From the NCBI GenBank assembly GCA_050575255.1, contig JBNZDD010013698.1, positions 3,621,280 to 3,685,279 on the forward strand: a stretch of DNA of 64,000 nt, in the 5' to 3' direction. Shown here one piece after another: positions 1 to 64,000 of the stretch. Position numbers and translations under genes: made by a program. Each line of letters starts with the position of its first letter. Position 1 is the first letter of the stretch. Below the pieces are notes generated by a model that was given only the letters and a program-made list of their open reading frames with translations, searched no databases and was not told the DNA's origin. This DNA is from Harriotta raleighana. Taxonomy: Eukaryota.

Positions 1-628
1 CAATAAGTGCTGAGTGGCTTCCTTGTGGTTATTGTTTCAGTGTAATAATGTCACAAGCTTGTTATTTGGTTCTATTGTACAAGTGGAACATTTTCAGAAC
101 TTCCAATCTGGCACATGGACTCAGTGAAATAAATCCTTCTGTACGTGTGTTGAAAATGTTGCAATGAAAAAAAATTCAAGTGTGCTTGTCAAGTTTATGG
201 TATCCTGAAGCATGCGGTATAGATGCAAATTGTTGTTAATGTCAAATATCAAAAACTAAGTTTAAAGTTAAACTGGTAACTTTGACTACGAGTGGTAAGT
301 GTGAAAGAAATATTTGTGTAAAATATCTGCAAGCTCAAGTTATACACATCTGGCCCAGTAGAATTACCTGCAATGTACTACATTTGTCACCAATCGATTA
401 ATTCAACTGTAATTGCCTTCATTCACATGTGCTTGGAGATGATTTACACAACTCATAAAATAGAACTCATAAAATAGACCTCCACACAACTGAGATTACA
501 AAATAGAGCAGTTTCTGATATCAATCGCATTGATTGTTCATATGTTATATGCCAGGCAGGAATAAAACATATTAAAATTAAACCTAATGGGCTGCCCTCT
601 AATACCTCTCTGGATAATGTGTGCAATA

Positions 629-1328
629 CAGGCAGTCCTCAAGTTACGTCAGGGTTAGGTTCCTAAGATGTGGTGTAAGTCGAATTTGTATGTAAGTCGA
701 GTCACCCCCCTATAATGCTTACAGTAACATACAGTGATTGGTTGTAGTGTATAGTGAGCTGCCCTCTCTCCCCTGCACCCCTCCTAATATGTACAGTGCT
801 GTAAATAAAATAAAATATTACTGTGTACTTACATGGCTTCATTGTGAGTCTGGCACTCGATGTAGCGCAACACAGGAGATCACACGCGATGTAGCGCAAC
901 GCAGGAGATCACACGCGATGTAGCGCAACGCAGATCACATGCGACATAGCGCAACGCAGGAGATCACATGTGACGTAGCGCAACGCAGATCACACATGAC
1001 GTAGCGCAACGCAGATCACACGTGACGTAGTGCAGTCTAAAGGCTGGAGAGTACTGTCCCGCCGAGCTCACAGACTCACACAGTACCTGTACAGTACACA
1101 CTCGCGTCTCGCCTCCATCCTGTTCCTGTCCTGAACGCGTATTGTGGTCCCGTAAGTGTTGAGAGCGGCGACTCCAGTTTTCTATCGCGCGTGGGGCAAC
1201 TAAAGTATTCACATAGTAGTGTCGTAACTTCGAGAACTTGGATGTAACTCGGACGTAATTTTACTGATTTTAAGTGCCGTAACTTCAAATTGTCGTACCT
1301 CGAAACGTCGTAACTAGAGGACTGCCTG
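629..1328. mobile_element. Non-autonomous Tc1/mariner (pogo/Tigger-type) MITE, 700 bp
   Basis: Left TIR CAGGCAGTCCTCAAGTTACG (629-648) matches the reverse complement of the right end CGTAACTAGAGGACTGCCTG (1309-1328) at 19/20. TA target-site duplication at 627-628 and 1329-1330. Confidence 0.9.
858..1034. repeat. CpG-rich minisatellite inside the MITE, 26/29-bp unit, about 6.5 copies
   Basis: Repeated unit (C/T)GA(T/C)GTAGCGCAACGCAG(GAG)ATCACA(C/T)G read directly from the sequence. Confidence 0.9.
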
Positions 1329-2221
1329 TACTTAACAATATAGACCAGAAAATCGCAGTTTTGAATCCTGGTCTGTGCTTAGTTATCTGATTTTAGTTGC
1401 GGCATTACAATTATAATACAACAACAACAAAATTACATTCGTGTAGAGCCTTTCACATCGAGAGGACGTCCCAAGGAGCTGCACAGTCAGGTCGGGACTC
1501 AAGCAAGGGGAGAGCAACACATTCCTGAGTTAGGAGGGAAACATCAGCCAGTAATTCCAGCTTTGAACACTATCCATATGACCACAGACATTTACTGTCA
1601 TTTACAAAAGAAGACTGCTCAGCCCATCGCGTCTGTGCTGGTTCTTTTAAGAGCAAAAGATTCCACCTGGAAGTATGGTGCACCTCATGGAAAGTTTCTG
1701 TAAAATATTACCATATATTTTAATTAAATAAACTATCAGCCAATTTGGCATAGCTTTGTCCCATGGTGGGTAAGAACAGGATTGGCCTTGACTAAGATGA
1801 TTACCTAGACTGAATAACTTGCCAATACTGTACTCAGTTGAGGCTTGAACATGACTAGTAACTATTTTGGCAAGGTACGTGATAGTAACAAACTTTCCAA
1901 GGTAAAGCATGGCTTTCAGGAGAGGAGTAGGAATTGTGAAGAAAAAGAGTGCAGAATATTTGTATCATTTTTTTAATTTGGCAATTTTACTCATAACAAA
2001 ACTGATGTGAACTTTTTTCAGCAAGAAAGAAAGGTATATCTGAGCATACGAAAACCTTATATCCCTCACAGCATGTACTGATTGATCGAAGGAAATTCAC
2101 TAACAGTGAGAACACACAACGTTATCACAAGGCTTATTCAGCATATTCCTACAAATGTGCTACAGGAAAAAAGAATCATACTTAAACCAATACACTTTAT
2201 TGTGATTTGTCTTCCAGCCTC

Positions 2222-3317
2222 CGCACAGTCTCATGAGGTGTTCCTCAGGAATCTACTCTCTTCAACCTCCACATGCTTGGTGACATCGTCCGCAAACATG
2301 GGGTCAATTTCCACATGTATTGGATGACAGACACCCAACGCTATCTCTCTGCCTCCACCCTTGATTCCAGGACAACTGATGTGCTGACAGACTGTGTGTC
2401 TGACATCAAGTCCTGGATGAGAGACAATTTTCTACAGCTGAATGTCAATAAGACCGAGGCCCTCCTGATTGGGTTGCACCAATGCTTCAGCACTGCAGGC
2501 ATTGGTAGCATCAGCATCCACAAAAGCACACTCCACTGCATCAAGGCAGTTAGGAACCTGAGCGTCTTGTTCAACCCTCAACTGTCCTTTCTCTCCCATA
2601 TCCGTGCTATGACCTGCTATGCTTTCCACCACCTCCACAACATCACCCGACTCTGCGACTGCCTCATCCCTCAGGCTGACGAAACCCTCAGACACGCATT
2701 CTTCATGTCAAGGCTCAACTCCAGAAACTTTCTCCTTGCTGGCCTCCCCAACTCTACCCTCCACAAGCTGCAAATCATCTACAACACTGCAGCATGTGTC
2801 CTCTCCCACACCAGGCTCCGTGATCCCATCATCCCCACCCTCGCCCGGCTTCACTGGCTCCCCAATCCCTCAGAGAAATTAAAAATCCTCTACTTCACTT
2901 TCAAGCACCTCCACAGCCTTGCCCTCTCCTACACCTATGAACTGCTATCCCCTTACCAATCTGTCCGCTCCCTCTGTTCGGTGGGCTCCAGCCTGCTCAA
3001 TGTCCCCCACCAGGCCCGTCCTACCATCAGCGGCCGAGCTTTCAGTCTCTCTGTCACCACTCTTTGGAACTCCATCCCAAAATCCCTTTTCCTTGCTCCC
3101 TCTCTTGCCTCCTTCAGTGTCTGACTCAAGATCCACCTTTTTGACCATTCCTTCAGTCGCCATCCCACATCCTCTGCCCACCCTTATTCCAGCCCTGCCC
3201 ACACCTCCCCCCCTCCCCCCACGCCCCCAATGCTCGGGCTCTGATCCCCGACTGTTCAGTGCATTAGTATGTATTCCCGATGTGAAAGGCGCTTTACAAA
3301 TGCAATTTTGTTGTTGT
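2222..3317 (+). mobile_element. L2-clade LINE, 5'-truncated (RT C-terminal half and 3' UTR)
   Basis: ORF 2273-3124 has L2 ORF2 motifs (decayed YADD region FHMYWMTDTQ, WMRDNFLQLNVNKTE, LHWLP, GRAFS..LWNSIP). Ends GTGAAAGGCGCTTTACAAATGCAATTTTG(TTG)n. Confidence 0.9.
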
Positions 3318-3591
3318 GCCGATATGTATCTTGTGTAGTTCTCTGCATCACCACTTCAAATTGCTCCCACTATCAAAAGAGTAACAGACCTGTACGCACC
3401 TGTAACTCACCCTTGTGTTACACCCAATTGAAAGGACAAAGCTTGTTATTGTTTTGTAGGGAATCTCTCACAGTTCAAACAGACATTATGCAAAAATATC
3501 CGACACTCATTGGTGTGTTAGGCTTTACTGACAGCCTCGTGAATAAAAAGCTGGTATCTGCTGCTATGCAAAAACTTTGTACGCCTAGCAT

Positions 3592-4150
3592 TACATAAGA
3601 ACATAAGAATTAGGAGCAGGAGGAGGCCATTCGGCCCTTCGAGCCTGCCCCGCCATTCAATAAGATCATGGTTGATCTTCTAACCCAACTGCCCAACCTG
3701 CCCTGTCCCTATATTCTCTAATCCCTCTATTATTTAAAAATCTATCAGTCTCAGCCTTGAAAATGTTCGAGGACTGAGCATCTACAGCCCTTCTGGGAAG
3801 AGATGTTTCCTCAACTCTGTTCTAAAAGGCTGACCTTTAATTTTAAGATTGTGACCCCTGGTTATAGATTCTCCTACCAGGGGAAACAGTCCCTCAGCAT
3901 CTACTTTATCCAGCCCTTTAAGAATCTTATATGTTTCAATAAGATCCCCCCCTAACTCTTCTGTACTCTGGAGAATACAGCCCTAGTTTACTCAACCTAT
4001 CCTCATAGGTCAGTCCCCTCATCCCAGGAACTAACCTAGTGAATCTACGCTGCACCCCCTCTAAGGCAAGTATGTCCTTTTTTAAATAAGGAGACCAAAA
4101 CTGCACACAATACTCTAGGTGTGGTCTCACCAAAGCCCTATACACTGTAG
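3592..4150 (-). mobile_element. CR1 LINE 3' fragment
   Basis: [44 protein letters not shown] is a typical CR1 ORF2 C-terminus. The 3' tail (TTCTTATG)n and GAATGGCCTCCT motif lie on the minus strand. Confidence 0.92.
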
Positions 4151-6071
4151 TGATGTTGATAACACTGATTATAAAATATGGACAGGGCCACTTTCAAGAA
4201 AACAACATCAGGATTTTGTAAAGATACAATCATATATATATATCATCCAGTTTACAGAAATGTAACTAACCTCAAAAAAAAGATCAAATCTCCAGATTTG
4301 TCAGAGGCAACTTTGTTAGCAATAAATTAATTTTAGAATGCTCTTGTCATTGCCTATATCTGGCCCCTTTTCCGGTAGGTCTTATATATTTATGAGATTC
4401 ATAGTTTTGATGACTGATTTGGCCTTTTTTCTAACATAAAATGTCACACTGGAATATTGAACATGTTAAAATGGAGCCAAGGCCTGTGTAGGATGTCACA
4501 TAAAACACATTGCTTCAAATTACAATATGCCACGAATCCCACACTGAGAGGACCCCCAAAAGCAAAAATAATCAATTACATTATCATTCATTTGGCTTTT
4601 TGAATAAAAAAAACTCTCTTGGCTGAAGAGGTGCAGTGTTTTCTCTTGCTACATGTGAATTCTGGTCTTCAAGGTGTTAGTGCTGAAACCCAGTGCATAT
4701 AATACTTTCAGCATAAACGTGCAGTTGCCTCACACCTCTTCACAATAATCTCTCAAGCAATGAAATATCTTGCTGCATTCTAGCCAAATGTAGAACCAGT
4801 GTGGATGAAACAACAATTAATATGTGAAAATATCCCATTGTTTTAAGCGCTACTTAATCGTATTAATCAATGTAAAGGCTTTAATTTTCTGTGCAACAGA
4901 CAGCTGAACGCCCAATGAAGGACACAAGGCCTTAGGTCACAGTTGGATCAGGGATGTAGGTTTTAATTGTTGACACTAACAGTAAAGTCTGGTGGGCGGC
5001 AATGAAAATATACAGTGCTTAGGGAGTCAAGTACAATGTGAACCAATCACTGATTATGCACTACTTGTTTGGAATTTTGTTGAGAGATGATTTTTTGAGA
5101 TGGTTATATTCACGACATAAAAAAGAAGCAATTTAGTAATTAATATAATTGAAAAAACACATTTAGTGATGAAATTGCGGATCATCGAAAAATGCAAAAT
5201 GTTATGGAAATTCAGCCTTAAACAACAGAGTGCAGATATGATGGAACCTGTCCAGCAAAATTACCTTCAGACAAATTGAACAGAAACTGTTTTCTATGTG
5301 GGTGTCTCTGGGCACATATACCTTACAGTTTCACAGCCAATTTTTAAGTCATTTATTTGTATCTTTTATTCTCAACTCATTTCATAACTTTTTATTTTGT
5401 TCTCAGCTTAAAGCAAAAAGTTTTTTTTGGAAAGCTTGTTTCTTTCCCACAGCGCTCATCAAATGCACAAGGAATATGGCCAAATCTCTTACGCTTTCTT
5501 TTTTCACTCAGCATGTATATAAATTGTCTTTGTCCTCTTAATGCTCCTCTTCTATTGCTGGTGTCATTGTGTCAATGCCGCAACACCTCCAAGAGAGTCG
5601 TTAATGGTGGGAAACCTAAGGATTAGACTTCCTCTCCAAATCACTCTTGCCGTAGGTTATGTAGTTTCACCAGACCAGTGCCAAATCATGGTGAGCTATT
5701 AGCATTTTTCTGAACAGCTATTAAAAAGCTGGTTGTGAACCTAGCTCTCTAATCATATTTTGTCTACAAAAACATTCACGACATTTGACAGTAAATACCT
5801 ATGAAATGCCATGAGATGTTTAAACTTCATAAAGAGATATAAAAATAGATAGTAGAGGCTTAAAGGCAGCTCATTGGACTGTAAACCTTTAAACTTGATT
5901 TTTTTCAAGTTTGAAACCTCATTGAAATCTGCAGTTAACGGGATTTATACTGCTGCTGAGGAATAGACTCTATTTCTGAACCCAAGGCATGGTTTTGGAA
6001 GCAGAGCTGCGAATCAAATTGATGCCCCTATTGTCAGCCATATTTGGAAAGTAAACTTAGAGTGAAATTTC

Positions 6072-6357
6072 GTGGAGTCTTGTAGCTCAATAGTTATAGC
6101 ACTCAGCTCAATTCCAGGCAGGACGAAACCTTGGGCAAGTTTCCTTACTCCACACGCCTGATAATAATCCCTCATAAAAAACAATAATTAATTGGTCATT
6201 TCAATCCACGACTGTATGTGGGACACTGCTGTGCGTTATTGACTACCGCATTTCGCCCACATATATAGTCAATTCACTTTACAGTATATTCTGTGAAGTG
6301 CTTTGAGACATCTCAAAGAGGTGAAAGGGCTATATCAAATGCAGGGATTATTATTAC
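6072..6357 (+). mobile_element. tRNA-derived DeuSINE-type SINE with an L2-like 3' tail
   Basis: A-box-like head GGAGTCTTGTAGCTCAATAGTTATAGCAC, Deu-like core TGTGGGACACTGCTGTGCG..GACTACCGCATTTCGCC, tail ATCAAATGCAGGGATTATTATTA. Many near-identical copies occur in the window. Confidence 0.85.
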
Positions 6358-7574
6358 AGTATTAAATCACTGGTAAAACTGCATTAGAAATGGGTGTTAA
6401 GATAGATAGAGAGGGGGAGATGACTGAGAAACCACAGTACAGTACTTCAAAATAATTTGAATGACTTAAAATTGTGCCTCCCAACCCTGACGAGTTTTGG
6501 CACCTGACCCTACTGACATTTATTTCTGTATATCTCCAATTGAGCATCTTCGAAATGACAGACTTCCAAAATAAAGCCAGTTGTCAGCCTAGATCCGCTG
6601 GTAGCACTCTCATCTAAATCAGAATAGTGCAGATTCACATTGGAGCTCACGTTGGGACTTTGAACTCACAGTCTAAGGCTGACACTTCAATGTAATGCTG
6701 GGAATATGTTACATTGTTGGAGGTACTATCTTTCAGCTGAGACATTAAATTGAGGTTCCTTCCATTGCTTATTGGGAGTTTTTCATTCACGGACCATCAG
6801 CAGCAGGTACAGAAAGGAAGTTGGCCCATATTGTGTTATGTTCCTCAGATAACCATATAAACCTACGAAATACAGTTACTACACCTTACACTAAATTCCC
6901 GTGATGTGTTCCTGTGATTCAGTACATTCAATACAAGAATTATTATCATGATTATTATCATAACCATTCCTGTATTGTTCTTGTATTTCAAAATGTAAAA
7001 CATGATGTGTAGTTGAATGCACTTATTTATGACCTGAGCTAGTTGAATTGGAATTAAATATTGTATCATTAAAATATATCAAATTAATTTGACAATAAAT
7101 TTGTTTCTGATTTTCGGGGAGTATCCTCATTCCTTGCATGTAGATATAACGGAGAAAGTGAAATAGCGAAGCTGTTACTGTGACTTGACCTGACTGGTCA
7201 ACAGGGGATAAGAAAGATCGGGTTGAGAAGATGCCATTGCTTCTAGGAGGAGTGTCATTTGTTTTTTACTGCCGTGCTGAATAAATTTCTCACAGAGCCA
7301 ATCTGCTCCAGCAACTGGCCTCATCTAATCTGTTGTGATATTGAAGAATATTTGAATGTCTCCCTATATCTGGATAAGATAGAACTGTCGATTGTCAATG
7401 ATATTTTGAGGAGCCCAACATACAAGGTTAATGTCCTCCAATGTAAGGCTGGTGTTATTGGAAGTGATCAGAGCAAGAGCCTCTCTTCTGTGGCTAATAC
7501 AACAACAATGACAAAATTACATTTGTATAGCACCTTTCACATCGGGAGGGCGTCCCGAGGCGCTGGAACAAGGT

Positions 7575-7990
7575 AGAAACGGCATGTGGCTGGGGAAATA
7601 TAATAAGATTAACAAGACTGTGGCTCTGTGATTTCCTTCCACTTGTTCTAGAGGCGAGAAAATAACCAGAATGTGTAAAGGAGAGAAGCCCCCTGGCCAT
7701 AGCTTCACCAGCATTCATGTCTCGGTTTTGGGCAGAAGATTTTGGAACCTGTGGGGACCAGGTGCGCTTAGCATAGGATTTGAAACAGGCCTTCCCTCAA
7801 GGCAGATGTCACAAAGAACAGGTGTTAGACGAACCGCAAGTCCCAGTTTGGTTTTGTAGGGTGAAGGTCTCTCTCCCAACTGAGATCTCTCCCTTTGCCA
7901 AGAGCAAATACTGTCCCCAAGAGCATCAACAAATTCAAGTTAACTCCAAAAAGTGTGTAATTCTTATACGACTCTATTTCCAATTCAATA
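7575..7990 (-). mobile_element. Ancient, decayed RTE-like LINE RT fragment
   Basis: Minus-strand frames give remnants resembling the RTE RT C-terminus (ET(W)ML, NKWKEITE, LGDSI), with stops and frameshifts. Confidence 0.4.
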
Positions 7991-8744
7991 AATAATTGAT
8001 TAAAAACTGATAGCAATTGACAAGTTTATAAGACTGGAGCAGAGATTCCACCCGGGTTTAGATTTACACTCTTTTAGCATTTCAAAGTATGCAGAATTTG
8101 ATAAAACCTGTAATTCTTTTATGAATTACAGGAAAGAAAACACTGGAGTGGATTGTAACATGCTGAGAAATGAGACTAAATCTAGACTCGATTTATATTT
8201 ACTCCCCAAAATTTCAAGGAAATATATATTATCCACAAAGCTGAGCAATGGGTCTCCAGCTCAGACTGTGGTGTCAGAACTGTCAAGACTTGTCAAGATG
8301 ATACACCTTATTCATATCCTCCAATTTCTGTTGCTCTATAGCTCCCCTTACACTGAGTACCAGATAATGACAATCCCTCTAGATATTTACTGTCATGCAT
8401 TTCTCTACATTTACTATTGCCATGAAACTATAAATTCAGGTTTGCAGGTCAGGAAACTCCAGCTTATTGGTGCACTGCAGCTTCCTAAACAATTTTCTAT
8501 TTTTATTAGAACTCTAAAACAGATCAAACCTCTCCTGCTACATGATCCCATGCTCGAATCTGTACTGAAATCAAAGCTTTGAGCCCCTTCAGTGTGTGAT
8601 TCTTATTTTGACCAGCTGATTGTAGAAACCATTCCTTGGAAGAGTGGGTACTAGAAGTCTCTAGTAAAAACTCTCTCTTCCCAACAAGTCACTATTGGGG
8701 AGAAATTCCACCTGTGCTTAATTTATTCTTTTAGTGTAGTATTT

Positions 8745-8993
8745 CTTTTTTCGGCCTTGCTGCCCCATTCTCTGGAACTCCATCCCACAGTCCCTTCACC
8801 TCGCTTTCTCCCTTGCCTCCTTCAAGGCTGGTCTCAAGACCCTCCTCTTCAATTGTGCTTCTGCTGTCCTCCCCACTCTCTCCCTCCTCTCATAACTCTC
8901 TCCCACACTACTCATTCTGCTCAGGACCTTGACTGTTCAGCACCTTGGGACATCCTCCCAACGTGAAAGGCTCTCTTTAAATGTAATTTGTTG
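8745..8993 (+). mobile_element. L2 3' end fragment
   Basis: CTCTGGAACTCCATCCC...CCTTGGGACATCCTCCCAACGTGAAAGGCTCT..AAATGTAATTTGTTG matches the 3' end of the 2.2-kb L2. Confidence 0.8.
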
Positions 8994-9814
8994 TCTAGAG
9001 CATTCTGAATTTTGAAAGTTGAATTCAGTCTTCTCTACTACAGCACTGAAGGAGTACTGCTTTCTCAGAGTAGCCATCCTTGGATGTGATGGGAACAACA
9101 ACAACTATTTGCATTTATATAGCCCCCTAAAGATAGAGCCAGGTCTTGGAGCACTTTATAAGGATGGTGGCAGACACCAAGCAAGGGGAGGAGGGCATAA
9201 GCACATCGAAAGAAGTAGATTTAAAGGAGCCAGGAGAAAATAACAACAACAACGTTACACTTGTATAGCGCTTTTCACATCAGGAGTACATCCCAAGGTG
9301 TTGGAAATACAGCAGGAAAAAAGGGGAAATGGAAAGGAAAAGAGTCCCCTGTCCCCCCACCCCCTGATCAAAAAAGGTTCATTCACCTCCTGATTCTTTG
9401 GGGGACACTGCTGTGCCCAAACTGGTTGTCACATTTGTGTACAAAAGAAACAGTCACAATAACAGGAAAACTCTGATGCGCTTTGAGACATTCTGATGCA
9501 AGACTCTGGGTAAAATGTAGGGATTATTATATTTATGTCTAATATCATCTTTTCAATAAAAGTCTTATCTAAGAAATGCTTCCTTTTAAATCAAATATAC
9601 CAAACTCTGCGATTTAGGTTTAGAACTTCAATGTTCTGCCCAAATTTGATGCCAGGAATGAATTTATCAAATCTAAGCAGAATCTCACAATGAATTATAG
9701 GTCACAAAATTAGACTTATGCTTCACTGCTCCGGCTTCCCTCCTCAGTGTTGTTCTTCTATACTCATTGCAAAATGTTATAATCTGCCATAGTGTCCGAA
9801 CATTGATGATTCAG

Positions 9815-10145
9815 TCTTGAGAGATGATGGCTCAGAGAGGACTTTATGGAAGCATATAAAAGGTTCAATGGGATTACAAAAATAAACTCAGATCAATACT
9901 TTAGGATTCATCAGACAGTAGAACAAAAGGACAGGTTTAGAATTGCAAAGGGAAATTCAGGACAGATATCAGGAAGTTTTTTTTTTACTCAGGGTGCAAT
10001 TAATGTCTAGAATGGGTTGCCAGGGAGGGTGATTGATGTGGTTGATACCGAACTCATTTAAAAAACAGCTTGATGCTATGATGGGGGAATGTTAGGATGG
10101 AGGTTCTAGAAAAATGAGATTGGATGGGCTGATAGGCCTTTATCC
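9815..10145 (+). mobile_element. Old CR1 3' fragment
   Basis: AAATTCAGGACAGATATCAGGAAGTTTTTTTTTACTCAGGGTG..GGATGGGCTGATAGGCCT resembles the CR1 ORF2 end and 3' UTR. Confidence 0.65.
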
Positions 10146-11541
10146 AATCTAATTTGATGATATTGTGATCTAGGTTCTATCAACCTTTATTCCTGCCACT
10201 GATCAGATCCTGCTGCCTTGTATACATAGGTCTGTTTTCTGCACATTTCTAAATCCTACCACTTCACTGCCCCAATCTCACAGCCAGAGTGGTTCTGGAT
10301 TTATTTTATTTTCTTACCATTTAGGAGCATTCCGAATTTAGAAAATTGTTGTATTCAATTTTAACTTTAAATTAATGTTTTCATAGTTTTTCAAAGTTGA
10401 TGGAATATTGGCTCAGAATCAAGACAAATATCTTATGCTTTAAAACATTGAGAGAATAGAGTAAATCCTGCAGCCAGATACCTTTTGTACCCCAGTGTTC
10501 TCCCAGAAACATTACTGAACTGATGTAGCTTTTAAGACTGTGTTAAAGAGCTAAAATCGAGTCAATATACATTCCATTTCTTTTTCACATAACACTACAC
10601 TGCTACTAACACAAAATCTTGTATTCGCAAGCAAGAGCTGAGAAAATCTGATTTTTTCCTCTTCCAGTCAGTTGCTTTTGCTGAACAATGTTTTATTTTC
10701 ACTTCGACAGCTTTTGAAATCAGGATGAAAACCAGGAATAATTAGCACTTTCAAACTGGGCAGTAAACACAGGCTGACTTTGACAGATTCCCAAAGCACT
10801 TAGACCAAATCACCATTTCCTTCTGTCAAAACATATAATGTGGTATTAGCAAGGTATGTCAATGTATTAGCAAATGATGTACCTTCTACCTCAGAGTTAG
10901 AAATGGTTGCTATTATTTTAACTTGCATCAGTGTTTCCATAAAAGGCACACTGAAGTCAAATGCATTGCTTTCCAGCATCGTCACAAAAATAGCAATAAG
11001 TGTGGGTGAGAAACTAGGCATCTGAATAGATGAGTGACTATGTGGGTGAGAAACGGTGAGCACCTGTGTGGGTTAGAAACTCTGTAGGCAAGAGAATGAC
11101 TTGGCTTATTCTTCAGTGCAGTCAGGAAATTCGTATTCAAACTTATGTCTATTTCATTTATTTCTAATTTTATTCATTATGGGTCTAATTTGTGATGTTC
11201 ACAAATCCAATTCCTTGTGGCAGGCGCAATGTCTGACCTACGAAGTTTGTGGTGTCATCCTGGCTAAGTTGGAAACCAATACCAAAGGCGCTAGCTCTAT
11301 TAGATGCAAGGATATTTTTCATTAGATTTAGTATCGTCAGTCAAAAAGACGCGAAAGATGATCCATAAAGTAAATTACTGGTCGCAAATTGGCTTTTGCC
11401 AGGGTTAGCAATTTTATTTATCAAGTCTGTTAGCATTTCAACAACAAATTGCATTCAAATAGTGCGGAGCTGATATCCCACAATTTCAGATGATAAAATA
11501 GAATTGTAAATAATCTAGCGACTCAAAGCTTAGACGTCATC

Positions 11542-11680
11542 TTGCTAAAAGAAAACATGGCCAAGTTCTGGTTCATCTGGTCACTGACAACATCACTTCC
11601 TGTCTTATGCACAAGCGCATCTTGTGAAGTGATGCTGAGTGTGACCCTATGAACCAGAATTTGTCCATTTTGTTTAGCAG
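11542..11680. repeat. Imperfect ~140-bp palindrome (old MITE-like hairpin)
   Basis: Left arm ATGGCCAAGTTCTGGTTCATCTGGTCACTGACAACATCACTTC vs reverse complement of the right arm ATGGACAAATTCTGGTTCATAGGGTCACACTCAGCATCACTTC. Confidence 0.75.
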
Positions 11681-14600
11681 GGGAACTTGAATTAGCCAAA
11701 TTCCAGGTTTTTAAATAATAAATAACAACCTTTCTAACCTTTTCTCCTAACGATTGAAAAGTTGGTCAGTTTAACAATATAAATCTTAACCAGCCAACAT
11801 GGGTAACAACCAAGAAATGTAGACATAAAGTATCACTAAAGTAGAAATGACACAAATTAAGTGGTACCTTTTGACTGTCTAGCAAGAAGTACATGTATAT
11901 CTTTGATCTTTAGGTTAACAATTGTTTAAAAGCTGTCCTCTGATAAGATGAACTCTCTCTATACGACTTTTGGCAGCAAAACCGCTGCGAATTTGACCAA
12001 ACATTCAGCATAAGGTTTGGCTCGAGCAGTGTGAAATGTGCTGGAGTCATGCTGCTGAAAATACCTGCAGGTGGTTTCAGGAGCAATGCCATTCACACAG
12101 GATATGTAAATGTGACAGGTGCCAACTGCACTCAACGCATTCACGCAAAGTCCATCCAAGGTTCTCAAGAAGCCCCAAAGACAACAGCTATACTTCGATA
12201 CTCATTCACTACACGGCCAGGAATTAAATAGTTTGAAAAACTGCAGTAATAGCCTTTTTTTTAAAACAGAGGTAGACATTTATTTGGGGAGGAGGGGTTT
12301 GCGAGGCTATGGGGAGAGAGCTGAGGAATAGGATTAAATTGCTCTTTTTGAAGAGCCGGCACAGACTCGATGGGCCGAATGGCCTCCTTTTGTGCAGTAA
12401 GATTCTTTGATTCTATAATATGTCCTGAATTCAGTCAGTCTCTGAACACGTGGCAAACCACATTTGTAAACTGTATTGTAACATTATTCGATGAGCTCTT
12501 TAAGAACATTAAAAAAACACTCACTTTGGCATTCTACCGACATGGATGTTGCTATATGTTTGTTTATCAACAACAATTCACAGCGCCTTGGGACATCCTC
12601 CCAACATGAAAGGTGCTAATACAAATGTAATTTTGTTGTTGTTTTCTGATCCCAAATAAAGGCAGTGTGGAGCTGGGAAGTATCAGCCCATATCACTGCT
12701 GCTAGGAGCATAATAACCCCAATATAATGTGATCTGGAATTAATCAGTCCCTGAACATGTGACAAACCACAAAAAGCCTAATTAATAACCAAAACCTTGA
12801 ACCAAACTCGGATATGATGATCCACTGCCCAATTATGTTTCTCATTTTATTTCTCTGCTTCCTGTTGAGAACATATTAGATTGTTATATGGGAAGCCACA
12901 ATGCAAGGAACAGCTTGCAATCCTTAAACTTTCATCTTCTTTATTATCAAATAATGTATATTAATGTATAAATAATAAATTTTTTGTGTTTATTCCTTTC
13001 TAGCCCGTTAGCTTTTTTTCGGCCTTTTGTTTAGAGCCAGTCATTACATACATTACTTACTTGTCTTACGTTGAGACACTTTTTAAAACTTTGTGTAATA
13101 GCACTGAGCGGATCAGAACTAACTGTGACAAATGAACCACTTTTCTTTAATGATAATAATAATAATCCCTTGAATTTGATATAGTCCCTTATCAAGTTGT
13201 GGAGTCATCGCAAAGCAGTGGAAAGAAACCTCTTTGAGACTCGCTCCCAATGTGAAAAGTGCTATATAAATTTAAATTGTTATTGTTGAACAACCATCTA
13301 ATCCGCAGGTAACAGTGCTACTATCTTACACACTTAGATATTGTGACATTATCTGATTATATTCATTTTTATTAGGTTGAAAATGTTATCAATCCTCATT
13401 TTATATTCCACAATATAATTTATTTTAACCTTGTTTTAAAAAAAAAACCTGGTATTTTAATCAGGAAAACAAATGGTTACTTTTTATTTTACTCAGATCC
13501 TTGCAATATCCAACAACAACAACTTTGATTTACACCTCCATGTTGGATGGCATCTCAGAGTGCTTAATATCCCATAAATAAAAATCTCTATCATGTCAGA
13601 CGGTTCACGTTCAATAAGTAAATCTGCCTTTTTGTTTTTCTAAGTTCTGATTTCAAGGCTGCGACTTATTCACAGTTTTGTTCCATTCTGTTAAGTATTA
13701 CACACATAAAGGAGTGAATTCTGCCCTCTTTACAATGCACAACAACATTCCTGTGTGCACAATGGATCGCTGCATCATGGCTATACAGATACAGGGACAC
13801 ACACTGAACAGTCATTTGTGTCAGTATCTGTGTATAGTACTTCTGGTGAAGGAAAATAAAATCCAACGTTCCCATTAAATGTCAGGTAGAAGTCGCAAAC
13901 AATATGTAAGAGTGAAACCAGAAAAGGGCAGAACCATGAATGTGGAGCTGAGAGGAAAGGGGATGGAGAAGACTAGACTAGTTGCAGTGACGAAGGTGGC
14001 AGAGAGAACCATAGTCATAGAAAGAGGGAATGTCATTTGTGACTTTGACTATCGCAGTCTTGATAGTGTGGGCAGCACGGAAGCTGGATCGGAGGGGCTC
14101 AGGGAGTGCAAGGAGAGGACATGGCATTCACTCATACGAAGGAGAAAAATTAAAGAGCAACTTACCCTGAGACACTTCTGTGAACTTGTAGTAGTCAGTT
14201 GCACAGTGGTCAGTTTCAGAGTGACAACAATACCAGCCTCAAATAAGTCTGTAATCCTCCTTCTCAGCTGAGCGGAAATTGGCACATTGAGACTTTAAGA
14301 GGCATTTATTAATACAATAATAATAATATTGCATTTAATATAAAGTTTTCTTGTAATATTTACCTGAACTGGTGGTTGGGACATCAGTTTAACACTTCAT
14401 CTAAAGAACAACACTTCCAGCAATATAACATACACCCAGTGTTACATTAGAGTGTCAGCCTAAACTGTGCAGTTAAAGTCCAATGTATGCTTGAACTCAA
14501 TACCTTCTGATTCAGAGGCAGCAGTGCTACCAACTCAGACCAAAGCAGGATATATAATAACTTGTTTTCCAACTTTCCCAAACTATAATTCAATTATACT

Positions 14601-14719
14601 GGGGAATACAGCACTATAATTTTATCTTATTCTGAATTATAAATTGCAAAATGCTATGTAACATCTGATAATGCATTATGACTCGCAAATCGTCACTCAA
14701 TAACCTCTGTGTCACAATA

Positions 14720-15345
14720 CAATAAAAGCCTGTTTATCCGTGTCTCGATGAACCAGAAATCCCATTGAACTGGAACCTCCAAAAAAAAATCCCAGTTCAA
14801 TAAACCGGAAGTTATCTGGCAGCATAGTGATGACGCATTTAAGAATCAATTGTTGCACACGAATACTGGTGCAGATACTCGGCTGGCCGCTAGTCGAGTT
14901 TAAACTCGCTCCTTTTAAAAGTCACAATACTGCCATTTTTTTTCTTCTGTGGGGGCTGCCATTGCGAAGTTAAGTATAAATAATAAAGTATTAATACAAT
15001 ATTCTGTTATTATAGTATCTGTTATTAGTGTATTTAGTCTATTATTTATATAGTATTGTTCAACATTTACAATAAAGTAGCCATACAATATTCTGTTATT
15101 ACAGTATCTGTTATTACTGTATTTACTCTATTATTTATATGGTACAGTGTTCAACATTTACAATAAATACCCATACAATATTGTTATTATCTGTTATTAT
15201 TTAGTCTATTATTAATATGGTATGTGTTAAAATAATTTTTAATTTAAAAAAGATTTTTTTATTTTTAAAAAAAACATTCAACCGGAAAACCATTCAACCA
15301 TCACTGGCCAGGTCCCATAGATGCCGGATAAACAGGCTTTTACTG
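14720..15345. mobile_element. Non-autonomous Tigger/pogo-type MITE, 626 bp
   Basis: Left TIR CAATAAAAGCCTGTTTATCCG vs reverse complement of the right end CAGTAAAAGCCTGTTTATCCG (20/21). TA at 14718-14719 and 15346-15347. Confidence 0.88.
14993..15222. repeat. AT-rich ~89-bp tandem repeat (about 2.5 copies) inside the MITE
   Basis: TACAATATT(C)TGTTATT recurs at about 14995, 15084 and 15174 with similar intervening sequence. Confidence 0.8.
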
Positions 15346-15769
15346 TATAATGGATTAATACCCCAATGCAGACACCATGATATATTAAGTACATGGAATA
15401 CACTGAATGTCAACATACATCACCGCTCATGTTCCTAACAAAACATAATGAAAGCACACATCAACTGCACAACATCAATCAAATAACAGTACCCATACAC
15501 CAAACTGAATTCAAGGTTATTGTATAACATGGAACTTTGCTCTTCTGGTTTCTGACAACACTTGAAACATTGCTGAGATCACTATCATGCAACCACTGTC
15601 AGCTGCCCAACAGCTCTGTGGATTCTAGAAACTGCTTTTTTTTCTGCAGAATTTAGTTTTCGAACCTTTGTTTCAAGTGTCAAGTGTAATGTAGAAGGTT
15701 GTCATAGAGCATTCATTGTGTCACTAATGGCCAATGTTATTGCTAGTGAATGCAGAAACATGAACATAC

Positions 15770-15889
15770 CTGTAGCAAGTTCTTCGGTTGTAGGGTTTGG
15801 AGTATATCCACCAGCGTATCCAACCTGAGTGGAAGAGATGCCATTCTGAGCCCAGAACCTTTTCTCAGCACCCCGGAAACAGCCCATAC
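15770..15889 (-). CDS. MSRA: MSRA-like exon (equivalent to vertebrate MSRA exon 3, the catalytic-Cys exon), 120 bp, phase 1-1
   Basis: ttttttaaattcag|GT ATG GGC TGT TTC CGG GGT...GCT ACA G|gtatgt translates to (G)[39 protein letters not shown](G). This aligns without gaps to mammalian [40 protein letters not shown]. Orthologue vs paralogue is not resolved. Confidence 0.93.
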
Positions 15890-16867
15890 CTGAATTTAAA
15901 AAAATATTAATAACATAAACCACCATACCTAAAACAAACACCCTTCTTATACTCCTCCTGTACCGTTAACTGATGCTTCTAACAGAAAGCTACATTACAG
16001 TGGCTCACCACTCTGTCAGCTAGTGCCAATCTGGACAACAACAATTTGGATTTGGATTTATATAGAGCCCTCCATGCCAGATGGTATCTCAGAGCGTTTA
16101 AAACTCTGGGTTTAAATCTAGTTTAGACTGATGAAAGTTTCCTCTAGAACTTAATTAAACTGTCTGGAACTCTGTGCCTCTATACCTCTGCCTCAACACC
16201 CTTTTTGCCTCTTTAAATCCCTCTCAACTGTACTTATGATCACCTCCTCTTACTTCTCTCCCTCACTTGATGTCAAAACCTGTTATTGTACAACACTCTG
16301 AGATGCTACCCTGCATGAACAACAACAAGAACAACAACAAAATTACATTTAGAGAGCGCCTTTCACATTGGAGGACATCCCAAGGTGCCGAATAGTCAGG
16401 GGTCGGGACCCGAGCCTGGGGAAGGGGCATGCTAGGGGGGAGGATTCGCAGAGAGGTGGGAGGGGCCAGAAGGCATGATCGAAAAGGGTGCTATATAAAT
16501 GCGAGTTAAGGCTGTTGTAACCCTAAGTCCATTACTCTTAAATGAAACCTATTTGAAGGAGACTCAAACTGGGTACTATTATACATGGGTCCAATAGCAT
16601 TGAAACTTCTCCACGTTTGGCATGAACTGGAATTCTGACTCGGAGAGAACACAAGATGGAAATGGCCCACTGATATAAAAGGGATTGTTCTTCTGAGGTT
16701 AGAAAGGCAAGCACCGAACCACATTGTTGTGGCACCATTAGAAGAAGGTTTGTTCTACATTTACACAGATTATATCCCTTACGGAGGAAGGTATAATACA
16801 ATATTTTAGTCCCCAAAATATTGTACGATTTGTTTTACAAAAATTCAGATTTGGGAGATTTGGAAAT

Positions 16868-17570
16868 TCACTAAAAGTAGCAACACAGGTTAATAAGGCC
16901 ATAAAAAGTGCAAACCAGGCTTTGGGGTTCATTTCTAGAGGGATATAAATGAAAAGCAGCAAAATTATGGTAATCTTATATAGAATCTTGGTTAGACCAC
17001 ACTTAAGAATACTGTTTGCAGTTCTGGTCCCCATATTGTGGAAAAATATAGAGGCAATGGAAAATCACAAGGATGATCCCAAAAATGCAAGGTTATACCT
17101 ATCAGGAAACACTGAACAAGCTTGGACTTTTTTCTCTTGAAAAGAGGAGGGTAAGGGATGACCTGATAGAGGTCTTTAAAATGATGAAAGGTTTTGATAG
17201 GGTAGACATAGGAGGGATGTTTCTTGTGGGAGAGACCAAAACCAGGGGACATCAATATAAAATAGTCACAAATAGATCAAATAGGGAAGTTAGAAGAAAT
17301 GTCTTTATGCAGGGAGTANAAATAGTCACAAATAGATCAAATAGGGAAGTTAGAAGAAATGTCTTTATGCAGAGAGTAGTGGGAATGTGGAACTTGCTAC
17401 TGCAAGGAGTTGTTGAGGCAAATAGCATAGATGTATGTATTTAAGGGGAAGCTAGAAAGGTACATGAGGGAGAAAGGAATAGAAGATTATGCTGGTAGGC
17501 TTAGTTGAAAAGGGGCAGGAGGCGGCTTATGTGGAGCATAAACACCGACATAGACAAGTTGGGCTGAATA
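16868..17570 (+). mobile_element. CR1 LINE 3' fragment
   Basis: LYRILVRPHL, LGLFSLEKRRVRDDLIEVFKMMKGFD and TRGHQYK..QRVVGMWN motifs, followed by a CR1-like 3' UTR. Confidence 0.9.
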
Positions 17571-20500
17571 TTCTAATGTAAGATTAAAGCATGAAACCTC
17601 CCATAAAACAAACAAAAGGCAAACTGGGATCAACAAAGCACTCAAATGAAAAAACGTAAACGCATGATAGCCTTAAAAAGCAGCTCAAACATGACAAGAC
17701 ACAAGTGTGTCTATGTACATCAAACTCACCCACAAAGCTCAACTCCAAGACAATCTTGGAGTGATCTGGGAGTTTAGGTGACTTGCATAAAGGTAACATT
17801 GGCTTTCAGAACTCTAAGACACCATCCCAAGTGAAGGACACTATATCAATGTGAGTTGGTGCCATTTCCTATGTAAGACCCAATTTACAACTTGAGACAC
17901 TTGCACTATTTGAATTGCGGATTTCCTGTTTGAGCACATTTTCAACCCCGAATGATTTCTAGCTGGAAGCGCAGGATGATCTTAATTCCCTTGGCAATGA
18001 AATATGATTTGCATTAAATATTTTCAAAAGAGATAATTGTATTCAGTGCTTCAGCTGGAAGCCAAATTGAATACTCAGGCATCACTTTAAATGTTTGCTG
18101 TTAAGGTTTCTCATAAGTGTAACCAGAACTACTTTGTGACATGACCTCCATTGGGTCTAACTCTCCTTTGCAAGTTGACATTCAGGTGGTACAATTACAG
18201 TACAGGTCATTCAGTCCAACTGATTCTGATACTGTTGATTCTCCACACAAGCCTCAACCCTCCTAATCGCTGCAATTAACCCCCTTTATCCTCTTCTTTA
18301 TGCATTAAGTTTCTTCTTNCCACACAAGCCTCAACCCTCCTAATCGCTGCAATTAACCCCCTTTATCCTCTTCTTTACATATGCATTAAGTTTCTTCTGA
18401 AACATTTTGATACTTTTGCTTCAACCACAGTTTCAGAGGTGAGTTCACATTCTTATCCGTCTCTGTGTAATGAGCTCCTCCTAAACTCGTTCGAGACCAC
18501 TTTGGGTACTTTGAACTCATATAGTCTAAGATGAGTGATAAGTGCTGAAGGTGTGCTGTATTGTTAGAGATACNTTGGGTACTTTGAACTCATGTAGTCT
18601 AAGATGAGTGATAAGTGCTGTGTATCATGCTTCGAATGAGATATTAAATTGACTAAGATCTTGTCTGTCTGTTCAAGCACAAAAACACCCACAACAACAA
18701 AATTACCCTTATATAGCGCCTTTCACATCAGGAGAATGTCCCAAGGCGCTGAACAGTCAGGTCAGGATCTGAGCAAGGGGGAGGGGCAGAGTAGGGTGGA
18801 GGGAGCGAGTTAGAAGTTGGAGGGAGAGAGTTCGGAGGGCGGCAGAAGGCAAGATCAAAGAGGAGGGTCTTGAGACCAGCCTTGAAGGAGGTAAGGGAGA
18901 CATAAAAGTTCCCTTGGAACTGTCCAGAAACAGAAGAGAGTTCTTGCAGTGTCCTGACCAACAATCTCATTGAAGAAATTGGTCATCCATCATAGCTGTT
19001 TGTGGGACATTGCTATGCTGCCACCTGCATGCATAAAATACACAATCACTCCACTTTACAATATATCCAGCACTTTGGGTCATCCTCCTGATATGAAGAC
19101 ACTATATACTGTAAATGAAAATCTATATTGTATGCTGTGAAGTGCTTTGCGACATGATCCCTGGACCATGAGCTCAGTCCTCATTATAGTGTTTGATCAC
19201 ACAATCTTCAGATCCAGAAGTGAGAAGGCTGCCAACTGAGCCAAGCTTACAGATAAAACAAAAGCTTCACATAAAAACAAAGCTCAAAGGCAAATCTTAA
19301 ATATAAAATATGTTTGGAGATGTGAATGCTTCATTATTTTTATTCAAATTTTCAAGAGACAAAAGACTCATTTTATGCCTCCCCCACTTTCTGAGTGTGA
19401 AGGTGGTTGAATTCAGTAACAATATCAATCCGTATGGAAGCAGTTTCAAGGCTACCTTCAGTCTGCCAAACCACACAATATTGTACATCAGTCTCACCAC
19501 CTACAACAAGATGGAAATCTCCTTCTGCAAGATATCGCAATTGGCTGCCACGTTTCGCTTACAAATTTGCAGTCAATTCACTTCACAGTATATTCTGTGA
19601 AGCGCTTTGATACGTCGATAAGATGTGAAAAGCGCTATATCAAATGCAAGGATTATTATTATTATTATCATTTTCAATGCTGTATGTGTTTAGAGCTATT
19701 AAAACTCATCCTATTTTTGTTTAGCAATGTGACAAAAATGTGTATCTGTGGGTAATCCTTCAGCAACCTGAAACCCACCTGTTCTCTAGAATTCTCTCCC
19801 TGAATCTCGAAAGATCTATTTCTACTTCTAAACCCTTCTCTGTGACTATGCTTTTGGTTATCTCTCTTCTATCCTCTCATCTTCCACTGTGATCAGGCTC
19901 TCACTGAGAAGGGCTTTGACTCATTTAACTACATACTGTATATGAAAAGAATTGTATTGTATTGGAATTTGGGCAATTTTATAAACCAGTAGAAAGTTTC
20001 TTCAAACAAATATGTATCACATTTTCATCCCTGTGACTAAAGCATTGAATCATCTTTAATTTGTTCAAGTAATTATTCATGAAGATGACTTTTTAATATC
20101 TATATAATAGCTTCAGCAGACTACAAGATTACACGGCATTTCCAAAAACAATTCTTGCATATTATGACATGAGTCAGTTGTAATCTGTTCCACTTATTAA
20201 TATGGAGAAGCTCAGACACTTTTCAGAATTAAGCTGATGCTGACCCATTTTCACTTTGCAATATATGCCATAAGCAAACCACCATCTTTTGTATCTTAAA
20301 GCAGTTTCAAAATGACTATCTTTTTCTAAATTCAAATACACCTAAATAAAGATGGATCTAGGATCACTTAGAAATGCTCTTAACAAAGCCATCGAAAATA
20401 TTGTGGATTAAACTTTGAAATTGCCAAAGGGATACCTAGTGACATACTGCATTTCTAATGGATTTTCGGTCTTTGAAGCTCATTATTTGATAGAGGAACA

Positions 20501-21249
20501 AGTCACTATGTCAGCAATGAAATCCACTCACAGTGAGCAAATAAGAATTTAAAATCAAAATGGGACGAGCGAAGCAGCCAGAATTGATCTGATGACATGA
20601 GACCAAAAGGCTTCACAATACTGGCAAACCATGGACAAAGCAGGCCTTAGCTTGAATACCCTTTAATTAATACCTGAAAAATTAAAACATGAATCATGTG
20701 AATCCACTTCACATGATTAGTACTTCACAGAAAGCCACACAGATAGGACATTTTACAAACCCCAAAACAGAAAGAGCACACCAGCACCAACACACACGGT
20801 TTAGATGCACCTTTTCTGGTTCAGGCTTTAAGCAAGGATTGTACGAGGAACAGTTTATCAATTGATTCTAAATTCCCCCTGACTTATTTTTTCTACAAGA
20901 CTGTCATATAATTAGCTTCAAGTCTTGTCAGAAATGATTAATACTATGCTTTGTTTCCAGGTATAAGTCTGAAAAGCCACACTGGCACATTCAATAAGGA
21001 GATTTTTATCAGTGACGATAATACATTTTCCCACTGCATTCCCAGTTGTAAGGGTATGGCACTTAAATCAGAAGATACACCAATTCACAGGATAAGCTAC
21101 AATGCTTTTGTGGTTTTCTAATCCAACTAAAGCAGCTGTTACCCCCCAAAACAGGCTTGTAACACTTTTCTGTGAGCTGCAACCACAAGATAAACTTTAC
21201 TTTATTTTACCTTGATTAAAGGATATTTCTTGTTTTCTGTACTTAGTTC

Positions 21250-21645
21250 AGCCTGGTTCAGTAGGTAGCATTCTTGTCGATGAGTCAGAGTTGTGGGTTC
21301 CAGTCCGACATTGGGACTTTGAACTGACATAGTCTAAACGGATGCAGGTGTAGTCCTTCCGGGGGTCTTCCTTCAGATGAGATGTTAAACCGAGATTCCT
21401 TTTGCCTGTTCAGGTGGTCCCTGAAGATCCCATGGCATGATTCAAAAAGAGAAGGGAGTTTCTCCCAGTGTCCCAGCAAACAATCCTCCCAAATAAAATT
21501 GATCATTTACTTCATGGTAGTTTATGGGAAAATGGGTTACCACATTCACCTGGCAAAATACAGTCACTACACTTTTGCAGTAAATCCTGTGAAATGCTTT
21601 CAAACATCCACCTGACATGAAAGGCAATATACCAAAAGCAAGCAC
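21250..21645 (+). mobile_element. Older DeuSINE (SacSINE1/AmnSINE-like)
   Basis: Head TCAGTAGGTAGCATTCTTG..TGAGTCAGAGTTGTGGGTTC, then CAGATGAGATGTTAAACCGAG..AAGATCCCATGGCA, then an L2-like tail. Related decayed copies at about 6590, 14380(-), 38390(-) and 50285. Confidence 0.7.
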
Positions 21646-22954
21646 TATCATCATTATTATTCACTCCCTTATCAAGATAGCAAGCAGACATTCCTGTAAG
21701 CATTTCTTATTCTTTTGCTGGCTGAAAGATGCTCAGGAATTGTCTGAGATATCAGGTCTTCTCTTTCTAAGGTAAAAAACTCTAGCTGCTCTCCCTCTCA
21801 GTGGAGAAGAAATAAATGGGGTGAAAAGAAAACAGGCTGGGTTGACAAAAACAATTGTTTTATTAGATATTGGCACGAAGAGTACAATGGTCATTACTAA
21901 TAAAACTTCTATTAGCATCTTATTGTGTTCAGAGTTATGGGACAATGTATTCCTGATATAGCATTACTTGATGCTTCAGATTCAGTGCACATCATTACAA
22001 TCATCCTAGCATTTAATACAATGCATTTCATGTTAGGAGGTATAAACTGTATATGAGTATAGTTTATCATCTGTAGGGAAACACAGCAATATAACACAGA
22101 CAGCCATGAAGTGAATTGTTGACCAACAGAGTGGGATAAACTCCTTTCTCTTTTCAATTAGTGTAAAGGGATCTATAACGTCCACCTAAACAGACAGATG
22201 GGACCTCACTTTAACCTTGGTCTCATCCGAAGGACAGCTACTGCATGAAGTAAGCAGGATCTCCTTGGGGCTGAACTGGCTCCAAGGTGACAGATTTGGC
22301 AACAGAATGTTGGAATCAAGCCAGCCCTCTGTGGCGCTCTTGGTAATCTGGTGCCTGAGCCAGGTGGATCTACAGGACTCCAGGGCACTTGCTGGTGTCA
22401 AACCAGGCATTCTGGCTCATCAATAGCATTTGGAGGAGCAGACCAATCACTCGGGGCAGGGATTCTGCCGAGTCAGCAACTGTTAACTGTGCAAGCCAGT
22501 GGGATGGACAAGTAACGGGAAGTTTGTGAGGCAGGGCTTTCAATGTACGCTTTCTATGTATGCCACATCAACTTACAAATACTCAGCTCCAAGACACTAT
22601 TAGTTTGGAAGTCGAGTTCTTGCAAGAGGGTCTTAAATATATGAGTTTCACTGCAAGAGAAGCACTGTTGCATCCCAAAGCTGCCTTTTCCAGGAATTAG
22701 GAATTATTTATATGGTCATTTTCCCAACAAGCACATGTCAACCTTATATACCCGATAGCAAAGTAGCAAAAATCCAGTTCTATTTTCATACTTAATCGTG
22801 ACTCAATCTGAGAGTGGCAGCCACCTCCCTATTTTGGAATCAGTTGTTGAAAATAGTGGGGTTGAGCAATAGAAGGCCCCTTTATTTTAATTCTATGAAT
22901 GACTCATGTAATTGGAAAATAAACTATCTTACTTATCATGCAGGAATAACTTAC

Positions 22955-23023
22955 CAAATATAGCTATCTCTACACCTTGAGGGAATGGTTCGACAATCCT
23001 ATTTCCGTTGACGTGATGTGTTG
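22955..23023 (-). CDS. MSRA: MSRA-like exon (equivalent to vertebrate MSRA exon 2), 69 bp, phase 1-1
   Basis: ccttacatttttcag|CA ACA CAT CAC GTC AAC GGA AAT AGG ATT GTC GAA CCA TTC CCT CAA GGT GTA GAG ATA GCT ATA TTT G|gtaagt translates to (A)THHVNGNRIVEPFPQGVEIAIF(G), vs mammalian AKHHVNGNRTVEPFPEGTQMAVFG. Splices in frame to the 15889 exon. Not captured by the ORF track. Confidence 0.95.
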
Positions 23024-23631
23024 CTGAAAAATGTAAGGAACAGTTTTTAAATGAAGACAAAGAGAAATGCAAGGCAATCTAATATAATTATGGGAAATGT
23101 CAAGCCAACATATTTCCTGGGAGAAAGTGAAGAATTTTAATCTACTGTGCAGAAGGCACACAGTTTTCAATACATTTAATCCCGTGAAACTGTTATTGCA
23201 ACAAAACAACAACCTCCTACGAAACACCAGTGGGAGTCTTTATATAAACAAAAATATAACTTTTATGTAATTCAACACAATAATAAAATATGCAACAAAG
23301 TGTTTCCAATTTTACGTAACTAAAACAATGCTAACCTTCACGTGGTCTCCTTTCACGCAATTTAGCATGTCAGAACTCACAGGAGGTTTATATACTATAT
23401 GTAGGAGAAACATGTGGAATGGGAAGCAAATATAGCTTTATCATTATCCTTATTGGTTTGCCAAAGTTCTATGATACACTACATATCTAGCCTTTACCTT
23501 TTGCCTAAATCATTCCAAAATTACTATATGTACAGCACTGGTTGAATTTTCATTGGCTTTTGTAAATGTAGAGTGTAGCAAGGAAATCCTTGGTTTTAAT
23601 GGCTCGGCTATGCTTCTCCTGAGTTACAGGC

Positions 23632-24012
23632 TGGAGATCTGTAACTCTGTGGTTAAAGAACTCGCCTTGTAAGTATGAGACTTGGGCTTGATTCCTGGCA
23701 GGGTGAAATGTTGGAGAAGGATCCTTACGCCACATGCCTTTGTTTACGTAGCAGTAAGTAGGAACCTGATTGTTAGTGGATTGGCAGTCCGCTTTTGCAA
23801 GGGTAATAATTTCTTCAAAAGAAATAATCATAATAATCAATTGGTCACTTTAATCCATTAATGATTGTGGGACACTGCTGTGCACAATTGGCTGCCATAT
23901 TGCGCCCATAAAATCTACAGTCAATTCATTTTACAGTATATTCTGTGAGACTCTATGAGACGTTTTGAAGACGTGATACGGTGTTATATCAAAAGCAAGG
24001 ATTATTATTATT
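23632..24012 (+). mobile_element. tRNA-derived DeuSINE-type SINE (longer variant)
   Basis: tRNA-like head GGAGATCTGTAACTCTGTGGTTAAAG, core GTGGGACACTGCTGTGCACAATTGGCTGCC and tail GCAAGGATTATTATTA. Confidence 0.8.
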
Positions 24013-26999
24013 TATATATTATTATATATTTGTGGGATTCTTGATTGCCATCTTTCTTTGAATAATACAAGATGTTGTTTTGCAAACTAACATTGGTTTC
24101 AATTGGAGACAATAACAATTTTAACCTTGCTAGCCACTAACCGTCTGAAAAGCAAAAGCAATAGTAGAAGGCTTTACCTCTGTAAAAGTGTTGGTTAAAA
24201 AGATAGCTAAATACATAATCCAATTTGAACTATACTTGCCAATTATTTTTAAATTCAATTTAGTTCCAATTGATTAAAATAGCTCATATTAACATAATTT
24301 TGACCAGTCACATCCCACTGACAGCAAAAAGATGAACGATCATTTCATGTTGGGTGAATTGGGTGAGGACGAAATATCGGTCAAAAACAATTTTTGTAAA
24401 TATTCTAATGGCATAATAATCCTAACATTTTCATGTTGAGATGTCTCAAAATGTTTCACAGAGTATATTGTAAAGTATATTGACTGTATTTTGTAGGTGA
24501 AATTAAATCTTTAACATCCACAAAAAACTCCAGAACAGACAGACAAGCCTCACTTTAACATCTTTGTCAAAGGACAAAACTATTTTACAATTCTTTAAAT
24601 CACTAGAATGCTGCAAGTTAATTTTTTTTTTAAAATTTACTTTTGAGAACCATTTGAAAGTATGGTCACGCTCACTTTAACCACACAATATAATAGCTAA
24701 AAAAGAACGGGAAACAACCTGAGTGTTATATTCATTTAACGTCTCACTGACTTATTTCACAAAGTTTTTGTTTTAATGAATTCAGTACAATCTTTCTTTG
24801 GAAATAAAATAACAATCATTCCAGGGATGAAGTGCTTTAGATGTCCTCCCAAACCAAAAAGGACTATATAAATGTAAAATTGTTATTATGTTCAATACAG
24901 TCGTTCAATCTACCACACAGGAAAAGACCATTAAGGGGGCTCAGCCGGATTTGCAGAAAAACATTCACCATGTTTAAGATTATTCAAACCAAACTGAGAA
25001 TTCCATGCTGTCCACCTTTTCATGGAAATTACAAAGATTTATATTGGAAAGGAATGTGTACTCTCTCCCTGGAGGATGAATGTTGCTTACTTAATTCCAG
25101 AGAGATTCAGGCATTGGTGGGCAAATAAGGCTCGGGAACTTGTTGAGGTAATGATGGATTCCAAGCAGCTAAAACTGCATAGCTTGCCATTGAAAGTGCA
25201 GTCTGGTAATTTTTCCTGCTGCTTGGCCATCCTACTAATTAGGCCTTTCGTTTGCAAGGTCAACAGAGTTCAGTGGGAATAGTCTCTTCCCCAATGACTA
25301 GTCTGTCCATCCAAGTTCTGCCAATGAGCCAGGTTAACTGGACGGAAATCAGTAGTGCCCTGGAGTACTGCGGACCCATCTGGCTCAAGACCAGGACTAC
25401 TAAGACCACTACAGAAGTTGGGCTCAATTCTGGCCTTTGGTTACCAAGATGTTACATTGGAACCAGTTTACCTTCAAGGAGACCCCAATTACTTCTTTAC
25501 CCCCCACGCCCCCTCCCCCACACCATTCCCTCCACCCACTACTCCCCAAAGGAGGATACTATGAATATTCACTGGTCAAGACATTTTATCACTATAGTAC
25601 CATTGTTCTTTACTATTGCAGCAAATTCAGGGAACCCATGTGAGCCACTGCAAGTCACAAAATCTTGAATCTGAACCTGAGCTTCGAACCAAAATTTTGC
25701 AAATGGGAGTGACAAATACTCTTCTAATTGGAAGAGACCAATTTTGATAAGTCCTGAGACAACATGAGGTGCCATTTAGAATGAATAATTATCTGATCGC
25801 TCTATTCTCCCAGTGTCCTGGCCAACAACCTCTCAAATAAAATTGATTCATGGCTTTCGTGTTCACCTTCAAAATACATTCACTACTGTTCACAGAGAAT
25901 CCTCTGAAGCACTTTGAGACATCATCCCGACAGGAAAGACGCTATATCAATTTGCAAAGATTAGTGTTAATCTGTAACTTTCCCCCTGTAATTTCAACCA
26001 CAATACCTACATTACACCTGGAGTACCACTTCCCCCCTACACTCTGTGCAATTCAATTTGGGCTTCGCTCCTTCAAAGTACTGTACACTGAAAAGTCTCA
26101 TACAGTCCAGAAACATTCTCGATGCCCAGAAACATTCAACTGATTTTTTTTGTTATCAAAGAATTAACTGCATGACCAGTTCTTTAATCCCCCACAAAAT
26201 TTCCAGTCTATTGACTTTAAAGTACATTCTGTAAAACACTTTAAGACGTCTCAATGCTACATTAAATGCAAGGATTGTTATTATTATTTTATTATTAAAT
26301 ATCAATAAAACAAACGTTCAGTGAATTTCAAAATCGGATGTAACTTTTAAAAGAAGTGTTGCAATGCAAAGTACAGCAGGAAGTTGACTGCAGGCTTGCT
26401 CACATTGCTCCCCTGACAAAATAATTGGCTCTTTGATTCCAGCAATTTGAATTCAGCAAGAGTCAGTTTATTTGGGATTATAATTAATTTGTGGAGTGAA
26501 TTCAGTGATCCTGCAGGTGAAGTGGTGCGGGGGAAAATGTGGATTCTTCTCCTCCGTATGACGCAGTTTTCTCTCTTTGTAACCCAGTGTTAGCAACAAC
26601 CACTCCATAGTGAGATACTGCGAAGACCAGATGCAACAACAGCAACAGCAAATTACATTTATATAGCGCCTTTGATGTTGGAAGGACAATTAAGGGTTTG
26701 CGTCTGAGCTGTCGGTTGGAAAAAAAGAGGAATAGAGGGCAGAGTTGGGAGGGTGGGAGGGTGGCCAAAGGCATGGGCAAAGGGGAAGGTTTTCATACAG
26801 GCTTTGGAGGTGAGGGAAGGGGCTACTATACATGTAGAGTTTCGGGATGGAATTCCGGAGGGTGGGGGCAGGAACGCTAAAGCTAGTGGAGCTGGGCGAG
26901 GATCGATTCACGGAGCTTAATATGGGAGGAAATGCAGAATGTTGAATAAAATCAACAATCTGAGAACACCGGTGTGATATGTTTTATTCCAGGTCCCCC

Positions 27000-27215
27000 T
27001 CTAGATCTTTGTGAATGAAACCGACAATTTGGGGCCAAGCATCAGGCAGGTCTGTGCTATGGATCCACACCAAGCAGGAACTGAGCAAAAATGACTGTAC
27101 ACTAGTCAAATTCATTTCATGTGGCAACCAGGATCACCAGTGAACCAAAGAGAGTTTCACTCTCACAGGTTGGGTGGATTCCAACCCAGATCTCAGAGAC
27201 AAAGGGACAACGCGA
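27000..27215 (-). mobile_element. Ancient LF-SINE-like fragment
   Basis: Minus strand CCCTTTGTCTCTGAGATCTGGGTTGGAATCCACCC...GCCACATGAAATGAATTTG..TACAGTC resembles my recollection of the LF-SINE head and core. Confidence 0.4.
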
Positions 27216-28794
27216 CTCCCAACCTAAAGGTCCAAATTTGTAAACAAAACAAGATTTTCACAAGAAGTAATTCCCCCCAAAAAAATTGCACTTCTAAAAA
27301 TACATAAAGATTTCACAGCATATTAATTTGCAGTTTGTATAATTGTACAGGAATTCTTTTCAATATAAAACCAGTAATGCTTATCTATTTAACAACCACT
27401 TTCTCTTTTAGGAAGCTTATAAAATACTGACCCGGATACACCACTCCAACGTATTTATTGTTCCCTTCTAGTCTTATTGCAATGTATTTTTCCACTGCAC
27501 AACATGATTGCCACCTTTTGAAAACAGAACCACATTCATTAGTATAATCAGATCACTTAACTGTCTAAAAACAATGCAAATCCAAATGCTAATGAGTCAG
27601 AGTAGAACATTGAAGGTTAAAGTGAGAGATGACTTCCATTCTTTTGTGTTCTGTTGCAAAAGAAGAGCAAAGGACACAACTGACAGTAATATGCCCAAGC
27701 AAATTACTTTCTCCGCAAGAAAACCATCAGAACCGAAATGTCGGAGGTGCAAAATTCACTAAGATTCTGTTTTTAGCAATTGTGAGTACAATTCAGCAGC
27801 ATTGCAACAGCAGTCTTCAAACAGTTGTCTCTTAATCAGAGGCCAAATCACAGTGAGAGGTGCTGAACTATTCAACTGACATAGAGTACGGTGTTTTGCA
27901 TAAATGTCATCGGACCCATTATTCAAATGCTTTGTTTTCAAATAAAAAAAACCTCTTCTCTTTCTTGCCTACCCTGGATCTCATTCCACACCCCCATCGT
28001 TACTGATAATTCAAAACATCCGAGCATCACTTCACATCACTAAGGTTTTCATGCAAACAAAAACATTTGTGAATGCTCTGGTAATATTTGTCAATGAGTG
28101 TAATGCAATGTAATCCTGTAAAATCCTTATAAAATAGTGGTCGTCTCCGGGTAATGGATAGAAGTGGAAACCTTTGCTGATTTCCACTTCGCTAATTGAC
28201 TCAAAAAAAGCCAAAATCAAACCAATTCACATATCCCTGTGAAGTGCTTTGAGACGTCTTGACAACATGATAAGGTGTTATATCAAATGCTAGGATTATT
28301 AATATTAACAAGCCAGTTGCACTGAAGCCAATTGTAATGCTCCAAGTGGCTGCGACCAGCTAACTTAGCACAGTTTGAATGGATTTGAACTTGGGAGCTT
28401 CCCAGTCTGGATGCTCATCCACATTGCTTTTAAAGATAGACAGCATTCTGTTACAAAAATCTGTTTCAACTTGTGAACGTTCCAAGTACCTTTTTGCCCA
28501 CATGTACCACTCCAACCTACCACAAATTATAAGCAGCAATTAATCCAGAACGATTCACTCCCCAGCAACCGAAAAACTGAAAATAACTCCCATTTAACCA
28601 TTTGCTGTGATCGTTATTATTATATTAAATACACTGTGCATGAATAAAATAATTAGTTTTGAATCAACAATATTCAGTCTGGTTGTGCTTTTGTGTTTGT
28701 TGGTGTTTCATTAGCCATGTTGTTCCCTGGGTTCAGTCATACAGAGTTATATCTTCCCCGAGTACTGTGAAACCTGATCAAGGTTTCCATCAGG

Positions 28795-29362
28795 TCTGAC
28801 TGGAGACTGTTTTCTACCTCCAGTTGTGACCCCCAGTCCCTTGATGTTCTGTCAGCTTGTCTGTTGGACATCAAGAGTTGGATGAGTGCTAATTTTCTGC
28901 AGTTAAATGTCAACAAGATGGAAGCCATACTCTTTAGCTCTCATTCAACGTCTCATCAACTGGTTCTGACCTCCTCAACCTATCCAACCTGTCCTTAAAA
29001 CTCTCAGAACTCGTGTGCAATCTAATCGTCAGGTTCGATCCCCACCTTTCTCCATCACATCCAGTCCCTCACCAGCACCGATTTCTTTCATCTCCGTCAC
29101 ATTGCCCGACTCTGCTAATACCTCACCCCAACAAACTGCCGAAATCTTGGTCCGTGTCCTTGTCATCTTTCGGCTGGATTACTCCAATGCTCTCTTCGCC
29201 AGCCTCCCCTCCTCCACAATTCACAAAATTCAGCTCATTCAAAACTCCGCCGCCCGGATTGTCACCTTTACCACACTTCATACCCTGATTACCCCATTCT
29301 TTGCCAAACTTCACTGGCTCACTGTCACAAATCGACTTCAAGATCCTCACTTTTGTGTTTAA
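28795..29362 (+). mobile_element. L2 LINE ORF2 fragment
   Basis: [41 protein letters not shown] and KLHWL motifs. Confidence 0.85.
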
Positions 29363-29489
29363 ATCAAATAACTGCACAGATAAGTTAGCCAATACCAGCT
29401 CCAAAAGTATACCATTTCTCATATTTTGCACCTTTCTAGAGGAAATAAAAATTCTATAAATAGCAGATATGTCACCAAAGCTCCCTCTG

Positions 29490-30728
29490 TCTCCTCGTCC
29501 TCTTTGACCTCCTTCTGCCTTCCATACTGTTGAACACTCTATCCTCCTCCACTGCCTTTCCTCTCCTCTCAACCTCATGGTTCTGTCCTTGAATAGTTCA
29601 GATCCTACCTCTCACACAGTCTCCATTTCATCTCCACAAATGGTTTCTCCTCCAGTCCCCAGACCATCACGTGCAATGTTCCTCAGGGTTATGTCCTTGG
29701 TTTCCTCCTTTTCAATATCTACATACTCCCGCTTGGTGACATCATCCACAAACCTGGGGTCAACTTCCACATGTATGCGGATGACAACCAACTCTATCTC
29801 TCTGCCTCCACCCTCAACTCCACTGCTGTCCAGACATCAAGTGCTGGATGAGTGCTAACTTTCTACAGTTGAACGTCAACAAGATCGAGGCCTTCCTGAT
29901 TGGCTCCTGTCAGCACCTGCACATTGCAGGAATTGACAGCCTCACCATCCAAGGATGCACACTCCACCTCACTTAGCGAGTCCGGAATCTTAGTGGATTA
30001 TTTGACCCTCAACTATTTGACCCTTTTCTACCCCACATCCGGGCCATGACCTTCTCTGCCTCCCCCCACCTCCACAACACCACCTAGCTCTACTACTGTC
30101 TCATACCATAGGCCACTAATACCCTTTACATGCATTCATAATATCAGGGTTTGACTATGCAAATGTCCTGCTTGTCAGCTTCCCCAACTCCTCCTTCCAT
30201 AGGCTGCAGATCATCCAGTACTCTGCAGCTTGTGTCCTCTCCCAAGAGAACCAAGATCCTTGATTCTATTATCCCCATCCTCGCCTGACTCCACTGGCTT
30301 TCACAAGAGGATACAGTTCAAGATCCTGGTCCTCATCTTCAAAGCCCTGCATGGACTTGGTCCTCCCCGACTTCTAACTTCTAATGCTCTACCAACCTGC
30401 CCGCTCCCTCTGCTCAGCTTCAGTCTGCTTCACATTCACTACCTCACCTGCCCACAACCATTGGCAGACGGGTCTTCAGCCATTCCATCCTCATCCTCTG
30501 GAACTCCATCTCGCAACCCCTCTGCCTTGACCCGACCCTTGTCTCCTTTACGATCCTTCACAAGACCCTCCTCTTTGAGTGTTTCTTCAATCACCCTCAT
30601 TCCCCCCCTGTCCTGCACCCACCCGATCCCAACCCCCAACTCTGGTATGCAACACTGATTGTCCAGCGTCTTGGGACATCCTTCTGACGTGAAAAGGACT
30701 ATACAAATGTAATTTTGTTATTGTTGTT
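29490..30728 (+). mobile_element. L2 LINE, 5'-truncated, RT domain to tail
   Basis: VPQG..LG and [13 protein letters not shown] (intact YADD), followed by a 3' UTR and tail AAATGTAATTTTGTTATTGTTG. Confidence 0.9.
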
Positions 30729-31148
30729 ACATAAGAGTTTCATGTACAATATTTCTTATCCGAATGTATATCATACTGGACCCTGGGAACACCAGGGAAA
30801 TCAAAATCTACAGCAGGGTTCCTGTAGGTCAATAGGAATTCTGAAACCATTTTTTTATTAAGGAAGCTCATTTAGAAATTCTGCACCACAATTAAGTCCA
30901 AAAGTATCCATATGTTAACAAAACAAGAGTGTAGCGTCAGTTTAAATATATTGTGTTAGAGTAGTATAATGCCTGATTTATACTGTATATTGTAAAGCAT
31001 ATCATTCCTATTGAATAAACTATATAGTGGAACACTCATATTGTATATAGAGTAAGGTAGTACTCCATTGATACTGTGTTGAGTATACTAGTGTATTAAA
31101 ATGCCTGATTTATACTGTATATAGTATATTGTACATTGATACTGCTTT

Positions 31149-31450
31149 GTGGAGTCCTGTAGCTTAGTGGTTAGAGCATTCGCCTTAGAAGCATGAGACC
31201 TGTGTTCAAATACAGGCAGGGGGAAACCTTGGGCAAGTTTCCTTGCTCCACATGCCTATTAACAATCCCTCAAAAAAATGATAAATTCGTCATTTCAATC
31301 CACGACTGTTTGTGGGAAACTGCTGTGAGCAATTGGCTGCCGCGTTTCGCCCACAAATATACAGTCTATTCACTTTACTGTGTATCCTGTGAAGCGCTTT
31401 GAGAAGTCTAAAAAATGTGAAAAACGCGATTTCAAATGCAAGGATTATTA
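31149..31450 (+). mobile_element. Full-length tRNA-derived DeuSINE-type SINE
   Basis: GGAGTCCTGTAGCTTAGTGGTTAGAGC (A box), GTTCAAAT (B box), core GCAATTGGCTGCCGCGTTTCGCCC and tail CAAATGCAAGGATTATTA. Confidence 0.88.
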
Positions 31451-33981
31451 ACACTATTGAGGCGACACTCGTCTAAAGTGAGATGACAGTGAGTGGACAG
31501 AACAAGTTTTATGTCCAGACACCCCAAACAATTTGAGATGGTTTCTCAGAATCAGCCACATGTGCACTACTTTGACATAAAGGCATTGGGAATACAATGC
31601 ATTTTGACATGTAACATATGTCAAAAAAAATGATTTTTTTTGAAGATAGGAAAACAAATTCTAATTGAAAATGCATAACATATATGAATGGAAGACTGAC
31701 AGACAGGGGGTACAGAGATTCAAATCCCTTTCACCCCAGCAATGAGAAAAATACCTTTATCAAATGGATGCTAAAGAGTTGTAAAAGAAAGGCATAAATC
31801 ACAAATCTGATTTTTACCACATGCAAACCAGCCCAGGTACACAGACAGACTCAGACACTGTCATTTGCAGAACAAAGCCTGGAAGTTCCAGCAGCGATTC
31901 TCACTGTCTATAATATGGCTGCAGCATATTGGCAAGGTCATCAGGTTTGGTGACGAGCTGACGAGGCTCCATACACCATTAACTTCAACTCCGGAGAGTC
32001 TGGAAAGCAAAGTCCAAATGAACTAACAGCTGGCAATGGCTGCATTTAAATCTCAAAGACTCTTTCACTTTTTGAAACCAACAACTTCATAAGCCACAGC
32101 ACACGGACAATCAGCCACATAATGCATCCACAGCGGTGAGGGAATGGTGAGGGTGGGGATAGAGACACGATTAGGAATCACTGCAATAATCAACCCCATT
32201 CCCCATTCAGATTTATAGATTCATTATTAGAAATGGCAGGTATTGTCAGGGTAGATGTGAGGACATCTACCCTGCAGTTTTGAGTTGTTACTCAGCAGAA
32301 CTCTGCATCATAATACACGTGCAGCAAATATGCAAAAATAAAAATGCCCATTCAAAGGATTAATGCTTCCCGGTTTCTAAGCCATGCAGCAGCTGACATT
32401 ACTTGCAAAGGTGTCTGGGGCTTGAAGCATTAAACAGTCTGCAATCTGTGATATCTCTCTCTCCCCTTTTCCCTCTACCCTAAATGTATGCAGATTTTGT
32501 GCCTGCAGGCTGACTGCACCTCAGTCAGACAGTCAGGGAGCAGATGAGCAGGAACGCTCTACTGCCTTTCCCATCTGACAGTGATAGATGATCAACCCTA
32601 ATGCTCAGCTCAGGCTAATACGTTTGGGCCTCTCCAGCCTTCTGTTCCAAAATGTCTCCTCGTTCAACCTGCTTTCCAGTGTGTACCATCCATCTAAAAG
32701 GTCAAAAGGTTGTCTCCCCTCCCCTTCTGCATTTTTCCGTTTAGTTCTGACTGCCTTTGTTTTTAACTAACTAACATGGACTGTACCTGTGACAAAGTAA
32801 AACAAAGGCAATCACGCCTCTGTAGCTGTGATTTATGGTTACAATTGCAATTTTTCTTCTAAAAGCTGCTTTCGGCCAAGATATAATAATCCTTGCAAAA
32901 CACAAAATAATCTTTGCATTTGATATAGCACCTGATCATGCCATTGAGGCATCTCAGAATATATGGAAACATATTTACTTCACAGTATAGTGAATTTAAT
33001 GTGCATTTTGTGGGTGAAACACAGCAGCCAATTGCATACAGCAGTGTCCCACAAATAGCAGTTAGATACCCACAAAGTACCCAATCAATCTACTTGAGAT
33101 TTCTCTACAATTAGGATGTATATCAAATGCTAGGGTTATTATTGTTAAGTAAAAATGACATAAGAATAACAACAAAATTACATTTGCACAGCACCTTTCA
33201 TGTCAGGAGGACATCCCAAGGTGCTGGACAGTCTGTATTTTAGACCTGAGCTGGGGTTGTGATCGGGGAGGTTGAAAGAAGGGAGGGAAACAGGTTGATC
33301 AAATGTCCTGTCAAAGATGAGAGTCTTGAGGACTTGAAGGGGGCTAGGGAGGGGGTGAGCTGAGTGGATTGTGGGATGCAATTTCAAAGGTTGGGGGGAG
33401 AGTGGCTGAAGGCTTTCCCTCCAATGGTGGGGCGGATGGGTCGGGGAATGTAGAGCAGGCTGGAGCCCAATTTAATATTCCTAAAGACAGGAATAAAATG
33501 AATTAGGAATACAGGTCTCACATTTTTACCTCCCTCCCCATGATGTTTCTTCCCAGATTAAATAATCCCGTTTCCAATGTTTGGGGAGTACATACGTACC
33601 CAGGTGACACATGTATAAGATAGAGACTTAGACATCTAAAATAAAATTTAGGAGGAACCACTTCACGCAGAAGGTAGTGAGGTTGTATAAATCATTACCT
33701 GAAGCGATGGTTGAATCAGATAGTAAAGATGGATTCAAGAGGAAGCCAGACCGTCACATGAAATAGAGGGTAATAGAAGGGAATGCACATCTGTGTAAAT
33801 AAACAAGTATAGATCACTGACTATGTAAATCATTTAAAGATTTAGAAGAGGTGTTCACCAATTCTAAGATTTCACTGTTGCAGTAGTATTCACATGTGAG
33901 AAGGCATTGGGAACCTCCACGAGTTACCCTTAATACCAACTGCAGTGGAATCCCACCCTCAGATGGGAGCTGCACTATACA

Positions 33982-34430
33982 ACAACAACTTGTACTTATT
34001 TGGGGCCCTCTATGCAGGGCAGCATCTCAGAGCACTTAGCAGTGACTCCAAGCCAGGGGAGGAGGTGACTGTAACCACGGTCGAATAGGGAGGTTTTCAG
34101 GCAGCACTTGAAAAGGGGAAGTGAGGGGGGAAGACGAAGGGATTGAGGGAGTGTTTCAGAGTATCAGGGTGTAGTGGCTGAATGCGCAATCTCCAATGGT
34201 GGAGCAGAGGGTGCGAGGGATAAGCAGGAGGCCGGCACCAGGGTGTGAAGGGAATTGAACATGAGTGCAATGATCTTGAAGTTGATCCATTCAGCGTTGG
34301 GCAGCCACTGGAGCCTGGCCAGAATTAGTGAGAAGGAGGTATTGAGTTTGGATAAGGATGCAGGAGCAGAGTTCTGAATAAGATGGATTTTTTGAATAGT
34401 GGTCTTCGATTTGGTGCAGTACAAGTGATT
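33982..34430 (-). mobile_element. L2 LINE 3' fragment
   Basis: IQNSA..LARLQWLPNAEWINFKI on the minus strand, with a (TTG)n tail at about 33982. Confidence 0.8.
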
Positions 34431-37400
34431 TCCTGCAGTACAACTGCAGCAGAGGGTTCCAAAAGGTTGCTTCATGCAGAGAAAGTACACAAAAATGTTT
34501 CCAATAAGCATAATGTTTGATGCACCGGCCTGCATTTTTAAAGCTCCCATTTGACTCTTTTCTGGTGCACGGCATTAGCAAGTTTTCTTTCACTGTGAAA
34601 TTTCAAGCGAACATTTGAATACTGCAATAATCTTCAGCAAACATTTCCTCTGCAGCTTCAGTATTTTGTACCCTGGCCTGTGGAAATATAAAATATCGAC
34701 CACCAGCCTTCCCTCATAAACATCAATGGGTGTGATGTGCTCTTTGTTTCCTCAAAAATGTCAATAGACCATTTCATTTGGAACAGATTAACATGTCGAA
34801 GAACCATTTGAATACAAGCGCATGTGTTCAACATGGCTCTGAGTAAGAGGGTTGCGGGTTTATGACCCACATCGTTACATTGAATTCACAATCTCGGCTG
34901 ACGTTCCAATGCAGTACTGGGGGAGCATTAGGTGGGAGCACTACCTGTTTAGGTGGTTGTTAAAAATTCCAATGCAATGTTGAAAAAGACTAGCCGCCAC
35001 ATCCCTACAAAATCCACAGTCACTACACATTATTGAAAATATATCATGAGAAGCACTTTGAGGCTCCTCCCAACCTAAATAGTGCTAGATCAATTTAAAG
35101 CATTCTTCTTATTATTAAAAATTTAGCTTATTTTGTTTCACTATGCTCTGCAGCTCATTTTTTGTTGCTTTGTTTTTTTCAATCTCTTAATCTGCCAAGA
35201 TTCCAAGTTCTGTCCATTCCTAGAGTTTTTGTTGTCTTTTACCTCCTCTTTGTTATTTGTAATTCTGGGAAACTAATTATTCCCGACATTTCATCTCAGT
35301 CTTCAAATAATTCAATATATTCTTTGACAAGAGAGGTACATCAATATGTCGCTATCTATCAGATGATACTCAGAGGAAGCAGTAAATTCTATCAACTACC
35401 ACCATGATTTGTTTCATGAATCAGTATGTTTGATCCTGTTACACCCCTCTTTTAACTTCATATACACACAAAAGGTGCTGAACATGCCTGCTAACCTTTG
35501 CTAGTCATTTACTTTATGGCTATTTGTGAGCTGTTGCTAAGTGCAAACTGGCTGCCATATTCGACTAAAAAACACAGTCAATGTAATTCTCAGCGAATCC
35601 TGTGAAGTGATTGGAGACTTCCTCCTGACCCGAGAGGTGCTATTTCAAATGCATGGATTTTTGTAAAAACTTATCATTGTAAAAATTTGAACACATAAAT
35701 AGGAAATGGGAAAAATACCGAACCTCTTGATCAAATCTCTCTCCTGTTAATTTATTTCACGATTAACTGAGTCACAGAGATCAGAAGCATTCTAGGTTTG
35801 ATTCCTAGCTTGTGGCGAGTCAACAAATTTAAACTGGCAAGGAATAATACAGGTTCCAGTTGCCTGGACTGGGGGAGGGCAGTGGGGGATACAATCAAAT
35901 ATCGTTTCCTTTTCTGAGGCTCAAAATTCCATCTACTCTTAACCTGCGACATCATTCTGTCTTACAATTTTCCTGCGCGGAAAGGAAGATTGAAAAATTC
36001 TTAAATGCCATCTTAATTTGAAAGCTGGTTTTCTGCAGCTCTCGACTAGAACTAGGCATTACACATTCCCCAAATCTACACACTTTTAACATTTCAAAAC
36101 ACAATGGTTCTGTAGGCCAAGACTCAATGGAATATTTGGTCTTTTGTCCACATCCAGTGACCTATGCTAGCTGCTGCCATTGTTACACAGAGTACTGTAA
36201 TGCACATAGATTAGAATTTGTGCATTCTAGCCTCATCAATAGATGAAGGACATTGTCGAGCATCTGCCTATAAAATATACAGTCACTACACTTTATAAGT
36301 AATTATTGTGAGACATACTCCTGACATGAAAGCAATCTATCAAATGGAAAGATTATTGTTATTATTATATCTATTTCAAGCATTTAAAGCATGATAGATT
36401 CACCCTTTAAAAAAGTTTTTGAAGAGTTGCTGATGCAGGACCAACAATTTACAGGCTGGTGTGTTGCACAACTCATTCTGACAGAGAGTAAATCAGAAAT
36501 GACATTGCACTCATTTGCAGCACAAATCAGCACCTTCAGAAAAGAAGAAAGGGAAAGGATAGTGGGATTAGATTGACATGTGGAGAAAAATACCTGACAG
36601 ACCTCATAAATTGAAAGCCCATCTTATTTGCTTACTTGCTCTTACTTGGGACGTCCTCCTGACGTGAAAGGCGCTATACAGTGTAATTTTGTTGTATTTT
36701 GTTGTCACTTCAATAGGAAGGTTAGGAGAATGTTTCTCACACACAGAACAGTCAATATGTAGAATGCTCTGTCAGGAATGATGCTTGAGGCAGAATCCTT
36801 ATTGGCTTTCTAAAAGAAACTAGTTAAATACCTTAAAAGGAGTCAGTTGTAGGGGTTTGGGGAAAAACAGAAGAATGGGACTGAAATAATTGCTTTTGAA
36901 GGAGCTGGCATGATGGGCTCAATAGCCTGTTTATTTGCAGTAAATTTCTATAGTTCTATGGTAAACTTCTATGAAACTCAGGAGGGGGGAAAAATTAAAT
37001 GTTTTGTCTATCTTTGTATAAAAGTGCACCTGTGTTTCTCTACTTGGCTAGAAACATATCTTGTCACAAGAAACAGTGACCAACGTGCTGTGACACTCAG
37101 TGATTCAGTGATAAACCCAATGCAAGTTATCATGCACAAACATCTCCCACCAGGTAACCAGCTTTCAGTCCAACATTGAGATGCAAGTCTTACAAGCATA
37201 GGTCCTGTTCGTCCTTCAGAACTAACTAGGAAAACATCACGAGTATATTATGCAATAGGTGACTTTTAAAATTAAAAAAAATTAATTAAAAATATAACCA
37301 GCATTAACATAATGTCATTTCTTACATTCTATAACAAATTAATTTGAGTCAGGCAAGTCACCTTCTACATACATGTAAATAAGGCTCACAGGCTCCCCTG

Positions 37401-37435
37401 AAACATGTCTTTCTAATCGAATAGTAAGCAGTTAC

Positions 37436-37462
37436 CTGAATCTAGGAGATGATGGAAAGAAC
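37436..37462 (-). CDS. Candidate 27-nt microexon (phase 1-1), in frame with MSRA-like exon 2
   Basis: cacatctttcttcccccag|GTTCTTTCCATCATCTCCTAGATTCAG|gtaact translates in phase 1 to (x)SFHHLLDS. Supported by splice signals only, with no homology. Confidence 0.3.
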
Positions 37463-37845
37463 CTGGGGGAAGAAAGATGTGATCGTCCTATTTAACAGGA
37501 TTCCAATAAAAAGAAAATAAAGAACCTATTCATTTTTATAACACAATAATGATGAAGCATAACAGAATAGTAGCTGACTTCATGACTAACATTACATCAA
37601 CTAGACACCTAAAATACATGTTGAGGTATCCAAATTTTTAGAAAGAAATTGCTTCAAGAAAGGGTATAAGAGATTCAATTCTGCACAAACTACATAGGTT
37701 TAATCAGTTGCTTTTTTCACAATCAAAGGGAGGTAGCCTATGTTTTATATTGAACATATCTTTGGTACCCGTGTTAGAAAATACTATTCTATTTCACTCA
37801 GTGTTTTGTTTTTTCTTTAAATCTCTATATAAATTATGTTTGATA

Positions 37846-38146
37846 TGGTTAGAGCATGCCTTACAAGTGTGAGAGCTGTGATCGAATCCAGGCAGGTCAG
37901 TTAGAAACCCTGGGCAAGTTTCCTCACTCCACATGCCTACTAAAAATCACTCCAATTTTATTTTTTAAAATTGCTCATTTCACTCCACGACTATTTGCTG
38001 TGCACAATTGACTGCTGGGTTTCGCCCACAAGTATGCATTCAATTCACTTTACAATATATTCTGCGAAGCACTTTGAGATGTCTAGAAGACGTGAAAAGT
38101 GCTGTATCAAATGCAAGGATTATGATTATTATTATTATTATTATTG
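37846..38146 (+). mobile_element. DeuSINE-type SINE
   Basis: Same family as 31149-31450, with a long (TTA)n tail. Confidence 0.82.
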
Positions 38147-40576
38147 ATCACCGGATTGTGCAGTTAGCTCACATTAACCAGTATGACACCGGTTAGTACA
38201 GTTAGCCCCAATGCCCTTAGATTAGGAAAGACTCAACAGGGAATTGCATGGGGAGACTTAATAAAAGTTTGATATTAGAAAGGGATTAGAAAGATTTCGA
38301 TATAATTTTCTGCCAAATACAGAGTTTATACGGTATCTTCAAAATAAGGCCAAGAACATAGGAGGCTTTTATCATCATAATAATTCTTACATTTCCAACC
38401 TGGGACGTCTCAAAAAACTTCATAGAGTATATTATAAAGAGCAGGACTAAGTGTTTTGTGGGAAAACAAAGAAACAAATTGCACACAGCAATGTTCCACA
38501 AACATCCATGAAGTGCGTGAATAATTTTATTTGGAAGAGTGCTGGTTGCAATACTGGGAGAAACCACCTTCTCTTTTTGAATCATGCTATGGGATCTTTA
38601 ATGTCCACATGAACAAGCAGGTAGGACCAAAGTTTAACCTGTCGTCCGAAGACCAGCATCTTCAACAATGCAGCACATTCCAGCACTGTATTAGAGTCTT
38701 TGTATAGACTAGATGAGTTCCTCTCCCAACATAGGGCTTGACTCAGAGCTGAGAGTGCTACCAACTGAGATAAACATACATATGCTTTTTAGTTACAGGA
38801 TGAACAATCTACCAACAAAGGTGGTGGAAGAAGAAATCACAAAGAGTTTCAGAAAGGATTTATTGTGATTAAATTCAGAGCTAAATAAATTGAAAGAATC
38901 TACCAATAAATTAGGAAGGCTGGCTAGATTGACCAATGATCTACTCCTGGTTGAAATAACTGTTGAGAAATAATTTGCGAGCCTATCATCCTTATCCTTG
39001 TTTGTCTCACTGATGCCCAGCAGATCAAAAACAAGATATTGTTCCTCACATTTAAATTCCTCCATGGCCAACCTCCTCTTTAGCCAGCCGCTCCCTCCAC
39101 TCAGCAAACAATGGCCTGCTTTATGTCCCGTCCTATCTACAACAACAACAACAACAACAACAAAATTACATTTATAGAGCGCGTTTCACGTCAGGAGGAC
39201 GTCCCAAGGCGCTGGACAGATAGACAGTGGATTCTGCCCCGTTCTTTGGAATACCATCCAGGATTCCCTCTGACTTATTCCATATCTGCCCACTTTTAAA
39301 ACCTGCCTTAAGACTTACCTCTTTCACGACACTTTCCATCATCCTCTTCCTCCTCCACCCTTCCCCACTTCGCTCCCTAGTCGGCTGTGTAAAAAACTTT
39401 GAGACATCCTCCCGGCGTTAAGAGCACTGTGAAAATGTGAATTATATTGCGTGTAAAGGGAAAATAAATCTGTCAGTTGCTGCTCTTGATCACTGTCCAG
39501 TGCTGAAAAATATAAGTGTGTGAGTGAGGACAGGATTAAGCTTGGCTTTGGTGTCATCCACATCAATACTCACAGACAAATCTCATACATGAAGAATCCT
39601 CACCTGGGAACTACAAAGGCAACTGGTGCCCGTGAAGAAGAGAATTGGAGAAAAGAAAACTCACATTTTCCCTATTTCGCCTCATCCTCTAGGTTAATCC
39701 CCAGTGTACAATACCTTTCTTTGTCTGGACTTGAAGTTCAACCTATTAAATACATCACAGATTCTGTCAATATTCTTCATTTCCTCATTCAAAAAGTACT
39801 GTATGGAGCAGCAGTGAAGGAAGAACAGCTTGCCCTTTTGCAGACAATGAAACAGAGATTTGAGTTCCAGTGTAGGGTACTGCACCAGTATACGAGTTAG
39901 GATAATTACAAAGTAGTCATTTAGTTTAAGGTACAAAATTTAAGATTTCCCAGCAAAATGCAATTATTTAATCAAAAATAATCTGTGCATTTGATATAGT
40001 GCCTTATGATACTATTAAGATATCTCAAAGTGCTTCACAGGATTTTACTGGGAAATGTAGTGAACAATGGCTTTATATAAATGCAAGGTGTTGTGCAATT
40101 GTAGGCAAATACAGCAGCCAATTTGCAATGTTCCACAAACAGCTATGTAGAATATAATTTTCAGTAAATCCCCTAGAATGCTTTGAGAACATTTGACTGT
40201 AATGAAAAGGTGCATTATCGAATGCCAGGGTTATTATTATTGATTTTACATGTTAACTTTCTTTCTCCAATGAACTGTGAAAAAATTATGTTTCTCAGTG
40301 TGAGAAATGCTTTTCAGTGGTTTCTTTGTGCTGTACTTCCAAAACAACAAACAAATCAGGTCATCTCTGGGCCAACTCACCCTTGTGTTGCGTACAAAGG
40401 AATCTGTATTTTTGCTACTTTCAAAGCAAGCCCTGCAATGTAAAGGGACAAGGGCAAGGATGCCACAAGTGCTCAGTGCCACATTATTCTCATTGTCGCA
40501 GAATGCAACCTTGCTCAGCAAACCAGTGCACGAATCAATCACTTTTAAGAATTCCATTTATCTTGCAACATTTTTT

Positions 40577-40945
40577 GCAAAATTACACTTGTATAGCGCC
40601 TTTCATGCCAGCAGAATTTCCCAAGACAATCATTGTTTCAGACCCGAGCTGGGCACAGGTGGAGGGAAAGGGAGGGATGTGGGGTGACTGATGGGACCAT
40701 CGAAGAGGAGGGCTTTGAGATGGGGCTTGAAGGAGGCCAGGGAGAGGATGAGGTGGAGGGACTGCGGGATGGAGTACCAAAGGTTGGGGGCAGAGTGGCT
40801 GAAGACTTGACCGCCAATGGGTTGAGGGATGAGGAGCAGACTAGAACCTGCTGTGCGGAGGGGGCAGGCACATTGGTAAGGAGTTAGGAAGTCGCATATG
40901 GAGGGTGGGGTAAGGCTGTGGAGGGCTTTGAATGTGAGGACCAGA
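40577..40945 (-). mobile_element. L2 3' fragment
   Basis: Reverse complement of the L2 ORF2 end, 3' UTR and tail (AAAATTACACTTGTATAGCGCCTTTCATG on the + strand). Confidence 0.8.
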
Positions 40946-41949
40946 CAATAAATGGGGGAATAAATCTAAGGAATTTCAAAGGTCATTGCTAAATAGCAAC
41001 TATTATTGCAAATGATGATTCCTTCTGTTTAGATGAAGTACTTCACACAAATATGATCGTCCCACCAGCACAATCCACTTATTTTTTATTGTGCGCAATT
41101 GGCAGCCAATTGCGCACAATAAAATATGTACATGGTTTCGCACGCAAAATACATGGTTAATTCACTTTTCAGTACATTCTGTGAGTTGTTTTGAGATTTC
41201 TCAATGTGATTAGTAGCAATATCAAATGCAAGGTTTATTATTATTACATATTTCCACGAACGTCCCCAAGCTTCTTCCAGTTACTGCAAGGAGTCTTGGA
41301 GTGACTCCATTAGAAATTGTAACAATTTATGCCTTTCAGTAACCAGATAGCATGAAAAGAGGTGTATGTATTTATTTTCTAATAATTTAAAATAATCAAT
41401 TAATAACATTGTTAAAAAAAGTGTTTACTCCATGAAGGAAAATATGCCAAGCCAATTGGGAGCTGCAATTCCTTGGAAAATGATTAATTTCCTAGCCTCC
41501 ACTTTCTTGCCAAGAGGCAAGTGTGTGTTTTCTAATCTGCCGCCAAAACACACTGAAAATATCCCAGAAGTGTAGGAATTCCACAAGGAGAATTTTCAAG
41601 GGGAAAGTTCATCTAATTCATACAGGTTTTAAAAATGAAAATCCTAGAGCTTTCGTTCTTAGCTGGGTGCTCAACGCTTTTTTATTTCTTTATACATGTA
41701 ATATGCATAATTAGAGAATAATGCCCAAAGTGAGAGAATACTTAAGACAAAGATATTCACAAAGACTAGGTAAATGCACAGCCACTTACACTATAGTACA
41801 AGCGCCTCCCATTCCAAGCACACTCACTATATCCAAATACAGTAATAATAATGAAGCTTTTACTGAGACAATAAGAATCACTGAACAAAGTCGAAAAAAG
41901 GAAGAGGGATTGTGGATGTTTACGAAAGGTTTGGTCAAAGAAATAAAAA

Positions 41950-42265
41950 TATTAATAATATTAATAATCCTTGCACTTGATATTGCGCTTTTCACATCTT
42001 CTAGACAGCTCAAAGCGCTGCAAAGTGAATTGACTGTATATTTTGTGGGCGAAACGCAGCAGCCAATTGCACACGATGGTGTCTCCACAAGCAGCCGTGA
42101 GTTGAAGTGACCAATTTCTTCTTGTTTTATTCTTGAGGGATTATTATCAGACGTGTGTGTGGAGTGAGGAAACTTGCCCAAGATTTTGCCCTGATCTGTT
42201 GGCAATCAAACCTAGGTCTCTCGCTTGCGAGTCGAGTGCTCTAATCAGTGAGCTACAGGAATCCA
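41950..42265 (-). mobile_element. Full-length DeuSINE-type SINE with an extra ~100-bp 3' flank shared with the 47.4-kb copy
   Basis: Head GGATTCCTGTAGCTCACTGATTAGAGC on the minus strand, family core and tail. Confidence 0.85.
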
Positions 42266-44439
42266 TGATTATTAATATTGTTAGAAATAATAATAATAAT
42301 AACCCTTGCATTTGATACAGCACCTTATCATGTCGTCGGGACAACAACAACTGTCAGAATTCTGGGGTTGAGCATCTCTGTGTACAACGACAGACCTTCG
42401 CAACCATGTTGAAGAGTCGATCACTGCTGTGTAATAATAGAGATGAAATGGCAACTGCGGAAACTCCCGCACAGAATAATTTAAAATAAATTCATGGATT
42501 GAAAACAAAAACGACTCAAATTGAAGAACAAAGTCATATTCATGTTAAGTGGAGCAGAACCCTTGTGACTTGTCGGCAAATTTACCAGTCGTTGGTGGTG
42601 TGGGAGCATCATGGGAAAACATCAAATGCAAGGATTAAACAGAATAACCCTACTGGGTTAATTTCCTTGGTCTGCTAAGGGTACAATTCAAAAATCAATC
42701 TCTTCAACATACCCAGTACCTCCCCAGACCTACAGAAAGTGGTTTTAACAAAGATTTAAATATTAGTGGAATCATTTATTTTATAGTCTCATAAATCATT
42801 GTAGACACTTATTTTGCTCTGTGCACTAAATTTAGCACACGTGGGTTAAACTCTATTCCTCTCCATTCAGTAATTTTCTTGCATTTGTCCCTGGGCACTT
42901 GTAAATAATCTAATGCAATTCCAAAAGTAAACATAACATAGTACTGAAGCCATAAAATAAAATCACACTTTTAAAAAATGCATTAGGATTGTTTAGAAAT
43001 ACACAAGAAGAAATTCACATAATTTGTGAAACAGTAACTAGCGCTTTGGTCACATCAATGAATGGGGCACGTGAAGTGAACAGAGCGGAACAAACCCCTC
43101 GGGGTTTGATTGGCATTATGTTGCTCTCTCTTTCTCTCTGTTATATATACTTAAACTGTAAATAACATTATTACGGCAGGTTTGAGGATCTGAAAACCAA
43201 AAGATTTGCAGTTCTGGCTTTCCTTTGATTTTAAACCTAGATTACACAGGCAGCAAAAGCAATTCTGTCCCTATTAAAATGTGCATGCGCAGTTCTTGGA
43301 ACTTGAAATAATTCATACACACATAAGTTATCACGACTTTTTTTTTAAAAAAACAACAAAGTAGAAGGCAGCAGCTTCAAAATCCTTGTGACTAATCCTA
43401 TTAGTCGCCTTATAATTGACTGATCAGGGTATTTTGTATGTGTCTGACAGTTTCTTATGGACCACTGTCCACATACACAGATTAAGAAACCTGATCTTCA
43501 AGGCCCAGTGACAGATGTTATTTCTTCACACTGATACAGTAATTAATTGTTTGGGATTTTTAAAAAAAAATAACAGGAATGTCCATAACCTTTACAGTAT
43601 CTTGCAGTTTAATACAGCATGTTCTAGGTAGATTACTCTAATCTGTCTACTACCATATTTCAAGAGGGTAAGCTAGCAGTGCAAGGTCTGAGCTGCCAAA
43701 CAGATTAAAATAATTACAAGACAGTGGGTCATATGTACTGCCGTAATCACAGTGCAATGTGAGGCCCATCTACAACCCATCATCCCTAACATGAGCACTT
43801 TGGATCTAGATTTGATTTATTAGATGCTGACATGGGCAGATAAAACATAAAAATGACTTACTCAATTTCTATTTATCACGGACCTGGGGACTGAGAAAAG
43901 ACAGCTTGTGTATCTGCAATGTCACAGCTAAGGATCAGGAATAACAAACAGCCTGTAAGTCAGAGATTTTCATAAGTGGCTACTGGCTACCAGCACTCAA
44001 CATTTCTGTAAACAATCCAGACCATCCAGTAAACTCAGAGGATTCAATAACTTCACATTGAAGCCCATATTCTTGTGATTTACACAATAGTCCTGATTTA
44101 CACAATAGGCCCACTCAGGTCCTAGCCCATTGATCTGATGGAAACTCCACATGTAATAATAATAATAAATTCATCAATATGTGCATTTGATATAGCACCT
44201 TATCATGTATGTCATCAAGACATCTCAAAGCGCTTCACAGAGCATACTGTAAAGTGGATTGACTATGTACCTTGTGGGCGGAATGTGGCACAAAATTTTC
44301 CCACAGCAAAACAACAACAAAATTGCATTTGTGTAGCGCCTCAAAAAGTTGCATCTCGCAAAGAACAGCCCAACTTCTAAAAACATGCTGCCATTTCCTG
44401 AAACCAGAATTTCACTGCACCCCACTAGCCATTGCTCCA

Positions 44440-44736
44440 ATAATAACAATAATCACTGCATTTGATATACGTTTTTCACGTCTTCTAGATGATTCAAAGC
44501 ACTTCACAGAATATACTTAGAGTGATTTAACTCTATTCGTGGGCGAAACGAGGCAGCCAATTGCGCTCAACAGTCGTGGATTAAAGTGACCAATTCATTA
44601 TTGTTTTTCTTTTTGAGGGATTATTATCAGGCGTGTCGAGCAAGGAAACTTCCCAAGGTTTCACCTTGTCGGGAATCAAACACAGATCTCTCACTTGCAA
44701 GGCGAGTGATCCAACCTCTAGGCTACGGGCTCCACA
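44440..44736 (-). mobile_element. DeuSINE-type SINE
   Basis: Head GGAGCCCGTAGCCTAGAGGTTGGATC on the minus strand, family core and tail. Confidence 0.82.
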
Positions 44737-45307
44737 TGCTTTGTGCCTGACTCAGACACAGCAGAAGGTAGCTTTCCCTTCCACAATTTCTTCAAATGAG
44801 AAGTTCCAGTTCCCACCCAATTTGTCTGGTAAAAGATGTTACGTAGGGGATGAGAAAAGGGAAATTTTTCAGAACATCTCATGTCTATACAAGGGGAAAA
44901 AAGACTGAAAATTGTGTTTTATTAGTCAAACCTTCATAGTCAATCTCTCCACAACAGCCACAATCCATTAACAACTTGTACTATGTAACATCTGTCATGT
45001 GGTTAATGTCTCAAAGTGCTTTCTAGAGTTGGATTAGAAGACTAAGTAGGATGGTGGTTGGGGGGAGGAGGTAGAAGACCAAAGGTACAGTCAAATCGTT
45101 TTTGTCAAAATGTTTTGCAAAGAAGAGAATGCAGCGTGGGACGCTAGAGGGGTGCTATGTAAACCCAATTTTTTTTACTATGGAGGGAATCTTCAGAAAT
45201 CAGGGGCAAAGGTGGCTGAATGCTTACTCACCAATGTTTGGGTAAAGAACGTATGGAGCAGGCCAGAGTTGGCTGAATGGATTCAGTAGGAGATCACAGA
45301 GGTAAGA

Positions 45308-45716
45308 GGATTCCTGTAGCTCAGTGGTTAGAGCACTCATCTTACAACAACAACAACAATATTACATTTGTATAGTGCCTTTCACGTCAGGACGACATCC
45401 CAAGGCACTGGACAGTTACTGCTTCAGCAAGTATGAGACCTGTGTTCGAATCCAGGCAGGTCAGGGCAAAACCTTGGGCAAGTTTCCTTACTCCACATGC
45501 CTAATAATAATCCGTCCAAAAAAAACACAATAATAAAATTGGTCATTTCAATCCATTACTGTTTGTAGGACACTGCTGTGTGCAATTGGCTGCCACATTT
45601 CGCCCACAAGTATACAGTCAATTCACTTTACAGTATATTCTGCGATGCGCTTTTCAGACATATAAAAGATGTGAAAAGGGCTATATCAAATGCAAGGATT
45701 ATTATTATTATTATTA
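45308..45716 (+). mobile_element. DeuSINE-type SINE with an antisense ~70-bp L2 tail inserted in its tRNA-like head, itself nested in an L2 fragment
   Basis: Head GGATTCCTGTAGCTCAGTGGTTAGAGC is interrupted at about 45345-45418 by (CAA)n ATTACATTTGTATAGTGCCTTTCACG. Minus-strand L2 sequence continues at 45717-46100. Confidence 0.82.
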
Positions 45717-46544
45717 AGATGGGCAAGAGAATGGAGGAATTTGAAAGTTAGAATAAGGATGCTAAAGTCAATTCGCTGGAGTGTTGGGAGCCAGTGGAAC
45801 CTCATGTGGATGGAGGAGATGGGATTGGAGTCAGGTACAGGAAAGTATATGGACTCCAGAAGGTGTTGGAATAATCAGGTCAGGAGATGACAAAGGCATC
45901 GATAATTTGTTGGTAAGTAAGGCAAGGACAGAAGTTGCCATTGTTGTGGAAATGGAGCAAAGTGGACTTTGTCATGGACAAGATAAAAGGCTTAAAGGAG
46001 AGTTGAGGGTTAAACAAAACACTGAGATTGCACAGTGGCTCCATATCATGAAGGAAGCAGATGGAGAGGTTTGTACAGTCAGAGCCTTTTTGATTGAGCA
46101 AAACTGAGTCATGTGAACTCAGTGCTTTTCACTTAGATACTTTCTCATGGATCCACGGTGGGGAGGAGGTTGAAAATGCATTTGAAAAAGGAAACAACAA
46201 CATATATGGCTAGAGTGCTAGGAAAAAAAACCTTGGGATATGAAGTGTGTCTCCTTCAAAGAATCCCACATGTACATCACATCGATTCAGTAGGAATTGT
46301 GCTCTTAATCGATCTCAGGTTGGAGATTTCCAAGGAAAAGAGATTTATTGTTTGTTAGTATAATGTAAACTATGTCTCATTCAGGAGATTTATATCCAAA
46401 GGCATTTTTCTCAGATCTCATATCATGGATGCTGTGGTTTTCAATCCCATCATTTCTTTTGTGCACTATTCACTAGGGCCAACCTAAAAGGAGGAGCAAG
46501 GGGTGAAATTACAAGAAATAAACATAACTATTGACAATGACAAT

Positions 46545-46905
46545 AAATGTAACAAAACTGCATTTTTATAGTGTCTTTCCCATAAGATGGGTGTCCCAAG
46601 ACTCTGGACAGTCAATGTTTCAGATCTAAGCAGGGATTAGGAATGGAGAGGGTGGGGAGAACGGAAAGGAAAGGGGTGACTGAAGGCATGGTCGAAGTGG
46701 AGGGCATTAAGTGGGACCTGAAGGAGGCTAGGGAGGGGGAGAGGCGGAGGGATTGCGGAATGGAATTCCAGACATTGGGGGCAGTCACTGAAGGCTTGCC
46801 TGCCAATCGTGGGGCAGATGGGGCAGGTGGGGCAAGGGACATGCAGCAGGCTGGAGCCCGCTGAGCAGAGAGATTAGTAGGGGGTTAGCAGGTCGCAGAG
46901 GTAAG
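46545..46905 (-). mobile_element. L2 3' fragment
   Basis: APNVWNSIPQSLRLSPSLASFRSHL on the minus strand, plus tail. Confidence 0.82.
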
Positions 46906-47394
46906 AAACACATATTGCCAGACCATGTGAAGGCGGTAAAGAGCTTTCTTTTTGACCATGCTTGTGATGGGGGTCACCTATCCCTCCATCCCCCACCCCA
47001 CACACCTCTGCCCAATTCGGAGTCAGACTGTTAAGCCCTCTGAGATGCTACCCTGTGTGGAGGGTGCTATATAAATGCAAGTTGTTGTTTTTGTTGTTGT
47101 CCAAGGCAGTGATAAGTTGAAAGAAAAAGCAATTAAATACAGATAAAGTATAGAAGTATCTTTAGGAATGGTGTTGATATTGCAAAGCTATAAAATGTAA
47201 AATTATTTTCTTTATTCTTTTATTATTCTTTTAATGTTGAAGAGTGTGCTGAGACAGTAATAACATGCAGTTTTATACTGCCTTTCACCTAGGATATTGG
47301 TTTGAAGCTTTTACTGAGACAATGTGAATCACTGAACAAAGTCGAAAAGAGGGAGGAAGAGGGATTGTGGATGTTAACGAAAGTTATGGTCAAA

Positions 47395-47516
47395 TAAATA
47401 AAAATAATAATAATAATCCTTGCATTTGATACTGCGCTTTTCACATCTTCTAGACTTCTCAAAGCAATTCACAGAATATTCTGTAAAGTGAATTGACTGT
47501 ATATTTGTGGACGAAA
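47395..47516 (-). mobile_element. 5'-truncated DeuSINE-type SINE with apparent TSD GTCAAA
   Basis: Family 3' end, with GTCAAA on both sides (about 47389-47394 and 47518-47523). Confidence 0.7.
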
Positions 47517-49015
47517 AGTCAAAGAGATAGAAATCGTAAGACATTTTTCATTTGCAATGTTCTCAAATTGCTAAGGGTTAATTCCTTAACCAAATGCCTC
47601 ACAGTTATCAATAGCACAAGCCAGTACTACATTTCCACCATAAAACTGCTCATCTAGGAAGGATTTGAAAATAACTAGGCTCCTTACAATTGTAAATCAA
47701 ATTTACAGCATGACAGGGGAGTAATTATTCTAAGCATCTAATGAATAAAAAGCATTAGCCCATAACCATTTCATTGGATTGTTCTCAGACAAAAGAAGAG
47801 CAACGAGACAAGTGAAACGAACAAGACTTGATAAAAGAAAATGCTAAACATATTCATTAGAATACTCTCCATCAGCACTAAATATTTTGTTGTTAATTTT
47901 ACCTTGTATCTACACATAGTAAATATCAAAAATCAAGTCACGGTGAAATATCACTGAGCAAGACAACAGGAATTTACTGGTGATATTACCCGAAAAGGAA
48001 TAACTTCAATCGAGTAATAATGATTTACTGTTTCAATTGTCCGGCACTTCTCTCCACCGCGCTTGTCGAAATATATTTTTTCCAGCACAGTAGAAGAGTT
48101 GAAATGTCTACATACAGTATTTAAATGTGTTGCCACTGCTGCAAGCTGGGAAGATATTTCTGTTTTCACAGTGGAGATCAATTGTATGTCTAATGCCCTA
48201 GATACTGTACACTGCAGGTATCAGTTTGATATCAGGATCTGCTATCCCGCAGAGCAAGCCAACAGCATTGAATAACCCTGCTGGCTCCATACTACAATAT
48301 GGTTGAGTGGAGCTCTTGGCTATGTGTAATTACATGCATGTACAGAGCTCTACTCACCAACGTCTGAATGCTGCTGACATTTTAATCATAGAAATTACAG
48401 CATAGAAGGAGGCTATTTGGCCATCGAGACTAGCTCTTCTCCACTGGAACTCTGTGTTCTAATCTCCCTACTCTTTCCTATACCTTTTATACTGTTCATC
48501 TTTAAATCATGATACAATATTATAGAAGAGCTGAATGTCAATATTCTTTTTTAAAAAAACTAATGAGGGAGGAATTCAACACACTGTCTGCGATATTTGA
48601 AAGCTATATGTTTTACGTTTTAAAATATACATTTGTGCCAGTCACAGATGTACTGTTTGAAGCCTACGTGCTGGGAGATTGAGTGCTCAAGCTCGTACTT
48701 ACATTTCTAACCAAAATTTAGATTTCACTCAGAACATCAAACTCACAACAAGTTACACTTTAGTTCATCCGTCCTTCTCTCCTGAGTTTCTGCCGGCGCC
48801 CAAAACTGGATGAAAAAACAAAGGTGCCACAAGGTACAGTGATTTAGTGTACAATGAGCCACAATGGACAGGAATCCTGATACAAGGGTCGCATTTGCTA
48901 CACACAATTACTAAATCAATATTGTAGTTTTAGTTTCTCAATTTAGATAGAAACTTAAAAATTCATATGCAATGCTATTTTAGTTCATGTTCAAGTCTTT
49001 ATACAATAATTGTAT

Positions 49016-49060
49016 TTGTGTGTGTGAGTATGTATGAGTGTGTGTGTGTGTGTGTGTGTG
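49016..49060. repeat. (TG)n microsatellite
   Basis: Interrupted TG run read directly. Confidence 0.95.
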
Positions 49061-51959
49061 TTATTCTCGTTTATTAAAATCACAGTTCCTCAACCCACTG
49101 CGTAATTGGTTTAGATCCCTAAAATGCTATTGATCTCCTTTATACTTATCACATACCTAGTTGAAAATAGTGTGAACACCAGGAGACCTCGAGTAGACTT
49201 CAACAGTTTCTGCCCTCAAAAGGTGGTTTTGTTTCATTTACTTCCAACTTCTGTGTTCTCCTGCCATACAAATTTCAACATAGCTGGCTGATTTGTCACT
49301 CATTCCATGACTGTTTGTGGCTGCCACATTTTGCTCTTAAAATAAATAGTCAATTTACTTTACAAAGCACTTTGAGACATCTAGAAAACGTGATAAGGCA
49401 CTAGATTAAATGCAAGGATTATTATTTTTATTATTTGCCATGTGCACAAAAATTAACCCTAATCTTCTTTACATGTCTCACATATGGAATTTCATCCAAT
49501 GTTTTCTTCCTAAAATATTAAAGATGTTACATCCACAAAATAACGCCCATCCTCTTTAAAGAATTCCAGTAGATCTATGAGAAGTGATCTGTTTATTTTA
49601 AGTTTATGCATTTTTTAAATAGTTTCTATAGGTTCTGCATGAAGATTACAGCATCACATAAAATACTTTGGAGCACTTTCCTCGTACTGGCATGAGTAAA
49701 ACTGTTTGAAAATGTTTAGGTTCATGCCTTTACTTCTTCTATGAATACTGTACTGGCATTCTATTCCCCAAGGTATCATATACAGTTACTCTAATTATGC
49801 AAACCTTTAATTATTAACCAGCATCTCTTTCGCACATAGATTTGTACAGGACCCCAAAGAATCATCTGGTCAGCCATAAAGTAAATAAAACAATATTATC
49901 TAGGTTTGATTCCTAGTCAACGCTTAGTTAATCAATCTCAGCTAAGATAACACTCACAGGAAATGTTGCAATAGGCCTCAAGTTCCAAGATTGTAAATCT
50001 ATTTTCCATTATTGATCATTATCCAGCAATATCTGAGGAGGTGATTGCCAACTGCTACTGTTTTCTCGCTTAATATTTTTCTCTCCGTCAGCTGGGCGAC
50101 ACGGGCGGAAATCCATCACCTAGTTTAAAGGTATCCAAACCAGACCAAAAATTCCACATATGCCATCTAAACATGGAAATTCCCATGCTTGGAACAGAAG
50201 GTGTACTCTCTTTCCAAAGATACACATCCTGCTTGCCGTATTCCACACAGATTAAGTTGGCAACAGCTACTGTGGGTATCTGTCTGACTCAGTTGGTGGC
50301 ATTCTTGCCTTGGACCAGAAGATTGTTGGTTCAAGCCCAATCAGAAGTTTGAGCCCAAACTCTAGCCAGACACTCTAATGCTGCACTGAAGGATTGTTGA
50401 GAATTGCTTCTTTTATTCCCAGCGATTTGGGACATCCTCCTGACATGAAAGACACTTTACAAATATAATTTGATTGTTGTTGTTTATATGAGACATTAAC
50501 CTAAAATCCTATCGCCCTGTTCAGGGGAATATTAAAGATCCCATGGCAATATCTGAAAAAGAGAAGGTAGTTTCCTTGGTGTCCTGGCCAACAGTCCATC
50601 AGATTGAATTAGTCATTAACTTCATAGCTGGATCATTGCTGTGCGCAAATTGGCTTGCAAATGTAGTATCACGCAATGTGAAAAACACAATTTTTCCTAC
50701 TAGTTGCACAATTCTGTATTTGCAACACATGCTGTAGTTTGGAGATGCTGTCATTCCAGAAAGATGTGAAACTGAGTTTCCACTTACCTATTCTTCAGGC
50801 AAGTATAGAAGATTGAGTGACACTATTCAATAAGAGGAGTTTCTCTCATATTTGTCCAACAATTATTCATGACTGTTTGAGGGACTTCTGAGGACAATGG
50901 CTATTGGGGGTTCCTTTAAAAAAGTCTTTACGGATCATTACTGTAAAGAACCTGAATACGCTGAAACATGAAGCATGTTTTGATGTCATAGGTGCTAAAT
51001 ATATAACTGTAAATATGTTTCCTTGCTGAATACATGTTTAACATAACCATTGTGTTGTCCGACACAGGAAACATGTCTGATAAGGCTCAGGCGGCTTCTC
51101 CATAGAGGCAGAGCATCTAAAGAAACAATCACATTTTATTGAAAAGGCAATTAAACATTAAAAGGCAATCATTATTAACAGTAATATTACAGGGTTTTTA
51201 TGGAAAAGGCAATCATGTTAACACCAAAAAGCAAGCACATTAGCATTCATAATGCAGCATCGGAAAGCATAACAAAATTTCAGGTAAGTCACATTTACAC
51301 TAAGATTATTTAATATTAAACATTACAGTATTTAACATGTACTGTACTTAACATGTAACTAACATTCTTCAGTAATATCACAGCACAGGGCAAGTATGCC
51401 GTATGCAGTGAATTGAGTGTTTTTAAAAGAATATCTCCATCATTATAGATCTCATGTACAGAGCTGAAAGTCAGCATAGATGCATTTGCTTACTTTTAGT
51501 TTGGGTTGAATTATTTGCAGTTTATGTCAGTTTTAACTTTCCCTGTGATGAATTCTATCAGTAAAACAGGCTCAGTCATGGCTATTTCACATCATTTCCC
51601 CAACGCCATCATCAAATGATTAGTCGTGCATTGTTTAACACAAGTATTTCGCCATTCTTCCAATTATAGGACTACTTTAGTCAAAACATTTCGGTCAAAA
51701 TCAGGCTGTCAGATAGACCGTAATGTGGAAGCTTTGAATCCCAGGTCTGACAACTGTCATCTAGGAGCTTGGCGGGGACGGATACAATCACACCCCTGCT
51801 AACTGGACTCCCAAATCACAGAAGCACTTGCACCTACAAAATACAGACAATCAAAACCACATTGCAGTATATCCTATGAAATGATTGCAATATTTCGAAA
51901 ACAAAATGAGGCACTATATCCAACATGTATATCAAATATGAATGTTACTGTCTATCTAC

Positions 51960-53060
51960 TCCCCTTAGTTATTCCAACATATGGCACCAAGTATCATAAT
52001 GCACTTTAGCAGATATGAAATTTTGCCATTTGAGTCAGTCTTAGAAAGCAATGGAGGAAAAATAACTTTCTGTGGATAGCCTTCACACATTTTACAATGC
52101 TTTGGTTTTATATCGGGAGCTCAGAAGCCCACAATGCCTCGTGGGATTTTTGCAGTTCTGATCTCCAGATATTAGAGACCATCTTTAAGACAATCATTTC
52201 ATAATTTAACACTGCAGCATTTGGAAAATTCTTATAGTCCTTCTAAATGAAGAGGAGAACATCTGCATATCTGTGTTATCATTTTTCAAATAAATTCCTT
52301 GAACCATTTTACAAATAATCCTGCAGTCATCTGTTTTTCTGCTCCAATTCTAAGTCCCCCCAAAGGTTTACTTGGTCCAGATTTTTGAAGCAGCAAGTAT
52401 TCGTGTGCAGTATTCTCAAACAATGAAAGATCTTTCAATATCTCCTGCAGCGATTCATAAGAATGAGAATCATTAAGCACTGTCTGCTTTCCTTCCTGTG
52501 ATTACAAGGATGTTTTGTGAGTGAAGAACACGTCATTTCTGTCCATGTTAAAAGTAGCAAACGGTTCATATGCCAGGATCACTGGTTGTAATTTCTTCTT
52601 GCATTGATTCCATACATTCTCTCCTACAACTATTCTCTCACCTCTCACAATGGATGCTGTTCCCTCAACGCTCACAGTGGACACAGCCCTTTTTTGTTAT
52701 TTTGTAAAGGAATCCAATCAACATTTGGAAAGTTGCTACCTTCTGTGCAAATGCACCCTTCATCCCAAGGGATTCCGCTATTTTAATAATCTTAAATTTG
52801 ATATTATGCCTTTCACATGTGAAGGACATCTCAAAGTGCTTCATATACTATATAGCGACTGTATTTTGTAGGCAACCCAGCAGCCAACTTGTGCACAGCA
52901 ATGTTGTGCAGACAGACATGAAATGAATGACAAATATTATTTGGGTCTTACAATGAGTCTTTGCGAGCTGGAACCATTTACACACCAATTCTATGACATC
53001 CTCTCCCTTTATGTTGGAGCTTTTGTTCATAATTGTTTCCTATTTCTCGCCTCAAACATA
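51960..53060 (-). pseudogene. Decayed pogo/Tigger (CENP-B HTH + DDE_1) transposase, interrupted by a SINE at about 52785-52950
   Basis: Collinear remnants: EDVIELVCKWFQLAK (HTH), IAESLG..FQMLIGFLYK (cf. FKASxGWL), VSVEGTASIV (cf. GESASV), KKKLQPVILAYEPFATFNMD..VFF (cf. IFNxDETGLF), MTAGLFVKWFKEF (cf. WMTxxxFxxW), VIFPP..ISAKVHY (cf. FLPPN..QGII..KxxYR). Stops and frameshifts throughout. Confidence 0.75.
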
Positions 53061-55023
53061 GAATGAATGTAATCTCTCGGTAAGATTATCGGCATTTGAA
53101 GTTGCAGCCTCCTGCATTTGTATGTTTCATGAGGTTCCGTCCGCTCATATTTCTGCTGGTGAGCACAAGGACAGAGATGCCACTGCAATTGTTAACTCAT
53201 TCCTGATTTTCTGGCAATATATCTTTTTTAAAAACATGACAATAGTAATAAATACTGTATCCTATATTTTCTATACACTGTCAAACAGATCTCAATATGT
53301 GCTGAGTGTGTCAATAATTTTTACCAAAACAAATGAGTGAACAAAAAAATGGAAACATAAAGATATGGAGCTCTTTAAAGTATATTCCCATATCCCTCCA
53401 TTACCTTATCTGAAGGGGCAAGACAATATACATCATGACAGGCTGCTTCAACCTGTCCAGAATAGTAGAACCAGAAGACCTGAAGCTGTGGGGTTAATTT
53501 AGAACAAATCTACACAAAGAATATTTCAGTGTGTGAATAGTGAAGCTGTAGAACAGGCTGCCTAGGGAGACAGTTGAAGCAAGATATTTTCAAATACAGT
53601 TTAAAAGTTTTCTTTTAGGAAATAACATCACGGGACATAGTACAGTAGATAGGTAGTTTGAGGCATATGTGCATGAGAGGGTGGAAGGTAAACTAAATGG
53701 ACTTTGGTATTTTTTCGTCTAGTATTTCTTATGTTCTTATGTTCTTCTCTCATGTATGCAAATAGAGTACGTACATTAAGAATAGGATTTCTCCATTATT
53801 GCTGCTCTAAGATGTTCCATAAATGGAGTAAATCTAGACGAAGGTGGAAATTCTATCCATGAATGCCTTGCTACAAATTGAAACCAAACTCAACACAATC
53901 TTTAAAATAGAATTGGATCAATATATGAAGAAAAATTATCTTTAAGGGCATAAGAAAAGAGCAGAGGAAAATGATTAGATAGTTTCAGTGGGGGAGCTAG
54001 TGCCAAAGCAGACACAATGGGCTGAATGATCTCTTCTGTCCTGTAAACATTATAAGATTCTTCCATCTAATAGTTTCCCCCCTTAGGAGTCCTGAAATTA
54101 TGCAATTCGTCACATTTGTATTATAGTATTAAAATCAAACAAATCAAAATAATAAGGTCCAAAGCTACACAATGTATTGTATCAATAGTATTGATTTAAA
54201 GTTGTGTAGGAAAATGTTTCAATCTCTTTCAACCAACTCCATTTTGCAGTAAATAGACAGCTGCTACAGTGAATGTTCCTTTGCTGCAATGCTGAACCAT
54301 CAGCCTTCATCTCTCCAAGCTTAATAATGGTGTATCAGCAACAATTTATTCAAAGCTTCATCTGCACCTATAATTTGGCTGTTGACATCACTCAGACAGT
54401 CATTTATTTTAGGGAGGGAGCTTTCCCTCAGTGCCACAATGCGCATTTAACAAATCGATGAAAACCGTCAACAAGAAAGAAGAAGCAATAATTGCACGTT
54501 TACATACATCTTGTCGCAAGCAATCAGGCTGTGAAGTTAACATTCAGATGTGCCAATTCCCAAACTGCCCAACTCAGGAGAGATGAGCCAGCTGCATCCT
54601 GCAGTTCCTGTTCTTCTTAAAGTCACAGTCCTCACAACAGCCAAGGCAAGTAGAGCACCAGACAAATTCTGACTGCCCAAATAAAAAGAACAGCTGGCAA
54701 GGTTTGTGAAGATCATCTTTTTTTTTAAATCAAAAGGGCAACGAATGGAAAGTGGACTCCTTGCAATTTCACATTGAAAGCAAAATATTTATTGAATTAG
54801 CGCAGAACACTTGACTTAAAGGAGAAAGCTTCAAGTTAAGTAATTATCATAATAGTCTACACCTCAAGCAGAAGCCAGGAATGTCATTTTACTGTAGAAA
54901 TAGTTGGAGACCTGGTGAAGAAGTGACTATTATGCTCTTATTTATGTAAATTCAACGCTTCATAACAGTATGTTTCAATGAAATCTAAATAAAATCCCAA
55001 TTATTTTCTCTTATTTTCTATTT

Positions 55024-55707
55024 GTCCCATTTAATCTTCTCTTAATCTATTTGCATTACTTCACCGTTTGCTTTTGAAACTTTTTTTTTGCTCAGGATGA
55101 AATTCTCCTTCAAGAGCGAATGAGAAATGTTGTGCCCATGTGAAGGGAGCTGCTTTAGTCAATTGAGTAGTTTGGGAGCTTGGATTAGAACAATCAGCCA
55201 TTGCAGGACTTGAAATCTTCAACCAGTGATAGCATTTTGGGGTCAGCCTCAAGTATAATACCTACAGGGCTACATTCTGCAGCAACATCTCTGGTATACA
55301 AGTGTAATTTTGTTTTTGTTGTTGTTGTTCTTGTTGCAGTGCTCCGGCAGGCATTCTGCTCTTTTATAATTGGATTCCTTATTTCCTTAATGCATGCATG
55401 GAGCATGAGCAATTTTACAAATGTAAAATTGTTCAAATAACTCACTTTGACCTAATGTAGTTGCACTCAATGTAAAATTGATCAGTAACTTGCTTCAATC
55501 CTCCTTCACCGCCTCTCCTCACACCTCAACCTTCGAGGTTCAATCCAAGCACCCAAACTACTCAACTGATGAAAGCAGCTCCCTTCCACATGGAAACAAA
55601 ATTTCTAATTTGCTCTTGAAGGAGAATTTCATCCCGAGCAAAAAAAAATGTTACAAAAGCAAATGGTGAAGTAATGCAAATAGAGTAAGAGAAGATTAAA
55701 TAGGACA
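55024..55707. repeat. Inverted repeat A/A' (55024-55186 vs 55542-55707), about 165 bp
   Basis: For example ATTTAATCTTCTCTTAATCTATTTGCATTACTTCACCGTTTGCTTTTG vs the reverse complement of CAAAAGCAAATGGTGAAGTAATGCAAATAGAGTAAGAGAAGATTAAAT. Confidence 0.9.
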
Positions 55708-56274
55708 CAATGTAAAATGCAATTTTACCAAGCATGAGCCAATGAATAGTAAAACTGCCAAGAGAATCCAACTAGAGGCTTCAGCCACTCTGCCTTTACC
55801 CTCTGGAACTACATCCCACAGTCCCACCGTCTCGCCTACTCCTTTGCCTCCTTCAAGACCGGTGTAAGACTCTCCTCTTCGACCATGCCTACGATCACCA
55901 TCCTAACCTTACCCTCCCCATCCTCCAGATCCCAACCACTAGCTCAGGTGTGGGTCCCTGACTGTCCAGCGCATTGTGGAAATGCCTGTGGATGATGTCA
56001 CCAAGGGGGAGCATGTAGGGAATAAAGAGAAGGGAACCAAGGACAGAACCCTGAGGAACGCTGCACAAGACGTTGCAGGGATTGGAGGAGAAGCTGTTGG
56101 TAGGCACAAAGTGGAGGCATGTGAAAGATAGGACCTGAACCAGTTAAGCACAGAACCTTGAAGGTTGAGGTGTGAGGAGAGGCGGTGAAGGAGGATTGAG
56201 GCAAGTTACTGATCAATTTTATATTGAGTGCAACTACATTATGTCAAGATGAGTTATCCGAACAATTTTACATT
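55420..56274. repeat. Inverted repeat B/B' (55420-55541 vs 56153-56274), about 122 bp
   Basis: TGTAGTTGCACTCAATGTAAAATTGATCAGTAACTTGCTTCAATCCTCCTTCACCGCCTCTCCTCACACCTCAACC recurs inverted. The ORF track shows MISNL(L/P)QSSFTASPHTSTF on both strands. Confidence 0.9.
55975..56200 (-). mobile_element. L2 RT fragment, tail-to-tail with a plus-strand L2 3' UTR piece at about 55770-55975
   Basis: LNWFRSYLS and VPQGSVLGSLLFIPYMLPLGDII motifs. Confidence 0.82.
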
Positions 56275-57239
56275 GAGCACAATTATATGAATTTCTAGAA
56301 TGCATCTAGCAAATGCTGTGGAAAACTAAGGCTGGAGTCAATCATGATTGACTTCTTGGGGTATTAAGAAGTGGCCTTTGAAACAATCCAGGCAAGTCCA
56401 AAGCTCCAGTAGCTACCAAGCTGTGATACCCATGCTGTAGCCATGAATGAAGAAAAATTCAATAAAATTTAATGATTTATTTGACCGACCATAAAGGTTA
56501 GCGACGACTACACGAGAAATACTGGTACTGTATATTTCTAACATCAAACTGATGCACTAAGCAATATTAGACTGACATCAAATTTGATTTCTTTTCAAAG
56601 GAATAGAGTTCATGTCATAGGAAACCCAAAATAGAAAATTGCTTAAAAATACAAGAGTAACAAAAAGAGGGTGGACATTTACTTGGGGAGGACGGGTTTG
56701 TGAGGTTATGGGGAGAGAGCTGGGAAGTGGGATTAAATTGCTCTTTTTAAAGAGCCAGCACAGACTCGATGGGCCGAATGGCCTCCTTTTGTGCCGTATG
56801 ATTGTATGATTCTATGATTCTAAGATGACACCCACTGTATTGATCATTCATTCTCTTTCAAATGGTGATACAATACCTGGAATCATTTTGGTATTTCTAC
56901 TCTGCACCTTTTAGGAGCACACAGTATTCTTCATAATGTACTTTAGAATTTAATACAATGTAACACCTTTACAGAATTAAGTGGCTATTTCTTTTAGTTT
57001 TTTTCTTTGCGCTTTTGCACAGCAATAAAAATGGGTATTATATAGATAGACAGTTCCTAGCATCCCTTTCATTGGGTCTGAGGAACAGAAGTCAGATCTG
57101 CTTTGAGAAACCGTGAGGTTGAATTTACTGTATTTCTTAATGAAATTCCTAAATAAAGAACCTGATTTGCACAAATGGGCACTATTTGTAAAACCTGGAA
57201 GAAAGCCATGCCAAGCCACAGGATCCCCCACTCTAACTC

Positions 57240-58196
57240 GGGTGCTGACAGCATCAGCATCCAAAGCTGCAATCTCCACCTCGCAAAGCCAGTCAGGAAC
57301 CTCGGTGTTCTATTTGACCCTGAGCTGTCCTTTCTCCCCCACATCCGCGCCACAACTAACACTGCCTTCCACCACCTCCGGAACATTGCCAGGTTACGAC
57401 ANNNNNNNNNNNNNNNNNNNNNNNNNNNNNNNNNNNNNNNNNNNNNNNNNNNNNNNNNNNNNNNNNNNNNNNNNNNNNNNNNNNNNNNNNNNNNNNNNNN
57501 NNNNNNNNNNNNNNNNNNNNNNNNNNNNNNNNNNNNNNNNNNNNNNNNNNNNNNNNNNNNNNNNNNNNNNNNNNNNNNNNNNNNNNNNNNNNNNNNNNNN
57601 NNNNNNNNNNNNNNNNNNNNNNNNNNNNNNNNNNNNNNNNNNNNNNNNNNNNNNNNNNNNNNNNNNNNNNNNNNNNNNNNNNNNNNNNNNNNNNNNNNNN
57701 NNNNNNNNNNNNNNNNNNNNNNNNNNNNNNNNNNNNNNNNNNNNNNNNNNNNNNNNNNNNNNNNNNNNNNNNNNNNNNNNNNNNNNNNNNNNNNNNNNNN
57801 NNNNNNNNNNNNNNNNNNNNNNNNNNNNNNNNNNNNNNNNNNNNNNNNNNNNNNNNNNNNNNNNNNNNNNNNNNNNNNNNNNNNNNNNNNNNNNNNNNNN
57901 NNNNNNNNNNNNNNNNNNNNNNNNNNNNNNNNNNNNNNNNNNNNNNNNNNNNNNNNNNNNNNNNNNNNNNNNNNNNNNNNNNNNNNNNNNNNNNNNNNNN
58001 NNNNNNNNNNNNNNNNNNNNNNNNNNNNNNNNNNNNNNNNNNNNNNNNNNNNNNNNNNNNNNNNNNNNNNNNNNNNNNNNNNNNNNNNNNNNNNNNNNNN
58101 NNNNNNNNNNNNNNNNNNNNNNNNNNNNNNNNNNNNNNNNNNNNNNNNNNNNNNNNNNNNNNNNNNNNNTTGTTGTTGTTGTTGTTGTTGTTGTTG
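57240..58196 (+). mobile_element. L2 LINE spanning an assembly gap (N 57402-58169)
   Basis: VRNLGVLFDPELSFLPHIR..AFHHLRNIARLR before the gap and a (TTG)n tail straight after it. The gap size is similar to the missing L2 3' portion. Confidence 0.75.
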
Positions 58197-59346
58197 TAAT
58201 GTGACCTACATCCAGTCAACAGGAATTTCAATGGGATTCCTATTAAGAAATTCTTTATTAAGTAAACTTCTTGACAAATATACCACATATTGAGCGCCTT
58301 GGGACATCCTCCCAATGTGAAAGTCGCTCTATAAATGTAATTTTGGTGTTATTGTTATTGGACCTCTGAATTTAGGAAATTTCTGATATGTGCATACAAA
58401 CAGATGCACTTTTATCAAGCATCAATTCTGAACTAAGAGTTTGTTGAGAGTAAGTAGTGTGTCTGGGAAAAAGGTATCCGTGATCCAAGAGATGCATGAT
58501 AAGCAATTACGAATAGAACATGTTCATCTTACTATCAAAATTAAGCATGCTCAGATGACCTTCTTTATGGAGTGTTCCAACAATGTTAAGAAGGTCATAC
58601 CGATGGGGACTTCATTCAGCCCAACATAAACTCTAAATGACTGAGTGAGATGGACTTGGTGACTGTGAGCTTATCAATACCGTGCATGCTGCTTACTGTG
58701 TGTCAGGGCACAACCCTCCTTGACTAAGTTCTAGTCATTGACCCAGATACTATTCAGGGACCATAAGTAATTAATCCACTAGGTGACAATGACCACAGCT
58801 TCAGTTTCAATTGGTAAACAGCAAACGCATACAACGAAACTCCAATGTACAACTTCAGGTAGGGGAAACTTCAGGGATATGAGGACTTAGGTAGTGACAG
58901 ACAAGGAGTTGTGAAATCAGTTGCGGATGAAGGGAAATTATGCGGATGAAGGGAATAAATCAAATTATGTGGAACATTCAGGATAAGATCATATGCAAGT
59001 ATAGCAGTGGAATTGTTGTTTTAAAAAAAATGCCAAAATGAATAAAAGTGAAAATAAATAGGGAGATTAGGAAAACAAGGAAGATTTGTTAGGAGAAAGG
59101 AGAGGGTAACCAATGAGCTGAATACAAGTGATTAAAGAAAGAGTTTGAAAAATTCTGTATGGAAAGGTTTTAAAAAAAGGGAAGGCAAGAAACAAATGAA
59201 AACTGACATAGAACCAAATATAAAACATAAAGCCAAAAATATATTAACTGTTATAATAGTAAGAGGGTAGGAACATAGGATCAGGATTAGGCCATTCAAG
59301 CCTTTGAGCCTGTTCCACCATTCTAGAAGTTCATGGCTGATCTATA

Positions 59347-59665
59347 ATATAATAATAATCCTTGCATTTGATATAGTGCTTTTCACATCTTATCAACGTC
59401 CCAATACGTTCACAGAATATACTGTAAAGTGAATTGACTGTATATTTGTGGGCGGAATGCGGCAGTCATTTGCGCACAGCAGTGTCCCACAAACAGTCAT
59501 GGATTGAAATGACCAATTTTTTATTATTGTAATTTTTTTGAAGGGATTATTATTAGGCATGTGGAGTAAGGAAACTTGCCCAAGGCTTCGCCCTGACCTG
59601 CCTGGATTCGAACACAGGTCTCACGTAAGGCGAGTGCTCTACCCACTAAGCCACAGAAGCTCCAA
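59347..59665 (-). mobile_element. Full-length DeuSINE-type SINE with an 8-bp TSD (GATCTATA), inserted in a CR1 3' end (about 59265-59845, minus strand)
   Basis: GATCTATA at 59339-59346 and 59666-59673, with flanking CR1 tail sequence AGGCCATTCAAGCCTTTGAGCCTG. Confidence 0.88.
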
Positions 59666-59874
59666 GATCTATATATCAACTCAATTACCGTTCATTGCCC
59701 TACCCATAAACCATGATACCCTTACCTAACAAATATCTATCCACCTCAGTCTTGAAAATTTGAATGGATCCAGCATCCACAAGCTTTTGGGAGAGAGAGT
59801 TCCAGATGTGCACTATTGGTTGGGTGGAAAGCTGTCTCCTGATTTTATTCAAGAAAGATGTTCATACCCTAGGA

Positions 59875-60930
59875 ATTCAAATGGGGTTGAAAAGATGAAT
59901 GAAAAGGAGACATCAAACATATTAAATGAGTATTTCCTGAAGATTTTTATAAGTGAGGACATTAAACTTACAGCAAATTAGACTCCCCCAAAATCCAGCA
60001 AACATTGCTTGATTTCCTGGACTTTAACATAAGTGATGAGGCTGAGATTCTAGATAGTTTCAAGAGGCTCAAATGCAACAGATCCCTTGGGACAGATGAA
60101 GTGCATCCCAGGGACTAAAAGAGACAAGGCAGGATATTTGTGAAGTACTGATAGACATGAGGGAATCAAGGGCAAAACATGGACATGCATGTGAAATCAG
60201 TGGCTTGGGATTTGCTCCCAACGTGAAAGCCTCTATACAAATGTAATTTGTCGTAGTTATTGTTTTTGTTATTGAAAGAGGAAGCAGAAGGTTATATTGT
60301 TAGAGACTCTATGACCAAATGTTAGCGGAGCTGCTTATAAAATGTATGTCAAAAGCTACTTTTCAGTGATAGCTTCAGGGATCTGTACTGGGAGCTCTCC
60401 TGTTCCTAGATGTGCAGATCCTGTATAAGATAGTTACATTTGAAGATGACACTAAGTTGGAAAAAAAGTGTAGATTCAGAGGAGACTGCAAAAATCTTAC
60501 AAAGGGAGCTTGACATATGTACATGGGCAGATAGATGGCTGGAAAATGATGTTTAATATAGATGAACAAGATACTTCATCAAGGAAGTAAAAATAGGAAA
60601 AACAAGTGGATAGGATTGAACTCAGCAAGGGTGAAGCTGAACTAGATCTAGGGATGTTATTTGACTCACCATTCACCATGTCACATTCCAAGCAATCATA
60701 CTCAAACTGTACAGTGCTTTGGCCATGCTGCACTGAAGTGTTGCATACTCTCCTAGTCACATGAGGAAAGGGGCCTGCCCAGAAGAGAGTAACAGCAACA
60801 ACAACTTGGATTTATATAGTGCCCTCCACACCTGACGGCATCTCAGAGCGCTTCAGAGCAACAAAGCTAACCCCCAATATTAGAGGAATGAGTTATGAGC
60901 AATAATTTGACAAGCTAGGGATCTTAAGTC
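59875..60930 (+). mobile_element. Decayed CR1 ORF2 fragments with later L2-tail insertions
   Basis: ILNEYFLKIF, GTDEVHPR, QGSVLG and FEDDTKL (FADDTKL) remnants. Confidence 0.7.
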
Positions 60931-63900
60931 CTAGACTTAAGTCAATTCACTTTACAGTATATTCTGTGAAGCGCTTTGAGATGTCGATAAGATGTGAAAA
61001 GCGCTATATCAAATGCAAGGATTATTATTTATAAATCTTGAAAAGAGATAATAATAATCCTTACATATGGTATAGTTTGGAGGAACGTCTCAAGGTGCTT
61101 TACCAGGCTGTACTGATCAGTGGAGTGATTTTTGTAGGTGGTCTCGAAGGGAATCCTATAGAGGTACAGTGATGTCTTGTTATAATAACATGGCTGAGAT
61201 CCACAAATTTCTAATCCTATTTTATAACAAATTTATTTTGCAGGCAGAAAGCAAAAGGAGGAGGGCACACAGACTACTGTGCAGCTTTGTGAATCATCCC
61301 ATTCCATTAAACATTTTCTTCTCAACCACGCATTCCATACATGGACAAGGAAGGACACAACCAGTGACCTGCCTGAAACTCTACATAAAAAATACTATCG
61401 TGTGACCAGAACAATGCATTTTGGGGGGAATTCTTCAAAAAATGCAATTGTGAAAATAGCCGATTACTTCACCATCACCTCTGTGCTGAATGACTTTTGA
61501 ACTTATGTGTCAACATCTGTCACAACTGTCAAAGGTCGCCTTCACAGACAATTCACTAAATTCAGGAGAAATACCAGATAGAGAAACAAGCAATGGAAGT
61601 AACAGAATGGAACTTTAGGGGTTCTTGAAAGTAATCAGTAGCCCATCAGACTGATTTTATTATTTTTTCTTTCAGAATCTACATTTGCACACACAAGCAG
61701 TAACTCACAACCTGATCCAAGCTGCCCCCCAATTCGCCACTTCCCCCTCCCTCCTCCAACCACCAAAATGTACTGAAAGTACGTTCCAATGCTAACCACT
61801 TGCGATTTGATTTGTTAAGTAATTGCAATTTATTGAAGGTTTGTAAAACTGAAGATGTTGTTTCGGGAATAATCCAGGGCAGAGAAAGGCTTCAAAACAT
61901 CGCAGCAGCGTCTGCATTAGATCAAAGACTAGCATTCACATCAGGATGCTGCGGGTTTAAATTAACCAATGACGGAGGACAAAGTGGGGGAGGGTTGGAA
62001 GAGGGCTGCTGTTGTGCTATCATTAAGGAACGACTGCAGCAATGCTCCATGCATTGATTTTCCTAAGGTCAGACAAATGTCCTGTTACATTTCTTGCCAC
62101 CTCTCATATCTTTTTTGCAAAAGGCCAGTGCTAATCCTCCTAAAAAGGAAGGAAGTTTTCTTTCACAAATTTGAGCAAGGTGTGTGGTGGGGTGTGGGGG
62201 AGAGGATGAGGAATGAAATACATTTTTATTTTTTAATTGTCTGGTTTAAAATGTAGTTCTGAGGTTTGAAGAAATCAATGAGAAGAAGGGATGCAGGAGA
62301 TTAGAAGTTTCTTTTTGTAGAGAGAGGAATATCAGAGTGTAGGGGAGGTCTCAGAACGAAACCTTGAAGAGGTACGAAAGATTTTAAATGGATTGAGAAA
62401 AGAGCCACAGAAAATGTTTTCAGATATACTGAAACAGCACAAGAGGACATAGGCTCAGAACAACCAGGGCTAATATCAGGACAGATAACAAGAAGTATTT
62501 CTTCACCTAGAAAGTATCTCAAATTGGAACTGGTTATAAGGATATTACCAGTTCCAATTTTAGATACTGAGGCCAGGATGTTGGACTTCTTTTGAAAGAA
62601 TATAGCTTGATGCTGTGATGTAAGGATGGTCGAGGAAGTGATCTAGAAGGAAGAGATCAGATGGATCGATGGCTCTATACCAACCTTGTAAATATAAAAC
62701 ATCTAAGCATAAACAGCTGAAAGATAAGCACATTTTTTAAATGATTTGATAAATACTTGAGGAAATATAATATTAAATGGCACTTGGAAAGAGCAGGTGA
62801 ATGTGGTTAGAGCAGATAGCAGCAGTGAAGGAGTTGGGAATAGATGAGAAAGCCGTAGTGGAAGAGTTAGCATCAACACAGACACATTGGGCCGAATGTG
62901 CTGTAAATAAATTGATTCTAAAGCACTGGGGACCACAAAATTTATGAATTCTTATTCTGATTGGATACAGCACAAAACTGCCTCTGTATTTCTCACACAA
63001 TTAAAAAGACAGAATGTAAACTGTCCTGTTTTGCCAAATTCAGATTTATGTCCATATCCCCACATCTATTTGGCCCACATATATACAGTTAATTCACTTA
63101 CAATATATTTTGTGAAGCACTTTATGACGTCTAGAAGACGTGAAAATTACTATATCAAATGCAATATTTATTACAGCAGTTTGTGATACAGAATGAGCAA
63201 TTTCAGCCCAGTGTATAAAACCACTCAGAGTAGGCCAAACTACAGTAATACCATAAATTGTTTTCCAATCTGACCCCTATTATTTTTTTCCAACTAAAAT
63301 TGTGCAATTTTAGCAGTGATGAAATAGATAATAGACTTGCTGCCAAGTTCCCCCATTCTTTTTAAAATGTAATGGTTTCCACAAAACACAAAAGTAGCAT
63401 TGTACCCGGCAATATAATCTACACACTTTTTCTGCTATGCAACGGGAACCATAATTGTATACTATCCCTGTATCTGAGAAAAAACTTCAACACATTGAAA
63501 TATCTCAAAGTATGGAGCAACCTCTGGGTACAATATCAGAAGCTTTTATTTGCATCTATAAGTAGAGGATGAAAAAAGAATGACTTTACGTGGATTTATA
63601 TTTTATGTACAGCTCGGAAATAGGCCATTGAGCCAAATCAGTCTGTTTATCTTCCGCACTGAAGGATCCTTAAACAATGGGTACCTAGTAGTAATCTAAT
63701 CAAGGAGGTTTTGTTGATGTCATAAAAAAGTCTTAGCAAAGTCATCTGAGCCGATGATTGCATTACAGATTACGTTTCAGCGTGTGGTTTAGTCTCTTTT
63801 TTGGGGTCAGCTTTTCTGCTGACAGTGACTCTTATGGCACGTGCACTGCATGTCTGCAATGCAGCAGAATACAGGATATTTACATAAGAGGATGAACAAA

Positions 63901-64000
63901 TTAGTGCTGCTAAATGAAAAAAATGCTTGTTGCCATGATGCAAATGATCTGCCTCATTCTACCTTGGACACCTGGAGGTAAGAGGAAGGGGGTAAATGTA

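Follow-up and report, generated by a model that had tools for sequence, protein, structure and literature searches.

The MSRA gene of Harriotta raleighana is likely a pseudogene, with a frameshift and a premature stop, of an MSRA that had already been remodelled before; we put the probability of this reading at about 0.88. Judged from its sequence, the gene would yield no functional protein, and an intact second gene, here called MSRA2, likely does the repair in its place. The window, i.e. the whole stretch of 64,000 nt that was analysed (G000:C13698:3621280-3685279), is wholly internal to the MSRA gene, which is on the minus strand and extends from about 3.509 to 3.729 Mb on the contig C13698, thus over more than 200 kb. 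Its features are listed here, with window positions for those inside the window and contig positions for the others.

G000:C13698:3728623, beyond the window's right end, minus strand: ATG of a long first exon, with an ALPGR motif
G000:C13698:3704877, beyond the window's right end, minus strand: ATG of another first exon, MAMDYYRQ, as in Callorhinchus milii
22955..23023, minus strand: exon 2, 69 nt, AG/GT, open frame, THHVNGNRIVEPFPQGVEIAIF
15770..15889, minus strand: exon 3, 120 nt, AG/GT, open frame, carries the catalytic Cys
15879..15881, minus strand: TGT, catalytic Cys, kept (C51, E. coli numbering)
15873..15875, minus strand: CGG, W53R, found in this lineage only; C. milii has W
15834..15836, minus strand: TCT, Y66S, a further holocephalan change; Y in 8/8 outgroup orthologues
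15786..15788, minus strand: ACC, Y82T, common to organism B and C. milii
15774..15779, minus strand: CTT GCT, V85L and C86A; V85L confined to this lineage (organism B and C. milii have V), C86A common to both
1..64000, minus strand, rest of the window: intron with repeat remnants flanking exons 2 and 3
C13698:3586566-3586666, beyond the window's left end, minus strand: exon 4, 101 nt, frameshift
C13698:3565434-3565540, beyond the window's left end, minus strand: exon 5, 107 nt
C13698:3508819-3508977, beyond the window's left end, minus strand: exon 6, premature TAG at 3508896

The initial annotation had described two exons of 69 and 120 nt (23023-22955 and 15889-15770) with AG/GT borders and neither stop nor indel, all of which is correct, as are the codons it had read as Cys (TGT), Arg (CGG), Thr (ACC) and Leu-Ala (CTT-GCT); Y66S had escaped it. 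The "intact frame" holds for exons 2 and 3 and fails for the gene, as disabling lesions affect exons 4 and 6, which lie outside the window. Exons 2, 3, 5 and a first exon are open and have good splice sites. With 36.9 bits against a cut-off of 23.7 for PF01625, exon 3 belongs to the MsrA family, and its 39-aa peptide matches solved MsrA structures, the best being bovine MsrA (1fvg, E 8.9e-14). A search of the genome with the PF01625 profile gave ten matches: four exons belong to MSRA and four to the second gene on contig C13665, a fragment lies on C13638, and the tenth match is noise. Upstream of its ATG, the long first exon shows a stop in frame together with CT/CA repeats, and it is absent from all six C. 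milii MSRA entries examined; on sequence grounds, holocephalans may have lost the mitochondrial presequence. The window also holds decayed ORFs at 2237-3124, 17052-17444, 28970-29362 and 57107-57401, which resemble LINE reverse-transcriptase tails; three of them were tested against Pfam and gave no match. A gap of 768 N is located at 57402-58169.

Residue numbers were set by alignment to solved MsrA (E. coli C51, W53, Y66, Y82 and C86; the four shared labels correspond to mouse C72, W74, Y103 and C107), and the downstream labels E94, R125, D129, Y134, H186, Y189 and C198 were assigned by motif. Of these, R125, D129, H186, Y189 and C198 are what we take to be the customary labels. Conservation was counted in 361 fetched homologues, a redundant set with partial gene calls included. 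Position 53 is Trp in 361/361, C. milii included, position 82 is Tyr in 352/361 and position 86 is Cys in 340 of the 357 aligned. Among the 361, Thr82 and Ala86 occur only in three Callorhinchus milii entries; Y82 and C86 are present in four sharks and rays. Of the GCFWG motif of an active enzyme the window gene has kept the Cys and replaced the Trp by Arg. The oxygen-binding triad E94/Y82/Y134 is broken as well: Y82 is Thr and, because the frameshift directly follows the E94 codon, E94 and Y134 never occur in one product. A single Y82F substitution reportedly has little kinetic effect. The roles that the initial annotation had assigned to these residues agree with what the consulted parts of published accounts of MsrA catalysis say: in PMC6210582, "Tyr82 or Tyr134" donates the proton and a Trp forms the pocket for the methyl group, and the labels E94 and Y134 appear in PMC8417374. 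Mouse C107S kept 114% and 83% of activity (PMC13678007), and 74% remained for rat Y103A in an assay of radical scavenging, not of reductase activity (PMC5334523). In view of these two mutants, the effect of T82 and A86 on the enzyme may, by analogy, be modest.

Disabled downstream exons, which the initial annotation itself had named as speaking against its view, are what the assembly contains. In exon 4, a deletion of 4 nt directly follows the E94 codon (101 versus 105 nt); it is seen at the assembly level. When all exons are conceptually spliced, the frame shifts after E94, runs through KTGHIEVVLCTIQKKSALRSC and stops inside exon 4. Exon 6 reads EDYH*QY, with TAG in place of the first Gln of YHQQY and upstream of both the second Tyr of this motif and the two resolving, C-terminal cysteines, so that this end of an active MsrA is missing. 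In mouse MsrA, PMC13678007 gives 8% and no detectable thioredoxin-dependent activity for C218S and C227S, respectively. Skipping of exon 4 brings the frame back at the cost of E94, and the TAG in exon 6 still terminates translation. Within -60 to +45 of exon 4, four in-frame alternative acceptors were found, all of which lose GHxE (E94) and still end at this TAG. Hence none of the splice routes examined gives a complete enzyme. The coding exons therefore carry disabling lesions, that of exon 4 being an assembly-level observation and the TAG of the parent gene having less than 1x raw-read cover. C-to-U RNA editing of the CGG codon was considered and rejected, as the frameshift and the stop would stay unrepaired.

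The initial annotation had proposed a pseudo-enzyme or neofunctionalised paralogue. Against this stand not only the disabled exons; the gene is the true chimaera orthologue of MSRA and not a new paralogue. Its best protein match is MSRA of C. milii (85% over 40 aa). In a tree of 32 rows, for which 30 proteins were selected out of some 480 fetched and both genome genes were added with X at breaks, it joins C. milii MSRA with support of 100/99, both join shark and ray MSRA with 99/100, and the vertebrate MSRA clade has 95/95. The gene on C13665 stands outside the vertebrate MSRA clade, paired with the other MSRA of C. milii (100/100). On C13698 we found mir-124 at 3.767 Mb, MSRA at 3.51-3.73, a DCX pair at 3.417, SoxF at 3.39 and 3.27 and XK-related sequences at 2.80-3.05 Mb. 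This agrees with the human order, which we take to be mir-124-1, MSRA, RP1L1, SOX7, XKR6, so both tree and neighbours place the gene among the vertebrate MSRA orthologues; the names RP1L1, SOX7 and XKR6 are given from family and position, not from trees. A recent duplicate was rejected as its origin, as the whole-genome searches show two MSRA genes, one retro-fragment and no more. Of 40 candidates scored in a PARP-family search for a tankyrase neighbour, 22 matched, none of them on C13698.

The closest sequence, Callorhinchus milii XP_007902658.2 / UniRef100_V9KUL7 (P0003), resembles the MSRA gene in exon sizes and phases, in the MAMDYYRQ first exon, in its neighbourhood and in 164/182 compared residues; the unusual S66, T82, A86 and C125 and a CPIDP end are common to both. 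Unlike it, the window gene has W53R, V85L, other lineage-specific changes, the 4-nt deletion in exon 4 and the TAG in exon 6.

Some further observations concern this neighbourhood. The mir-124 precursor (L026:2193-2263, plus strand, 85.7 bits) precedes the long first exon by about 39 kb, and three weak tRNA-like matches near it are probably SINE heads. Two SoxF (SOX7-like) last exons (L035 and L036; C13698:3.274 and 3.388 Mb) are on the same strand, 114 kb apart and 93% identical over 1186 nt, the stop of the second being slightly earlier; from sequence comparison, the pair would be a tandem duplicate or an assembly duplication.

The second, canonical GCFWG gene that the initial annotation had suggested looking for does exist.

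G000:C13665:1832055-1835030 (L011:6056-9031): MSRA2, open from exon 2 to the stop

MSRA2 is canonical at every motif (GCFWG, NPTY.EVC, E94, YHQQY and both C-terminal Cys). It is of the MsrA-like or Xenopus "MsrA 1" type, and C. milii has it too (XP_042194806.1, P0367). Its exons 2-5 measure 69/120/105/107 nt compared to 69/120/101/107 nt in MSRA, thus the same sizes apart from the deletion, and both genes adjoin a SoxF-type gene. In contrast to the MSRA gene it is compact (3 kb versus more than 130 kb), has a canonical active site, an open frame and a C-terminal KDEL, and belongs to a separate clade. Its first exon was not found and is probably inside a gap of 920 N upstream (C13665:1829671-1830590). 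The neighbour of MSRA2 is an HMG-box SoxF-type gene, and an XK-related gene is on the same contig C13665. Because MSRA2 too is located by a SoxF-type gene, with an XK-related gene on the contig, the arrangement suggests that MSRA and MSRA2 are whole-genome-duplication paralogues. The divergent SoxF-type HMG-box gene itself (L012:6941-7768 and 9432-9770, minus strand) is about 8 kb from MSRA2, was missed by PF12067 and is possibly a fourth SoxF paralogue.

MSRA2 ends in AKDEL. Among its relatives, KDEL is found in Acanthochromis, where there is also a hydrophobic N-terminal stretch, KEEL in sturgeon and QQEL in turtle; C. milii MSRA2 (KKKL) and the four frog sequences shown have no such tail, and an xxEL end occurs in 5/308 fetched proteins with the QQY motif. 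MSRA2 might possibly be an ER-resident MsrA, and we leave it at a possibility because the first exon is probably in the 920-N gap. One literature search for a KDEL-bearing fish MsrA found no paper.

The changes in the MSRA gene fall into two layers. C. milii MSRA has an open frame and GCFWG, but also NPTTKEVAT and GMCQGND. Sixteen residues, including Y66S, Y82T, C86A and R125C, are common to both holocephalans and absent from eight outgroup orthologues. Branch lengths are 0.27 for the holocephalan stem, 0.006 for the C. milii tip and 0.14 for the tip of the MSRA gene, with 0.085 and 0.11 for the paralogue tips. When amino-acid changes were polarised over 182 sites, 13 fell to this lineage and 3 to C. 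milii, with 2 unresolved (p 0.021); taking the states of organism B moves one site and gives 14 versus 2 (p 0.004). The paralogue pair shows 7 versus 11 changes over 191 sites, with 6 unresolved (Fisher p 0.017 against 13 versus 3). In exon 5 and the remainder of exon 4 the protein is still identical to that of C. milii. An AlphaFold model (pLDDT 78), made of the C. milii orthologue and not of the window gene, matches bovine MsrA with TM 0.83 and E 3.8e-25, which confirms the fold only.

The initial annotation had held that the clustered changes were neither sequencing error nor decay. This holds for Y82T and C86A: these, with Y66S and R125C, are old and were probably kept by selection in C. 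milii, because its intact, slowly evolving orthologue has both. It is not sustained for W53R and V85L, which are likely decay in a phase of relaxed selection in this lineage, because they are absent from C. milii and belong to a branch with an excess of change. ACC (Y82T, 15786-15788) and GCT (C86A) are backed by all four read runs at a raw depth of about 1 per run, with 3 and 1 raw reads for the exon-3 stretch. CGG (W53R, 15875) is covered by one low-depth contig of run X1 that has a single difference, unplaced, over 185 nt, and falls within the end zone of a piece from run X5; it is consistent with the reads at a raw cover of at most 1x, and not firmly confirmed. At window position 15785 the assembly gives a Glu codon, but one raw read and organism B show the ancestral base, which makes it Lys; a polymorphism probably segregates here.

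Additional evidence comes from a retrocopy on C13638 (L017:4940-5145; G000:C13638:767.4 kb), in which the last 14 nt of exon 5 are joined to exon 6. It is 5'-truncated, identical to the parent at 169/191 positions (88%) and has the same TAG. In an independent sample (X2), one contig departs from the parent exon at 20 letters across 4818-4980 of L016, just as the assembled retrocopy does, which makes it very likely that the retrocopy's TAG is real. Both loci are also present in organism B, a relative sampled in run X5 that shows 19 differences over 290 nt around exon 3. Exon 6 of its parent gene carries a 2-nt deletion and a 1-nt insertion (depth 43), frameshifts unlike those of this genome, and its exon 3 shows no lineage-specific change in 95 nt, with S, K and V retained where the window has N, E and L. 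Since the retrocopy arose, 2 non-synonymous changes occurred in the parent versus 11 in the retrocopy (p 0.022). Between the retro-insertion and the split from organism B, there were 6 in about 92 nt of the retrocopy and 0 in the parent (p 0.03). The parent has thus fewer non-synonymous changes than expected for a gene already dead when the retrocopy arose. A contrast of exon and intron (3/95 versus 11/133, p 0.16) is not significant.

These counts bear on the time of death. The gene might have kept working for a long time once the TAG had appeared, either because TAG-CAG was read through or because the TAG arose twice, with recent and separate losses here and in organism B. The unequal numbers before the organism B split, the unchanged stretch of exon 3 in organism B and its different frameshifts are in favour of such a course. 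But the numbers are small, the exon-intron contrast is as given above and the shared TAG is simplest as one event; we consider this course quite improbable, and it would shift the timing, not the present status. Another explanation of the lesions, as errors of the assembly or as a single heterozygous null allele in a species with a working C. milii-type MSRA, is to be weighed because the exon-4 deletion is known from the assembly, CGG and TAG have such low raw cover and the ancestral base at 15785 makes the locus probably polymorphic. It appears extremely improbable, however, given three separate lesions 50-130 kb apart, the recurrence of the TAG in an unlinked retrocopy backed by another sample, and a copy in organism B that is also broken.

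If the gene made a functioning pseudo-enzyme or redox sensor, its pocket rewired, this would have to be a truncated MsrA-fold protein with C51, R53 and T82, made by skipping of exon 4 or from an alternative acceptor. The open exons with good splice sites, a predicted exon-4-skipped isoform in C. milii (P0005) and the few non-synonymous changes of the parent exon 6 relative to the retrocopy would agree with it. Yet E94 is lost and the TAG reached on every in-frame route, the Trp at position 53 is invariant among the homologues, C. milii included, changes are in excess on this branch and the frameshifts of organism B are independent, which renders this explanation highly improbable.

For the pseudogene, the following history can be proposed. 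An ancient duplication would have given MSRA and the compact MSRA2, each by a SoxF gene. On the holocephalan stem MSRA would then have gained Y66S, Y82T, C86A and R125C while still under selection, as in C. milii. Finally, selection would have been relaxed in the lineage of this genome, where the TAG, the frameshift, W53R and other changes piled up. Redundancy with MSRA2 may have permitted first the remodelling and then the loss. A full-length MSRA transcript is predicted to be a target of nonsense-mediated decay. A bolder version, which we regard as doubtful, is that early holocephalan MSRA became a changed-pocket enzyme under tighter constraint in Callorhinchus than the canonical paralogue and that this chimaera lineage lost it, leaving only a KDEL-tailed, ER-resident MsrA. 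If so, the substrate range or chemistry of C. milii MSRA would be altered, and these chimaeras would be vertebrates in which neither cytosol nor mitochondria can repair Met-S-sulfoxide.

The locus is an ordinary disabled gene and warns against judging a gene of more than 200 kb from two of its exons. It is a case in which nature has dispensed with the main vertebrate MSRA, apparently in two chimaera species or more. The intact orthologue of C. milii, for its part, provides a naturally occurring Y82T/C86A variant of an active site that is otherwise near-invariant. If the KDEL tail really sends MSRA2 to the ER, the loss of MSRA would not be a matter of simple redundancy, as the tail could mean another compartment. 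Literature searches, with subscription papers and supplements outside their scope, found no paper on holocephalan MSRA.

Disabled, unitary-type pseudogenes left once one ancient duplicate is lost form a general class. The MSRA gene resembles these in its orthologous position, the exon structure kept, the combination of frameshift and nonsense mutation, the accelerated branch and the intact duplicate elsewhere. It is unlike them in that its ancestor had lost conserved pocket residues while still under selection.
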